From NCBI GenBank assembly GCA_016779945.1, contig JADHMR010000004.1:1-58332 (forward strand): a stretch of 58,332 nucleotides of DNA, given 5' to 3'. A program made the translations under genes and the position numbers. Shown piece after piece: positions 1 through 58,332 of the stretch (its first letter is position 1; each line of letters opens with the position of its first letter). The notes beneath the pieces were generated by a model that was not told where the DNA came from, did not search any database, and worked only from the letters and a program-made list of their open reading frames with translations. The DNA is from Bacteroidia bacterium. GTDB lineage: Bacteria > Bacteroidota > Bacteroidia > NS11-12g > UBA9320.

Positions 1-432
1 GTACTCCCGTATTGCTCGTAAACGAATAGCTGATCCTGCAGAAATCATCCCTCCAAGAAACCGATTCTTATTTAATAAATCCAGTGTAATGCAAGTTCCA
101 ATATCTATAATCAACCATGATGAATTAGCATCCATATAGTAAGCTCCAACTGCAGCTGCTATTCTATCTGGACCCAATGTTTCAGGTGTATCATAAACTA
201 ATTCAAGTGGGATTGGGCTATCATGACTCAAGTAGTGCTCATTAGATAATAATCTTTCAAGTTCTAGGTTTAATCCAGTTTTGGACACGAGTACTTGTAC
301 ATTTTCATCATAAATATCGGAGAAATGTTGGTGCGTAAATGGCTTAATATATTCTGTCATTTGTCCGTCTATGAAAACCCCTGCTTTCGTAGAAGTATTT
401 CCTATGTCGATACAAAGATTTATTTTACCCAT
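1..432 (-). CDS. coaX: Type III pantothenate kinase, N-terminal 144 codons (gene continues past the left edge)
   Basis: Absent from the ORF track because it runs off the edge. Manual reverse translation from ATG at 432 gives MGKINLCIDIGNTSTKAGVF...TLGPDRIAAAVGAY...IIDIGTCITLD...GGMISAG. These are the DxGNT, TLGxDR and DxGT motifs of ASKHA-fold CoaX. Confidence 0.8.
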   Translation of the reverse strand, partial: MGKINLCIDIGNTSTKAGVFIDGQMTEYIKPFTHQHFSDIYDENVQVLVSKTGLNLELERLLSNEHYLSHDSPIPLELVYDTPETLGPDRIAAAVGAYYMDANSSWLIIDIGTCITLDLLNKNRFLGGMISAGSAIRLRAIREY

Positions 433-1139
433 TTGACTTTGTGATGCTCTAATTCAAGTTTTTCTCCCATTGCACCAACTTGCAGATTACCATTTAAGCA
501 AATTTGATTCACAATATATGACTGCTTTTTTCCATCTTCATTAAAAGTGACCATGTCTCCCTTCTTATACAAATATTCATTTATTGATTCATTCAACGTT
601 AAACCTTTTTTGGTTATGTGTAAATAAAAGTAGTTGTAAAGAACTTGTAGAAACTCAATTACACTGACTTTAAAACCCAATTCATTCACAACTGAAGTAG
701 CCTCAAAATTATTAAATTGCTTTTGATTGATATTAATACCAATACCAACAACAGCCGTTTTTACTTCCTGTTGTGAAACAATATTTTCGATTAAAATACC
801 CGCAATCTTTTTAGAACTAACGTAAATATCATTTGGCCATTTCAAACGGATATTATCAACCTTAAATTCTTTCAATGTGTCTATGATAGCCAGTGCTGCA
901 GCATTATTTAGTTGAGGTAAATTTGATAAATGTCCAAAATCATCCACCAAAAAACTAGTTAAAATATTATCAAAGGGTTGGCTTTCCCACGAGTGAGATC
1001 GTTGACCACGTCCAGCAGTCTGGTTACCCGCATACACACAATAAGGAGATGACACCCCTCTATTTTGCACACTATTTTTTAAATATGAATTTGTAGAATC
1101 TACCTCATTCACAAATTCAATGTTATAATTATTCAACAC
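420..1139 (-). CDS. birA: Biotin--[acetyl-CoA-carboxylase] ligase, group I (no N-terminal HTH)
   Basis: 239 aa. Carries the GRGQRSHSWES biotinyl-AMP loop and the KWPNDIY motif. The first codon is GTG. The 3' end overlaps the coaX start by 13 nt. Confidence 0.85.
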   Translation of the reverse strand: MLNNYNIEFVNEVDSTNSYLKNSVQNRGVSSPYCVYAGNQTAGRGQRSHSWESQPFDNILTSFLVDDFGHLSNLPQLNNAAALAIIDTLKEFKVDNIRLKWPNDIYVSSKKIAGILIENIVSQQEVKTAVVGIGININQKQFNNFEATSVVNELGFKVSVIEFLQVLYNYFYLHITKKGLTLNESINEYLYKKGDMVTFNEDGKKQSYIVNQICLNGNLQVGAMGEKLELEHHKVKWVK

Positions 1140-1173
1140 GCTAGTTTTTCAAGTATTAAAACTAATTTCGCAA

Positions 1174-1181
1174 CAAATTTA
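1174..1181 (-). promoter_or_regulatory. Bacteroidota -7 promoter box TAAATTTG (TAnnTTTG) upstream of birA-coaX
   Basis: Exact match to TAnnTTTG on the minus strand, 34 nt upstream of the birA start. Confidence 0.4.
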
Positions 1182-1190
1182 TTTCAATTA

Positions 1191-1562
1191 ATGGCAAAAA
1201 AGAGTTCAGTAACCGATGTACTTGCAGAAGTGGTAGTAAAAGGAATGCAGGAAAAGAAGGCAAAAAACATTATCAAAATTGATCTCACAAAAATTAATGA
1301 AGCAGCGGCAGACTTCTTTATTATATGCCATGGTGATAGCGATCGACAAGTAAAAGCAATTGCCGATAGTATTGAAGATGAGACCCTCAAAGCAATGCAA
1401 GAAAAACCACATAGTCGAGAAGGTCAGGCTGAAAATCGATGGGTACTACTTGATTATTTGGATGTTGTCGTTCATGTGTTCCAAAAAGATGTCAGAGATT
1501 TCTATGAGATTGAAGACATATGGCACGATGGCGTTATGACCAACTACGAAGATTTAGCCTAA
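1191..1562 (+). CDS. rsfS: Ribosome silencing factor RsfS (iojap family)
   Basis: 123 aa. Typical RsfS size and pattern (DFFIICHGDSDRQVKAIADSI, WVLLDYLDVVVHVF). Confidence 0.85.
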   Translation: MAKKSSVTDVLAEVVVKGMQEKKAKNIIKIDLTKINEAAADFFIICHGDSDRQVKAIADSIEDETLKAMQEKPHSREGQAENRWVLLDYLDVVVHVFQKDVRDFYEIEDIWHDGVMTNYEDLA

Positions 1563-1569
1563 AACATTT

Positions 1570-1950
1570 TTACAAACTAAGTTTTAACGCATTGCCAAAA
1601 TAGGGCGGATCAGCAATAATGCTGTGTCTAATTTTTAAATTGCTCAAATGTGTAATTAATTTTTTCTTTAATACACCCTCCCCTTTCCCATAAATTACGT
1701 AAACAAACCTCACACTGTTCTTTTTGGAAGATTCAATAAATTCATTAACGGCTTCAAGTTGTAAATTCAATTTTTCATTGGATGTGAGAAATGATTTTGT
1801 TGGATACAACTTATCGAAATGTAAATCGAGCTCGATATTTTTCTTACTTTTATTATGTTGTAAGTTGTTATCCTGAAATGAGTTTGCAGAAAACTCCCCC
1901 ATCATCATTCGCTTCAATAAATTAGGATCTATAGGCTTGTCATCACTCAT
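1570..1950 (-). CDS. Smr domain protein
   Basis: 126 aa. C-terminal Smr-like pattern (ELDLHFDKL ... VYVIYGKGEGVLKKKL). Confidence 0.7.
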   Translation of the reverse strand: MSDDKPIDPNLLKRMMMGEFSANSFQDNNLQHNKSKKNIELDLHFDKLYPTKSFLTSNEKLNLQLEAVNEFIESSKKNSVRFVYVIYGKGEGVLKKKLITHLSNLKIRHSIIADPPYFGNALKLSL

Positions 1951-1954
1951 ACTG

Positions 1955-1962
1955 CAAATTTA
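1955..1962 (-). promoter_or_regulatory. -7 box TAAATTTG only 4 nt from the Smr-protein ATG (leaderless geometry)
   Basis: Exact TAnnTTTG on the minus strand. Context reads TAAATTTGCAGT-ATG. Confidence 0.45.
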
Positions 1963-2025
1963 AGGCAGATTAAAATACATCATAATCAGAACCAAAAACT
2001 AGCGATAATATTGATAATATCCGAT

Positions 2026-2033
2026 TAGATTTG
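2026..2033 (+). promoter_or_regulatory. -7 box TAGATTTG upstream of proS
   Basis: Exact TAnnTTTG, 28 nt upstream of the proS ATG. Confidence 0.4.
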
Positions 2034-2061
2034 CAAACTAGATCAGGATATTTGAACAATC

Positions 2062-3540
2062 ATGGCATTCGAGAAAATAACAAGAGCTCAAGACTATTCC
2101 AAGTGGTATAATAATCTCGTAGAAAACGCGGACCTAGCCCAACACAGTAGTGTTAGGGGATGTATGGTTATTAAACCATATGGTTATGCAATATGGGAAA
2201 AAATGCAAGCTGAATTGGATCGAAGATTCAAAGAAACAGGTCATCAAAATGCCTATTTCCCATTATTTGTTCCCAAAAGTTTATTCGAAGCAGAGGAAAA
2301 AAATGCTGAGGGTTTTGCAAAAGAATGTGCTGTTGTAACCCACTATCGTCTAGAAAATGACCCTGATAATTCGGGAAAACTTCGAGTAGATCCTAATGCA
2401 AAACTTGAAGAAGAACTTGTAGTGAGGCCTACCAGTGAGGCCATTATATGGAATACCTATAAAGGTTGGATTCAAAGCTATCGCGATCTGCCTCTCCTTG
2501 TAAATCAGTGGGCAAATGTTGTAAGATGGGAAATGAGAACACGACTTTTTTTAAGAACTGCTGAGTTTTTATGGCAAGAAGGACACACTGCTCATGCCAC
2601 CAAACAGGAAGCCGTGGAAGAAACCAACCAAATGATTCGAGTGTATTCAGAATTCGCAAAAAATGTATTGGCCATTCCAACCATAATGGGCACAAAAACA
2701 GAAAGTGAACGATTTGCTGGAGCTGATGATACACTTTGTATTGAAGGTTTAATGCAAGATGGCAAAGCTCTTCAAATGGGAACATCCCATTTCCTTGGAC
2801 AAAACTTTGCAAAAGCATTTGATGTTAAATACACCAACAAGGAAGGGAAATTAGACTATGTTTGGGCTACCAGTTGGGGAGTAAGTACAAGATTGATGGG
2901 AGCTTTAATCATGTCGCATAGTGATGACGAAGGACTCGTTTTACCTCCGAGTATTGCACCTATACAGGTAGTTGTTGTGCCTATATATCGTGGATTGGAA
3001 CAACTAGAATTAATATCTGAAACTATTCAACCAATAATCGATAGTCTAAAGAAAAAAGGGATAACAGTCAAATTTGACAATCGAGATACTCACAAACCTG
3101 GATTCAAATTTGCAGAGTGGGAACTTAAAGGAGTTCCAATTCGAATTGCAATTGGACCACGTGACATAGAAAATGGTACTGTTGAAGTAGCCAGAAGGGA
3201 TACCAAAGAAAAACAAGTCTTGGCGATTACAGATATTGACACGAAGGTTGAACACTTGCTTGAAGCAATGCAAGAAGAAATTTATCTAAATGCACTCAAC
3301 TTTAGAGATAATCATATCACACCAGTCAATACTTGGGATGAATTTATAGATGTCCTTGAAAATAAATCTGGATTTATATCTGCTCATTGGGATGGTACTG
3401 CAGAAACAGAAGATAAAATCAAAGAAATGACCAAAGCTACCATTCGTTGCATACCATTTGACAATCCTAAAGAAGAGGGTGCATGTATACTTACTGGCAA
3501 TCCTAGCAACCAAAGGGTATTATTTGCTAAAGCTTATTAA
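2062..3540 (+). CDS. proS: Proline--tRNA ligase (archaeal/eukaryote-like type, common in Bacteroidota)
   Basis: 492 aa. Class II aaRS core ([26 protein letters not shown]), anticodon-binding domain, and C-terminal extension ending FAKAY. Confidence 0.95.
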
Positions 3541-3542
3541 TT

Positions 3543-4208
3543 TTAATCTTTCCAGATATAATTAAATAACGTTACAGATAAAACGAGCTGAATTAACAGC
3601 AATAAAACCAAGACTAACCAATCCTGATAAAAATCAGAATTTGGAAGAGATACCAAAAACTTACTTGCTGCTTTTAGACAAACCAAAAGGCTAGGTATTA
3701 GTAAAGGCATACTTAGCACTAAAGATACCATACTACTATTCTTAGCCCCATAAGAAAGTGCAGAATTGAATGTAAATACAGTACTGCAACATAACATAAA
3801 TAGAAATGCAGTGAAAAAATAGGGTATTATATGAGGTATTGATTGTGGCAACCAAAAATTCATTAACACAAATAGAATGACAAGGAACAAAGCGTTGACA
3901 AAGTATTGATATAAAATCTTTGATATTATGAGTGCTTTTGCTTCTACCAAAAAACGATAATACAATAGTGTCCCTTTTTGCTCTGCCAAAAAACTACGCG
4001 TAATATTTTGAACTACTCCTAAAATTAAAATAACATAAAACAGACTATGCCAAACTTGGTTACTGGCCTGTTTTTGAATTGTATAGATAATAAAGACAGA
4101 AATCACTAGCATAAGAAGCAAAGACCAAAAAGCATACTTGTTTTTAAACTCAACGCGAAGCTCCTTTAGAAAAAGTTGTTTTATCTGCTTAGTTATTTGT
4201 GTTTGCAT
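3543..4208 (-). CDS. CcmB-like haem exporter permease family protein
   Basis: Polytopic membrane protein. The N-terminus LFLKELRVEFKNKYAFW and the segment LVLSMPLLIPSLLV resemble E. coli CcmB (recalled from memory). Start taken as ATG 4208 (MQTQITKQ) rather than the track start at 4232. Confidence 0.6.
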   Translation of the reverse strand: MQTQITKQIKQLFLKELRVEFKNKYAFWSLLLMLVISVFIIYTIQKQASNQVWHSLFYVILILGVVQNITRSFLAEQKGTLLYYRFLVEAKALIISKILYQYFVNALFLVILFVLMNFWLPQSIPHIIPYFFTAFLFMLCCSTVFTFNSALSYGAKNSSMVSLVLSMPLLIPSLLVCLKAASKFLVSLPNSDFYQDWLVLVLLLLIQLVLSVTLFNYIWKD

Positions 4209-4235
4209 AAATTTGCTGCAGCAAAAGTACATTTA

Positions 4236-4694
4236 ATGTTATATCAATTACAGAAGTTATCATCAGAAGAACAAACGAGTGTTAAACGATCACCCATTTG
4301 GGTAACTCTTCTTGTAGCATGTGCAGACTTTGACATCCAAGAAAAAGAGATCGACAGAGCTAAGGAAATTATTCATATTAGATCTTATGCTCTTCAGAGC
4401 GATTTAAAGAATCTTTACGAAGAATTAGACGCAGATATTGAACAAGAGATCGATCAGGCACTTGCTGCAATTCCAGCAGGAGGTAAAGATCGAATACAAT
4501 ATTTGGAAGAAAAAATAAGTGAACTTAATTCCATTTTTTCAAAACTTGATTCTACCTTTTACAAGCAACTATACACTAGTTTAAAGAGTCTAGCTGTTGC
4601 AGTTGCCCAATCCGATGGTGGGCTTTTTGGTATAGGACGAATAAGTGATGAAGAAGAACGATATATAAGTTTGCCCATGCTAAAAAAACCGTGA
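4236..4694 (+). CDS. Hypothetical helical protein (TerB-like repeat suspected)
   Basis: The only ATG in the ORF is at 4236 (MLYQLQKL...). Two similar segments (VTLLVACADFDIQEKEIDRAKEI and LAVAVAQSDGGLFGIGRISDEEERYI). The stop overlaps the GTG start of accC (GTGA). Confidence 0.5.
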   Translation: MLYQLQKLSSEEQTSVKRSPIWVTLLVACADFDIQEKEIDRAKEIIHIRSYALQSDLKNLYEELDADIEQEIDQALAAIPAGGKDRIQYLEEKISELNSIFSKLDSTFYKQLYTSLKSLAVAVAQSDGGLFGIGRISDEEERYISLPMLKKP

Positions 4695-6157
4695 AAAAAA
4701 TACTGATAGCTAATCGTGGTGAAATTGCCGTAAGAGTAATCAAAACTTGCCGAGAAATGGGCATATCTAGTGTTGCCATATACTCTGAAGCGGATCGAGA
4801 TTCAAAACACGTACAACTAGCTGATGAAGCAGTATGTATAGGTCCTGCACCTTCATCTGAAAGCTATCTCAAAGGGGACCAAATTATTTCTATCTGTCAG
4901 GAATTGAATGTTGATGGCATTCATCCAGGGTATGGCTTTTTATCTGAAAATGCAGCTTTTGTCAAAGCGGTCAATCAAGCTGGTATTCAGTTTATAGGAC
5001 CAAGTCCAGAGGCAATTGATCTCATGGGAAGCAAAATTGCAAGTAAACAAGCCGTAGAAAAATACGGCGTTCCTCTTGTCCCAGGTATCAACCACGCAGT
5101 AGAAGACGTCAAAGAAGCTCAATCATTAGCCAATGAAATTGGTTACCCCGTTCTAGTAAAGGCCAGTGCTGGAGGTGGTGGTAAAGGCATGCGTATCGTT
5201 GAAAAAGCTGCTGACCTTGAAGGTCAAATGAAAACTGCCCAAAGTGAAGCTCAAAGTGCCTTTGGAGATCGATCCGTTTTTATTGAAAAATTTGTTACTA
5301 AACCTCGGCATATAGAAATACAACTTCTGGCTGACAACCATGGAAATGTAGTATACCTCATGGAGCGAGAATGTTCCATCCAAAGAAGGCACCAAAAACT
5401 AATTGAGGAAGCACCAAGTGCTGTACTTTCTGATTATCTAAGAGAGCAAATGGGTCAAGCTGCAGTCAACGTCGCCAAAGCGTGTAATTATAGCGGAGCA
5501 GGAACAGTAGAATTCCTTTTGGATGCTGACCACAATTTTTATTTCTTAGAAATGAATACTAGACTACAAGTTGAACACCCTGTAACCGAACTAATTACAG
5601 GACTTGACTTAGTGCAGCAACAGATAAACGTAGCTAGAAATCAAAAACTTTCGTTTACACAAGAAGATATAATTCCCAATGGTCATGCCATTGAATTAAG
5701 ACTCACTGCAGAAGAAACAACTCAAGATTTCCTCCCAGCGATTGGAACCATAGAAACATACAACCCTCCCCAAGCTGAATATATTCGACTTGACGATTTT
5801 GTATATCCTGGTTATAAAATTCCAATCTATTATGATAATATGTTTGCTAAATTGATTGTTTGGGGAGAAAATAGGTCTCAGGCAATTCAACGTATGATCG
5901 AAGCAATAAATCAATTTGAAATCAAAGGGATTCCTACCACGCTAGATTTTGGCCGATTTGTCATGCAACACCCAAAGTTTATAGAAGGTGACTTCGATAC
6001 TAATTTTATCAGCTCTTACTATACTAAAGAGGGTATTAAGAAGCAAGATCAATCTCTTTTAGAAGCTGCTGCCATCTTCACATACCTAGAATTTAACGAG
6101 CACAAAACACCCACCATTGCGAGTCATAATTCCAACTGGAAAAATAGAAAGAAATAA
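4691..6157 (+). CDS. accC: Biotin carboxylase subunit (acetyl/acyl-CoA carboxylase)
   Basis: 488 aa. Begins KKILIANRGEIAVRVIKTCREMGI. ATP-grasp glycine loop KASAGGGGKGMRIV, plus ECSIQRRHQKLIEE and MNTRLQVEHPVTE. GTG start. Confidence 0.9.
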   Translation: MKKILIANRGEIAVRVIKTCREMGISSVAIYSEADRDSKHVQLADEAVCIGPAPSSESYLKGDQIISICQELNVDGIHPGYGFLSENAAFVKAVNQAGIQFIGPSPEAIDLMGSKIASKQAVEKYGVPLVPGINHAVEDVKEAQSLANEIGYPVLVKASAGGGGKGMRIVEKAADLEGQMKTAQSEAQSAFGDRSVFIEKFVTKPRHIEIQLLADNHGNVVYLMERECSIQRRHQKLIEEAPSAVLSDYLREQMGQAAVNVAKACNYSGAGTVEFLLDADHNFYFLEMNTRLQVEHPVTELITGLDLVQQQINVARNQKLSFTQEDIIPNGHAIELRLTAEETTQDFLPAIGTIETYNPPQAEYIRLDDFVYPGYKIPIYYDNMFAKLIVWGENRSQAIQRMIEAINQFEIKGIPTTLDFGRFVMQHPKFIEGDFDTNFISSYYTKEGIKKQDQSLLEAAAIFTYLEFNEHKTPTIASHNSNWKNRKK

Positions 6158-6210
6158 CCTTATTTTTAGGAGCACACATCAAGGTTAAAACCTTTATAAT
6201 CATCTTGAAT

Positions 6211-6218
6211 TACCTTTG
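6211..6218 (+). promoter_or_regulatory. -7 box TACCTTTG upstream of the DEAD-box helicase
   Basis: Exact TAnnTTTG. It overlaps the TTG start used in the ORF track, which argues for ATG 6231 as the true start. Confidence 0.45.
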
Positions 6219-6230
6219 TATTCATTCAAC

Positions 6231-7568
6231 ATGAATTCATTTCAAGAACTGTCCATACAAAAATCACTTCTGAATGCAATAGCAGATCTTGATTTTATCA
6301 AGCCTACTCCTATTCAAAGGGAAGCATACCCAAAGATTCTGTCGGGCAACAATGTTGTTGGAATTGCTCAAACTGGAACAGGGAAGACACTGGCATACAG
6401 CCTTCCTATACTTCAAGAATTAAACTATTCTAAAAGTTACAAACCACGGGTATTAATAATTGTACCTACTCGAGAATTAGTAGTTCAAGTTGTAGATCAA
6501 ATCGAATTATATACAAAATATATGACTGTCCGTATAGCAGGAGTTTTCGGAGGTGTTAATATCAAAACACAGCAAGCTCTTTTATCGGAAGGTACAGACA
6601 TCATCGTTGGCACTCCAGGAAGATTGTATGATTTAATTTTAAATCGTTCGTTACAAACCCAGGATATTAAAAAACTAGTCATTGACGAGGTGGATATTAT
6701 GCTTGATTTGGGGTTTAGATTTCAACTCAATAATATTTTTGAATTACTCCCTGAAAAACGTCAAAATATTATGTTCTCTGCAACGATGACTGACGATGTT
6801 CAATTTCTGATACAAGATAACTTTATAAATCCTCAAACTATTACTGTTTCAGTTAGTGGTACTCCGTTAGATAATATATCTCAAACTTGCTATGCCGTTC
6901 CAAACTTTTACACTAAAGTTAATCTTCTTGATTACTTACTCAAGGATAAAGCTACTTTCCAAAAAGTAGTAGTATTTATTGACTCCAAAAAGAATGCAGA
7001 TCGTCTATTCTTAGAATTGGAGGCCAACTATTGGAAAGAGCTTGGAATTATTCACAGTAATAAAAGCCAAAATAATCGTCTTGCTACAATTGAACGCTTT
7101 AACGATGGTCAAACGAGAATTCTAATTGCATCCGATATTATTGCTCGTGGACTTGACTTGGATGATATTTCACATGTAATAAACTTCGATACTCCTAAAT
7201 TCCCAGAAAATTACATCCACAGAATTGGTCGGACAGGAAGAGCTAAGAAAATGGGTAATTCAATCCTTTTATTCACTAATGATGAAGAAAAAAACAAATT
7301 AGCCATTGAAAAACTAATGGATAAAATCATTGATTCTAAAAAATTACCTAATGAAGTTGTAATTAGTAAGAAACTAATACTTGACGAGCAACCCAAGGTC
7401 GTAGAAAAAAATCCCCACAAAAAATCAAAACAACCCAGTGGCCCTAGTTTTCACGAAAAAAAAGATAAAAATAAAAAACAATATAATTTGGGTGGAGGAC
7501 AAAAAATTAAACTCAAAAAAGCTAAAAAATATAAAAAACCAATCACAAAAAAGTTCAAAAGAAAATAA
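6231..7568 (+). CDS. DEAD-box ATP-dependent RNA helicase with lysine-rich C-terminal tail
   Basis: Q-motif region (TPIQREA), Walker A AQTGTGKT, motif II DEVD, SAT, and HRIGRTGR. The last ~70 aa are K-rich. Confidence 0.9.
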   Translation: MNSFQELSIQKSLLNAIADLDFIKPTPIQREAYPKILSGNNVVGIAQTGTGKTLAYSLPILQELNYSKSYKPRVLIIVPTRELVVQVVDQIELYTKYMTVRIAGVFGGVNIKTQQALLSEGTDIIVGTPGRLYDLILNRSLQTQDIKKLVIDEVDIMLDLGFRFQLNNIFELLPEKRQNIMFSATMTDDVQFLIQDNFINPQTITVSVSGTPLDNISQTCYAVPNFYTKVNLLDYLLKDKATFQKVVVFIDSKKNADRLFLELEANYWKELGIIHSNKSQNNRLATIERFNDGQTRILIASDIIARGLDLDDISHVINFDTPKFPENYIHRIGRTGRAKKMGNSILLFTNDEEKNKLAIEKLMDKIIDSKKLPNEVVISKKLILDEQPKVVEKNPHKKSKQPSGPSFHEKKDKNKKQYNLGGGQKIKLKKAKKYKKPITKKFKRK

Positions 7569-7624
7569 TAATAAACAAAAGCATTAAATAATAGGTTACC
7601 TTCGAACTTTTAATAAACTATAAT

Positions 7625-7816
7625 ATGAATAAAGGAACAGTTAAATTCTTCAATGATGAGAAAGGCTACGGTTTTATCACACCAGAAGATGGAAGCAAAG
7701 ATGTATTTGTACACAAATCAGGTACAAACACACGAATCAATGAAGGAGATCAAGTATCGTATGAAATAGAAGATGGTCAAAAAGGACCTAGTGCTGTTAA
7801 TGTTAGCCACGCATAA
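7625..7816 (+). CDS. Cold-shock protein (CspA family)
   Basis: 63 aa. [15 protein letters not shown] (RNP1) and VFVH (RNP2). Confidence 0.95.
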
Positions 7817-7837
7817 GCATACTTTATAAACGAATCC

Positions 7838-7873
7838 AAAAGGTTGTCACTAGTTGTGACAACCTTTTTTTTT
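7838..7873 (+). terminator. Rho-independent terminator after csp
   Basis: Stem GGTTGTCAC (7842-7850) pairs with GTGACAACC (7856-7864) around a 5-nt loop, followed by a T9 run. Confidence 0.8.
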
Positions 7874-7905
7874 GAAAAAAAAACTACTATTGTGTAAACA
7901 ACTAA

Positions 7906-8157
7906 ATGAAGAGGAACGAACATCCTGAACAAATTCAACCAAATAATCCACTGCATGGAATAAAACTAAAAGATGTTCTGACTTACCTTGTTAAATTCTA
8001 TGGTTGGCAAAAACTTGGAGAATTAATTTCTATCAATTGTTTTACATCAAATCCGTCAATTAGTAGTAGTTTGAAATTTTTAAGAAAAACACCATGGGCT
8101 CGTGACAAGGTAGAAAAGTTGTATTTAGATTCTATCCCAAATTTCAAAAACAAATGA
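7906..8157 (+). CDS. DUF2132 / VF530-like small DNA-binding-fold protein
   Basis: 83 aa. [28 protein letters not shown] ... [19 protein letters not shown] matches my memory of this family. Confidence 0.6.
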
Positions 8158-8630
8158 AAGCGTCCTCCATTTCACAGATAAAAAAAGAACTTAAATTTGC
8201 TTCAAAAGAAGAGCTAATTGAAATTGTCCTAAGAATTGGAAAATATAAGGTCGAAAATAAAGAGCTTTTGAGCTATCTGTTGTTTGATTCATCTGACGAA
8301 CAAGGATACATTGATAAGATTAAGGTATATATGGATTTTCAATTTGAGATTATCAATAGAGAAAACTATTATTTTATTAAAAAGAGTGTTCGAAAAATTT
8401 TACGTGTAACAAAACGATTTATTAAGTATTCAAAAAACATTGAAACTGAAACTACGTTGCTGATTCATTTTTGTAAAAATTTAGAAGAAATGGACCCCTC
8501 CTATAAGTACAATCAAGTTCTTTTAAATATGTATTTCAGACAGCTCAGTTTGATTGAAAAAAACTTAGAAAAAATGCACGAGGACTTAAGCTATGATTTC
8601 AGAAGAGAAGTAGACCTTTTAATAAAGTAA
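8154..8630 (+). CDS. Hypothetical protein, translationally coupled to the DUF2132 gene
   Basis: 158-aa ORF. ATGA overlap with the upstream stop. No recognisable motif. Confidence 0.55.
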
Positions 8631-8637
8631 GTTAAAA

Positions 8638-10059
8638 TCAAAGTCGCTGCTTGATTTTTATTTTCAGAGCTGCAAAAATTAAGGTCATAAACGGACTCAC
8701 ATAATTAAATACAGCATAGACAAAAAACTCTCCTACTCCTACACCCAACACACTACTTTGATAAGCACCACAGGTATTCCAAGGCACTAAAACTGAAGTT
8801 ACAGTCCCACTATCTTCAAGAGTTCGACTCAAATTTTCAGGGGCAAGATTCTTCTCTTCAAATGCTTTTGAGAACATTTTACCAGGAACTACTATGGAAA
8901 GATATTGATCACTTGCGGTTAAATTAATGGTCAAACAACTTGCCACTGTACTTGCGAACAAACTAAATATAGAAGAACCAACAGATAGCAAGGCAGCACT
9001 AATTCTCGAAAGTGCTCCGATTGATTCCATTATCCCTCCAAAAACCATAGCACAAATGATTAACCAGATTGTATCTAGCATTCCTTCCATACCTCCCGAA
9101 ACAAATAAATCATTCAAGGAAGGGTGCGATGTGTCAATTGAAACACCAGTCGTAATTGAACTCATAAAATATTTATACATCTCAATTGGAGACAATGAAA
9201 GGTGGATTGATTGAACAAAAGACGCAAAGATTAATCCAAGAATTGTTCCAGCAAAAAGTGCAATTATGGGTGAAACCTTTTTGATAATTAAAACGATTAC
9301 AATCAATGGAACCACGAAAAGCCATGGGCTTATTGTAAAGCTATCTTGTATAGATAACAATAAATGTTGATTATTTAAGAACTCCCCTGTTTCCATGGTG
9401 AAGCTAATCACTGAAAAAACAATCAAGGTAATAATGATACTAGGTATCGTGGTATAAAGCATATACCTAATATGTGAAAATAGATTTGATCCAGCCATAG
9501 CCGCTGCTAAATTTGTAGTATCACTAAGTGGCGATAACTTATCGCCAAAATATGCCCCACTTATTACAGCTCCAGCGACAATACCTGCAGGTATGCCCAT
9601 TGCCTTTCCAATAGCAATTAAAGCTATCCCAATAGTTGCACTGGTAGTCCAAGAACTACCGGTTGCGATGGAGATAATTGCTGATATAATAACCGCTGAA
9701 GGTAAAAACAGAACAGGGTTAATTAATAAAATACCATAGTAAATCATAGCTGGGACTATGCCAGAAATTAACCACGAAGCCGATAAGGACCCGACAAGTA
9801 AAAGTATAAGAATAGCCGAACTTACAGATTTTAAATTTTCACCCACCTGATCAAGCATTGATTTAAATGTTCTATTGTAACTAAAACCAATCATCGAAGC
9901 TATAGCTCCTCCAACAAGAAGTATAAATTGATTACTACCACTAATGGCATCATCACCAAAAACAAAAACATTAAATGCTAATAATACAACCAAACATAGT
10001 AAAGGAAACAATGCTGCAAACAATGAAATTTGATGTTCATCTTTATTGATTGATTTCAT
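8638..10059 (-). CDS. nhaC: Na+/H+ antiporter, NhaC family
   Basis: About 473 aa with 11-12 predicted TM helices and NhaC-like composition. ATG at 10059 is preferred over the TTG at 10068. Confidence 0.75.
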   Translation of the reverse strand: MKSINKDEHQISLFAALFPLLCLVVLLAFNVFVFGDDAISGSNQFILLVGGAIASMIGFSYNRTFKSMLDQVGENLKSVSSAILILLLVGSLSASWLISGIVPAMIYYGILLINPVLFLPSAVIISAIISIATGSSWTTSATIGIALIAIGKAMGIPAGIVAGAVISGAYFGDKLSPLSDTTNLAAAMAGSNLFSHIRYMLYTTIPSIIITLIVFSVISFTMETGEFLNNQHLLLSIQDSFTISPWLFVVPLIVIVLIIKKVSPIIALFAGTILGLIFASFVQSIHLSLSPIEMYKYFMSSITTGVSIDTSHPSLNDLFVSGGMEGMLDTIWLIICAMVFGGIMESIGALSRISAALLSVGSSIFSLFASTVASCLTINLTASDQYLSIVVPGKMFSKAFEEKNLAPENLSRTLEDSGTVTSVLVPWNTCGAYQSSVLGVGVGEFFVYAVFNYVSPFMTLIFAALKIKIKQRL

Positions 10060-10432
10060 ACGTAGCAAAGTAACCTAATTTTATGTATCACGAAACATTT
10101 ATATGGTACTAGATCCATGAAAAAAAATGCTGATTCGTAGTAAAATTGGAATAACAAATTAATTTATCAAAAAAAATGCAAGAAATAAGTGTACTCAATA
10201 TTTTGATTTTCAGCAAGTTACATCTATGTCGTCAATTATATGACTTTTATCATATAAAAAGTTAATCCTGATTATATTTCATCAACTAAAGTGGTGGTAA
10301 CATTGTACTATACAATTAAGGAAAAAGAAATGATTATTATCGAACATCAAGAAAAGTTAAGTAGATAATAGAAAAAAATTGAGTATCTCAGTATTAGTAA
10401 GTTACGTTCAAAATACACTCAATGCTTAGTTT

Positions 10433-10494
10433 AGGGTAGATTGATTTCTAAAAACGCTTAAGATTGTTATTGACCCTCAATCTGCCCTTTTTTT
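10433..10494 (+). terminator. Long hairpin plus T7 run, plus-strand orientation (possible bidirectional terminator)
   Basis: AGGGTAGATTGA (10433-10444) pairs with TCAATCTGCCCT (10477-10488) with one G-U pair, then TTTTTTT. The T run exists only on the plus strand, although both neighbouring genes are on the minus strand. Confidence 0.35.
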
Positions 10495-11477
10495 CACTTA
10501 TCCAAATATAGCACTTCATTTGCGAATTTGCAAGTTTCATTTAAAACTCTCTCCGTATTTTCATTAAATATCCCACAAGCCATTGCATGCACTTTAGCCT
10601 CTTTTATGTTTAGCACGCTCAGTTTTTTGCTTTCAGTACCCAAGTTTTTTGTCATCGCTATTATTTCACTGACCGAAACAACTTTATCTTGATATTCTTC
10701 ATCTTCAAAATAATAGGTCACTAATACTGGTATAGTTATTTTAGAAAACACATCATTATTCATTGTGGACTCCAGTAAATGTTGTAGCTCCAATACAGCC
10801 TCTAGTCGATATTTCGTATGCCAGTAGGGCTTTGCTTCTTCAGGTGCCTCCCAGCTATGATACTTTCCCCCTTTAACTAACCTTGCTATTTCTAGACCCC
10901 ATGGTCCCGTCAATAGAAAAGCCCTTGAATCGTAAACTCTAATGTTGGGAGAATAACATATCAAACTGTGAATTTTATTTTCAGCAGATGCTAAGAATAA
11001 CGCTGCCGTGCTTCCAGTACTTGTACTCATAATAATGACCGAATCACCCATTGCTTGAGCTATACTTAATGCTTCTTTTGCAGATTCTAAATACTTTTTA
11101 CCCGTAAAATTTATCATTGCCTCTTTTTCTCGCAGCCCGTTTTCAGCTAATAATGGTGCATAGGCATTCATCTTATACTGTTTTGCAAATTCACTGTAAA
11201 CAGGATCACCTTCCATTGGACAAGCAGAAAATCCATGAAGGTACAACAATACATAAGTTGTTTTTTTACCTATAGAATCCGCCCAATAAATTTTGGATTG
11301 ATTATCCGGCTTTATAATTGGGTTTTTATTCTTTTCTCTAACCAACGAATCAACCTCTGATAGTTTCACACTCAGAGTATCAATCTCTGGTGAAAAATTT
11401 GATTGAGCCACCTTAGGTCCCAACACATAAAGCAAAACAATACAAGCAATGACTATTAATCCCCTTTTTAATCGCAT
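10494..11477 (-). CDS. Alpha/beta hydrolase (esterase/lipase-like), membrane-anchored or exported
   Basis: LLYLHGFSACPMEG and the nucleophile-elbow-like IIMSTSTGSTAA. N-terminal hydrophobic anchor. ATG 11477 is preferred over the track TTG at 11507. Confidence 0.7.
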   Translation of the reverse strand: MRLKRGLIVIACIVLLYVLGPKVAQSNFSPEIDTLSVKLSEVDSLVREKNKNPIIKPDNQSKIYWADSIGKKTTYVLLYLHGFSACPMEGDPVYSEFAKQYKMNAYAPLLAENGLREKEAMINFTGKKYLESAKEALSIAQAMGDSVIIMSTSTGSTAALFLASAENKIHSLICYSPNIRVYDSRAFLLTGPWGLEIARLVKGGKYHSWEAPEEAKPYWHTKYRLEAVLELQHLLESTMNNDVFSKITIPVLVTYYFEDEEYQDKVVSVSEIIAMTKNLGTESKKLSVLNIKEAKVHAMACGIFNENTERVLNETCKFANEVLYLDK

Positions 11478-11590
11478 CAAAAAATTTTTCGATATTAGCT
11501 TTTTCAACTGGATTTATAATTATTTCTTTATTGAAAAGTAATATTCCTTATTTTCGAGTTTATTTTAAATGATAACAAGCTATCTTAAGC

Positions 11591-14455
11591 ATGACAAATT
11601 CTACTCAAATTAAGGCCATCAAGAAACTACTTTCATTGATAATTCCCTTACTTTTTTCTAATATCTCAAGAGCTCAAAATATCTCTGGTAAAATCACTAA
11701 TTCAAATAAAGAATCACTGATTGGAGCATATATAACAGTCCCAGATATCGATGGGATTGGTGCAATTAGTGACGAAAATGGATCATTCAAACTTAATGTA
11801 AATTCATTTCCTGTGACGCTCAAAGTTGCCTATTTGGGATATGATGATAATTTAGTTGTTGTTAAATCATCAAACCTAAAACTTGCTATCATCATGAAGG
11901 AGGCAAAAGAAAATGTTTTGACTAGTGCTGTGGTTAAAGCCAGCAGAATAACCGAAAAACAAAAAGAGGCTCCTCTTACGGTGGAATCCATTGGTATCAA
12001 AGCCATTAAAGACGCACCCGCTGCATCATTTTATGAGAGTCTTGGCAATCTTAAAGGAGTTGATGTTACTGCTGCTAGTTTAGGATTTAGAGTAGTAAAT
12101 ACTAGGGGTTTTAATAGTACAAGTCCGGTTAGATCCCTCCAATTAATTGATGGAGTTGATAATCAGTCTCCTGGATTAAATTTTAGTTTAGGAAATTTTT
12201 TAGGAGCAAGTGATATTGATATTCAACGCGTTAATGTGATTGCTGGTGCAAGCAGTGCTTTTTATGGTCCAAATGCTTTTAACGGTGTTATAAGTATGGA
12301 GACTAAAAGTCCGTTTTTATTCCCAGGTATTATGGCCGAAATTAAGGTTGGTGAACGACAAATGGGTCAAGTTCAATTTCGAATTGCAGATTACTTCAGC
12401 AACGAAAATGGTGAGCAAAAATTTGGGTATAAGCTTACTGCTAGTTATATGCAGGCCAACGATTGGGAGGCAGAAAACTACCAACCCACTGAAGATTCTG
12501 ATTTTGATGAGACAAACCCTGGTGGATACGACGCTGTTAATCGGTATGGTGATGAAAACTATGATGACCGATTAAATCCTACTGGACATTTAGATTACCC
12601 CGGCTTAGGAGCTTTCTACCGGACGGGATATCGTGAAGTTGATCTAGTAGACTATAGTACTGATAATATAAAATTGAATACCGCTTTATTTTATAAAATC
12701 AACAAAGAAACTGAGTTAGAATACGCATTTAATTTCAGCGGTGGGAGCACTGTTTATCAAGGTGACAACCGATATAAACTAGAGAATATACGTTTTTGGC
12801 AAAACAAAATTGAACTTAGAAATAAAGGCAAATACTTTCTGAGAGCATACTCAACCAATGAGGATGCTGGTGATACTTATGATATTGTTGCAACAGGGTT
12901 TGAACTTAATAATCGAGCGATAGATAATAATCAATGGTTTACTAGTTATGCTAATCGATGGAGACAGCCCTATTCTGCTGGTCATAAGGTAAAAAAATTA
13001 TCTGGATATCCTACTTATTCACCAGCTGTACATGACAATATATTTAATTGGATCGATAATTTTCTAAATCCTTTTTTGGCACAACATCAAGATTCAATTA
13101 ATGCTTGGCATGAAGATATAAGAGCATTAAATGACAAATCTGGTGGGGGTATTTATTCCCCAAGATTTCTTCCGGGAACAGCTGAATTTGATAGTGTATT
13201 TCAAAATATTACTACAAGTTTATTTACAGAAAACGGCACCCGTTTTTTTGATCAGTCTGCTTTGTATCATGCTCAAGGTGAATATATTTTCACCCCAAGT
13301 TTTGGCAAGATTACCGTTGGAGCTAATGGAAGATTATATCGACCTAACTCAAGAGGAACTATTCTTAAAGATACAGGGGATGTAACCATAACAAACTATG
13401 AAGGTGGCGTATATGGTGGTATAGAAAAAAGATGGCTTATGGATCGCGTGATTGCAAATGTTACAACTCGTCTAGACAAGAATCAAAATTTTGATTTCCT
13501 GGTTTCACCTGCAACCTCACTAATCTATAAATATCGTACAAATCATGTCTTTAGAACCTCATTTTCCTCAGCAATTCGAAATCCTACACTTGCTGATCAA
13601 TATTTGTATTACGATGTTGGTAGAGCTCGTCTTCTTGGAAATTTGAAGGGGAAGGATTCACTTATAGATATTCAATCATTTACTGATTATAGTGCTACTA
13701 CTTTACAACCTGATTTATTAAAATACTTTAATGTTGACCCCATTCGTCCTGAGCAAGCCAGAACTATCGAATTTGGGTATAAAGGGAATATCTTGGATCA
13801 ATCGCTGTTTATTGATGCAGGCTATTACTTTACATCCTATACTAACTTCATTGGATACAATATTGGAATCAATGCTGATATTGATCCTTTGACCAACTTC
13901 CCGACAGGAGTCGGCGTATTTCGAGTTGCTGCAAATGCTAAATCTAGGGTCACAACCCAAGGTGTGGCTATCGGACTTAATTATTATTTTAAAAAGTATG
14001 CTTTAGGAGGTAATTACTCATGGAATCAACTGAACAAAAAAGGGACTGATGATCCCATCATTCCAGCTTTCAATACTCCTGAACACAAATTCAATATTAG
14101 TTTTTCAGGCGAAAAATTGAAGCTCCCGTTTATTAACGGAGAGCACTTTGGATTTGGAATGAATTATAAATGGATAGAAGGATTTGTTTTTGAGGGTTCT
14201 CCTCAATTTACTGGGGCTGTTACTACATATGATATGCTTGACATACAAATTAATTATCAAGTGCCATCTATCAAAACAACCTTTAAACTTGGTGCATCCA
14301 ATTTACTTGGTTTAATGCCTTTATTTGATGCAGAAAATGAAAATACACAACGTTCGGTATTTAACAATCTAAACTACCAAGTATATGGTGGACCTTATGT
14401 TGGGAGACTCATTTATTTTTCAGTACAAACGGACTTGAAATTCTCCAAAAATTAA
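11591..14455 (+). CDS. TonB-dependent receptor with N-terminal carboxypeptidase-regulatory-like domain
   Basis: 954 aa. Signal peptide ending SRAQN. CarbopepD_reg-like GKITNSNKESLIGAYITV. Plug region (VESIGIKAIKDAPAASFYESLGNLKGV, RGFNS). C-terminal beta-barrel ending in an aromatic-rich strand. Confidence 0.9.
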   Translation: MTNSTQIKAIKKLLSLIIPLLFSNISRAQNISGKITNSNKESLIGAYITVPDIDGIGAISDENGSFKLNVNSFPVTLKVAYLGYDDNLVVVKSSNLKLAIIMKEAKENVLTSAVVKASRITEKQKEAPLTVESIGIKAIKDAPAASFYESLGNLKGVDVTAASLGFRVVNTRGFNSTSPVRSLQLIDGVDNQSPGLNFSLGNFLGASDIDIQRVNVIAGASSAFYGPNAFNGVISMETKSPFLFPGIMAEIKVGERQMGQVQFRIADYFSNENGEQKFGYKLTASYMQANDWEAENYQPTEDSDFDETNPGGYDAVNRYGDENYDDRLNPTGHLDYPGLGAFYRTGYREVDLVDYSTDNIKLNTALFYKINKETELEYAFNFSGGSTVYQGDNRYKLENIRFWQNKIELRNKGKYFLRAYSTNEDAGDTYDIVATGFELNNRAIDNNQWFTSYANRWRQPYSAGHKVKKLSGYPTYSPAVHDNIFNWIDNFLNPFLAQHQDSINAWHEDIRALNDKSGGGIYSPRFLPGTAEFDSVFQNITTSLFTENGTRFFDQSALYHAQGEYIFTPSFGKITVGANGRLYRPNSRGTILKDTGDVTITNYEGGVYGGIEKRWLMDRVIANVTTRLDKNQNFDFLVSPATSLIYKYRTNHVFRTSFSSAIRNPTLADQYLYYDVGRARLLGNLKGKDSLIDIQSFTDYSATTLQPDLLKYFNVDPIRPEQARTIEFGYKGNILDQSLFIDAGYYFTSYTNFIGYNIGINADIDPLTNFPTGVGVFRVAANAKSRVTTQGVAIGLNYYFKKYALGGNYSWNQLNKKGTDDPIIPAFNTPEHKFNISFSGEKLKLPFINGEHFGFGMNYKWIEGFVFEGSPQFTGAVTTYDMLDIQINYQVPSIKTTFKLGASNLLGLMPLFDAENENTQRSVFNNLNYQVYGGPYVGRLIYFSVQTDLKFSKN

Positions 14456-14502
14456 TAATTATCAATTAAATATATATCTTGCACTTACTAATACTATTAA
14501 AA

Positions 14503-16194
14503 ATGAAAAAACAATACTTAATTTTTACCCTATTATTTTCTTTTTTAGCTACGGCTTCCCTAGCTCAAAAAAGATACATTGATCCCATCTACAGTGATGC
14601 GGATATCGAAGTGACAAGTGATGTTAAATACGCAACGAACATCTCATTTTTGCTTTCAAAAACTTCAAACCAAGCTCAAGTCATTGCAGATCTTACTGCT
14701 ATTAAAACTGCATTAGCAACTGGGCAACCGATTCCTAAAGCCTATTTCGACCCAAGAGATGCCTCTTCAGATATTAAGGTTGAAAATCTTGAAATGGACG
14801 TCTATCGTGCAAAAAGCGATGTAGATTCTAAAACAGACAGGCCAGTTGTAATCTATCTACACACTGGAAACTTTTTACCACCGGTAATTAATGGTTCTCC
14901 TTGTGGTGTCAAAACAGATAGTTCAGCTATAGTTTTATGTACTGAATGGGCCAAAAGAGGATATGTTGCTGTTTCTATGGAATATCGTGGTGGTTGGAAT
15001 CCATTAGCTGGTACAGAAGAAGCACGTAAAGGTCAATTATTAAATGCGGTTTACAGAGCTATTCATGACGTAAAGCAAGGTGTTTCTGTCATACGAACTG
15101 AAGCTGCTGGTTCAAACACGTATGGAATGGATGCAAGTAATATCACTTTGTATGGTGAAGGTACCGGAGGATATGTTGCTTTGGGATATTTAACTCTTGA
15201 TAAATACACCGAAATGGAATTACCCAAGTTTATTAACCCAATATCTAATAAATCATATATTGACACTGCTCAAGTTGGTCTAATTGACGGTTCTAGAGGT
15301 TTGTTAAACCTTTACCAATCACCAAAAACTGATGTAACCGTTCAAGCAGTAGTTAATGCAGGAGGCGCATTGGCCGATACATCTTGGCTGAATGCTGGTG
15401 ATGCTCCAATGATTACCTTCCAAGCAGTTAGAGATCCTTTTGCTCCTTTTAATGAGGGAATTGTTGTTGTTCCAGTTACAAATGGAAATGTTGTAGAAGT
15501 TCAGGGTGGTAACTTATTCATCCAAAAAGCTAACGCAATTGGTAATAATGATGCCATTAAAAATATGCCTGCTGACGATGAATACAACAAAAAAGCAAGA
15601 TCACACTATGGTAATACAATAGACTATATCTACCCTGCTCCTGGAGATAAAATGACTATTAATAATGATGTAGAAGGTTTATTCCCAATTATTAGACCAA
15701 TTACAGATGATTTATACAATAACAGATCTGGACCTTGGCAATGGTGGGATCCAGAATCTCCATATGCTACAGCAGAGGTTAGCCCGGATGATCTTCCAGG
15801 TGTAACTGTTCACATGGCATCATTACCAGGTAACCCAGACATGGGTCCTGAAAAAGGCAGAACATTTATTGATACTATTATGGGCTACATGTGTCCAAGA
15901 ATTGCTGTTATCAATGGTGACTACACCGTTGATCAACTATCTGTCGATGATAAGTTACCAAGTAATGCAGCCAATATTTATCCTAACCCTGCTAAGAATG
16001 AAATCACAATCTCTGTAGACAATCAGTTCAATGTTCAGTCTATTCGATTAATGGATATTACAGGCAGAGAGGTAAAAAACATTACAGCAAACAATATTGT
16101 CCGAATCAATGTTTCTGACCTCCAAACAGGTTATTACATGATTAATATTCAAACATCAGAGGGTCTTATATCTTCTAAGTTGATTAAAGAATAA
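14503..16194 (+). CDS. T9SS-exported alpha/beta-hydrolase-fold protein with replaced catalytic motifs (probable pseudo-esterase)
   Basis: Signal peptide MKKQYLIFTLLFSFLATASLAQ. Esterase-like core (PVVIYLHTGNF, VAVSMEYRGGWNP, ITLYGEGTGGYVAL). C-terminal Por/T9SS sorting domain (IYPNPAKNEITISV...GYYMINIQT). No GxSxG motif anywhere in the protein. Confidence 0.75.
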   Translation: MKKQYLIFTLLFSFLATASLAQKRYIDPIYSDADIEVTSDVKYATNISFLLSKTSNQAQVIADLTAIKTALATGQPIPKAYFDPRDASSDIKVENLEMDVYRAKSDVDSKTDRPVVIYLHTGNFLPPVINGSPCGVKTDSSAIVLCTEWAKRGYVAVSMEYRGGWNPLAGTEEARKGQLLNAVYRAIHDVKQGVSVIRTEAAGSNTYGMDASNITLYGEGTGGYVALGYLTLDKYTEMELPKFINPISNKSYIDTAQVGLIDGSRGLLNLYQSPKTDVTVQAVVNAGGALADTSWLNAGDAPMITFQAVRDPFAPFNEGIVVVPVTNGNVVEVQGGNLFIQKANAIGNNDAIKNMPADDEYNKKARSHYGNTIDYIYPAPGDKMTINNDVEGLFPIIRPITDDLYNNRSGPWQWWDPESPYATAEVSPDDLPGVTVHMASLPGNPDMGPEKGRTFIDTIMGYMCPRIAVINGDYTVDQLSVDDKLPSNAANIYPNPAKNEITISVDNQFNVQSIRLMDITGREVKNITANNIVRINVSDLQTGYYMINIQTSEGLISSKLIKE

Positions 16195-16219
16195 TAAAAT
16201 CCTAATCCTATTAAAAAAC

Positions 16220-16250
16220 AAAGCCCATAATGAGAATTATGGGCTTTTTT
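16220..16250 (+). terminator. Rho-independent terminator after the T9SS hydrolase-like gene
   Basis: GCCCATAAT (16223-16231) pairs with ATTATGGGC (16236-16244) around a GAGA loop, followed by T6. Confidence 0.8.
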
Positions 16251-16302
16251 GTGAACGTAAATTTATATGAACTTCGTTATCACGCTGAAGTTAACGAATT
16301 GA

Positions 16303-16824
16303 TTACACATATTTCTTCATTAATGTTTGAAGTAAATTTATTTTCAAAGACTCGTTATTTCTAAGAAGCACAGTAGATACAAATCCATCGAAATAGGCAA
16401 TAATTAGCTCGGCCTCGCTATTAACATCAGTATACTTTAACTCATTCAAATCTAATTCAAGCATATCTCTTAATGTGAGCATATACTTACTAATTAGTTC
16501 ATTATGCTGCCACCTTATTGAAAAAACTAGCCTCCAATACGGAAATTCTAATTCGTCTATACGAAAAGGCAATTCCATAACTGCTTGAATTCTTTGCTCT
16601 GGTTTCTCAATAGAACGAATAGTAGATATATGAGATTCGAACTTATCATACCAATCATTGATGAGATGATTGAGCAACCCAAATTTATCCTTAAAGTGCC
16701 TAAAAATAAGTCCCTCTGATACATTAGCGTGCTTTGCAATCAAACTTGTAGAAACAGCACTATACCCATTTTCAGAAAATAAAGTTAATGCAGATTCAAG
16801 AATATGTTTTTGTTTATCAGTCAT
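16303..16824 (-). CDS. TetR/AcrR family transcriptional regulator
   Basis: 173 aa. N-terminal HTH ILESALTLFSENGYSAVSTSLIAKHANVSEGLIFRHFKDK. Confidence 0.9.
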   Translation of the reverse strand: MTDKQKHILESALTLFSENGYSAVSTSLIAKHANVSEGLIFRHFKDKFGLLNHLINDWYDKFESHISTIRSIEKPEQRIQAVMELPFRIDELEFPYWRLVFSIRWQHNELISKYMLTLRDMLELDLNELKYTDVNSEAELIIAYFDGFVSTVLLRNNESLKINLLQTLMKKYV

Positions 16825-16843
16825 ATAAGTGAGTAATTGCTTA

Positions 16844-16851
16844 CAAATATA
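16844..16851 (-). promoter_or_regulatory. -7 box TATATTTG upstream of the TetR gene
   Basis: Exact TAnnTTTG on the minus strand, 19 nt from the ATG. Confidence 0.4.
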
Positions 16852-16887
16852 CTAATTAAAAATAATTTTAAACCTAACTATGTTGAG

Positions 16888-16901
16888 TAAGTGATCACTT
16901 A
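16888..16901. promoter_or_regulatory. Perfect 14-bp palindrome TAAGTGATCACTTA (candidate TetR operator)
   Basis: Perfect dyad 64-77 nt upstream of the tetR ATG. A third copy of the half-site TAAGTGA sits at 16826-16832, immediately next to the start codon. Confidence 0.4.
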
Positions 16902-16946
16902 TAGATGTTGATCCCAAATCTTATTTAAGTAATCTTTTCACGAAAA

Positions 16947-17366
16947 TTAACCGAAATACTCTACAAACTGATTTTCAGTTTCATAAAGTTTTATGCAATG
17001 AAGTTGAGCGTTTTCTGGAAGCTGATCTTCCAATTGCTCCCATATCTTGATGGCAATATTCTCAATACTAGGAATCACATCTTTTAAGAAATCAACATCT
17101 AAATTAAAATTTTGGTGATCTAATTTAGATACCACACGCTCCTTAACAATGATTTTTAATTTTTTCAAATCCATAACGAATCCTGTATCTGGACTTGGCA
17201 AACCTTTAACCGTTACATACAAATCGAAGTTATGACCATGCCAATTTTTATTTGCACAGCGACCAAATACTTCCTCATTTTTTTCTTCTGACCAAGAGGG
17301 ATTATACAGTTTGTGTGCACCATTGAAGTGCATTTTGCGTGTTACATAAACTTGTTTACCTGACAT
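16947..17366 (-). CDS. queD: 6-carboxy-5,6,7,8-tetrahydropterin synthase / 6-pyruvoyl-tetrahydropterin synthase family
   Basis: 139 aa. Zn/catalytic pattern CANKNWHGHNFDL and typical PTPS length. Confidence 0.85.
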   Translation of the reverse strand: MSGKQVYVTRKMHFNGAHKLYNPSWSEEKNEEVFGRCANKNWHGHNFDLYVTVKGLPSPDTGFVMDLKKLKIIVKERVVSKLDHQNFNLDVDFLKDVIPSIENIAIKIWEQLEDQLPENAQLHCIKLYETENQFVEYFG

Positions 17367-17383
17367 CGATGTATTTATGACTG

Positions 17384-17391
17384 CAAATTTA
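17384..17391 (-). promoter_or_regulatory. -7 box TAAATTTG upstream of queD
   Basis: Exact TAnnTTTG on the minus strand (TAAATTTGCAGT), 17 nt from the ATG. Confidence 0.4.
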
Positions 17392-17478
17392 ATGTTAAGT
17401 TTAAGTCCAAACTAACTATGGCCAAAGAAATCCAGAAACACCTCTAAGATTTTAACAATTAAACTTAAATTCGTACGT

Positions 17479-18438
17479 ATGGCCATTGTTGTTACAGGTG
17501 CATCGGGTTTTATTGGAAGTTGTTTAGTAAAATTTCTGAACAATAAAGGATTAACTGATTTAATTTTGGTTGATGATTTTAGCCAAGAACGAAAAATTAA
17601 AAATTTAGAAAATATCAGCTTTACAGCAAAAATTGATCGTGATTTATTTATTCATGACATCCGTAGACATTCTATCGATTTTATATTTCATCTTGGTGCA
17701 AGAACTGATACTACTGAATTTGACTCGTCGATTTTTGATCGGTTAAATCTAAACTATTCTAAAACCCTTTGGAACTTTGCGTGCGAAAAAAAAATACCTT
17801 TTTTGTATGCCTCCTCTGCAGCCACCTATGGCAATGGTGAGTTTGGTTTTGATGATGATAAAGCAATTAATCAGTTATCACCATTGAATCCCTATGGTCA
17901 AAGTAAACAAGATTTTGATTTATGGGTAAATCAACAAAATATAAAACCCCCATTTTGGGTAGGACTTAAATTTTTCAATGTTTTTGGACCTAACGAATAT
18001 CACAAGGGGCGGATGGCTAGTGTTGTTTTGCATGCATTCAATCAAATCCGTAAAAATGGAAGTTTAAATTTGTTTCAGTCTCATAACTCCAATTATAAGG
18101 ATGGCGAACAAATGAGAGATTTTATCTACATAAAAGACTTGCTAAACCTTATGTGGTTTTGGTATGAGAATCAAAAAGATAGCGGAATTTATAATGCTGG
18201 ATCGGGCGAAGCCAGAACATTTAATGACCTTGCCCTTGCAATTTTCACAGCGTTAGGACTTGAACCTAAAATTAGCTACATCCCTACACCTGAGGATATT
18301 AGAGACAAGTATCAATATTTCACCAAAGCTAGCATGAAAAAAACAATGGAGGCTGGATATCAAACTCCTTTTCATAGTTTAGAAAACGCCGTTAACGACT
18401 ATGTAAATCGATATTTAAAAAATGAAATAAACTATTGA
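17479..18438 (+). CDS. hldD: ADP-L-glycero-D-manno-heptose 6-epimerase
   Basis: 319 aa. VTGASGFIGS Rossmann motif, PFLYASSAATYG, FNVFGPNEYHKGRMASVV. Collinear with E. coli RfaD/HldD as I recall it. Confidence 0.85.
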   Translation: MAIVVTGASGFIGSCLVKFLNNKGLTDLILVDDFSQERKIKNLENISFTAKIDRDLFIHDIRRHSIDFIFHLGARTDTTEFDSSIFDRLNLNYSKTLWNFACEKKIPFLYASSAATYGNGEFGFDDDKAINQLSPLNPYGQSKQDFDLWVNQQNIKPPFWVGLKFFNVFGPNEYHKGRMASVVLHAFNQIRKNGSLNLFQSHNSNYKDGEQMRDFIYIKDLLNLMWFWYENQKDSGIYNAGSGEARTFNDLALAIFTALGLEPKISYIPTPEDIRDKYQYFTKASMKKTMEAGYQTPFHSLENAVNDYVNRYLKNEINY

Positions 18439-21400
18439 GTAGAGTTGTTAAAATAGGCTGGTTTATTGGAGGATTATTAATTGTTCTTTTATCCTATTTT
18501 TCGTTACAACACAAGGATGAAACCCCTCCAATACAATCCCTTAGCTTAGAACCATTTGCACAAGAAATAGCACCAGAAGCAGAGCTTATATTCAATCAAA
18601 TAAGTTCTGCGAATTCTAAAACTTACACAGACTCCATAGGTCAGCTAATACGTGATGAAAAATGGTATTATCTTTCTTATAAAAATAAGCGTTTAAACCA
18701 CTGGAATAGTAATAAAATTTACATTGACCCAACCGTTTTAAACAATCGTTCATTTCCCATTCGATATACTTTTGGCGATGATATTTATGTTGTCTTTAAA
18801 TCTGAATCATCATTTCTTGGCTATCGAATAGTTAACGGAAATAAAGTCAATTCTCGATTGGTAAAATTTGATAAAGCCTTTCAAAACAAACTGATTTTAG
18901 CCGATAATATCCCAATAATGGATAATAAAATCAGTTTAAAAACTCAACATAGAGACGCCTATAAAGGTACTTTTTTAGTCATTTCTTTATTCACCTCATT
19001 TTTATTTCTCATTTTATTCTTGTTCCATGCTAAAAGAGAACAAAATTTAATGCATTTAGCTACCTTAATTGTAGTTGGTATAAATCTTTTGGTCTTCTAT
19101 AACTTGAAAATTTCATACCATGACTATTTTTTCTTATCTAATCAGAATTTTAATACTCTTTCTAACGAACATCTTCTAACGATCTTGTTCATCCACTTGA
19201 TATCGATTATTCTGATTAGTGTGAGCCTAATTTATATTTTCAGAAAATATAAGCGACCATTAACAGGTTCCATTATAATAGGTGTACTTGTCTTTAGTCT
19301 CGATTTTTTTATTCATCTAAGTATCAATATTATCACGCACATCAATATTCTGCTGGATTTTGAACGTTTAATCGAGTTTGACATCTCCTCCTATCTTCTT
19401 CTATCCTATATCTGTTTGAGTTTTATTTTATTTTGGGTTACCTGTTATTTCAGTAAATCAAAATTAAAACTACGTAACATTAACCATTGGATAAGCTATC
19501 TAATTGGTGTTTCAATATTTATTGGGTTTCAGTATGTCAATGCAGACCGTATTCCAATTAATTTGATTAGTATCTCATTACTATTGGGGTTATGCCTGCT
19601 CATAAATAGCTATGTCCAATCAATTAAGAAATTAGTTTATGTGTATTCATTTCTAACAGCAGCGATTATATCCGGCGTCATTTATTATTCTCAAACGGCA
19701 CGAACTGAAAACTATTTGCTTGAATATGCTGCCAAAATAATGGATAATAAAGATGAGCAAACTATTAACAGATTAGCTCGAATAGAAAATCAATTAGCAC
19801 TCGAATTTTTAACCCCTGAAAATTATGAAGACTTTAACAATCGCAAGGACGTCATTGAAGGAAGAATTAAACAGCTATATTTTAGTAACTACCTCGAAAA
19901 ATACGAACTAAAACTATTTAGTTTTGGAGCCGATGGCATTAATATTAATCAAAATAATCTCTATACAATTAATTACTTAGATAATCTATATAATAGTCAA
20001 ACAAAACGGACAACCAGTGCATATTTTTACGAGTTAGATCAATCATCAACTAATAACGGATACATCGCTAAATTCGAAAATTGTGACATAAAAGGTCATT
20101 TTGGTACTACTTTTATATTGCTTGAACCTCGCATAATTCAATCCGACTTTCTTTACCCCGAGTCTTTTGCCAATCAAAAGGATAAAGAAATAATCTCTTT
20201 AGATAATTATTCCTATGGGATATACGTATCAGAAAAATTAATTAGCCAATTGGGTGAGTTCCCCTATCAGCTTCAAACTATACCCGTAAACAATAATGCT
20301 AATCTTTTTTTTGGTGGAATAAAACATACCCGATACTCAAATAATAACTATGACGTAATCTTGAGCGTGTATGCTAACCCATTTAGACAAATATTAACCA
20401 TATTCACTTTTATACTTATTATAATCATCTTTATTGGTATGATTGGGTCATTGGTGCTGAAAGTTTTCTCGATTACCAATCAGCAAGTTACAATGATCTT
20501 TCTTCCCGACTTATCGCACCATTTAAGTTCAAGAATTCAAGTTGCAATTACAGGAATTTTAATTTTTGGTTTGCTATTATCGGTTTACACTATTGTTCAA
20601 TTTGAAAAATCAAATTACAATGCAATGTTAGAAGAGCAACTGTTGAATAAAGTAAAAAATATTAGCTCTCGACTTCAAAATCGAGTCAATCTATCCAAGA
20701 AATTAAGTAACGAAGAAGAAAGGCTACTCATACTTAACGAAGAAAGTAATACGCATCAAGTTGATATCAATTTATTCGACAAAAACGGAAAACTCTTAGG
20801 TAGTTCAAAACCATACATCATAGATAATGAAATACTAGGAAGTCAAATGAATCCTCTTGCATATAGTAAGCTTAGTTTGGATAAAACTTCTCAATTACTC
20901 ATTCAAGAAGAATTAGAAGGCTCAGACTATCTTAGTGCATATGTTCCTTTATTTGATGGGAAAAATGAAGTAATCGGTTATGTAAATACACCACTATTTT
21001 CGAAAAATGAACTACTAAATAAACAACTTTCCGATCTCATTATTAACATTATCAATGTATATTTTCTACTCCTTATTGTCAGTGGATTTATTGCTTATTT
21101 TATTAGTAAAGAAATCTCAAAACCATTAGAATCTATACGAGAAAAAATTGCAAAAACAGTCCTAAGGGGGTCTAATGAATTGATAAATTATAATCGAGAC
21201 GATGAGATTGGTCAACTAGTCAAACAATACAATAAAATGGCAACAGAACTCCAAGAAAGTGCTCAGCAAATTGCTAGTTCAGAACGTGAAGGTGCCTGGA
21301 AAGAAATGGCCAAGCAGGTAGCTCACGAGATTAAAAATCCATTGACACCAATGAAACTTAGTATCCAACATTTGCAACGATCAATAAAAAACGATACTCC

Positions 21401-21962
21401 CGAAAAACAGCGTAGGCTTACACAAAAGACTTCAACTTTATTGCTTAAACAAATTGAAAGTTTAAGTATCATGGCTGAACAATTCAGTTCATTTGCTCAA
21501 ATGCCCCAAGATCAATTTGAGGTTCTAAACCTTTCAGACATTACTCAAGAAATTGTATCCCTATTTAACCAAGACAAAAATATTCAAGTCGAATCTGAAA
21601 TTCAAGAGAACGTATTTTTATGGGCTGACAGGGAACAGATTAAACGTGTACTCATAAATATTGTCAAAAATGCTACTCAGGCTATTCCCGAGGATTTAAC
21701 TGGCAAAATAAAGATATCATTAAAAGCAAAAACTGAAATTCAAATTGAAATATCCGATAATGGAATAGGTATAGCTCCAGATAATTACCAAAATATATTT
21801 ACTCCAAATTTCAGTACTAAAAATTCAGGAATGGGGTTAGGGTTAGCTTTATCCAAAAAAATTATCGAAATTTCTGGTGGCCAAATTGAATTTAAAAGCA
21901 CTGTCAATTTGGGGACCACATTTTATATTTCACTTCCAGTGTATGAACATGAAAAATACTAG
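18435..21962 (+). CDS. Large multi-pass sensor histidine kinase (NtrY-type H-box), no adjacent response regulator
   Basis: 1175 aa. About 880 aa of N-terminal sensor region with many TM helices, then a HAMP-like linker, the H-box AHEIKNPLTPMKLSIQHL, and the N/G boxes NIVKNATQAI, DNGIGI, GMGLGLA. TTG start overlaps the hldD stop by 4 nt. Confidence 0.85.
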   Translation: MSRVVKIGWFIGGLLIVLLSYFSLQHKDETPPIQSLSLEPFAQEIAPEAELIFNQISSANSKTYTDSIGQLIRDEKWYYLSYKNKRLNHWNSNKIYIDPTVLNNRSFPIRYTFGDDIYVVFKSESSFLGYRIVNGNKVNSRLVKFDKAFQNKLILADNIPIMDNKISLKTQHRDAYKGTFLVISLFTSFLFLILFLFHAKREQNLMHLATLIVVGINLLVFYNLKISYHDYFFLSNQNFNTLSNEHLLTILFIHLISIILISVSLIYIFRKYKRPLTGSIIIGVLVFSLDFFIHLSINIITHINILLDFERLIEFDISSYLLLSYICLSFILFWVTCYFSKSKLKLRNINHWISYLIGVSIFIGFQYVNADRIPINLISISLLLGLCLLINSYVQSIKKLVYVYSFLTAAIISGVIYYSQTARTENYLLEYAAKIMDNKDEQTINRLARIENQLALEFLTPENYEDFNNRKDVIEGRIKQLYFSNYLEKYELKLFSFGADGININQNNLYTINYLDNLYNSQTKRTTSAYFYELDQSSTNNGYIAKFENCDIKGHFGTTFILLEPRIIQSDFLYPESFANQKDKEIISLDNYSYGIYVSEKLISQLGEFPYQLQTIPVNNNANLFFGGIKHTRYSNNNYDVILSVYANPFRQILTIFTFILIIIIFIGMIGSLVLKVFSITNQQVTMIFLPDLSHHLSSRIQVAITGILIFGLLLSVYTIVQFEKSNYNAMLEEQLLNKVKNISSRLQNRVNLSKKLSNEEERLLILNEESNTHQVDINLFDKNGKLLGSSKPYIIDNEILGSQMNPLAYSKLSLDKTSQLLIQEELEGSDYLSAYVPLFDGKNEVIGYVNTPLFSKNELLNKQLSDLIINIINVYFLLLIVSGFIAYFISKEISKPLESIREKIAKTVLRGSNELINYNRDDEIGQLVKQYNKMATELQESAQQIASSEREGAWKEMAKQVAHEIKNPLTPMKLSIQHLQRSIKNDTPEKQRRLTQKTSTLLLKQIESLSIMAEQFSSFAQMPQDQFEVLNLSDITQEIVSLFNQDKNIQVESEIQENVFLWADREQIKRVLINIVKNATQAIPEDLTGKIKISLKAKTEIQIEISDNGIGIAPDNYQNIFTPNFSTKNSGMGLGLALSKKIIEISGGQIEFKSTVNLGTTFYISLPVYEHEKY

Positions 21963-22476
21963 TTTAATCTTAATAAGTCTGTTTATACTGGTATCTTGTC
22001 AAGAGAATAAAATTCCTTCTAATTTTAAAAAATTACTATCCCAGCATAAATATACCCTAGTTATGTTTCTAGCTCCAGACTGCCCGTTATGTCATACCCT
22101 GTCAACACCCTTTTCAAAGTTGAATGAAAAATACCCAAATATGCAAGGTATTGGTATAATTAGTGGCAACTATTACTCGGCTATGGAAATTAACCATTTT
22201 GCAACTGAAACAGCGTTTAAGCCTGCTATTTTTAGAGATAATTCATATCAGATTGCTCGTCAATTGAATGCTACGGTAACTCCCGAATTTTATATATTAG
22301 ATTCTACAGGTAACATATTATACCAAGGTATGATGGATGACCGAATAGAGCGATTGGGAAGCTACAAACAACAATGGAAAAACAATTACTTGGAGGATGC
22401 TATTCTATCCGTCAGAAATAATTTGAAACCAAAAATTGAGAGAACAACGCCAATTGGTTGTAGCTTAGAATATTAG
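21949..22476 (+). CDS. Thioredoxin-fold lipoprotein (TlpA/redoxin-like, CPLC motif)
   Basis: Lipoprotein signal MKNTSLILISLFILVSC and active-site-like APDCPLCH. The start (ATG 21943 or 21949) lies inside the 3' end of the kinase gene, giving a 14-20 nt overlap. Confidence 0.7.
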   Translation: MKNTSLILISLFILVSCQENKIPSNFKKLLSQHKYTLVMFLAPDCPLCHTLSTPFSKLNEKYPNMQGIGIISGNYYSAMEINHFATETAFKPAIFRDNSYQIARQLNATVTPEFYILDSTGNILYQGMMDDRIERLGSYKQQWKNNYLEDAILSVRNNLKPKIERTTPIGCSLEY

Positions 22477-23411
22477 ATAGAGGGTTGATAAGAATCAATA
22501 TATCTCGACTTTTTTTCAGCATATATATCCTCTATTTTAATCAAAATCATGGTTTCTTCAACATCACCAAAATACTGATTGTGAACCGTACCGAATGAAC
22601 GCATAGTCGGTGACAAACTCATGTAATTATTAATTAATGGAGGTATATTTTCACCGCGGTCTCTGACAAAATTATTTAATAATTTGTGCCCCTGTTTAAA
22701 ATCTAGTCCAACTAAATTTTCTTTAAATTCTTCGATATCAGAAGAAATACTGACTGCTTCAACGGGTGATATAAGCCCGTCTGGATCATTAAAAAAGTAA
22801 TTCAGAAAATACATTAGAGCATCTCTAGCTTCTTTATTGTAGCTTGAGTATAGTGTTACTTTACCACTGTAGTATTTTATGTGCGGATTATCAACAACAA
22901 TTGATCCAAGACCGTCCCAAAGGTTATCCAAAGCAAATATTCCTCGACGAGAAATATTTGATGGCTGAAAGTTAGGCTGAACCCAACTTCTTCCAAGTTC
23001 AACAGTATACGGCAAATAGTTTTTTTTGAATTGATCTGAATAGTTAAAATAACGTTGAGTTGCTAGCTCTAACGGTTCAGTATCTATGATTTTAGAACAA
23101 TCTATAAATCGATATCCTCCAATAATTTCCTTTGACTCTGGAGCCCACACAATAAGTTGATTGTAGCAATTTTCACTCGTATCATATTGGTCAATATCAA
23201 TTGACTGTCCAGTTCCACCGCCAGCACTTGCAAATGTCAACTCACGCAACCTTCCAATTTCATGCATCACATTTGGACTATTATGATGGTTAATAATGTA
23301 AATCTCATTACTCCCTTTATTTGTAGTGCGAATGAAACGGTCTTTTGTAAGTTCCTTTTGAATTAAATCCAACGGTACTGGAGGTGATATGTAATCCAAA
23401 TTGGGGCTCAT
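22473..23411 (-). CDS. GNAT-fold N-acyltransferase of the OlsB/GlsB (hemolysin-like) family: N-acyl amino acid lipid synthase
   Basis: 312 aa. Size and N-terminal pattern (EIGRLRELTFASAGGGTG) match OlsB/GlsB-like proteins. ATGA overlap with the upstream acyltransferase gene. Confidence 0.6.
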   Translation of the reverse strand: MSPNLDYISPPVPLDLIQKELTKDRFIRTTNKGSNEIYIINHHNSPNVMHEIGRLRELTFASAGGGTGQSIDIDQYDTSENCYNQLIVWAPESKEIIGGYRFIDCSKIIDTEPLELATQRYFNYSDQFKKNYLPYTVELGRSWVQPNFQPSNISRRGIFALDNLWDGLGSIVVDNPHIKYYSGKVTLYSSYNKEARDALMYFLNYFFNDPDGLISPVEAVSISSDIEEFKENLVGLDFKQGHKLLNNFVRDRGENIPPLINNYMSLSPTMRSFGTVHNQYFGDVEETMILIKIEDIYAEKKSRYIDSYQPSI

Positions 23412-24229
23412 GCTTTGTCTTTTAAATTAAATGCAACATCTTTTATAAATGCTGCCCATTCAATATCTTTTCGAATGGTTGTATCAAGTATCTCAGGCTG
23501 AATAGCTTCTCCAAATATAATTTTAATTGATGTATTTCTTTGTTTAAATAATTCATTTACTAAAAAGAGCATCTCAATATTTGTCTTTATACCCAAAAAC
23601 TCTCTTAGTCTACTTAACCGGTAAAAAAAAGGCGAAAGTTCTCCCTGAATATGGACGGGCACAATAGGCACCTTATATTTTCTAGCCCTTGTTACGAATG
23701 TCTTTTTCCATTCTAAATCTTTTACTACACCTTTTTTCTTCCTACTTACAAATCCAGAAGGAAAGATCACCACTGCTTCATTATTTGAGAATACATTATC
23801 AATATTTTTTAAAGACTGTGAAGCCGTACTTCCGTGTTTATTTACACCTACAACAATGTCTCTCATAGGTTGTAAGTTTAATAAAATATCGTTCACAATG
23901 AATTTAATATCAGATCTGTATTTAGAAAACTGATCCACAAATCCTAGTGCATCGAAACCACCTAAAGGGTGATTGGATGCGAAGATTACACCCCCAGTTT
24001 TTGGTGCATTTTCAATACCAATAATTTTAACATCAATATTAAATTCTTGAATTGCATTTTTACAAAACTGAATACCAGACACTCCTTGGTTATCTGCAAT
24101 AATTCGGTTTACATCGTCCTCCCATAAAATTTTTTTTAGATAATTGATGATAAACCGAGGGAGTCTTTTTAATAACCTTGGATTCTTATCAAGGATGATT
24201 TTTTCTACATCTATAAATTTACCAACCAT
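23408..24229 (-). CDS. Lysophospholipid/1-acylglycerol-3-phosphate-type O-acyltransferase (OlsA/GlsA-like)
   Basis: 273 aa. HX4D motif NHPLGGFD and FPSGFVSR motif. Confidence 0.75.
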   Translation of the reverse strand: MVGKFIDVEKIILDKNPRLLKRLPRFIINYLKKILWEDDVNRIIADNQGVSGIQFCKNAIQEFNIDVKIIGIENAPKTGGVIFASNHPLGGFDALGFVDQFSKYRSDIKFIVNDILLNLQPMRDIVVGVNKHGSTASQSLKNIDNVFSNNEAVVIFPSGFVSRKKKGVVKDLEWKKTFVTRARKYKVPIVPVHIQGELSPFFYRLSRLREFLGIKTNIEMLFLVNELFKQRNTSIKIIFGEAIQPEILDTTIRKDIEWAAFIKDVAFNLKDKA

Positions 24230-24312
24230 TCAATCACGAAAATAAGACTTAACTTTACTTTTAGTCCAAAAGATTTAGCACAGATAAATTGTAATCTAAA
24301 ACTGCGTAGGTT

Positions 24313-24320
24313 TAACTTTG
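24313..24320 (+). promoter_or_regulatory. -7 box TAACTTTG abutting the start of the haem-c/Cu-monooxygenase gene
   Basis: Exact TAnnTTTG. GTG codons at 24320 (overlapping the box) and at 24326 (5 nt downstream). Confidence 0.4.
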
Positions 24321-25678
24321 TGCAAGTGAAAAAGGTATTTTTTTTGATATTCATTTGTATGCTTCTCTTCGCATGCATTCATAAAAATACCTATACCTAC
24401 ACAAAAGATATTGCACCAATTTTACTGGAAAATTGCACCCCATGTCACCAACCTGATGGAGCAGCACCGTTCTCATTGATTAATTTCAACCAAGTTAATC
24501 GTAAGAAAAATACAATACTAGAAGTTACTCAAAGTGGACTAATGCCACCATGGCCTGCGGATCGAAATTACACGCATTTTATTGGTGAAAAATATTTATC
24601 AGAAAAAAATAAACGCATTATCAAGGAGTGGATTAAAATTGGAGCTCCAGAGGGAAATCCATCTGATCTTCCAAAAAACACTTATCTACCCATCAAAAGT
24701 TTTATTGGAGAACCCGATACAACACTATGGTTTGACAGCATATATATCGAGGGAAATAGTCAAGATCATTTTTATATAGCCACTTTACCTATTGAGCTTC
24801 CTGAAAAAAAATATGTAAGAGCCATGGAGTTTTTACCAGGTAAAAACAATCTCGTTCACCATATGAATGGTAGGCTCCTGAACTACGAAAATGATCAGAA
24901 AGTCTCAGTTAGTGAAGGGGAAAGACTGCTTGATTTAGAAATAAATGAACAAGAATATATCAATCAATTCAATCAATTAAAATTAGCAAATGATGACGGA
25001 AGTCGTCCGCAACAAATCAATTCAGCAGTTAATTATCTGCCAGGTTCAACTGGCCAAATTTATCCTGAAGGGATTGGTGGATTTACCATAAATTCTAAAT
25101 CTATATTATTAGCTGATGATATCCATTTTGGCCCCATTCCTAAAGGTAAATGGTCACACAATAAGGTACATGTTTTTTTTAGTGACTCCGCTCCCAAAAG
25201 ACCTATCAATGAAGTGATGATGGGCACCAACGGAGTAAGTAAAATAATTCCACCACTGGTAATTCCACCCCATCAGATTACCTCTCACACATCATTTTTA
25301 GAAATACCCGAAGATATCAGTGTTTTAACCGTAAATCCACATATGCATTTGCTCGGTAAAAGTTTCAAATCATTTGCAATAGACCCTAGCGGTGATACCA
25401 TTCGTTTGATAAGCATTCCAAAATGGGACTTTAGGTGGCAATACTTCTACACGTTTCCGACTATGGTGAAAATCCCAAAAGGAAGTGTAATTTATCTTGA
25501 GGCATCATTTGACAATACCATAGATAACCCCAACAACCCTCACAACCCGCCACAAGAAATTAGCGAACGATTTGAGTTTGGTGGAGCAGGCATGAGAACT
25601 ACAGACGAAATGCTACAATTTATCATCACATGGCTCCCCTACCAAAAAGGTGACGAGAACATCCGTCTAGACCTCTAA
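24320..25678 (+). CDS. Lipoprotein fusing a c-type haem-binding domain (CxxCH) to a PHM/DBH-like copper type II monooxygenase domain
   Basis: Lipobox MLLFAC. CTPCH within DIAPILLENCTPCHQPDGAAPFSL...MPPWPAD. Copper-ligand-like pattern VHHMNG, DDIHFGP, NPHMHLLGKS, TTDEMLQF. The start may be GTG 24320 or GTG 24326. Confidence 0.7.
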   Translation: MQVKKVFFLIFICMLLFACIHKNTYTYTKDIAPILLENCTPCHQPDGAAPFSLINFNQVNRKKNTILEVTQSGLMPPWPADRNYTHFIGEKYLSEKNKRIIKEWIKIGAPEGNPSDLPKNTYLPIKSFIGEPDTTLWFDSIYIEGNSQDHFYIATLPIELPEKKYVRAMEFLPGKNNLVHHMNGRLLNYENDQKVSVSEGERLLDLEINEQEYINQFNQLKLANDDGSRPQQINSAVNYLPGSTGQIYPEGIGGFTINSKSILLADDIHFGPIPKGKWSHNKVHVFFSDSAPKRPINEVMMGTNGVSKIIPPLVIPPHQITSHTSFLEIPEDISVLTVNPHMHLLGKSFKSFAIDPSGDTIRLISIPKWDFRWQYFYTFPTMVKIPKGSVIYLEASFDNTIDNPNNPHNPPQEISERFEFGGAGMRTTDEMLQFIITWLPYQKGDENIRLDL

Positions 25679-25712
25679 ACAAAACCCGCTTTTCAGATGT
25701 TTTTTTAGTATA

Positions 25713-26354
25713 ATGTATTTAAGCAAAAAAGATATCCAGTCTATGCAAAAAGTTGAACGACTCAACTTGATAAATTCTCTCTCTGGTATCAAACCTGCTA
25801 ATCTAATTGGGACTAAAGATAAAAACGGGAACGAGAATTTAGCAATTTTTAGCTCGGTTATTCATCTTGGTAGCAATCCTGCTCTTTTTGGATTTATTTT
25901 AAGGCCTCAGGGGGATGTTCGTCGTCACACGCATGAAAATATAATATCTACAGAAATGTATACGATCAATTTTGTAACAACAGATTTTATGAAAAATGCT
26001 CATTACACTTCAGCCAAATTTGATGCAAAAACTAACGAGTTCGAGAAAAGTAAACTTACTCCTTCATATATAAAAGAATTTGATGCTCCATTTGTGAAAG
26101 AAAGCCCAATAAAAATGGGGCTTCGTTTCGTTGAGGAGATACCTATCAAATCTAATGGGACTACACTTATGGTTGGTCAAGTTGAACATATTATAATGCC
26201 CGATGAAAGCATGCATGATAATGGTCATCTAGACCTTGGATTTTTTAACGTAGCTGGAATTTCTGGCCTAAACACCTACTATAGCTTAACAAAAAAAGAT
26301 CGATTCCCTTACGTTCGTAAAAACTTTAAACTTGAGGATTTAAAAATAGATTAA
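25713..26354 (+). CDS. Flavin reductase-like (FMN-binding split-barrel) protein
   Basis: 213 aa. IKPANLIGTKDKNGNENLAIFSSVIHLGSNPALFGF is typical of the flavin reductase-like domain. No signal peptide. Confidence 0.65.
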   Translation: MYLSKKDIQSMQKVERLNLINSLSGIKPANLIGTKDKNGNENLAIFSSVIHLGSNPALFGFILRPQGDVRRHTHENIISTEMYTINFVTTDFMKNAHYTSAKFDAKTNEFEKSKLTPSYIKEFDAPFVKESPIKMGLRFVEEIPIKSNGTTLMVGQVEHIIMPDESMHDNGHLDLGFFNVAGISGLNTYYSLTKKDRFPYVRKNFKLEDLKID

Positions 26355-28732
26355 TTCCCAAAAATATACAGAAGCTTAACATAAGCATTTCTCGGTTGAC
26401 CTGTTATAATCCCTGGACCTGGATAACTAAGAGCCCTTCGTGTAAAATAAGTACTATTGAAGATATTATTTACAGATAGCTTTAATTGAAAATGCTTTTG
26501 ATCATAGCCCATAGAATAATCGTGAATCACAAAAGAAGGTACAATTCCACGAGTTGCGTCACTAACCAAAATACTATTGTTTGCATCTGTATACTGCATA
26601 TCTTGATAGTTAAACTGATATGAAGCATACCATTTTTTGTAACGAATACTAACTCCAGTTCTAAGTAGATGCGGGATTACATATTCTAGTTTTTTACCTT
26701 CAAACGATGAGAGTCCTTGAGAATATCTGCCATCAATATAGCTGTAATTTATAAATGACTCAATCTGCCAACTTGAATTATCCAATTTCATTAGATCTGA
26801 TAGACTAAGCCTAACATACGATTCGATCCCACGGCTATATGCCCTTCCAATGTTTGTTCTGAATGCCGTCAACTGTTTTGCTCCATTTTGCTCAATAACA
26901 GTCTCAGAAATTCCAATCCTGTCGTGATAACTTAGGTAAAATAAACTGAGGTCAAACCAACAAATGTTAGGAATTAGATATCCTCTAAATGTGATATCTG
27001 TATTAAATCCTGACTCATCCTTTAGATTAGAATCAACTCTTAAATTAGGATTAGAAATACTCATATCACTGAAATTAATGGAGCGATAATTTTGGGTAAT
27101 ATTTGCTAAAATTTCAACTTGTTTAGTTTTTTTACTCAACCCAAGTCCTAGAAGTGGGAATTGTCTAAAATAACTACGCGAAACCGAGACAGTATCTTCA
27201 AAAATTAAACGACCCCCAGAAATTAATCTGTTTTTATAAAAACCATTAGCATTTGTTTCAATTGCCTCCAATCTTATCCCAGGTATAATAGAAATTTGAT
27301 AGGGTAAACGAAAAATATTTTCAGCAAATAAGGCCGCATTATAGCCAGGATGCTGGTAATCAGACACACCTGCACTTTCCGGATTGATCAAATTAAAATC
27401 TGCATCGTCTCCTCCCTTTGCAAATCCTTGTCTGCTCCAATTAAACCCTCGATATGCTCTTACACCAACCAAAAAGGTAGATGGTTGTGTAATGAACGTG
27501 TAGTGTCTTAAAAACCGACTTTCAATACCCCAATTATTAAATTCTCCAATTATCAAATCGCGTTCTCTGTTGGCGTCTGGTCTATTAGGTCTACTGAGAT
27601 CTCCTACTGATTTTCTGCTCGCATCCAAAGTGAAAAACCGAACATTTAATCTTCGTTGATTAGAGAATCTTTTATTCCAAATTAATGCGTATAAATTCCA
27701 GTCTACATCAAACCAATTTCGCAATCGTTTAGCTTGATATGGATTCATTTCAAACTCAGTATCTGTTAACCCCCCAGGCTGTTGAGCTAAATACTTCATT
27801 CGAGTATATTGAAATTTAATTTTAGACTTTTCAGAGATTTGATAGGCTAAAGAAACGTAACCGGTATTTTGGTGAAATTTTGCATTAGGTAAAAATCCCT
27901 CTCCTTGTTTTCTTTGAAAAAATCCATAGTAACTCCACTTATTTTTAGTCCCACCTATACTCGTAAAGCTATTCAAAAACTCAAAAGATCCACCCGTTAA
28001 ACTTTGTCTAACAACCAATTGAGATTCTTCTTTTTCCTTCAATTGGTAATCTAAAAGTCCACCAAAATGTGGACCACTCTGCAGTGCTGCTGCTCCTCTT
28101 ACAAAACGAATTTGCTCAATTGCCTCCGCTGGAGGGACATAATAAGACTCTGGATATCCAAGTGCATCTGCACTAATATCGTATCCATTCTGCCGCGTAT
28201 TTAAATTACTTGTCCTATTTGGATTTAAACCCCTAGTACCGATATTTATTTGGAGGCCTGAAGCATCATTTTCCCATATGTTTAATCCGGGTATCCGATT
28301 GAAAAGTTGACGGGCATTATTATTCGCTAAATTCATAGTCCGCGAATCTGGTGCTATCAATTCCGTTTTTTTAGCTGCAAAAATTTCAGTCCCAATGACA
28401 TTAGTTAAACTGGTCTTTGCTCGATTACCTAATACATTTACTCGATTTAACTGAACCCATAACTCAGGCACTTCGATGATTAATGAATTAATGCCTTTCT
28501 TTAAATAAATTTTATCTTTAATCTCCTGTTTTTCCAGCTGCAAACGATAGTAGTAATCCCCCGGTTGAAATCCGTATATCGAAGTATTTTGGGCATTAAT
28601 TAAATAAATACTATCCCCTAAATAAAAAGTAGCATTCGTATTTTTCAACCCGTATATTTTTAATAGTAAGGATGATTGAGCCTGACATGTAAAGCTTAAA
28701 AAGACAAATGCTATGTATACCAAATGTCTCAT
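26351..28732 (-). CDS. TonB-dependent receptor (last gene of the DUF4856-imelysin-HTTM operon)
   Basis: 793 aa. Signal peptide ending TCQAQS. Plug motifs (RIPGLNIWENDASGLQINIGTRGLNPNRTS). Long beta-barrel ending LLYIFGN. ATGA overlap with the HTTM gene. Confidence 0.9.
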   Translation of the reverse strand: MRHLVYIAFVFLSFTCQAQSSLLLKIYGLKNTNATFYLGDSIYLINAQNTSIYGFQPGDYYYRLQLEKQEIKDKIYLKKGINSLIIEVPELWVQLNRVNVLGNRAKTSLTNVIGTEIFAAKKTELIAPDSRTMNLANNNARQLFNRIPGLNIWENDASGLQINIGTRGLNPNRTSNLNTRQNGYDISADALGYPESYYVPPAEAIEQIRFVRGAAALQSGPHFGGLLDYQLKEKEESQLVVRQSLTGGSFEFLNSFTSIGGTKNKWSYYGFFQRKQGEGFLPNAKFHQNTGYVSLAYQISEKSKIKFQYTRMKYLAQQPGGLTDTEFEMNPYQAKRLRNWFDVDWNLYALIWNKRFSNQRRLNVRFFTLDASRKSVGDLSRPNRPDANRERDLIIGEFNNWGIESRFLRHYTFITQPSTFLVGVRAYRGFNWSRQGFAKGGDDADFNLINPESAGVSDYQHPGYNAALFAENIFRLPYQISIIPGIRLEAIETNANGFYKNRLISGGRLIFEDTVSVSRSYFRQFPLLGLGLSKKTKQVEILANITQNYRSINFSDMSISNPNLRVDSNLKDESGFNTDITFRGYLIPNICWFDLSLFYLSYHDRIGISETVIEQNGAKQLTAFRTNIGRAYSRGIESYVRLSLSDLMKLDNSSWQIESFINYSYIDGRYSQGLSSFEGKKLEYVIPHLLRTGVSIRYKKWYASYQFNYQDMQYTDANNSILVSDATRGIVPSFVIHDYSMGYDQKHFQLKLSVNNIFNSTYFTRRALSYPGPGIITGQPRNAYVKLLYIFGN

Positions 28733-30036
28733 TTTAATTCTCTAGCAATAATGTATGGTTTATTCCCCCAATTATCACTCTCATTCAATAAATCAACATT
28801 TGGATCAATATATCTTCGAGAAGTTCTTCCATTGATTGTTATGAACGAATTTACGAATACCTGAGGTTCAGAAACGAGGTCTTTATTTTTTTGGGCAATA
28901 TGCTGAGCAAATTGAAGCATAAAATCGGGTTGGATAGCCATTTGTTTCTCTTGAAATGGTGTAAGATATTGAGCATTATCAATTTCCATGGATCGATTTT
29001 TATTTTTATCTTTTAAAACAAATGTTGCAACCCCTGCCTTTTCTACCAGCATCACCCTCCATCCAAAACGATAGCCAATTTCTGTCACAAACGTATTCCC
29101 TGAATAAGCCAGATGACGAAGAGGGAGAATAATCTGAATTAAAAAATAAATCCCTAGCAAAGGAGTTAATATTTTTTTATGATTGGCAGCTACAGTTTGC
29201 TCATTTTTATCTGTAAAACGCTTATATAGCCTCTGATGGAATTGATCACTAAAAAAGATTAGATTACTGGTTATCATCAACCATGGAAATATGCCAATAT
29301 TAAATAAAACATATGTTGCAAGATGAAATATTACCACTGTAGCATACGCATATGGTCTTGTCTTTTTCCAACATAAAAAATAAACAATAGTGCAATCGTA
29401 TAAAGCTCCAACCCAACTAAAAATAAAAGCTAGCTCAGTGTATTTGAATAATCCTCCAATGATGGGAAAATCATGATGTTCAGGCAACCAAATACGAAGA
29501 GGCAAAGCATTAAAAATCCAATCTGAATTTAGCTTAGCTATACCTGCATAGGTGTATACTATCCCAATTTGAAGGATAATTATCCAAATAAAGAACTGTG
29601 GAATTGTCTTACTTGGCTTTACACTACCCCTCCACACGTCCAGTGAAAAAGCACGATTTGCTGGTGTTAGTAAAAGTAAAAATCCAAGCAAGCAAACCAA
29701 ATAATGATGGTTGAGATAGTTCGTAGCATCCACCAACTCGAAATAAGTAAATATACATAGAAAAATAACAAGAGCCCATCTATAAAAAAGACCAATTGCA
29801 ACGAATAATGCAGTCAGTACCATCACAAAAAATAAAGGCTTTATAAAATATTGAGGGCACATCTCTACCCATTCAAAATTGTAATATTTGAAGAAAAAAT
29901 CTGGCTGAACGTATAGCTTCTCAATCCATCCTTGCATCCAAAATCGAATGGAACTAAAAAACATCAATCCACCGAATAAAATTCGGAATGTAACCAAAGG
30001 ATATATACTTCTTTGTGTGCTAATAACAGACCACAT
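28729..30036 (-). CDS. HTTM domain membrane protein (vitamin K-dependent gamma-carboxylase-like fold)
   Basis: 435 aa. N-terminal LVTFRILFGGLMFFSSIRFW...YVQPDFFFKYYNFEW and multiple TM helices are typical of the HTTM domain. Soluble C-terminal ~130 aa. Confidence 0.75.
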   Translation of the reverse strand: MWSVISTQRSIYPLVTFRILFGGLMFFSSIRFWMQGWIEKLYVQPDFFFKYYNFEWVEMCPQYFIKPLFFVMVLTALFVAIGLFYRWALVIFLCIFTYFELVDATNYLNHHYLVCLLGFLLLLTPANRAFSLDVWRGSVKPSKTIPQFFIWIIILQIGIVYTYAGIAKLNSDWIFNALPLRIWLPEHHDFPIIGGLFKYTELAFIFSWVGALYDCTIVYFLCWKKTRPYAYATVVIFHLATYVLFNIGIFPWLMITSNLIFFSDQFHQRLYKRFTDKNEQTVAANHKKILTPLLGIYFLIQIILPLRHLAYSGNTFVTEIGYRFGWRVMLVEKAGVATFVLKDKNKNRSMEIDNAQYLTPFQEKQMAIQPDFMLQFAQHIAQKNKDLVSEPQVFVNSFITINGRTSRRYIDPNVDLLNESDNWGNKPYIIARELK

Positions 30037-30050
30037 AAAACGGGTTAGTT

Positions 30051-31181
30051 TTAATCAGAATCACTCGGATTATCTACATAGGTAATGGGTATACACATCA
30101 CACTTGGCATATCGCTTTTAAGGTAGATTACTTGTTCAGATAAGGCATTATATGCATTAATCACGTTTTCTTGATCATCATCAACACTCTCATGAAGTGT
30201 CTCTTGTATCGCATTGATTTTTTCAAGTGAAATATCAAACTGATTGATGATAACATCAGCCAGACCTACGCCATTTTTTTTTGCTCCAATTGTTCTCAAA
30301 ATTTCAGCTAAGCCTTCGCCCTCTGTTCCGTCTTGCTTTATTCCTAAAAAAAGATTCTTAGTTGATTGTATTGCTGTTTTTGCCCATTCAAGTGATTTTC
30401 CACTATAGTAGGCTTCTACCTCTTTCGGATTCGTAAATCCAAGTGACAAAACACCACTTGGCACTCCTATTTTATCTCGTTTAATATACTCATAGTCTCT
30501 ATTTAAGGCATTAACAATTAGATTTATAGACTGGCCGTCTGTAGTTCCCGTATTTTGTTTGAACTCATTCGCATAAATAATCCAATTTTCGAGAACAATA
30601 TCTAATTTTTTGTTCATATCCTCCAGTGCTGCTTTGGCATAAACACCATATGTACCGTTTGTGTTGAACGAGTCTATGATGCCTTCATCATTGGATGAAA
30701 GTCCATATAACAAAAAATCGAGAAGAGGTAGGCCTTTATTGTATTCATCAGGAGAAGAAAAATCCATTTTACGGTCTTGAATATCCAATAAAACTTTGGA
30801 TACATTCAATGGGAAATTATTGAATGAACTTACCCAAAAAACATCTTCACCTGGACCAAATGAAAAAGCACTTACTGTCTGCCAAAGCTTGTATGTCGCC
30901 AAATATTCTGTTCTGAATCGAGTCAGATTAACTAACTGTGGATCATCAATAAAATTCACTCCTTCTCGATAGCATTCATCAAATTGTCTATCAAATGATT
31001 GAAGTCTGGGCAAAATGATGTCATCTGCATAATTGGTGAGAAGAGGAGAAATGTCGTATTCTGATATACAGCTGGGGGTAAATTTTTGATTATTATCCTT
31101 ACAAGAGGATAAAAATCCAAAAGTAAAAAGTATGCTAACAGCTACAAAAAAATTATATTTAGATGTAATGTAAGTTATCAT
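30051..31181 (-). CDS. Imelysin-like (peptidase M75-like) lipoprotein
   Basis: Start taken as ATG 31181 (MITYITSKYNFFVAVSILFTFGFLSSC lipobox). Helical two-domain protein of imelysin size. Family call is from memory of neighbourhood and composition, so moderate. Confidence 0.6.
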   Translation of the reverse strand: MITYITSKYNFFVAVSILFTFGFLSSCKDNNQKFTPSCISEYDISPLLTNYADDIILPRLQSFDRQFDECYREGVNFIDDPQLVNLTRFRTEYLATYKLWQTVSAFSFGPGEDVFWVSSFNNFPLNVSKVLLDIQDRKMDFSSPDEYNKGLPLLDFLLYGLSSNDEGIIDSFNTNGTYGVYAKAALEDMNKKLDIVLENWIIYANEFKQNTGTTDGQSINLIVNALNRDYEYIKRDKIGVPSGVLSLGFTNPKEVEAYYSGKSLEWAKTAIQSTKNLFLGIKQDGTEGEGLAEILRTIGAKKNGVGLADVIINQFDISLEKINAIQETLHESVDDDQENVINAYNALSEQVIYLKSDMPSVMCIPITYVDNPSDSD

Positions 31182-31191
31182 TTGTATGCTC

Positions 31192-32319
31192 CTATAATTG
31201 GTCTTTGATATCATCCAATCCGTAAATTGATGATAATTTGATTTTAGCATCATTAAGTCCTTTAGCATCGATCGAATAAAAATCCAATTCTAACAGGGAT
31301 TCTGAAGCTCCTAGATTGAATAAAATCTCTGATAAGTCTGAGGAGTTGATGGTTTTGTACGAATTGAATTTTAGAGCATATGCAAAACCATATGCCTCTG
31401 CTAACGCATGACCCTTAATACAAACGTCATTCATATTTCCTAATGTTTCGTTGATGTAATGAATAGCGTTTGCAGCAGCTAATTTTTCAATAGCTAATCT
31501 TACATTGATAATTGCAGCATCTCTATTAACCATATTCTTATTAGTGATAGCTGCTCTACCTGCTATAAAAGCTTCCATTAATTCGTGATTGCATGCCAAT
31601 AATTGGTTTCGTTTATTGGCATACGACCCCCAAAATATCAAATTATCCGTATTCGTAGGAAAATCTAATGGTACACCCAAATATCCAAATGCCTCATCCC
31701 AATGATGTTCCATTGCCGTTCCTTTGCCCGGTATCACCTCTTCATTGTCTGCATTTATTTTAGTGTCTCCTGTGTATACCTCATTAATCTGATATGCGAT
31801 AAAAGCTCCCATCAATCCTTTTTCAAAAACCTGAGCTTCATCTACACCATTCGCATTTAACAAATATTGTTTAGAATTATCGTTTGAGGAAACGACCCCT
31901 GAAATACCTTTAATATGTGCTTGTGATGAATTACTTGAATTAGCTATACTTTTCAAAAGACTTTCAAAATCTGACTGTAAAGGTTCAAAGGTTTTATTCT
32001 TAATCTGCTTAGAATCCTCGTATAGACCCGCCCAACCAGCTTTTTCTGAATCATTAGTAAACATGGCTACTACTTTTTCGATGTTTAGTGTATTGCCTGA
32101 TACATTTACTGTTTTGAGATAGTTCTTGATTTCTAGTAATTGGTTTAACCGCTGGGTTTGTCCGGTATATGATACATTTTCAAACGCAGTATATGTGTCT
32201 GGTATCCTATAACTGTTATCTGTAATAACAATCGGCAACTCTTTCTTACAAGAATGTAGAGTCACAGAAATAAGGGCTATACAGCCCATTAAAACTCTTA
32301 ATTTGATTTTCATTTTCAT
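31192..32319 (-). CDS. DUF4856-like lipoprotein
   Basis: Start at ATG 32319 or 32313 (MKMKIKLRVLMGCIALISVTLHSC lipobox). The MEHHWDEAFGYLGVP motif matches my memory of DUF4856. The track start at 32376 lies upstream of the predicted promoter. Confidence 0.55.
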   Translation of the reverse strand: MKMKIKLRVLMGCIALISVTLHSCKKELPIVITDNSYRIPDTYTAFENVSYTGQTQRLNQLLEIKNYLKTVNVSGNTLNIEKVVAMFTNDSEKAGWAGLYEDSKQIKNKTFEPLQSDFESLLKSIANSSNSSQAHIKGISGVVSSNDNSKQYLLNANGVDEAQVFEKGLMGAFIAYQINEVYTGDTKINADNEEVIPGKGTAMEHHWDEAFGYLGVPLDFPTNTDNLIFWGSYANKRNQLLACNHELMEAFIAGRAAITNKNMVNRDAAIINVRLAIEKLAAANAIHYINETLGNMNDVCIKGHALAEAYGFAYALKFNSYKTINSSDLSEILFNLGASESLLELDFYSIDAKGLNDAKIKLSSIYGLDDIKDQL

Positions 32320-32363
32320 TTTTTTTGTTGGAGAATTACTTTGAATCCTACCTAATAATGGTA

Positions 32364-32371
32364 CAAATTTA
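32364..32371 (-). promoter_or_regulatory. -7 box TAAATTTG upstream of the DUF4856-imelysin-HTTM-TonB receptor operon
   Basis: Exact TAnnTTTG on the minus strand, 44 nt upstream of ATG 32319. Confidence 0.4.
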
Positions 32372-32418
32372 AACACTATTTTTAATTGGTCTAAATAAGT
32401 TTAATAAATTTTTAACAT

Positions 32419-32442
32419 TGTGTAAATCATCTGAATTACACA
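32419..32442. promoter_or_regulatory. Inverted repeat TGTGTAA-N10-TTACACA in the divergent intergenic region
   Basis: Perfect 7-bp arms (32419-32425 and 32436-32442), roughly midway between the operon promoter and the aspS promoter. Confidence 0.3.
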
Positions 32443-32489
32443 CACGATTTAGAGGAATTTAGGGGTGTAATAAAAACCAATCAAAGCCT

Positions 32490-32497
32490 TAAATTTG
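32490..32497 (+). promoter_or_regulatory. -7 box TAAATTTG 5 nt from the aspS ATG (leaderless geometry)
   Basis: Exact TAnnTTTG. Context reads TAAATTTGCGGCA-ATG. Confidence 0.45.
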
Positions 32498-32502
32498 CGG
32501 CA

Positions 32503-34236
32503 ATGCACAGAACACACACTTGCGGCGAGTTAAGAGATTCTCATATTGGTAAAGAAGTCACCCTAAGCGGTTGGGTCCAGAGACGAAGAGATTTTGGAGC
32601 AATGACCTTCATCGATTTAAGAGATCGATATGGTATTACTCAGTTGAGCTTTAATGAAGACCAAGATAAAGAATTAAACACGCGAGCCCGATCTTTGGGT
32701 CGTGAGTTTGTGATAAAAGTCAAAGGAGAAGTTATTGAACGAAGCAATAAGAACAACCATATCCCTACGGGCGATATTGAAATTCAAGTGCGAGAATTTG
32801 AAATTCTTAATGCAGCCCATACTCCCCCTTTTACTATAGAAGACGAAACAGACGGTGGCGAAGAAATTCGTCTGAAATATCGATACCTTGATTTACGAAG
32901 AAATCCTATTCAAGATAAAATAGTTCTCCGTAGTAAGCTCAATAAAGCTATTAGAGATTACTTGAACGACGCAGATTTTATTGATGTAGAAACACCTGTT
33001 CTTATTAAATCTACACCCGAAGGTGCTCGTGATTTTGTAGTACCTAGCCGAATGAACGAAGGGCAATATTACGCTCTGCCTCAGAGTCCTCAGACCTTTA
33101 AACAACTACTCATGGTGAGTGGATTAGACAAGTATTACCAGATTGTAAAATGTTTTAGAGACGAAGATTTTAGAGCAGATAGACAACCTGAATTTACTCA
33201 AATCGATTGTGAAATGAGTTTTGTAGAACGTGATGATGTGCTTTCCACATTTGAAGGAATGATTCGTTCTGTGTTTAAAAAAGTAAAAAATATTGACTTA
33301 GGAGATATCCCTGTATTGACATATGACGAGGCAATTAGAAGGTTTGGAAGCGATAAACCAGATATGCGGTTCGGCATGGAATTGGTGGATATCAATGAGG
33401 TTACCAAAGGAAACGGTTTTGGAGTATTTGACAATGCAGAGCATGTAGTTGCAATTAATGTTTCTGGAGGTAACTCCTACACAAGAAAACAACTTGACGA
33501 ACTCACGAACTGGGTCAAACGTCCACAAATTGGTGCTTTAGGAATGATTTACTGTAGGGTAAATGAAGATGGAAGTTTTAAATCTTCTGTAGATAAATTT
33601 TTCTCTCCTGACCAACTTGCTAAATGGGCTGAAGTGTGTGACAGCAAACCAAATGATCTTATACTAATCCTCAGTGGTGATGCCACCAAAGTCCGAAAAC
33701 AAATGAACGAACTTCGACTATACGTTGCTGATCGTGAAGGGCTTCGAGCTAAAGACAAATTCAAAGGTTGTTGGGTAGTTGATTTTCCGTTGGTGGAATA
33801 TGATAAGGAAAGTGATAAGTGGCATGCCATGCATCATCCATTTACCTCACCTATACCTGAAGACCGCCAACACATGAAATCAGATCCTGCCAGGGTCAAA
33901 GCAAATGCTTACGATATGGCAATCAACGGTATGGAAGTCGGTGGTGGAAGTATTCGTATCCACGACAAAGAACTCCAAAAAGAAATGTTTGACTTACTTG
34001 GATTTTCTGAAGAAGAGGCTCAAGAACAATTCGGATTTTTGATGAATGCATTTGAATATGGAGCACCACCTCACGGCGGAATAGCATTTGGATTAGACCG
34101 ATTAGCAGCTATTCTAGCAGGAACCGATTCCATTCGTGATGTCATTGCTTTCCCAAAAAACAATATGGGTAGAGATGTAATGATAAATGCTCCAGCTCCT
34201 CTCAATGCAGATCAAAAAAAAGAACTGGACCTTTGA
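32503..34236 (+). CDS. aspS: Aspartate--tRNA ligase
   Basis: 577 aa. [11 protein letters not shown] start, OB-fold, class II motifs ([31 protein letters not shown]). Confidence 0.95.
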
Positions 34237-34599
34237 TTAGTCTAAGGTAGTTTTATCAAACATTGCCTTTTGATAGTCATTATAACATTCTAAAATTACA
34301 GGCAAAAACTCTTCATTCTGTTCCTTTTCGTTTTGTGCTTTTATATATTGGTATTCCACTTTTGAAAAACCATTGGTAATAGACTCCGAAAAACAGGAGC
34401 AATATTCTTCTGTTTCTTTTGCAAATCGAACAGCACGTCCACCAACATCATCAATACACATTTTTTTTAAATGCTCTTTATCTTCAGCAGTCCATTGATT
34501 TTTATTTGATAAATAACCAGTTATTATTCGAGATACCCCCCATAATACGAAAAGTGCTGATAGTGCGTAAATAGCTATTTTTTGAATCTGACTAGACAT
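34237..34599 (-). CDS. Hypothetical membrane-anchored protein
   Basis: 120-aa ORF with one N-terminal TM helix and several Cys residues. No recognised motif. Confidence 0.5.
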   Translation of the reverse strand: MSSQIQKIAIYALSALFVLWGVSRIITGYLSNKNQWTAEDKEHLKKMCIDDVGGRAVRFAKETEEYCSCFSESITNGFSKVEYQYIKAQNEKEQNEEFLPVILECYNDYQKAMFDKTTLD

Positions 34600-34641
34600 A
34601 ATTTTGTGCTACAAAACTCCTACTTTTTATTGAATCATGGT

Positions 34642-34649
34642 TATTTTTG
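34642..34649 (+). promoter_or_regulatory. -7 box TATTTTTG upstream of the DUF1801 gene
   Basis: Exact TAnnTTTG, 13 nt from the ATG. Confidence 0.4.
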
Positions 34650-34662
34650 GATGTAATAATTC

Positions 34663-35115
34663 ATGAAATTTACAGCAAATTCACCTGAAGAATACATTGC
34701 TCAACTTCCCAAAGAGCGAAAAGAGGTCTTTATTAAGATTCGAGATACCATTAACAAAAATATTCCTTCTGGCTTTGAAGAATGCATAAATTATGGCATG
34801 ATTGGTTATGTAGTTCCCAAGTCAGTTTACCCTGCCGGATACCATGCTGATCCTAGGCTCCCACTCCCATTTGCTAACATCGCATCTCAAAAAAACTTCA
34901 TTGCTCTCTATCACATGGGTATATATTCCGATCCTGATATGCTCAAATGGTTTCAAACTGAATATGCCCAACATTGCAAATACAAATTAGATATGGGCAA
35001 GAGTTGTATACGGTTTAAGAGAATGGATGATATTCCATTTGATCTTATTGCAAAACTTATGGGTAAAATGACCCCTAAAGATTGGATTAATCGTTATGAA
35101 AGTTCTTTAAAATAG
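34663..35115 (+). CDS. DUF1801 (YdhG-like) domain protein
   Basis: 150 aa. The N-terminal SPEEYIAQLPKERKEVFIKIRDTI pattern is typical of DUF1801. Confidence 0.6.
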   Translation: MKFTANSPEEYIAQLPKERKEVFIKIRDTINKNIPSGFEECINYGMIGYVVPKSVYPAGYHADPRLPLPFANIASQKNFIALYHMGIYSDPDMLKWFQTEYAQHCKYKLDMGKSCIRFKRMDDIPFDLIAKLMGKMTPKDWINRYESSLK

Positions 35116-35688
35116 CTATTGATTTTTTAAGAAACTGATTAATTGAGCAACAGCCAGACCACGATGACTTATTATTGCCTTCTCTGCTAGAGACATCTCT
35201 GCAAATGTCTTATTACTTCCTTTTGGTAGAAAAATAGGATCATACCCAAAGCCTTTCTTGCCTGATTTTTTTAGTGTAATTTCTCCATCACATACCCCCT
35301 CAAATTCATAAAAAACTCCATTCAAACACAATGAAATACAAGTTCTAAATCGTGCCTTTCGATTTGATTTTCCCAAAAGATTATGCAACAATAAGTTCAT
35401 GTTGTCTTCAGCACTTTTTTGAACTCCTGCATATCGAGCTGAATAAACTCCAGGCTCTCCGTTTAAAGCCTCTACCTCAAGGCCTGTATCGTCTGCAAAA
35501 CAACTTTCATTTGTTTTTTCCCATACTTGTTCGGCTTTTTGTCGTGCATTTTCATCTAAAGTATTCCCTGTTTCTGATAGTTCCTCAGGAAACAATAATG
35601 GATCAAGACCAATCACGTCATAATTTGCTAATTGAGACTGAATCTCATATAACTTATTGGGATTTTGGGAAGCAAGAATGATTTTCAT
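35116..35688 (-). CDS. rdgB: Non-canonical purine NTP pyrophosphatase (RdgB/HAM1 family)
   Basis: MKIILASQNPNKLYE..., FADDTGLEVEALNGEPGVYSARY, FGYDPIF, SHR. The start at ATG 35688 is supported by the adjacent -7 box. Confidence 0.9.
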   Translation of the reverse strand: MKIILASQNPNKLYEIQSQLANYDVIGLDPLLFPEELSETGNTLDENARQKAEQVWEKTNESCFADDTGLEVEALNGEPGVYSARYAGVQKSAEDNMNLLLHNLLGKSNRKARFRTCISLCLNGVFYEFEGVCDGEITLKKSGKKGFGYDPIFLPKGSNKTFAEMSLAEKAIISHRGLAVAQLISFLKNQ

Positions 35689-35693
35689 CAAGA

Positions 35694-35701
35694 CAAAAGT
35701 A
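35694..35701 (-). promoter_or_regulatory. -7 box TACTTTTG 5 nt from the rdgB ATG (leaderless geometry)
   Basis: Exact TAnnTTTG on the minus strand. Confidence 0.45.
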
Positions 35702-35762
35702 AGGTTTATCGCCATTTGAATTTTAGATTAATTGATCACTAAAAAAATAGCATATTTGTTGT

Positions 35763-37064
35763 ATTATTGACTCTTCTGTTTCCATATCACAACAACCTCT
35801 TGCCGAACGCGTAAGACCAAGAAGTTTAGACGAACTTGTTGGTCAACGTCATATCATTGGTAATGGTAAGCCCCTCCGAAAAACTATCGAAAACGGGAGC
35901 ATGTATTCATGCATATTTTGGGGTCCTCCAGGAGTTGGAAAAACTACCATAGCTCAAATTATTTCAAACACCCTTAAAACTCCATTTTTTCAATTGAGTG
36001 CAATAAATGCTGTGGTAAAAGACGTCCGTGAAGCCATCGAAAAGGCGAAAAAAACAAAATTTTTAGGTAGTGGAGGAAGTGCTATTTTATTTATTGATGA
36101 AATTCATCGGTTTAATAAAAGTCAACAAGACGCTCTCCTTGGGGCAGTTGAGCAAGGTATCATCACATTGATTGGTGCCACTACAGAAAATCCAAGTTTT
36201 GAGGTAAATGCAGCTCTTCTCTCGCGATGTGAAGTATTTGTTCTCAAGGCCTTAGAACTCGAGGATTTAAAGCAACTCGTAGTGCAAGCTTGTAAAAATG
36301 ATCAGCTACTTAGTCAAAAAGAAATTAAGATAAATGAGTGGGAATCGCTCACTAAAATCAGCGGTGGTGATGGCCGAAAGCTTCTTAATGCACTTGAGAT
36401 TATAGTAAACTACTCTGGTAAAAAAAAGGTCCAAATCAATAATGCCCTTGTGGATGAGGCCATTCAACAACGGCTAGCTCATTTCGACAAAGGAGGTGAA
36501 CAACACTATGACATCATATCTGCCTTTATCAAATCAATTCGAGGAAGCGACCCAAATGCTGCAGTTTACTATTTGGCTCGAATGATTGCTGGTGGAGAAG
36601 ACCCCAAATTTATTGCACGTAGGCTGATAATAGCTGCGAGTGAGGATATCGGAAATGCGAATCCTAACGCACTACTTTTGGCTAATCAATGTTTTAGTGC
36701 AGTTAACCATGTAGGTTATCCGGAGTGCAGAATCATCCTCTCACAAACTGCCATTTATCTAGCAACCAGTCCAAAAAGTAATGCCGCATATATGGCCATT
36801 AACAATGCTCAAGCGTTAGTTAAAGAAACGGGTGACCTTCCTATTCCTCTCAGTCTCCGTAATGCACCTACTCAACTCATGAAAGACCTAAATTATGGCA
36901 AAGGATATCCCTATGCTCATGACTTCCCCAATAATTTTGCTTTCCACGAATTTTTACCCGATTCGATTGCAAATACAGCATTATACAACCCAGGAAATAA
37001 TTCTGCAGAAAACAAGGCAAGAGAAAGACTCAAAGAACTCTGGAAGAAAAAGTATGGATATTGA
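35763..37064 (+). CDS. rarA: Replication-associated recombination protein A (AAA+ ATPase); start codon unresolved
   Basis: Walker [20 protein letters not shown], and the MgsA C-terminal domain. The first ATG is at 35901, only 9 codons before Walker A. The same frame is open from 35751 and encodes the conserved [24 protein letters not shown]. There is no in-frame ATG, GTG or TTG upstream, so ATT 35763 is proposed as the start. Confidence 0.8.
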
Positions 37065-37065
37065 A

Positions 37066-38310
37066 TTAGTCTAAAATAATCAATTGGACTTTTTCAATTT
37101 TTTGTTCAATAGCTTCAACAATTTTAATTTCAAACTGATCGATGATAAAGATTTCGCCAGTAGGCGGTATCTCTTCTAAATTGGCAAGTATGAATCCCCC
37201 AAGTGTTTCATATTCTCCATCAGGAATATCTAAGTTATATTTTTCATTAAGATAATCAACCTCAAGTTTAGCATTAAGGACTAGCTGTCCACCATTAGTA
37301 ACCAACTCATTATCTTCAACTTCGTCATGTTCATCTTCTATCTCTCCAAAGATTTCTTCCATAATATCTTCTACAGTAATAATACCTGCAGTACCACCAT
37401 ATTCATCTACCACTAAAGCAATACTTCGTTGAGATTTGGAAAACTCATTAAGCATCTCATTGGCACTTTTAGATTCATTTGTAATAAGTATAGGTAACAA
37501 AACTGACTGAATGCTTTTTGGCTTTTTATGTAGGTCTAAGTGATGTACATATCCGATGATATGATCAATATTTTCTTTATAAACAAGAATCTTGGAATGA
37601 CGTGTATCAATGAATAGTTTTTCTAAATCATCAATCGAATTTTCAATATCAATTGCAATAATTTCAGTTCGAGGTACAAGGCAATCTCGTACTTCAACAT
37701 TTCCAAAATCCAATGCATTCTTCAGAATTTCAGTATCTACATCAGGCTCTTCTCCATCAGGTGGCAGATGAGATGACTGTGAGATAAAATGATCAAGGTC
37801 AATCTTACTAAAAGCAGGTGATTCATTGGCAAACTCCATTTTGAAAATTTTAACCAACATAAAATTGCTCAACCATATCACAAATTGAACAATCGGCCAC
37901 AGAACTACATAAAAAAATTGGAATGGATATACCAATACACTCAATATACCGCTGGGATTAAGTCTAAATAGAGCTTTTGGTAAAAACTCAGCAGTAATTA
38001 AAACAATACCGGTTGATATGAACGTTGCTAGAATCAATGCTGGAAATGATCCTAAATACGCAAATTGGGGTCTAAATATCTCTTCCATCGTTACTCCGTA
38101 AACCACCAATGCTATATTGTTACCAACTAATATGGTGCTGATAAATTTGGAAGGAGATTTGATGTAGTTTGAGCACAATTTTGCCCAATGTTTCCCTTGG
38201 TTACTTTTGAGCTCTATGCGTAATTTATTTACAGAGATAAATGCAATCTCAAGACCGGAGAAAAAAGCTGACAAAAGCAGCATCAAAATTACAAGTGTAA
38301 TGGGTGACAT
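37066..38310 (-). CDS. CNNM/hemolysin-type membrane protein (DUF21-CBS pair-CorC_HlyC; GldE-like)
   Basis: 414 aa. Four N-terminal TM helices, a CBS pair, and a C-terminal transporter-associated domain. Confidence 0.8.
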   Translation of the reverse strand: MSPITLVILMLLLSAFFSGLEIAFISVNKLRIELKSNQGKHWAKLCSNYIKSPSKFISTILVGNNIALVVYGVTMEEIFRPQFAYLGSFPALILATFISTGIVLITAEFLPKALFRLNPSGILSVLVYPFQFFYVVLWPIVQFVIWLSNFMLVKIFKMEFANESPAFSKIDLDHFISQSSHLPPDGEEPDVDTEILKNALDFGNVEVRDCLVPRTEIIAIDIENSIDDLEKLFIDTRHSKILVYKENIDHIIGYVHHLDLHKKPKSIQSVLLPILITNESKSANEMLNEFSKSQRSIALVVDEYGGTAGIITVEDIMEEIFGEIEDEHDEVEDNELVTNGGQLVLNAKLEVDYLNEKYNLDIPDGEYETLGGFILANLEEIPPTGEIFIIDQFEIKIVEAIEQKIEKVQLIILD

Positions 38311-38323
38311 GAAATAACGTACA

Positions 38324-38331
38324 CAAAGATA
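38324..38331 (-). promoter_or_regulatory. -7 box TATCTTTG upstream of the CNNM/GldE-like gene
   Basis: Exact TAnnTTTG on the minus strand, 13 nt from the ATG. Confidence 0.4.
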
Positions 38332-38405
38332 AACGATATCTTATTACTTAACTCGTGTTTTTGTTCTTGGCTAAATTATGAATTAACTTCGTACTCAACC
38401 AAAAA

Positions 38406-39050
38406 ATGATGAAGTCAAAAAATATACTGCTTGGAATTATAATCGCCACATTTGTTGGTATTTTCTCAAGTTGTGAAGATGAAGGTTGCGATGTATGCGG
38501 TCTTGAAACAGTTGAAGTTATTGAACTTAACACAGAATTTGGAAATATCTACATCCAACTTTTTGAGGAGACCCCTATTCACTATCGCAATTTTGATAGT
38601 CTAGTTCGTGCTCGTTTTTATGACTCTACAGAATTTCACCGATGTGTGGATGATTTTGTGATACAAGGAGGAAGTCCAACTAGCAAGGACGATAACCGTA
38701 ATAATGACGGCTCCGGTGGCCCAGGTTATACACTCCCAGCAGAGATTGACACAACAATACATAAACACGAATATGGAAGTTTGGCTGCAGCTAGACTGGG
38801 CAATATGACTAACCCCGAAAGACGCTCAAGCGGATCGCAATTTTATATTGTCACAGACCCTGATGGAGCATCATTCCTAGATGGTGAATACACCGTATTT
38901 GGTAAAGTGCTTGCAGGTATGGATGTTGCAAAAATCATTGAAAGTCAATCAAAAAATTCATCCGGACTTCCTGATCAACGAATCAAAATGTTTATACGCC
39001 GTGCATCTCTGTCACGCAATGAGGCAACACAATTAGGAATTGTGTTGTAG
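38406..39050 (+). CDS. Peptidyl-prolyl cis-trans isomerase, cyclophilin type (lipoprotein)
   Basis: Lipobox GIFSSC. FHRCVDDFVIQGG, GSQFYIV and TVFGKV motifs. Confidence 0.9.
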   Translation: MMKSKNILLGIIIATFVGIFSSCEDEGCDVCGLETVEVIELNTEFGNIYIQLFEETPIHYRNFDSLVRARFYDSTEFHRCVDDFVIQGGSPTSKDDNRNNDGSGGPGYTLPAEIDTTIHKHEYGSLAAARLGNMTNPERRSSGSQFYIVTDPDGASFLDGEYTVFGKVLAGMDVAKIIESQSKNSSGLPDQRIKMFIRRASLSRNEATQLGIVL

Positions 39051-39079
39051 TGATAAAAAATATGTTGGTGATGGTGGAA

Positions 39080-39406
39080 TTACACCGAAAAACTTTCCCC
39101 ACAACCACAAGTTCTGTTGGCATTGGGATTGTTAAATTGGAAACCTTTTCCGTTCAGACCGTCAGTGAAATCGAGTTCGGTGCCACAGAGGTATAAAAAG
39201 CTTTTCATATCGCAAACGATTTTATAACCGTTGCTCTCAAACTCTTGATCACCCTCTTGACTTTCGTTATCAAAATCCATTTTATAACTCAAACCAGAAC
39301 ACCCACCTCCAACTACTGAAACTCGAATAAAATAACCATTATTCAATCCTTCAGTCTCCATCAGACTGTTAACTTGTTGTGCCGCTCTTTCTGAAACTGT
39401 AATCAT
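39080..39406 (-). CDS. iscA: Iron-sulfur cluster insertion/assembly protein (IscA/HesB family)
   Basis: 108 aa. GGCSGLSY and the C-terminal CGCGESF motif. Confidence 0.9.
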   Translation of the reverse strand: MITVSERAAQQVNSLMETEGLNNGYFIRVSVVGGGCSGLSYKMDFDNESQEGDQEFESNGYKIVCDMKSFLYLCGTELDFTDGLNGKGFQFNNPNANRTCGCGESFSV

Positions 39407-39417
39407 GTCTTAGTTAA

Positions 39418-39834
39418 TTAATAGTGTTTTTTGTTATCCTCAATAGGTTCTAATCCTTGCTTCTGACGATAATCATTAATTGCCATTTTTATAGCATCTT
39501 CAGCTAACACAGAGCAATGAATTTTTACGGGAGGTAATGCTAACTCTTCAACAATTTCCATATTATCAATTTCCATAGCAGAATCTACCGTTTTGCCTTT
39601 AAGCCACTCCGTAGCGAGTGAGGAAGAAGCAATAGCAGAGCCACATCCAAAAGTTTTGAATTTTGCATCCTTGATAATTCCTGTTGCATCATCTACATCG
39701 ATTTGAAGACGCATCACGTCTCCACATTCAGGTGCACCAACAAGGCCGGTACCAACGCTTTTAGAATCTTTGTCTAACTTACCAATGTTTCTTGGATTTT
39801 GGTAATGATCGATTACTTTTTTTGAATATGCCAT
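39418..39834 (-). CDS. iscU: Fe-S cluster assembly scaffold IscU
   Basis: 138 aa. GAPECGDVMRLQI, FKTFGCGSAIASSS and LPPVKIHCS motifs. Confidence 0.95.
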   Translation of the reverse strand: MAYSKKVIDHYQNPRNIGKLDKDSKSVGTGLVGAPECGDVMRLQIDVDDATGIIKDAKFKTFGCGSAIASSSLATEWLKGKTVDSAMEIDNMEIVEELALPPVKIHCSVLAEDAIKMAINDYRQKQGLEPIEDNKKHY

Positions 39835-39863
39835 ATCGTTATGTTATTATTTTTTTCTGTTGT

Positions 39864-41075
39864 TTAATGTTCTGCCCATTCGATGGTTTTCAAATCAATA
39901 CCATCTTGAAACATTTCCCAGAGTGGGCTCATCTCTCGGAGTTTATTTACTGCTGTTTTTACATGATTTATTGCGAAATCTACTTCTTCTTCAGTTGTAA
40001 ATCTTCCCAATCCAAAACGTAGTGAAGAATGTGCTAATTCGTCGTCTAATCCTAACGATTTGAGAACATAACTTGGCTCTAATGAAGCACTTGTACAAGC
40101 ACTCCCACTAGATACTGCAATATCTTTAGTTCCCATCATAAGCCCTTCTCCTTCAACAAATTTAAATGAAATATTAGCTACATGAGGTAGACGATGTGCT
40201 GGATTTCCATTCACATAGGCTTCCTCGATGGTAAGTAATTCTTTTTCTAATTTATCTCTCAAAGCACTCAGTCTGACCGCTTCTTGTTCCATTTCTTGCC
40301 CACATAATTCGCATGCTTTTCCAAATCCTACGATTCCTGGCACGTTAAGGGTACCGCTTCGCATTCCACGCTCATGTCCGCCACCATCCATTTGGCTAGT
40401 TACCTTTACCCTTGGATTTTTTCTTCGAACATACAAAGCACCGACTCCTTTTGGGCCATACATTTTGTGTGCAGTAAAACTCAATAGATCAATACCATCA
40501 GCTATCACATCCACAGGAATTTTTCCTACAGCTTGAGTTGCATCAGTGTGGAAGAGTAAGTTATTTTTCTTTGCAATTGCCGAAATGGCTTTGATATCTT
40601 GAATTACTCCAATCTCATTATTTCCATACATAATGGTAATGAGGATTGTTTTATCAGTAATCGCAGCTTCTAATTCATCAAGATTGATAAGTCCATCTTC
40701 GTTTGGAGAGAGGTAAGTTACCTCTGCACCCATTTTTTCTACTTTTTTACACGCATCTAATACTGCTTTGTGCTCAGTAGTTACGGTAATCATGTGATTA
40801 CCTTGGGAGCCGTACATTTCGTATACTCCTTTGATGGCTAAGTTATTTGCTTCAGTAGCTCCTGAAGTGAAGATAATTTCTTTGGAAGTACTCCCAATTA
40901 AGTGAGCTACTTGATCTCGAGCATCATCAACTGCTTTTTCGGCATTCCACCCAAAGCTGTGATTTCTACTAGCTGCATTACCAAATTGTTCATTAAAAAA
41001 TGGCAACATCGACTCTAATACCCTTGGATCCATGGGTGTTGTCGAATTATTATCGAGGTATATGGGTAGGTTCAT
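39864..41075 (-). CDS. iscS: Cysteine desulfurase IscS
   Basis: 403 aa. [10 protein letters not shown], the PLP lysine region [12 protein letters not shown], and the active-site loop SSGSACTS. Confidence 0.95.
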
Positions 41076-41108
41076 TACGCTTATTCTTATTTAGACTTAT
41101 TCTAACTG

Positions 41109-41116
41109 CAAATATA
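41109..41116 (-). promoter_or_regulatory. -7 box TATATTTG upstream of iscS
   Basis: Exact TAnnTTTG on the minus strand (TATATTTGCAGT), 33 nt from the ATG. Confidence 0.4.
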
Positions 41117-41289
41117 ACGTGTAATTTTCAAAAATGTTTGAAGTTTTTTTTGTGTTTTGGTGTTCTAAATTCTGCTATAAATGTCCTTTCATTTTCGATG
41201 TAGCAATTATGAATAACATATAGATTCTTAGCCCAAATACTTGCTATGTGAGAAGGAAACCTTGATGAGAACTAACCATTTTTTGACAG

Positions 41290-41297
41290 TATCTTTG
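41290..41297 (+). promoter_or_regulatory. -7 box TATCTTTG 4 nt from the mce ATG (leaderless geometry)
   Basis: Exact TAnnTTTG. Context reads TATCTTTGTGTT-ATG. Confidence 0.45.
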
Positions 41298-41301
41298 TGT
41301 T

Positions 41302-41703
41302 ATGCAAAAAATTGAGCATATAGGTATCGCCGTTAAAAATTTAGAAGAAAGCAATCAACGATTTGCTAAGTTACTAAATACCATTCACTACAAGACAGAA
41401 GAAGTACAAAGTGAAGGAGTTATTACTTCATTTTTTCGTGTTGGAGATGTGAAAATTGAGCTGTTACAAGCTACTTCCGAATCTAGTCCTATTCATCGGT
41501 TTATTGATTCTAAAGGGGAAGGTATCCACCACATTGCTTTTGCAGTAGATGATGTCAATGCTGAACTCAAACGATTGAAAGATGCAGGTTTTGACGCTAT
41601 TCACGACAAACCAAAACCAGGTGCTGATAACAAGATTATTGCCTTCTTGCATCCCAAATCTACTAATGGAGTACTTACTGAACTTTGTGCCGAACAACTC
41701 TAA
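41302..41703 (+). CDS. mce: Methylmalonyl-CoA epimerase (VOC/glyoxalase fold)
   Basis: 133 aa. IEHIGIAVKNLEES, GEGIHHIAF, and VLTELC at the C-terminus. Confidence 0.85.
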   Translation: MQKIEHIGIAVKNLEESNQRFAKLLNTIHYKTEEVQSEGVITSFFRVGDVKIELLQATSESSPIHRFIDSKGEGIHHIAFAVDDVNAELKRLKDAGFDAIHDKPKPGADNKIIAFLHPKSTNGVLTELCAEQL

Positions 41704-41710
41704 CTTTTTA

Positions 41711-41718
41711 TAAGTTTG
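41711..41718 (+). promoter_or_regulatory. -7 box TAAGTTTG upstream of the AI-2E transporter gene
   Basis: Exact TAnnTTTG. The track's TTG start (41723) falls at the predicted transcription start, which favours ATG 41753. Confidence 0.4.
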
Positions 41719-41752
41719 TATTTTGCAATCACTTAAACACCAACGCAAAACT

Positions 41753-42835
41753 ATGTCATCTAGTAAAAATATCCGTCTGATCTTAGGCTTTTTGGGGCTT
41801 GTACTTCTATGCTATGTACTGTGGAATGTACGCCTAATGATTTATTCTTTTTTTGCTGCTACAATTGTTGCTTTTATCGCACGTCCGCTCATGCGTTTAC
41901 TGGGACTTATTCGTATCAAAAAATGGCAACTTCCCAACACTCTAAGAGCAGCTTTAGTACTTTCTTTTATGATTGGTGTAGTGGCTAGCATCATTCGGTT
42001 TTTAGCTCCTATTATTATTAATCAGGCTCATATTTTGTCTCAAATTGATACTAACGGTGTATTTAATCGTATTCAATCCCAACTAACAACTTTGCCTTCT
42101 TGGTTGGTTTCAGACACTGATATCTATACAAATATGCAAGAAGAAATCAATCAACTTCTCACCATTAGTGATGTTGGTACATACTTGGGCAATATAATTG
42201 GAGGAATATCAAGTACGCTTATTGGAATTTTTTCTGTGCTGTTTATCAGCTTCTTTTTACTAAAAGACGGGCAAATCATAAATCAGATTATTACGAGCTT
42301 ATCTCCCGAAAAATATCTTAATAAGGTAAAAACAATTGTGGTGGAGACCAAAGATTTATTATCCCGTTATTTTATTGGTGTATTGGTGCAAGTAACGGTA
42401 GTTGTATTGGTGATCACAATCGGCCTTTCAATCGCTGGGGTAAAAAATGCCCTACTCATTGGTGTAATTGCTGGGGTATTCAACATCATACCATACATAG
42501 GTCCGCTCATGGGTGCTGGTATAGGCTTATTATTAGCTGCTACTTCTCAATTAGAAACTGCACCCGACATGGTATTATCTGGTTTTTTGTTAAGTGCTCT
42601 TATTCCGTTTGTCGTAGCACAATTGTTGGATAATTTTGTGCTTCAACCGGTTATCTTTTCCAAAAGTGTAAAGGCTCACCCTCTCGAAATTTTTATGGTC
42701 ATTCTTGCTGCGGGTTCGCTTGCGGGTATCGTTGGTATGATCATAGCGGTTCCTACCTACTCATTTATTCGAATCATTGCTAAAGAATTTTTTAACGGCT
42801 ACAAGATTGTTCAAGGACTGACTAAAGATTTGTAA
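41753..42835 (+). CDS. AI-2E family transporter (PerM/YhhT-like permease)
   Basis: About 360 aa with 7-8 TM helices. NIIPYIGPLMG and QLLDNFVLQPVIFSKSVKAHPL are typical of the family. Confidence 0.8.
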   Translation: MSSSKNIRLILGFLGLVLLCYVLWNVRLMIYSFFAATIVAFIARPLMRLLGLIRIKKWQLPNTLRAALVLSFMIGVVASIIRFLAPIIINQAHILSQIDTNGVFNRIQSQLTTLPSWLVSDTDIYTNMQEEINQLLTISDVGTYLGNIIGGISSTLIGIFSVLFISFFLLKDGQIINQIITSLSPEKYLNKVKTIVVETKDLLSRYFIGVLVQVTVVVLVITIGLSIAGVKNALLIGVIAGVFNIIPYIGPLMGAGIGLLLAATSQLETAPDMVLSGFLLSALIPFVVAQLLDNFVLQPVIFSKSVKAHPLEIFMVILAAGSLAGIVGMIIAVPTYSFIRIIAKEFFNGYKIVQGLTKDL

Positions 42836-42840
42836 ACTAA

Positions 42841-43812
42841 ATGATGATGCTATCATCCTCAAATGAACAATGTAAATCCGTAAATCATTTGAAGAATTAT
42901 CTTTGCAACTTGAAACCATTAACCTCTACCCTCTTATTTTTTATTTTCACACTCTGTTCTGTGGAGACATCTGCTCAGACCTATAGAAGTCAAAATTGGT
43001 CAGGAAACATCTACTTGGGTGCAAGCAATATGATGGGCGATTTAGGTGGTAGTAACTTCGTAGGAAGTCGTGGGATTTTTGACTGGGACATTAAAGCTAC
43101 TCGACCTGCTATTGGTGCTGGCATTGCATTACATATGGGGGCTGTATCACTTGCTACTAATTTTTTGGTTACGCATTTAGCTGGCAATGACGCCTACTCA
43201 AGTCAAGAATTTCATGAGGATCGAAATTTAAGTGTTCGTACTGACTTAGTGGAAGCTGACCTCTTATTTGAGTATCGTCCTTGGAGTCGGAAAAAAGGGT
43301 TTAATCGTTTTTATATTTACAGTGGTATCGGAGCTATTTACTTTCAACCCAAGACTGAGTATCAAGATGATTGGTACAAGCTCCGTGAACTAGGCACCGA
43401 AGGTCAATTTACAGAAGATGGTTCAGGACCATATAGTGACCTCTCTATTGTCATTCCATACGGATTAGGGTACAAGTTTCGACTTGCAAAAAGTACTTCA
43501 TTGATTCTAGATTTAGGATTTCGAAAAACATTTACAGACTACCTTGATGACGTAAGTACTGTTTACGCTGATCCTGAACTAGTCGGTAATGAGAAGGGAA
43601 ATATTGCTCAGCAACTATCCAATCGTTCGCTTACGGCAAAAGCAGTAGGCGATGATCGAGGAAATTCAGAAAAAACTGACAGTTATCACATTTTGTCAAT
43701 TAAGTTTGAATATATTTTTGGTGGGAAGTCTGGAGATGGGTGTTACTATAATCGTAACCCTCCAAAGTCACGAAGCACAAGAATCAACCAACGTAGGATG
43801 TTTTTAAAATAA
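42841..43812 (+). CDS. Outer-membrane beta-barrel protein (porin-family-like)
   Basis: Signal peptide ending VETSAQ, alternating beta-strand pattern, and an aromatic-rich C-terminal half. An alternative TTG start lies at 42910, preceded by TATCTTTG at 42898-42905. Confidence 0.55.
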   Translation: MMMLSSSNEQCKSVNHLKNYLCNLKPLTSTLLFFIFTLCSVETSAQTYRSQNWSGNIYLGASNMMGDLGGSNFVGSRGIFDWDIKATRPAIGAGIALHMGAVSLATNFLVTHLAGNDAYSSQEFHEDRNLSVRTDLVEADLLFEYRPWSRKKGFNRFYIYSGIGAIYFQPKTEYQDDWYKLRELGTEGQFTEDGSGPYSDLSIVIPYGLGYKFRLAKSTSLILDLGFRKTFTDYLDDVSTVYADPELVGNEKGNIAQQLSNRSLTAKAVGDDRGNSEKTDSYHILSIKFEYIFGGKSGDGCYYNRNPPKSRSTRINQRRMFLK

Positions 43813-43814
43813 TC

Positions 43815-44429
43815 CTAACCACTGAATCCATTCATTGCACCAGTCAACCCTTTAATAATCCAAGATTCAATTGCTTCACATGCACGATCTTTTTGAAGGG
43901 CTACTTCAATGGATTCATTCTCATCCCATTTTCCTAGTACGAATTCAACTTGTCTGCCGCGGGGAAAATCTCCCTTTGCACCAAAACGAATACGATGATA
44001 TTGGTCGGTACCCAATTGCTGTTGGATATCCTTAAGACCGTTATGACCACCAGCACTACCCTTACCGCGAATTCGTAATTTCCCCAAATCGATGGATATA
44101 TCGTCGGTTATGATGATGAAATTTTTGGGTGCTATGCGTTCAATTTTCATCCAATGTTTGACAGCTTTACCACTAAGGTTCATGAAAGTCGTGGGTTTTA
44201 TGCAAACCACCTGCTTGCCCCTAAATTTGAATTTGGCAATGTTAGCTAATCGCCCGCTTTCCCATTCTGCGTCATGTTGACTAACCCATTGATCGAGAAC
44301 TTCGAACCCAATGTTGTGTCTAGTATGATTATACTCAGGTCCGATATTGCCTAATCCAACTACCAAAAATTTCATCGAATCTGGCTCTGTGGGTTCAAAT
44401 AGCGATTTAATTGATTTAATCCAAGACAT
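43815..44429 (-). CDS. pth: Peptidyl-tRNA hydrolase
   Basis: FLVVGLGNIGPEYNHTRHNIGF and GGHNGLKDI motifs. The start may be ATG 44375. Confidence 0.95.
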   Translation of the reverse strand: MSWIKSIKSLFEPTEPDSMKFLVVGLGNIGPEYNHTRHNIGFEVLDQWVSQHDAEWESGRLANIAKFKFRGKQVVCIKPTTFMNLSGKAVKHWMKIERIAPKNFIIITDDISIDLGKLRIRGKGSAGGHNGLKDIQQQLGTDQYHRIRFGAKGDFPRGRQVEFVLGKWDENESIEVALQKDRACEAIESWIIKGLTGAMNGFSG

Positions 44430-44449
44430 GAAGTGTACATTGATTTATT

Positions 44450-45664
44450 TTAATTAATTGCGTTGATGGGTGTTTTGGATGCTTTAAAAGCAGGGTACAA
44501 AGATATGCTAGAACCTAAAAATAGAATAGTCAATACCGTGAGTGTTACATCACTCCATAATAAATCTACTGGATAAGCAGATACAATGGCATTCTCCAAA
44601 GCAAACCATTCAAAATAGGATTGTGACCACACTAGTAAAATTGAGCATAATATCCCTATTCCTCCACCGATTAGAGCAATATATGTGCCTTGCCACAAGA
44701 AGACCCAAAATAGAGTGCCTTCTTCAGCTCCCATGCTTTTAAGTATTCCAATGTCTTTTTTCTTATCAATCACCAGCATAATTAACGAACCAAAAATATT
44801 GAAGGATGAAATGAAAAGGACTAAGGATAAAATTGCATAGGTAAACCATTTCTCACTACTGAAAATCTTGTAAAGAACCTCGTTGAGTTCTCGACGAGTT
44901 TTGACTTCCCAATCATCCCCAAGTACTTTTATTAAATTTTCTTTGGCTTCGATGGGATCTTCTCCTGCTTTCAACGATACCTCTAGAGCACTGATAGCAT
45001 TGGGATATGACAATAATTTTTGCGCAAAATCTAACCGAGTCATAAATACCTCATTATCTACTTCTTCATGCACTGTGAATGTTCCGCTTGACCGGAGATA
45101 TTCTGTACTTAGAGAAGCAGTCGGGTTCAACGCACTATACGCAACATCCCTTCGAGGAACAAATACAGTAACTAATTCTGGACTTCCAGGAAATAAATTG
45201 AGTTTTTGAGCAAGGCCTGCACCAAAAACACCAAAATTTTTAAGGGAATCTCCTAAATAAAATTCGCCCAATACAACAATGGAGTCTAAAGTGTTATTAG
45301 GAGCCTTTGAATCAATACCTTTAATGCGAGCAATTTCTTGATGTTGGTCATATTTAATGACTACTTTTTCTTCTAAAACAGGCGTGTAATAATCTACCGC
45401 TCCTATTTTATTTAATTGATTTTCAAGCGAGGAATGAAGTTTAAATGTTTTCTCACCTTTAGCTGTAATTTTAATATCAGGATCATAATTATTTATCATA
45501 CTTTCCACAATATTCTCGAACCCATTAAATGTGGAAAGAACAATTATCATTGCAAAAGACCCTACGCCAAAACCAAGCATAGCAATGCCCGTAATTATAT
45601 TGATAGCATTAATTTTCTTTTTAGAAAAAAGATATCGATATGCAATAAACAGGGAGAGCCTCAC
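44450..45664 (-). CDS. FtsX-like ABC transporter permease (LolC/E family)
   Basis: 404 aa. N-terminal TM helix, periplasmic MacB-like domain, and three C-terminal TM helices with KKKDIGILKSMGA. Confidence 0.85.
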   Translation of the reverse strand: MRLSLFIAYRYLFSKKKINAINIITGIAMLGFGVGSFAMIIVLSTFNGFENIVESMINNYDPDIKITAKGEKTFKLHSSLENQLNKIGAVDYYTPVLEEKVVIKYDQHQEIARIKGIDSKAPNNTLDSIVVLGEFYLGDSLKNFGVFGAGLAQKLNLFPGSPELVTVFVPRRDVAYSALNPTASLSTEYLRSSGTFTVHEEVDNEVFMTRLDFAQKLLSYPNAISALEVSLKAGEDPIEAKENLIKVLGDDWEVKTRRELNEVLYKIFSSEKWFTYAILSLVLFISSFNIFGSLIMLVIDKKKDIGILKSMGAEEGTLFWVFLWQGTYIALIGGGIGILCSILLVWSQSYFEWFALENAIVSAYPVDLLWSDVTLTVLTILFLGSSISLYPAFKASKTPINAIN

Positions 45665-45673
45665 TGTTTTAAA

Positions 45674-46012
45674 TTATAAGTTATCGAGAATTGAATTAAT
45701 CCGCTCAGCATGATCCATAGTAGTATCCAGATAAAAGTTAAGCTCGGGTATTTTACGTACCCGTTTACCCATTACTTGGGCTAACTCCTGGCGAATTTCT
45801 TTGTTATGAAAATCGATAGTATAAAGACTCTTGTCTTTGTCTTTAGAGTTGAGAATGCTCACATATACTTTTGCCAATCCCAGATCTGCTGTAGCTTTTA
45901 CTTCTACAACGGTAACTAACTCACCAGGAAGAATACGTTGACACACCCGTGACAAAATTGGAGCTAAATCTCGCTGAACTGCTCGCGATATTTTTTCTGT
46001 ACGAATGCTCAT
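45674..46012 (-). CDS. rbfA: Ribosome-binding factor A
   Basis: 112 aa. RTEKISRAVQRDLAPIL and VTVVEVKATADLGLAKVYVS. Confidence 0.9.
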   Translation of the reverse strand: MSIRTEKISRAVQRDLAPILSRVCQRILPGELVTVVEVKATADLGLAKVYVSILNSKDKDKSLYTIDFHNKEIRQELAQVMGKRVRKIPELNFYLDTTMDHAERINSILDNL

Positions 46013-46935
46013 TAACGGAGCGAAAATTCTGAACTTCCCATCTTGTAATTCTGGCTGTACACATTCACCGTATAATTACCTTCAGTCATCCCGTCAGTTT
46101 TTGGAATAGAAAATGTAACGGTTTCGTTTTTGTTCTGAAAATTGACTGATTTTTTTATTGTGTACATTCGATCCCCTCCATCAAAATTGAATGTACCCGA
46201 AGTATTATTATCCGTATGCAATGTGCTTTTATTTGGTGTTACAACTTGAAAATACAATGTTTTATTCCCTTGTTCTACTAAGTCATTATTCCCTAATGTA
46301 CAAGAAACTTCAATTTTTTCTAATTTGGATAGTTTGTCCGTTATTTTAAGTCCTCCAACTAGGGCATTACGCATGGGAGCAGCAATTAATGATTTCAGGA
46401 ATATTCTAGAACCCACCTCAACTTGCTTGACGAGCTCCGTGTTCTCACTACGTATCTGTTGATTGATTTCACGTTCAGCCTCAATCTGCTTTTGCATCAC
46501 ATAATTTTCATCCTTCAAATATTGGTTTTGCTTAGAAAGTTCCTCGATTTCTGCTTTCAGTTTTTCTACTTCGTCTTTAAAGGCAACCATTTCTTTGGTA
46601 GCATTTGCAAGCTCTGATTGCGTAACCTTTTCTTTAGATAATAAACCTCGAATTTGAGTTATCTTTTTTTGAATTTCTTGATTCCTAACTTGGATAACTG
46701 AATCGAGCTTTGCATTTTGGCCTGATTTAAGTTCCAAGTTGACCCTAAGTTCATCTTCAATAACTTTTAAGTCGTCTAGCTCCTTGGTCGTATCCACAAG
46801 TTCTGTTTGCGTATTTTGGAGCTGATTGTTCTTAGTTACTAGTTGATAAATAAGTCCCGCATTGATTAGTACTAATGTAATAATCATCAAAAATAACAGC
46901 CTCTTACTTCGTTTGTCGTTTGTTTGTAAACTCAT
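46012..46935 (-). CDS. Membrane-anchored coiled-coil protein with C-terminal beta-rich domain (hypothetical)
   Basis: 307 aa. One N-terminal TM helix, about 150 aa of heptad-like E/K/Q-rich sequence, then a beta-rich domain. Its stop shares 1 nt with the rbfA ATG (TAATG). Confidence 0.6.
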   Translation of the reverse strand: MSLQTNDKRSKRLLFLMIITLVLINAGLIYQLVTKNNQLQNTQTELVDTTKELDDLKVIEDELRVNLELKSGQNAKLDSVIQVRNQEIQKKITQIRGLLSKEKVTQSELANATKEMVAFKDEVEKLKAEIEELSKQNQYLKDENYVMQKQIEAEREINQQIRSENTELVKQVEVGSRIFLKSLIAAPMRNALVGGLKITDKLSKLEKIEVSCTLGNNDLVEQGNKTLYFQVVTPNKSTLHTDNNTSGTFNFDGGDRMYTIKKSVNFQNKNETVTFSIPKTDGMTEGNYTVNVYSQNYKMGSSEFSLR

Positions 46936-47018
46936 GGTTCAAGTATTTTGGAATTTGTTTTAGACAAAATAAGAGATTAAGTCTTTGATTACAAATTATT
47001 TTTTAAAATAACGAGTAG

Positions 47019-49295
47019 TTAATGATTTTGTTGCTTAATTAAATTTAGAGCACTTCCTGCCTTAAACCAATCAATTTGTGTCTTGTTATAAGTGTGATTT
47101 ACTTCAAAGACATCACTACTACCATCAGTATGGTTCAACCTAATTTTAAGCGGCACACCTGCAGTAAATTCATCTAACCCAAGAATATCTATGGTATCTG
47201 TTTCTTGAATCTTATCATAATCAGCTGGATCTACAAATGTAAGTCCAAGCATTCCTTGTTTCTTTAAATTAGTTTCATGAATACGAGCAAATGATTTAAC
47301 TACAACTGCTCTTACCCCTAAATGTCTTGGTTCCATAGCAGCGTGTTCTCGGCTACTTCCTTCTCCATAATTATCCTCTCCAAATACGATGGAAAAATCT
47401 CCGCTTGCTTTAATGGCCCTTGCTACTTTGGGAACACCTTCATAGGTATTTGTATATGGATTAAGTACTGTATCTGCTTTTTCATTGAACGCATTAATCG
47501 CACCTATCAAACAATTATTTGAAATATTATCTAGGTGACCTCTATATGTTAACCAAGGACCAGCCATGGATATATGGTCCGTTGTACATTTCCCTTTTGT
47601 CTTAATTAGCAATTTAAGCCCATGTAAATTCTCTCCATTCCAAGGCTGAAAACCAGCAAGAAGTTGCAGTCTTTTAGAATCAGGAGAAACTTTTATTTCC
47701 ACACTTGATCCGTCTTCTAAAGGTGCCAGATATCCATTATCCTCTACTCCAAAACCTTTTGGTGGCAACTCATATCCTGTTGGTTCATCAAGCATAACTT
47801 CCTCACCATCCATATTTACTAGAGAATCGGTTTCTGGATTGAAGTCTAATCTTCCTGAAATAGCAATAGCTGCTACAATCTCTGGCGAAGCAACAAATGC
47901 GTGTGTGTTTGGATTTCCGTCGGCACGCTTACTGAAGTTTCGGTTGAAGGAATGAATGATTGAATTCTTTGGAGCGTTTATGGGATCATTATAACGTGCC
48001 CATTGCCCAATACACGGACCACACGCGTTGGTAAAAATGGTTGCATCCAAATTTTTAAAAATATCCAATAGTCCATCTCTATCAGCTGTATATCTGACTG
48101 TTTCAGAACCAGGATTAATCCCGAATTGTGCCTTTGTTTTTAGTTTTTTATCGACGGCTTGTTTTGCTATTGAAGCAGCCCTACTTAAGTCTTCATAGGA
48201 TGAGTTGGTACACGATCCAATAAGTCCCCATTCAACATCCAATGGCCATCCATTGGCGTCTGCTTTTGCTTTCACCTCGCCAACTTTAGTATCTAAATCT
48301 GGGGTAAAAGGACCGTTGATGTGAGGCTTAAGTTCTGAGAGATTAATTTCAATGACTTGATCGAAGTATTGCTCTGGATTAGCATATACTTCATCATCTC
48401 CTGTCAAGTGCTCTTTTACTTCGTTTGCCAATTCGGCTACTTCTGTTCTTCCTGTAGCTTTAAGATAACGTTCCATACTTTCATCATAACCAAAGGTTGA
48501 TGTTGTTGCACCTATTTCTGCCCCCATATTGCAAATGGTTCCTTTTCCGGTACAAGATAGTGATTTAGCTCCTTCGCCAAAGTATTCTACTATCGACCCT
48601 GTTCCGCCTTTTACAGTGAGGATTCCTGCTACTTTTAAAATTACATCTTTGGGTGCAGACCAACCGCTCAATTTGCCGGTAAGTTTAACACCAATAAGTT
48701 TTGGGAATTTGAGTTCCCATGGCATTCCAGCCATCACATCTACTGCATCTGCTCCACCAACTCCAATGGCTAACATACCAAGTCCGCCGGCATTTACTGT
48801 GTGTGAGTCTGTTCCAATCATCATACCTCCTGGGAAAGCATAATTTTCTAATACTACTTGGTGGATTATTCCAGCACCAGGTTTCCAAAATCCAATTCCA
48901 TATTTGTTAGATACTGACTCCAGAAAATTAAATACCTCATTACTTGAGTTTAACGCATTTTGTAAATCTTCATCCGCTCCAATTTTAGCTTGGATTAAAT
49001 GATCACAATGAACTGTTGTTGGAACTGCTACTTTGGATTTACCGGCTTGCATAAATTGCAACAATGCCATTTGTGCTGTTGCATCTTGGCAAGCAATTCG
49101 ATCTGGAGCAAAATCTACATAATCACTACCTCTGGAAAATACTTTTTTTGCATTGCCCTCCCATAGGTGGCTGTACAATATTTTTTCAGAAAGTGTTAGT
49201 GGTTTGTTGAGCACCTCTCGTGCTGCTGATACCTTTTCGGCTAAATTTTGATACGTTTTTTTGATTAAATTGAGGTCAAATATTTGGTCTTGCAT
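47019..49295 (-). CDS. acn: Aconitate hydratase (mitochondrial-type, ~758 aa)
   Basis: Fe-S ligand regions IGTDSHT, GSCTNSS and [10 protein letters not shown]. The length is typical of the Bacteroidota mitochondrial-like aconitase. Confidence 0.95.
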
Positions 49296-49303
49296 TGGGT
49301 GTG

Positions 49304-49311
49304 CAAAGATA
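49304..49311 (-). promoter_or_regulatory. -7 box TATCTTTG 8 nt from the aconitase ATG
   Basis: Exact TAnnTTTG on the minus strand. Confidence 0.4.
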
Positions 49312-49376
49312 AACTAAAGTCTGTTAACCTTTATAATTTTTGAGGAATTTGACGACAAACACCCAAAAAAAACTCT

Positions 49377-50681
49377 TTACAGTTTGAATACAATTTTTTC
49401 TGAGAGAATCTCTTTGCCTTGTTTTAATACTTTACATATGTACATTCCCTTTAAAGCACCAAGCCCCGATATTATCTGTGTAGAGAGTGGTTCAAGGTTG
49501 GATTTAAATACTGTTTGTCCTAACAAATTGGTGATTTCAATTTGATAATTGGCTTCTTCATCCAATTCTGATAGTGTCAATGTCAAATCCTCAACAACTG
49601 GATTGGGATAAATTAAAGTATACTTGGCTGGCTCAACTGGAGGGTCCGGATATCGAACAGTAGCTATACCCGACCTAAATAAGGTGAGATTTGAACGCAT
49701 CTGTTCTACTTGTTGTTCTGTAAACATGTTTTGGCAAACACCGTCCGAATAATCCATGTAATTCTCAATCATGTCTGGTAAATCACCTGGATTATTGATG
49801 CATGAATTCTGCCCAATGTTACAACCATTTGTGGCTGCACGGCTATTCGGTGTGTCGTCCATAAAATCATCTACATTACATCCTTGATTTCTAGAACCGT
49901 CGCCCCAAATGTGACGAAGCCCAAGATAATGCCCGACTTCGTGTATTAGTGTTTTTGAACCAGTAGAGAGTGATTGAGGATTGTCTTGGCCTACTACTTT
50001 ATAGTGAACAACTACACCTTGTTTGTTACTGGTGCTAAATGAGTTTGAATTCCAATTTTCTGCGTTAGTTGGTGGATAGGCATAACCGAGTAAGGCATCA
50101 AAACCATTTGCTGACAAGTCACAAATCCAAATATTTAAGTATTTGTCAGGGTCCCATACACGACTTCCGTATAATTCTTCTTTTACACGATCTGCATTAG
50201 AAAGGTTGATAGGGAACTGACCAAATGTTGGAAGTGATGACGACTTCCGGACTATACCACTCGTAGGATTTCCAAAAGGGTCTAATTTTGCTAACTCAAA
50301 CTCTATTCCTGCATCCGCTGCTACAGGCAAGAATATTTCACGAGTATCAATAGTATCTGCATTTTTACGTCGAAAACAAGCGTTCAATTCCTCAAGCTGT
50401 GATAAAATATACTTGTCGTCAAGATTTTGAACAGTATTGTTATACACAACATGGAAAACAACTTGAATGGTATAAATTGTGTCCTTCTCTTTTTTAGACT
50501 TGAGGCTAGAATATCGTTTCGCGTCAAAGAAGGCATCTTCTATATTCTTCAAAGCTCCCGAATTTTGTTGATTTAAGAGTTTTATGTAGTCATTTGTGGC
50601 ACAAGGTATTGTTTGATTTTGGGCTGACAAACTCCCAAAAATCAACACAAACAATACAAATAAAAACGCTTTATTAATCAT
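49377..50681 (-). CDS. Secreted zinc metalloprotease, M43 (pappalysin/cytophagalysin-like) with T9SS C-terminal domain
   Basis: Signal peptide. HEVGHYLGLRHIWGD extended zincin motif. C-terminal IYPNPVVEDLTLTL...GMYICKV sorting domain. Confidence 0.85.
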   Translation of the reverse strand: MINKAFLFVLFVLIFGSLSAQNQTIPCATNDYIKLLNQQNSGALKNIEDAFFDAKRYSSLKSKKEKDTIYTIQVVFHVVYNNTVQNLDDKYILSQLEELNACFRRKNADTIDTREIFLPVAADAGIEFELAKLDPFGNPTSGIVRKSSSLPTFGQFPINLSNADRVKEELYGSRVWDPDKYLNIWICDLSANGFDALLGYAYPPTNAENWNSNSFSTSNKQGVVVHYKVVGQDNPQSLSTGSKTLIHEVGHYLGLRHIWGDGSRNQGCNVDDFMDDTPNSRAATNGCNIGQNSCINNPGDLPDMIENYMDYSDGVCQNMFTEQQVEQMRSNLTLFRSGIATVRYPDPPVEPAKYTLIYPNPVVEDLTLTLSELDEEANYQIEITNLLGQTVFKSNLEPLSTQIISGLGALKGMYICKVLKQGKEILSEKIVFKL

Positions 50682-50688
50682 TACACAC

Positions 50689-50696
50689 CAAATTTA
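50689..50696 (-). promoter_or_regulatory. -7 box TAAATTTG 7 nt from the M43 protease ATG
   Basis: Exact TAnnTTTG on the minus strand. Confidence 0.4.
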
Positions 50697-50743
50697 AGAT
50701 TGATTTAGGTATTAATTGTAACGATTGTGTAAATAGTTAGTTT

Positions 50744-51520
50744 CTAATTGCCTTTGAAGTTAGGTTTCCTTTTTTCTAGAAAGGCATTAACTCCCTCACT
50801 AAAATCATGTGTTTTCCCTGCTATTTCCTGAAATTTAGTTTCATATTCTAATACTTCATTGAGATTAGCATGCAAAGAATCGTTGAGCATTTTTTTCATC
50901 ATTCCGATAGCCTTTGTTGGAGCATTAGCGTAGTATAAGGCAATTTTTTGCACTTCATCATCAAGACTTTCAGATGGAACACATCGATTTATCATCCCCC
51001 AATCAAGAGCTTGTTCTGCAGTTAATTTATTTCCCATTGTAGCTAATTCAAAAGCACGTGCACTTCCCACTAATCTTGGTAAAAAATAAGATGAACCCGA
51101 ATCTAATACTAAACCAATACTTACAAATGCTTCCACAAAAGAGGCCTTAAAATCAGCCACTATAAAATCACAAGCCAATGCAATTGAACAACCTGCTCCA
51201 GCTGCAACGCCATTAATTCTACCAATGATGGGTTTAGATAATTCACGCATACATTTTATGAGTGGATTGTACTCGTTTTTTAGAATATCTACAAAATCAA
51301 CTTCTCCTTCAATATCTTTTAAATCTTGACCCGCAGAAAAAGCTTTACCTTCAGCCGTAAGAACGATAACTCGGCAATTATCATCTTTGCTTGCATAATT
51401 TAAAGCCCCTAATAATTCGGATCGCATCTCGCTGTTAAATGCATTAAAACGATCTTGTCGATTAAGTTTTATTGTAGTAATCCCTGAATCCTCGTAGTAA
51501 TTAATTGTATTATAATTCAT
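50744..51520 (-). CDS. Enoyl-CoA hydratase/isomerase family protein
   Basis: 258 aa. Crotonase fold (VIVLTAEGKAFSAGQDL, GRINGVAAGAGCSIALACD). Confidence 0.9.
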   Translation of the reverse strand: MNYNTINYYEDSGITTIKLNRQDRFNAFNSEMRSELLGALNYASKDDNCRVIVLTAEGKAFSAGQDLKDIEGEVDFVDILKNEYNPLIKCMRELSKPIIGRINGVAAGAGCSIALACDFIVADFKASFVEAFVSIGLVLDSGSSYFLPRLVGSARAFELATMGNKLTAEQALDWGMINRCVPSESLDDEVQKIALYYANAPTKAIGMMKKMLNDSLHANLNEVLEYETKFQEIAGKTHDFSEGVNAFLEKRKPNFKGN

Positions 51521-51526
51521 TGTTCT

Positions 51527-52105
51527 TTAAAAAAATAAAATAGGTGTTGATGCTAAAAACCCAATGGCTAGACCCATAACTAATTGGAATAGAGTGTGAG
51601 CATTTGCTTTCCATCGGACCACACCTACTAGTAAGGTAATACTTGCAATTTCTAATAAATATCCGAAATCTGAAAATTGATAATTATAATGAATCATTAG
51701 ACCAGTACCTAATAAAAAACTCCAAACTGCTGAATGCCAACTTACTTTTAGCTCAATAAAAGCAAAAAACAACATTAATAAATGTAAAAAAGTAGCTGCA
51801 AGAAAAAAAGTAATGTATTCCTGCATCAAAAAAATACTTACCAAAGCAAATCCAAAATTCACTAATGAGTATGCTCGATATATCGATTTGCGTTCATCTA
51901 TTGAAGGATACGCTAATTTAATTTTACGGATATAAATAAAATAGACAAGTGGCAGTGAAATATACATAAATACAATCCAAACTGCTGAAATTGTTAATGT
52001 ACTAATATTGTGTTTTGCAATTACAGGTGTGTATACTAACAAACTGTAAAAAGGTAGAAAAATAGGATGGGTTAGAATGGCTATTCCCTTGAGAAGGTGA
52101 TTCAT
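51527..52105 (-). CDS. Polytopic membrane protein (weak PAP2-like motifs)
   Basis: 192 aa with about 6 TM helices. SWHS and RWKANAH(x3)Q loosely resemble PAP2 motifs C2 and C3. 2-nt gap after rpoN. Confidence 0.45.
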   Translation of the reverse strand: MNHLLKGIAILTHPIFLPFYSLLVYTPVIAKHNISTLTISAVWIVFMYISLPLVYFIYIRKIKLAYPSIDERKSIYRAYSLVNFGFALVSIFLMQEYITFFLAATFLHLLMLFFAFIELKVSWHSAVWSFLLGTGLMIHYNYQFSDFGYLLEIASITLLVGVVRWKANAHTLFQLVMGLAIGFLASTPILFF

Positions 52106-52107
52106 GA

Positions 52108-53550
52108 TTATAGTTCTTTTCTTAAACGAGCAACAGGTAAATTTAGTTGTTCTCTGTATTTAGCAACTGTTCTTCTTGCAATAGGATAACCTTTTTCGTG
52201 GAGTATCTTTTTGAGAGCTTCATCAGTTAATGGTTTAGATTTATCCTCAGCATCAATGGCGTCTTTTAGGATTTTTTTAACTTCTCTATTACTAACTTCA
52301 GTTCCACTTCCAGTAGTTATTCCCTCGGTGAAGAAATCTTTTAAAAGGAAAATCCCAAAGTCCGTCTCAACATATTTGCTACTTGCAACTCTTGAAATAG
52401 TAGATATATCCATCTGTATTGCTTCAGCTATATCTTTTAGAATCATTGGTTTAAGATCTGTTTCATCACCACTCATAAAAAAATCATATTGTATTTCTAC
52501 AATTTTATTCATTGTCAGTAATAAGGTATTTTGACGCTGTCTGATCGAATCAATAAACCACTTTGCCCCATCTAATTTTTGTTTGATGTATTGGACAGCA
52601 TCTTTTTGAGATGCTGATTTTTCTTTACTTGCCTCGTATGATTTTAAGGTCTCGCTGTATGATTTGCTTATTTTAAGTTCAGGAGCATTCTTGGAGTTTA
52701 GTGAAACATCTAACTTTCCATAAGATTCTTTAACGATAAAATCAGGAATTATGTAGTCTTTATTGATTGCTCCTTCCGCCCCAGATTGAGCAGGTTTTGG
52801 GTTTAGCTTGGCAATAAAATCTAAAGCTTCCTTGAGATAGTCCTCAGTGATATCAAATTTTTTAAGAATACGATTGTAATGCTTTTTTGAAAAGTCTTCC
52901 ATCATCTCATTGATGATTTTATAGGCTAATTTATAAACTGGGTTGTTACCTGAACTTTGTCTTCTCTCGATCTGGAGTAAAATACACTCCTTTAAATCTC
53001 TGGCCCCAACTCCTGCAGGCTCCAGTCCTTGAACTAACGTTAATATTCGTTGCAAATCATCTGTGGTAGTCTGAATATTTTGGGTGAATAATAAATCATT
53101 TTTTATGGAATTTAATGGTCTCCTTAAATAGCCATCATCATCCAATGTGCCAATAATTTGGTCAGCAAGTAACTCATCTTCTTTTGATTGAATGAAACCT
53201 GATATCTGCTCCATTAGACGCTCTCTGAATGAAGAAAAATAGACCACTGGCATAAATTCTTTTTCTTCATCATTTGAATTATAATCACCGCTAAGCTGAA
53301 CCCCACCATCGTCGTCATTCATGTAATCAGAAATATCTAATTCGTCCTCTTTACCGTAATCTAAATCGTCTTGATCGTTGGATTGAATTTCGTCCTCTTC
53401 TTTACCACTCTCTAAGGCAGGATTTTCAAGCAACTCTTCATCAACCCTTTCTTGAAAATTCAGCGTATTTAGCTGCAGCAGTTTAATAAACTGTATTTGC
53501 TGCGGGCTGAGCTTTTGAAGAAGTTTTTGATTGAGTTGTTGTTTTATCAT
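52108..53550 (-). CDS. rpoN: RNA polymerase sigma-54 factor
   Basis: 480 aa. N-terminal Q/L-rich region I, an acidic linker, and the C-terminal RpoN box ARRTVAKYREQL. Confidence 0.95.
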   Translation of the reverse strand: MIKQQLNQKLLQKLSPQQIQFIKLLQLNTLNFQERVDEELLENPALESGKEEDEIQSNDQDDLDYGKEDELDISDYMNDDDGGVQLSGDYNSNDEEKEFMPVVYFSSFRERLMEQISGFIQSKEDELLADQIIGTLDDDGYLRRPLNSIKNDLLFTQNIQTTTDDLQRILTLVQGLEPAGVGARDLKECILLQIERRQSSGNNPVYKLAYKIINEMMEDFSKKHYNRILKKFDITEDYLKEALDFIAKLNPKPAQSGAEGAINKDYIIPDFIVKESYGKLDVSLNSKNAPELKISKSYSETLKSYEASKEKSASQKDAVQYIKQKLDGAKWFIDSIRQRQNTLLLTMNKIVEIQYDFFMSGDETDLKPMILKDIAEAIQMDISTISRVASSKYVETDFGIFLLKDFFTEGITTGSGTEVSNREVKKILKDAIDAEDKSKPLTDEALKKILHEKGYPIARRTVAKYREQLNLPVARLRKEL

Positions 53551-53580
53551 ATTCGTGTTTAAAAAATAAGGAATAGCCCT

Positions 53581-53588
53581 TACTTTTG
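53581..53588 (+). promoter_or_regulatory. -7 box TACTTTTG upstream of asnS
   Basis: Exact TAnnTTTG. It overlaps the track's TTG start at 53586, which favours ATG 53625. Confidence 0.45.
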
Positions 53589-53593
53589 TACTC

Positions 53594-53601
53594 CAAAATT
53601 A
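53594..53601 (-). promoter_or_regulatory. -7 box TAATTTTG upstream of rpoN
   Basis: Exact TAnnTTTG on the minus strand, 43 nt from the rpoN ATG and 5 nt from the oppositely oriented asnS box. Confidence 0.4.
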
Positions 53602-53624
53602 GCACGTTTTCTAGGATAATCAAA

Positions 53625-55139
53625 ATGGACACGAAACAGTTAAAAGACCACGTAGGTCAGATTGTAACCCTTAAAGGATGGGTAGCAAACAGACGAGAAA
53701 GTAAAACCGTTGTGTTTATAAATTTAAGGGATGGACAAGGAATGTGTCAGTGTATCCTTGGATTAGAAGATCTTGGTGAAGACTTATTCCAAACTGCAAA
53801 AACATTAGGGCAAGAAAGTTCGATAGCCCTCACTGGTAAGGTTGTTGAGGATACTCGACAAATCGGAGGCTTTGAACTCCACGCTACTGATTTAAAAGTC
53901 TATCAAAATGCAAAAGATTATCCGATTTCTAACAAAGAGCATGGTATTGAATTTCTAATTGACCATCGTCACCTTTGGCTACGAAGCAGAAGACAATGGG
54001 CTATTATGCGAGTAAGAAATTGCATTACGTATGCCATACATAACTTCTTTCAAGGACAAGGTTTTGTCCAAATGGATGCACCTATTTTTACGGGGAATGC
54101 TGCTGAAGGTACCACCGATTTATTCGAGACAGATTATTATGGCAAACCAGCCTATTTAACACAATCAGGTCAGTTATATGGTGAGGCAATGGCACTTGCA
54201 ATGGGTAAAATTTACACTTTTGGACCTACATTTAGGGCAGAGAAATCAAAGACTAGACGACACCTATCTGAATTTTGGATGATTGAACCCGAAATGGCTT
54301 TTTGTGACATATTTGAAAATATGGATACCATTGAGTCTTTTCTAAGAAGTGTGGTTCAGGAAGTGCTAGAAAAATGCCCCGATGAACTCAAAATTCTTAA
54401 CAGAGATACTTCCAATCTTGAAACTGTTGCCAAAAAATTTCCGCGATTATCCTATGACGAAGCAGTAGAAATATTAAAAGGAAATCAGGATGTTGATGGG
54501 AAAAATACATTGCTCACCATCGAAGAAGATATCAAGGAAAACGCTGCCCGAATTATAGAAATTGAAGAAGATATTGCTCAACGAGAAGCTGCAATTGCTG
54601 CTGGAGGTATGAAAAAAGGTGCAATTAATTTTAATCAGAATAAGATTGATACCCTCAAACAAGAGCTTAAACAAATTGAGGAAGATCAAAGAAATTTGCC
54701 ACAATGGCTAGAATCTGCACGAAATTTTGAATATGGTAATGACTTCGGAGGAAGCGACGAAACAGTTCTCACCCGTTTGTTTGATTGTCCAATAATGGTC
54801 TATGACTGGCCCCATGAAATTAAAGCTTTTTACATGAAAAGAAACCCCGATGATCCAAGATTTGCAAGAGGTGTAGATGTACTTGCACCTGAAGGCTATG
54901 GTGAAATTGTGGGTGGAGGAGAACGAGAAACAAGCGAGGAATGGTTGGTTGAAAAAATCAATGAACACAAACTTCCGATGGATGTTTTTCAATGGTACTT
55001 GGACCTACGACGATATGGTAGTGTTCCGCATAGTGGTTTTGGTTTAGGTCTTGAACGATTAGTAGCCTGGATATGTAAGTTAGACCACGTTCGTGAAACT
55101 ATTCCTTTCCCAAGATATTATGGGAGATTAGAACCCTAA
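53625..55139 (+). CDS. asnS: Asparagine--tRNA ligase (with ~70-aa helical insertion)
   Basis: OB-fold N-terminus and class II motifs (FGPTFRAEKSKTRRHLSEFWMIEPE, GSVPHSGFGLGLERL). Start at MDTKQLKDH. Confidence 0.95.
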   Translation: MDTKQLKDHVGQIVTLKGWVANRRESKTVVFINLRDGQGMCQCILGLEDLGEDLFQTAKTLGQESSIALTGKVVEDTRQIGGFELHATDLKVYQNAKDYPISNKEHGIEFLIDHRHLWLRSRRQWAIMRVRNCITYAIHNFFQGQGFVQMDAPIFTGNAAEGTTDLFETDYYGKPAYLTQSGQLYGEAMALAMGKIYTFGPTFRAEKSKTRRHLSEFWMIEPEMAFCDIFENMDTIESFLRSVVQEVLEKCPDELKILNRDTSNLETVAKKFPRLSYDEAVEILKGNQDVDGKNTLLTIEEDIKENAARIIEIEEDIAQREAAIAAGGMKKGAINFNQNKIDTLKQELKQIEEDQRNLPQWLESARNFEYGNDFGGSDETVLTRLFDCPIMVYDWPHEIKAFYMKRNPDDPRFARGVDVLAPEGYGEIVGGGERETSEEWLVEKINEHKLPMDVFQWYLDLRRYGSVPHSGFGLGLERLVAWICKLDHVRETIPFPRYYGRLEP

Positions 55140-55145
55140 ATTACT

Positions 55146-55646
55146 TTATTTTCTCTCCCATATCAAAAAATCGAAATCAAATTCGTTGAACTCGCTTTTC
55201 TGATATTCTTGTTTTTCAATACATTTCCAATCATCGTAGTTGATTGACGGAAAAAACACATCTGCATCAGGGAAATTAGCTTTCACCACGCTGATATACA
55301 TTCGGTCCACAAATGGCAACGATTGACGATAAATTTCTGCACCACCAATAACAAATATTTCACCGTGATGCTCTAATTGCTTTGCTAATTCTAAGGCTTC
55401 ATTAAAAGAATTACACACAAATGCTCCAAGTGCTTCGTAGGTCTTACTTCTTGTTATAATAATATTAGAACGATTAGGCAAAGGCTTACCGATAGACTCG
55501 TAACTTTTTCTGCCATGAATAACAACATGATGAGAAGTTAACTTTTTAAAACGTTGAAGATCATCACGAATCTTCCACATCAAATCATTATCTTTACCTA
55601 TGGCATCATTCTGAGATTTTGCAACTATGAGAGAAATAATATTCAC
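55146..55646 (-). CDS. folA: Dihydrofolate reductase
   Basis: 166 aa. IVAKSQNDAIGKDNDLMW, MGRKSYESIGKPLPNR-like region, FVIGGAEIY. GTG start. Confidence 0.9.
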   Translation of the reverse strand: MNIISLIVAKSQNDAIGKDNDLMWKIRDDLQRFKKLTSHHVVIHGRKSYESIGKPLPNRSNIIITRSKTYEALGAFVCNSFNEALELAKQLEHHGEIFVIGGAEIYRQSLPFVDRMYISVVKANFPDADVFFPSINYDDWKCIEKQEYQKSEFNEFDFDFLIWERK

Positions 55647-55730
55647 TGGTACAAAGTAAAATTTATTTTTTGAGTAATGGTGATTTAAATGTCATGAACA
55701 GTTAATCTAACATCAAGTAGCATTTAAAAA

Positions 55731-56576
55731 TTAAAACTGCTTTAAACTCAAATCTAAACTACGAACCGAGTGGGTTAATGCACCGACCGATATAAAATCA
55801 ACGCCGGTTTCTGCATAATTTCTAATTGTAGATTCTGTAATTCCACCACTTGCCTCAGTTTCACAACGACCATTTACAAGATTAACAGCTTTAACCATCT
55901 CATCAGGTGAGAAATTATCAAACATAATACGGTCAACACCAACAGACAAAGCCTCTTCAACTTCTTCTAAATTACGTGTCTCAACCTCTATTTTTAATTG
56001 CCTATTTTGACTTTTCAAGTACGATTTTGTCTGATTAACTCCTGCAGTTATTCCGCCCGCATAATCATTGTGGTTATCTTTAAGCATCACCATATCATAG
56101 AGCCCCATTCGATGATTTACACCACCACCAACAGAAACTGCGTACTTTTCAAATACCCTCATTCCAGGTGTGGTTTTACGTGTATCGAGTAATTGAGCAT
56201 TGGTGACGCTTATCATATCTACCAATCGTTTGGTAAATGTAGAAATTCCGCTCATTCGCTGCATGAAGTTTAGCACTAATCGTTCAGCTTGAAGAATACT
56301 GTGTATATTACCGCTGATATTAAATGCGATATCTCCAACGTTTACAATGCTTCCCTCCTCAATGAAGGATTCAAAAACTAATGTTGAATCGAGTCGGTTA
56401 AAAATATGTGCTGCTAAATCTATTCCACATATCACTCCAACATCTTTGACAAGTAATCGTGCTCTCCCTTTTTGATTAGGAGGAATTGCTCCAAGGCTAC
56501 TGTGATCACCATCTCCAATATCTTCTGCTATGGCTAAATCAATAAGTTTAACGACATGAGAATCTGCAAAATTCAT
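55731..56576 (-). CDS. nadC: Nicotinate-nucleotide pyrophosphorylase (carboxylating)
   Basis: 281 aa. LDTRKTTPGMR, MLKDNH, EASGGI motifs. Confidence 0.95.
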   Translation of the reverse strand: MNFADSHVVKLIDLAIAEDIGDGDHSSLGAIPPNQKGRARLLVKDVGVICGIDLAAHIFNRLDSTLVFESFIEEGSIVNVGDIAFNISGNIHSILQAERLVLNFMQRMSGISTFTKRLVDMISVTNAQLLDTRKTTPGMRVFEKYAVSVGGGVNHRMGLYDMVMLKDNHNDYAGGITAGVNQTKSYLKSQNRQLKIEVETRNLEEVEEALSVGVDRIMFDNFSPDEMVKAVNLVNGRCETEASGGITESTIRNYAETGVDFISVGALTHSVRSLDLSLKQF

Positions 56577-56737
56577 GACACAAAAATCTACATTAATTAT
56601 CAGAAAGTTCTAATTTGATTAAATAAGTGTAGCTGAATGAAATATTCGATTAATTTTTTATAAATTATTAATCATTTTTTATGCTCATAATCACCCAGTT
56701 AGGAACTAATTAAGATTAGAGTACTTAATTTGCATCT

Positions 56738-57427
56738 GTGTCGAAACATCTTTTTTTTGATTTAGATCATACCCTTTGGGATTTTGAGGCAAATGCTGAA
56801 GAAACACTGAAAGAGCTTTATGACCTCTATGAAATCAAATACCTAGCTCCAATAAGCTCGGAGGAATTTATTGAAATCTACTCAAAAATAAATCATGATC
56901 TATGGAAGTTATACCGAAATCACGGGATAACAAAGGCCCAATTACGGGTGCAACGCTTTGAAGATACTTTTTTAGCAATGGGAGTTGAACACAAACATAT
57001 TCCAAAGGATATTGGCGAAAAGTATGTGGAAATATGTCCAACTAAAACCGCATTAATAAGTGGTGCAAGAGAAGTTTTAGACTATTTACAACAAGATTAC
57101 ACGCTGCATATCATTACTAATGGATTTGAAGAATCGCAGAATAAAAAACTAAAATACTCAGATTTAGGTAGGTATTTTCAAAGCATCACCATCTCTGAAC
57201 ATGTGGGAAAACAAAAACCACACCCATTAGTATTTGAAACAGCACTAAAAAATGCTAAATGTGAATCTAATCATGGCATTTATATCGGTGATAATTTGGA
57301 TGCAGATATTAAAGGGGCTATCAATGCGGGATGGAAAGCATTTTGGTTGACACAAGATTCAAAAGGTTATACTAATCCAGATTGTCAAATTATAAGTACC
57401 CTCCGAGAACTAAAAACCTATTTTTAG
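56738..57427 (+). CDS. HAD-superfamily hydrolase (YjjG-like nucleotidase subfamily)
   Basis: FFDLDHTLWDF motif I, ITNG motif II, GDNLDADIKGA motif IV. GTG start. Confidence 0.8.
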   Translation: MSKHLFFDLDHTLWDFEANAEETLKELYDLYEIKYLAPISSEEFIEIYSKINHDLWKLYRNHGITKAQLRVQRFEDTFLAMGVEHKHIPKDIGEKYVEICPTKTALISGAREVLDYLQQDYTLHIITNGFEESQNKKLKYSDLGRYFQSITISEHVGKQKPHPLVFETALKNAKCESNHGIYIGDNLDADIKGAINAGWKAFWLTQDSKGYTNPDCQIISTLRELKTYF

Positions 57428-58332
57428 GGTTTGAATGAACGCATAAAAAGTTCCCAATCCCAAGCATTATCTGATTGCCAGCAACCATCAAAATTAAATT
57501 GGGAAATAAATAGCAATACAGCCAGGGCTAGCATGAAAATTTGAGCTATTCTGAGCTTATTTAGAGAGTTACTCTTCAGAATAAAGCTGATTGGCAAGGC
57601 AAAAAATGCTAAATGTTCTGTAAAACCTCGATGTCCAAAACCACATCCCAATTCTGGCGACCACCATCCTGCGTAGGTAAAACTAATCACTAAAAAATAA
57701 ACGAGATAAAAAGCTATTATTCTATTATTACGCCATTGCTTGATAACAGCTAAAAACACGAGAAGTAGAATCGGACTATATAATAATGCTCCATTATTTG
57801 GTGAAAACCAAAATTTCATTAGATCCAAATTCCCAAAATTTGAAAAGCTTTCACCAGCATACCCATCTGCAATAGGTTTGCCATATGCGTAATAATTGTA
57901 ACCTAATTGAAGAAAAACTGGGATACTGGCTAGCGAAAAACCCAGCAGCCACCCCCATACATTAATATCTAAAACTATTTTTTTAAAATTACTCCGTTTA
58001 CTAATAAGAATATAACTCACTGGGAAAATGACAAAAACTGAGTTTAGTGGTCTCAGAACAAGAAGCAGAGAACCTAAAATAAGAATCAATATAAAATCTA
58101 TATTTTTTATATTTTGATTATGGAAAATCTTTAAAAGTAGGTATTGAATTCCTGCAAAAACAGTAAATGAATAAGCGTGGGACATTCCACAATCTCGTGT
58201 TGTATAGTAAAGCAAATTAGAGAGAAATAAAATTCCTAAAACTAGCATATAGCTTTGCATGTGCGATAGGTTCCAATAATAGACTGCACATAGAAAAAGG
58301 AGAAATAGTCCTATTGTACCCCATATGGCAGT
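57424..58332 (-). CDS. Polytopic membrane protein, possibly GT-C-type glycosyltransferase (5' end beyond the right edge)
   Basis: The frame stays open upstream of the track's ATG 58260 to the window edge (TAIWGTIGLFLLFLCAVYYWNLSH-MQSY...). At least 8 TM helices. The function call is weak. Confidence 0.45.
   Translation of the reverse strand, partial: TAIWGTIGLFLLFLCAVYYWNLSHMQSYMLVLGILFLSNLLYYTTRDCGMSHAYSFTVFAGIQYLLLKIFHNQNIKNIDFILILILGSLLLVLRPLNSVFVIFPVSYILISKRSNFKKIVLDINVWGWLLGFSLASIPVFLQLGYNYYAYGKPIADGYAGESFSNFGNLDLMKFWFSPNNGALLYSPILLLVFLAVIKQWRNNRIIAFYLVYFLVISFTYAGWWSPELGCGFGHRGFTEHLAFFALPISFILKSNSLNKLRIAQIFMLALAVLLFISQFNFDGCWQSDNAWDWELFMRSFKP

What the first reader, a model, noticed from the sequence alone, without database searches (positions are those of the whole stretch)
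26351..32371. Operon of DUF4856 lipoprotein, imelysin-like lipoprotein, HTTM membrane protein and TonB-dependent receptor
Seen in the sequence: four co-directional minus-strand genes are packed with a 10-nt gap, a 14-nt gap and a 4-nt ATGA overlap. A TAAATTTG -7 box lies at 32364-32371. The first two products carry lipoprotein signal peptides (...LHSC and ...LSSC). The third is a polytopic HTTM-domain protein (LVTFRILFGG...YVQPDFFFKYYNFEW). The fourth is a 793-aa TonB-dependent receptor. Established knowledge: imelysin/M75-like proteins (EfeO- and IrpA-type) are linked to iron acquisition. HTTM is the membrane domain of eukaryotic vitamin K-dependent gamma-glutamyl carboxylase. To my knowledge, bacterial HTTM proteins have no assigned physiological role. 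Inference: the tight coupling suggests one envelope machine in which a quinone-dependent step supports TonB-driven uptake (menaquinone is the Bacteroidota quinone). That step could be gamma-carboxylation or oxidation of Glu residues on the partner lipoproteins to create a metal-chelating site. Alternatively it could be redox release of the metal from an imported ligand. A flavin-reductase-like gene ends convergently at 26354. This is my best candidate for an under-described system in the window.
Basis: partly seen in the sequence, partly recalled or inferred. Interest (0 to 1): 0.7.

Follow-up and report, generated by a model that had tools for sequence, protein, structure and literature searches.

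The report
Iron-regulated uptake operon with carboxylase homologue
This is a real, widely conserved four-gene operon, probably switched on by iron shortage, that joins an outer-membrane importer and two lipoproteins to a bacterial relative of the human vitamin K-dependent carboxylase with its active site intact, so it offers a concrete way to test what such bacterial enzymes do.

Summary
Four minus-strand genes (32319..26351) encode a DUF4856 lipoprotein, an imelysin-like lipoprotein, an HTTM plus VKGC-lumenal-domain protein, and a TonB-dependent receptor. They are separated by 10 nt and 14 nt and by a 4-nt overlap.

The same cassette, in the same order, occurs in 50 of 62 loci with enough flanking DNA, across Bacteroidota, Balneolales and Rhodothermaceae. 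No fifth gene is conserved.

A 19-bp palindrome matching the Riemerella Fur box sits between the promoter elements here. It lies upstream of the first gene in 59 of 60 related loci. In Riemerella anatipestifer a cluster with matching annotations is induced by iron restriction.

The HTTM protein keeps the equivalents of human GGCX K218, N159, H160, Y395 and the naphthoquinol-pocket residues. These are invariant in 81 sequences. It lacks the C-terminal half of the propeptide-binding domain.

In more distant relatives the constant partner is the imelysin gene immediately upstream. One locus carries both a di-haem oxidoreductase and HTTM.

My best reading is a Fur-controlled iron-acquisition module whose menaquinol-dependent enzyme modifies its lipoprotein partner. 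The chemistry is inferred, not shown. The flavin reductase neighbour is not part of the module. I found almost no literature on this system.

The parts
32378..32396 (.). Fur-box-like 19-bp palindrome (plus strand ATTTTTAATTGGTCTAAAT; on the operon strand ATTTAGACCAATTAAAAAT). It lies directly 5' of the -7 promoter element.
   Evidence: It matches the Riemerella Fur-box consensus ATTTAGAATTATTCTAAAT at 15 of 19 positions. The window has 4 matches at 3 or fewer mismatches, against 0.6 expected. The same motif lies upstream of the first gene in 59 of 60 related loci. It holds 55 of the 63 strong sites in 1.07 Mb of locus DNA. It is the best-conserved block of the intergenic region when aligned with L001.
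32364..32371 (-). Bacteroidota-type -7 promoter element TAAATTTG (consensus TAnnTTTG).
   Evidence: Read directly from the sequence. Conserved in position in L001. The consensus is from established knowledge. No transcription data exist.
31192..32319 (-). Gene 1: DUF4856 lipoprotein, 375 aa, signal peptide ...TLHSC. It has an invariant GxGTxMEHHWDE motif and an H304...E308 motif. It is distantly related to FEA1-related lipoproteins.
   Evidence: Pfam DUF4856, 1.8e-34. Invariant columns in alignment A2. NCBIfam FEA1_rel_lipo hits 11 of 34 family members, best 7.4e-07. The AF2 model has pLDDT 93, is all-alpha, and has no PDB fold match.
30051..31181 (-). Gene 2: imelysin-like (Peptidase_M75) lipoprotein, 376 aa, signal peptide ...FLSSC. 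It is the IPPA/PA4372 type without the HxxE histidine. It has a conserved flexible C-terminal tail, ITYVDNPSDSD (30054-30086).
   Evidence: Pfam Peptidase_M75, 1.8e-26. The AF2 model (pLDDT 87) matches 4ECG, ICMP 7XRX, IPPA 3PF0, EfeM and EfeO. K replaces the motif His. All 74 cassette homologues end in D-[GS]-D. The tail was translated.
28729..30036 (-). [quoted passage not shown] It has an HTTM domain plus the first part of the lumenal (here periplasmic) domain. The catalytic-base equivalent is K168 (codon 29533-29535). The Glu-pocket equivalents are N109/H110 (codons 29707-29712) and Y322.
   Evidence: Pfam HTTM, 6.1e-72, and VKGC_lumenal_dom, 8.2e-46. phmmer against human GGCX chains, 7e-28, over both domains. 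Residue roles come from PMC12589487. Mapping and invariance in 81 sequences are. Codons were checked.
26351..28732 (-). Gene 4: TonB-dependent outer-membrane receptor, 793 aa, with a signal peptide and an N-terminal extension. Its start overlaps the stop of gene 3 by 4 nt.
   Evidence: Pfam Plug, 4.2e-07. NCBIfam partial matches: FecA 1.2e-22, TonB-siderophore 4.2e-21, PqqU 1e-09. Best PDB sequence matches are YncD and PqqU, 5e-07. The median HTTM-to-receptor distance in related loci is -4 nt.

Best explanation
This is a Fur-repressed, self-contained operon for TonB-dependent acquisition of iron. It is found in aerobic Bacteroidota and their FCB-group relatives.

Firm part: the four genes are one conserved transcription unit behind a promoter that is overlapped by a Fur-type operator.

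Inferred mechanism, in order:
1. The two lipoproteins are the metal- or ligand-binding components. DUF4856 is FEA1-related and carries an invariant EHHWDE motif. The other is an IPPA-type imelysin-like protein. They sit at or near the outer membrane.
2. The FecA/siderophore-like receptor carries the substrate into the periplasm.
3. The third product is a true GGCX-type enzyme in the inner membrane, with its active site facing the periplasm. It uses menaquinol and O2 and has the lysine base, naphthoquinol pocket and carboxylate pocket intact.
4. Its most likely job is post-translational modification of the imelysin-like lipoprotein encoded immediately upstream, and perhaps also of DUF4856. This would be carboxylation of Glu or Asp side chains while the protein crosses the periplasm, creating or tuning its metal-chelating site. 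Animal GGCX modifies secretory proteins in transit in the same way.

My sub-confidences are about 0.85 for an iron-regulated TonB-dependent uptake cassette with a catalytically competent GGCX homologue. They are about 0.35 for the specific step of carboxylating the partner lipoprotein.
For: Operon and synteny:
- Gene spacing and gene families are confirmed.
- 580 confirmed loci were found in species-representative genomes.
- The same order and strand occur in 50 of 62 complete loci, plus divergent DUF4856 genes in others.
- No fifth gene is conserved.
- Median spacers are 79, 14 and -4 nt.

Iron control:
- The Fur-box palindrome is present here and in 59 of 60 loci, against 10% of shuffles.
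- 55 of 63 strong sites fall in 1.1% of the locus DNA.
- In Riemerella RA-YM the consecutive genes RAYM_09779-09794 are annotated as TonB receptor, 'vitamin K-dependent gamma-carboxylase', imelysin lipoprotein and hypothetical. They show ratios of 2.1-3.1 under iron restriction and are listed as Fur-regulated.

Enzyme competence:
- The equivalents of K218, N159, H160, Y395, V210, W223, F286, F294, F299 and M402 are invariant in 81 sequences.

Enzyme-partner link:
- In HTTM homologues of only 34-38% identity, the gene immediately upstream is again a Peptidase_M75 protein in 5 of 6 normal-length cases. This holds with or without a receptor or DUF4856.
- In the only one of these that also carries a di-haem oxidoreductase gene (L084), HTTM sits next to the IPPA-type copy, not the ICMP-type copy.
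- The characterised HTTM proteins I know of (GGCX, MloH, SdpB) all modify peptides or proteins (and my own knowledge).

Lipoprotein roles:
- The imelysin fold is confirmed.
- DUF4856 is related to FEA1.
- FecA-like transporters with imelysin-like lipoproteins are abundant in Tenacibaculum outer-membrane vesicles.
Against: - No biochemical or genetic data exist for this cassette. The carboxylation step is pure inference.
- The protein stops at about human residue 490. It therefore lacks much of the propeptide-binding domain and the C99-C450 disulfide. K217 and R436 are replaced. Substrate recognition must differ from GGCX.
- The Leptospira orthologue was reported to epoxidise vitamin K without detectable carboxylation (Rishavy 2005, from my own knowledge; the paper is not held).
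- In Leptospira the GGCX-like gene is not near the imelysin operon. It goes down when the iron genes go up.
- The conserved D-[GS]-D C-terminal tail, an attractive candidate substrate, is also present in IPPA of Psychrobacter. It is therefore a family trait and not specific to HTTM systems.
- The cassette encodes no inner-membrane permease, so the route of iron into the cytoplasm is unknown.
- The Riemerella fur-mutant ratios are modest, 1.4-1.9.
- The identity of the Riemerella genes with this cassette rests on annotation and gene order, not on sequence I could check.
Confidence: 0.4

Rival explanations
1. Redox role. The HTTM enzyme does not modify protein. It couples the menaquinol pool to the iron itself. 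It would either reduce Fe(III) held by the imelysin or an imported ligand so that Fe(II) is released to an unlinked permease, or oxidise Fe(II) through an oxygenated quinol intermediate. This is the part played by EfeB or di-haem oxidoreductases in other imelysin systems.
For: [quoted passage not shown]
- The quinol pocket and the base lysine are invariant, and a deprotonated quinol is a good reductant (established chemistry).
- The cassette has no permease or reductase of its own.
- A haem-free enzyme would save iron (inference).
- One locus carries a YceI-like polyisoprenoid-binding gene next to HTTM.
Against: - Locus L084 has imelysin, di-haem oxidoreductase, imelysin and HTTM together, so HTTM is not simply a replacement for the di-haem enzyme.
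- The residues that hold the substrate Glu in GGCX (N159, H160, Y395) are invariant in the cassette family. A pure electron-transfer role would not need them.
- I know of no HTTM protein shown to act on metals.
Confidence: 0.25
2. Small-molecule role. The receptor imports an organic iron chelate or other carboxylate-bearing compound. The HTTM enzyme carboxylates or otherwise transforms that compound in the periplasm, as MloH does with a peptide intermediate. The lipoproteins act as binding proteins.
For: - MloH is a bacterial orthologue that acts on a non-ribosomal intermediate.
- The propeptide-binding region of GGCX is truncated here.
- The receptor resembles FecA, siderophore receptors and PqqU.
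Against: - The tightest and most widespread linkage is with the imelysin gene, not the receptor. Loci L084 and L086 have imelysin plus HTTM and no adjacent receptor.
- No biosynthetic genes are linked.
Confidence: 0.1
3. Not iron. The palindrome belongs to another Fur-family or unrelated regulator, and the cassette takes up a different metal or a cofactor such as a quinone or a PQQ-like compound.
For: - The best solved-structure matches of the receptor are YncD and PqqU.
- A similar palindrome precedes the isc operon in the window. That could equally be a different regulator's site.
- Imelysin/EfeO proteins bind several metals in vitro (titles of PDB entries 5Y4C, 7Q1G and 7WGU).
Against: - Fragments carrying the motif from four other promoters bound purified Fur in Riemerella. 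The matching gene cluster there responded to iron restriction.
- FecA and siderophore-receptor profiles score far better than PqqU, 1e-22 against 1e-09.
- DUF4856 is related to an iron-assimilation protein family.
Confidence: 0.07

Closest known systems
[quoted passage not shown]
   Same: It has an HTTM transmembrane domain plus the start of the lumenal domain (E 7e-28). The catalytic base K218, the Glu pocket N159/H160/Y395 and the naphthoquinol pocket V210/W223/F286/F294/F299/M402 are all conserved and invariant. The predicted active site is on the non-cytoplasmic face, where exported proteins pass.
   Different: It is 435 aa rather than 758 aa and ends at about human residue 490, so most of the propeptide-binding domain is missing. 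There is no C99-C450 disulfide. K217 is Ala and R436 is Gln or Met. No Gla-domain or propeptide-bearing substrates are encoded. It is embedded in a Fur-controlled uptake operon.
Outer-membrane imelysin clusters (P. aeruginosa PA4370-PA4373, V. cholerae VC1264-1266, Leptospira lruB operon) and EfeUOB
   Same: They are Fur- or iron-regulated. They contain an IPPA/PA4372-type imelysin-like lipoprotein with the same ...DGD C-terminus. A second metal-site lipoprotein is present. A TonB-dependent receptor lies nearby in Leptospira. No dedicated permease is present.
   Different: In the cassette the EfeB or di-haem oxidoreductase partner is absent and an HTTM/GGCX enzyme is present. The His-bearing ICMP-type imelysin is replaced by DUF4856, which shows no detectable relationship to imelysins in sequence or fold. 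The receptor is translationally coupled to the enzyme.
Bacteroidota receptor-plus-lipoprotein uptake pairs (HmuY/HmuR, XusA/XusB, BtuB/BtuG, SusC/SusD)
   Same: A TonB-dependent transporter is co-transcribed with lipoproteins. These often carry an acidic stretch after the lipid-modified Cys that is typical of surface export. The stretch is present in 45 of 55 DUF4856 proteins and 30 of 61 imelysins.
   Different: These are different lipoprotein families. None of those systems includes an inner-membrane modifying enzyme. Surface exposure is not shown here, and the window's own proteins have only one acidic residue in that stretch.
Bacterial HTTM proteins with known roles: MloH (malonomycin), SdpB (SdpC toxin maturation), Leptospira VKC orthologue
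   Same: They share the HTTM fold. MloH is a genuine vitamin K-type carboxylase acting on an Asp residue. This is precedent for peptide and protein modification by bacterial family members.
   Different: The genomic contexts differ: antibiotic or toxin clusters for MloH and SdpB, and no imelysin linkage in Leptospira. None is tied to metal uptake.
FEA1 / FEA1-related lipoproteins (iron-assimilation proteins of algae; NCBIfam NF038033)
   Same: A weak but recurrent profile match covers the region with the EHHWDE and H...E motifs. It hits 11 of 34 DUF4856 proteins, best 7.4e-07. FEA1 proteins are also extracytoplasmic and low-iron induced (established knowledge).
   Different: All scores are far below the NF038033 cut-off (18.5 bits against 250 for the window protein). 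No Pfam family other than DUF4856 is hit consistently. No structure is available for comparison.

Membership tests
Vitamin K-dependent carboxylase (GGCX/VKGC) family | HTTM transmembrane domain followed by the VKGC lumenal domain | tested here: met
   PF05090, 6.1e-72, and PF22777, 8.2e-46. Both parts align to human GGCX chains, 7e-28.
Vitamin K-dependent carboxylase (GGCX/VKGC) family | Catalytic base lysine (human K218) and naphthoquinol pocket (V210, W223, F286, F294, F299, M402) | tested here: met
   K168, V160, W173, F237, F245, F250 and M329 are invariant or nearly so in 81 sequences. Roles come from PMC12589487.
Vitamin K-dependent carboxylase (GGCX/VKGC) family | Glu-binding pocket (N159, H160, Y395; backbone contacts N158, R436) | tested here: inconclusive
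   N109, H110 and Y322 are invariant. N158 is Leu and R436 is Gln or Met. Y395 varies in more distant bacterial homologues.
Vitamin K-dependent carboxylase (GGCX/VKGC) family | Complete propeptide-binding domain and the C99-C450 disulfide | tested here: not met
   The alignment ends at human residue ~490 of 758. The C99 and C450 equivalents are Phe and His/Phe/Tyr.
Vitamin K-dependent carboxylase (GGCX/VKGC) family | Quinol-, O2- and CO2-dependent carboxylation of Glu with quinone epoxide formation | not testable with these tools
   Needs enzyme assays or mass spectrometry.
Imelysin-like superfamily (Peptidase_M75; IPPA/PA4372 branch) | Two four-helix-bundle domains of the imelysin fold | tested here: met
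   PF09375, 1.8e-26. The AF2 model matches 4ECG (E 3e-09, TM 0.66), 7XRX, 3PF0, 7Q1G and 7WGU.
Imelysin-like superfamily (Peptidase_M75; IPPA/PA4372 branch) | GxHxxE motif histidine (present in ICMP/IrpA/EfeO types, absent in IPPA type) | tested here: not met
   The window has SGKSLEW where PIBO has SWHSRDD. It is therefore filed with the His-less IPPA type. It shares the ...DGD C-terminus with IPPA.
Imelysin-like superfamily (Peptidase_M75; IPPA/PA4372 branch) | Genomic association with an EfeB or di-haem oxidoreductase | tested here: not met
   Neither is present in the window or in the 80 loci. Both are present together with HTTM only in the distant locus L084.
TonB-dependent receptor | Plug domain and 22-strand barrel | tested here: met
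   Plug, 4.2e-07, above its cut-off. FecA, siderophore and haemoglobin receptor profiles align across residues 137-789 but below their equivalog cut-offs. The Pfam barrel model was not hit. PDB matches are YncD and PqqU.
TonB-dependent receptor | Known substrate class | not testable with these tools
   All matches to named receptors are far below their cut-offs.
DUF4856 | Match to PF16148 above its gathering score | tested here: met
   119.7 bits against a 22.3 cut-off. All 34 aligned homologues hit the model.
Fur regulon of Flavobacteriia-type Bacteroidota | Operator matching ATTTAGAATTATTCTAAAT within about 100 bp of the start codon | tested here: met
   The match is 15 of 19, 58 nt upstream of the ATG and abutting the -7 box. 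The motif is conserved in 59 of 60 loci.
Fur regulon of Flavobacteriia-type Bacteroidota | Iron- and Fur-dependent transcription | not tested
   The only evidence is published RNA-seq for the matching Riemerella cluster. There are no data for this organism.
FEA1-related lipoproteins (NF038033) | Score above the family's equivalog cut-off | tested here: not met
   18.5 bits against a 250 cut-off. This is a recurrent weak similarity only. It is a lead to function, not membership.

The most novel reading that the evidence does not exclude
This cassette is the first bacterial vitamin K-dependent protein-carboxylation system. The inner-membrane GGCX homologue would use menaquinol, O2 and CO2 to convert specific Glu or Asp residues of the co-encoded imelysin-like lipoprotein, and perhaps DUF4856, into malonate-type chelating side chains during export. 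This would build a protein-borne, siderophore-independent iron-capture site that feeds a dedicated TonB-dependent receptor. It would also point to metal capture in bacteria as a possible ancestral role of gamma-carboxylation, before its use in animal blood clotting.
Probability: 0.3. Interest if true: 0.9.

Novelty: new variant of a known kind. Interest (0 to 1): 0.7.

Why it matters
What bacterial homologues of the vitamin K-dependent carboxylase do has been an open question since they were noticed two decades ago. The only worked example I know of lies in an antibiotic pathway.

Here a large family has the whole catalytic centre intact. It counts about 1,475 clusters at 50% identity (E up to 1e-30). 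At least 580 species-representative genomes encode a relative, and nearly all of the 80 loci examined carry the cassette. The enzyme is tied to two candidate substrates encoded next door, to a receptor and to an iron-responsive operator.

That turns a vague question into four simple experiments: mutant growth without iron, mass spectrometry of two lipoproteins, a K168A allele, and detection of quinone epoxide.

If the enzyme modifies the lipoproteins, this would be a new post-translational route to metal binding. It would also give a physiological role to imelysin-like proteins, whose biochemical function is still unclear. If the enzyme instead moves electrons between menaquinol and iron, it would be a haem-free counterpart of EfeB or di-haem partners.

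Either way the cassette is common in marine and soil Bacteroidota and in the poultry pathogen Riemerella anatipestifer. It is therefore relevant to iron cycling and to virulence.

Tried and rejected
1. DUF4856 as a diverged imelysin paralogue: rejected. Profile-profile comparison aligns only the signal peptides. A confident model (pLDDT 93) has no PDB match, best E = 1, with EfeM at rank 48 and E = 7. There is no BFVD match. No PDB sequence match exists beyond chance hits to cytochrome c peroxidase.

2. The invariant, flexible D-[GS]-D C-terminus of the imelysin as an HTTM-specific substrate: weakened. IPPA of Psychrobacter (3PF0) ends ...FNSTDGD too. Note that the first six residues of that query were copied from IPPA to seed the match. 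The tail alignment itself is independent of that.

3. HTTM as a simple substitute for the di-haem oxidoreductase of classical imelysin operons: rejected by L084, which has both.

4. The flavin reductase (25713-26354) and the CxxCH protein (24320-25678) as parts of the system: rejected. They are neighbours only in the closest relative, L001.

5. A link between the Leptospira GGCX orthologue and the lruB imelysin operon: rejected. The two have different loci and opposite regulation.

6. A riboswitch or sRNA in the leader: none found. There are no Rfam hits and no tRNAs in the window.

7. Sigma-70 promoter and terminator scans: uninformative, with counts at or below shuffle expectation.

8. Literature. 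There are no papers with HTTM plus imelysin, and none with DUF4856. A search for 'MloH' returned only unrelated acronyms. Rishavy 2005 and Law 2018 are not held.

9. My lipobox regular expression was too strict and missed obvious lipoproteins, so the counts are lower bounds.

Full report
**Observation**

The four minus-strand ORFs are real. I use the starts that give lipoprotein signal peptides and agree with homologues. On that basis the genes are:
- DUF4856, 32319..31192
- imelysin-like, 31181..30051
- HTTM, 30036..28729
- TonB-dependent receptor, 28732..26351

They are separated by 10 nt and 14 nt and by a 4-nt overlap. Pfam recovers DUF4856 (1.8e-34), Peptidase_M75 (1.8e-26), HTTM (6.1e-72) together with VKGC_lumenal_dom (8.2e-46), and the receptor Plug domain (4.2e-07). 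NCBIfam aligns FecA- and siderophore-receptor profiles along the whole of the fourth protein, below their equivalog cut-offs. The element TAAATTTG lies at 32371..32364.

**Conservation**

I built a profile from HTTM homologues. It found 580 confirmed loci in one-genome-per-species contigs, and the best 80 were kept.

tblastn with the window's proteins shows DUF4856, imelysin, HTTM and receptor in the same order and on the same strand. The taxa include Saprospiraceae, Chitinophagales, Cytophagales (Pontibacter, Hymenobacter, Fulvivirga, Marivirga), Flavobacteriales (Aquimarina, Allomuricauda, Kriegella), Sphingobacteriales, Balneolales (Fodinibius, Gracilimonas) and Rhodothermaceae.

- Of 62 loci with room for all four genes, 50 pass a strict test.
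- In three further loci the first gene is a divergent DUF4856 by Pfam.
- A handful of loci lack the lipoproteins or the receptor.

Clustering all ORFs of the loci shows no fifth conserved gene. There is no regulator and no inner-membrane permease. The flavin reductase and the CxxCH protein next to the window's operon recur only in the closest relative. Median spacers are 79, 14 and -4 nt. The cassette behaves as a self-contained, translationally coupled unit.

**Regulation**

The only paper in the held library that mentions both a gamma-carboxylase and a TonB-dependent receptor is an RNA-seq study of the fur mutant of Riemerella anatipestifer. Its Table 4 lists four consecutive genes:
- RAYM_09779, TonB-dependent receptor
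- RAYM_09789, 'lipoprotein imelysin'
- RAYM_09794, hypothetical

All four are raised under iron restriction (2.1-3.1) and are classed as Fur-regulated. The authors derive the Fur box ATTTAGAATTATTCTAAAT and show Fur binding to four other promoters. They do not discuss the four genes as a system.

In the window a 15-of-19 match (32378-32396) lies directly 5' of the -7 element. Matches at 3 or fewer mismatches number 4 in the window, against 0.6 expected.

In 59 of 60 related loci, the 200 nt upstream of the first gene contain a match of at least 14 of 19. The mean is 16.0, against 12.1 in shuffles, and only 10% of shuffles reach 14. Over 1.07 Mb of locus DNA, 55 of the 63 sites with at least 16 of 19 fall in this 1.1% of the sequence.

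The box and the -7 element form the best-conserved block of the intergenic region when the window is aligned with L001. Fur-type, iron-responsive control is thus a conserved property of the cassette. It is not shown experimentally for this organism.

**The enzyme**

The third protein aligns with human GGCX over both the membrane domain and the first ~150 residues of the lumenal domain (7e-28). I took residue roles from a 2025 cryo-EM study (PMC12589487). I mapped them through that alignment onto 81 cassette sequences.

Conserved positions, all invariant or nearly so:
- catalytic base: K218 maps to K168
- residues that hold the substrate Glu: N159, H160 and Y395 map to N109, H110 and Y322
- naphthoquinol ring pocket: V210, W223, F286, F294, F299 and M402
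- tail-tunnel residues: A214 and G259

Differences from GGCX:
- K217 is Ala.
- R436 is Gln or Met.
- The C99-C450 disulfide is absent.
- The protein ends near human residue 490, so much of the propeptide-binding domain is missing.

By homology, the N-terminus is cytoplasmic and the C-terminal domain and active site face the periplasm. This is a catalytically competent GGCX-type enzyme with a different way of recognising its substrate. The family is large, with 1,475 clusters at 50% identity at E up to 1e-30.

**The lipoproteins**

The second protein is a genuine imelysin-like protein. Its model (pLDDT 87) matches the IrpA-like 4ECG, ICMP, IPPA, EfeM, EfeO and Algp7. It lacks the motif histidine, so it belongs with the IPPA/PA4372 type described by Xu et al. 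2011.

All 74 cassette homologues end in D-[GS]-D, and the last residues are predicted to be flexible. IPPA itself ends ...STDGD. The tail is therefore a trait of that branch rather than of HTTM systems.

DUF4856 is a separate family:
- It gives a confident all-alpha model (pLDDT 93).
- It has no PDB fold match.
- It shows no profile similarity to the imelysin.

It has an invariant GxGTxMEHHWDE motif and a second H...E motif. It also shows a weak but recurrent similarity to FEA1-related lipoproteins, in 11 of 34 members with a best E-value of 7.4e-07. This fits an iron-binding role.

Many homologues carry the acidic stretch after the lipid-modified Cys that marks surface lipoproteins in Bacteroidota. 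That holds for 45 of 55 DUF4856 proteins and 30 of 61 imelysins. The window's own proteins are only weakly acidic there, so localisation is open.

**What is linked to what**

I looked at eight HTTM representatives of only 34-40% identity. Six are of normal length (438-463 aa). In five of these six the gene immediately upstream is again a Peptidase_M75 protein.
- Imelysin-HTTM alone (L081, L088).
- With a downstream gene that looks like a TonB-dependent receptor (L087).
- With DUF4856 but no receptor (L086).
- In L084, as imelysin, di-haem oxidoreductase, imelysin, HTTM.
- One has no imelysin (L089).
- Two long TPR or FG-GAP-associated forms belong to other contexts.

The catalytic residues are kept in all eight. 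The constant pair is therefore IPPA-type imelysin plus HTTM. HTTM can also coexist with the classical di-haem partner. In Leptospira the GGCX-like gene is unlinked to the imelysin operon and is regulated in the opposite direction. The association is therefore not universal.

**Mechanism**

The firm conclusion is that this is a Fur-controlled, TonB-dependent iron-acquisition cassette containing a competent GGCX homologue (about 0.85).

For the enzyme's task I favour modification of the adjacent lipoprotein(s) in the periplasm (about 0.35), for these reasons:
- The gene pair is constant.
- The substrate-carboxylate pocket is preserved.
- The active site faces the compartment the lipoproteins cross.
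- The characterised HTTM proteins I know of act on peptides or proteins.

The main rival is a redox role towards iron (about 0.25). It is suggested by the habitual pairing of imelysins with peroxidase-type enzymes and by the absence of any reductase or permease in the cassette. It is weakened by L084. Transformation of an imported small molecule, or a non-iron substrate, are less likely.

**Comparison and novelty**

The parts belong to known families, and the general kind of system is known: a receptor plus lipoproteins under Fur, and imelysin-based iron systems. The combination with a vitamin K-dependent carboxylase homologue appears undescribed. There are no papers with HTTM and imelysin, none with DUF4856, and one table entry in the Riemerella study. 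The library is limited to open-access papers, so absence there is not proof. I class the finding as a new variant of a known kind. It is of high interest because it makes the function of bacterial GGCX homologues directly testable.

Noticed in passing
window 41089-41107: This is the best Fur-box-like palindrome in the window (2 mismatches, read on both strands). It lies 14 nt upstream of a minus-strand iscS-iscU-iscA-like operon (39864-41075 Aminotran_5, 39418-39834 NifU_N, 39080-39406 Fe-S_biosyn). It suggests that Fe-S cluster assembly shares the same regulator as the cassette.
   Followed up: partly
window 37058-37076: A third, weaker match to the Fur-box pattern (3 mismatches) sits at the junction of two convergent genes (MgsA-like AAA ATPase 35901-37064 and CNNM/CorC 37066-38310). 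Given its position it is probably a chance match.
   Followed up: no
window 24320-25678 (+) and 25713-26354 (+): A 452-aa exported protein carries a CxxCH haem-binding motif and weak, sub-threshold matches to Haem_bd and to the C-terminal domain of copper type II ascorbate-dependent monooxygenases. It is followed by a flavin-reductase-like gene whose stop overlaps the receptor's stop by 4 nt. The pair is conserved next to the cassette only in the closest relative, L001.
   Followed up: partly
window 30054-30092; loci L001-L080: Every imelysin of the cassette ends in an almost invariant tail, (I/V)(T/D)(Y/F)x(D/S)...D-[GS]-D-COOH, predicted to be flexible. The same ending occurs in IPPA (PDB 3PF0), where the last six residues were disordered in the crystal. 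The tail's role (metal loop, receptor contact or enzyme substrate) is unknown.
   Followed up: partly
L056 3488-4147: One Chitinophagales locus has a YceI-like gene inserted between the imelysin and HTTM genes. YceI-like proteins are periplasmic polyisoprenoid/quinone-binding proteins. This hints at quinone handling.
   Followed up: no
L084 322-5274: A metagenomic contig carries imelysin (ICMP-type), di-haem oxidoreductase (PF06537), imelysin (IPPA-type, ends NDTDGD) and HTTM/VKGC as one tight co-directional block. It joins the classical imelysin operon to the carboxylase homologue.
   Followed up: partly
L047 12337-12355: In one Saprospiraceae locus HTTM and the receptor are about 1.1 kb apart. 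A second Fur-box-like site (16 of 19) lies just upstream of the receptor, suggesting independent iron control after the operon was split.
   Followed up: no
window 22473-24229 (-): A GNAT-type N-acyltransferase (Acetyltransf_5) is followed by a GlsA lyso-glycine-lipid O-acyltransferase (NCBIfam 7.3e-95, above its cut-off). This is the glycine-lipid synthesis pair typical of Bacteroidota.
   Followed up: no
window 11591-16194 (+): A second, SusC-like TonB-dependent receptor with a CarboxypepD_reg N-terminal domain (954 aa) is followed by a 571-aa protein with a BD-FAE esterase-like domain and a type IX secretion C-terminal sorting domain. Another T9SS-sorted M43 peptidase lies at 49377-50681.
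   Followed up: no
L082 7001-9604 and L083 583-2712: Long HTTM/VKGC_lumenal proteins (867 and 709 aa) are fused to, or lie next to, TPR and FG-GAP/UnbV_ASPIC proteins. They keep the catalytic Lys, Asn and His but sit in a different context from the iron cassette. This suggests a further uncharacterised role for the family.
   Followed up: no
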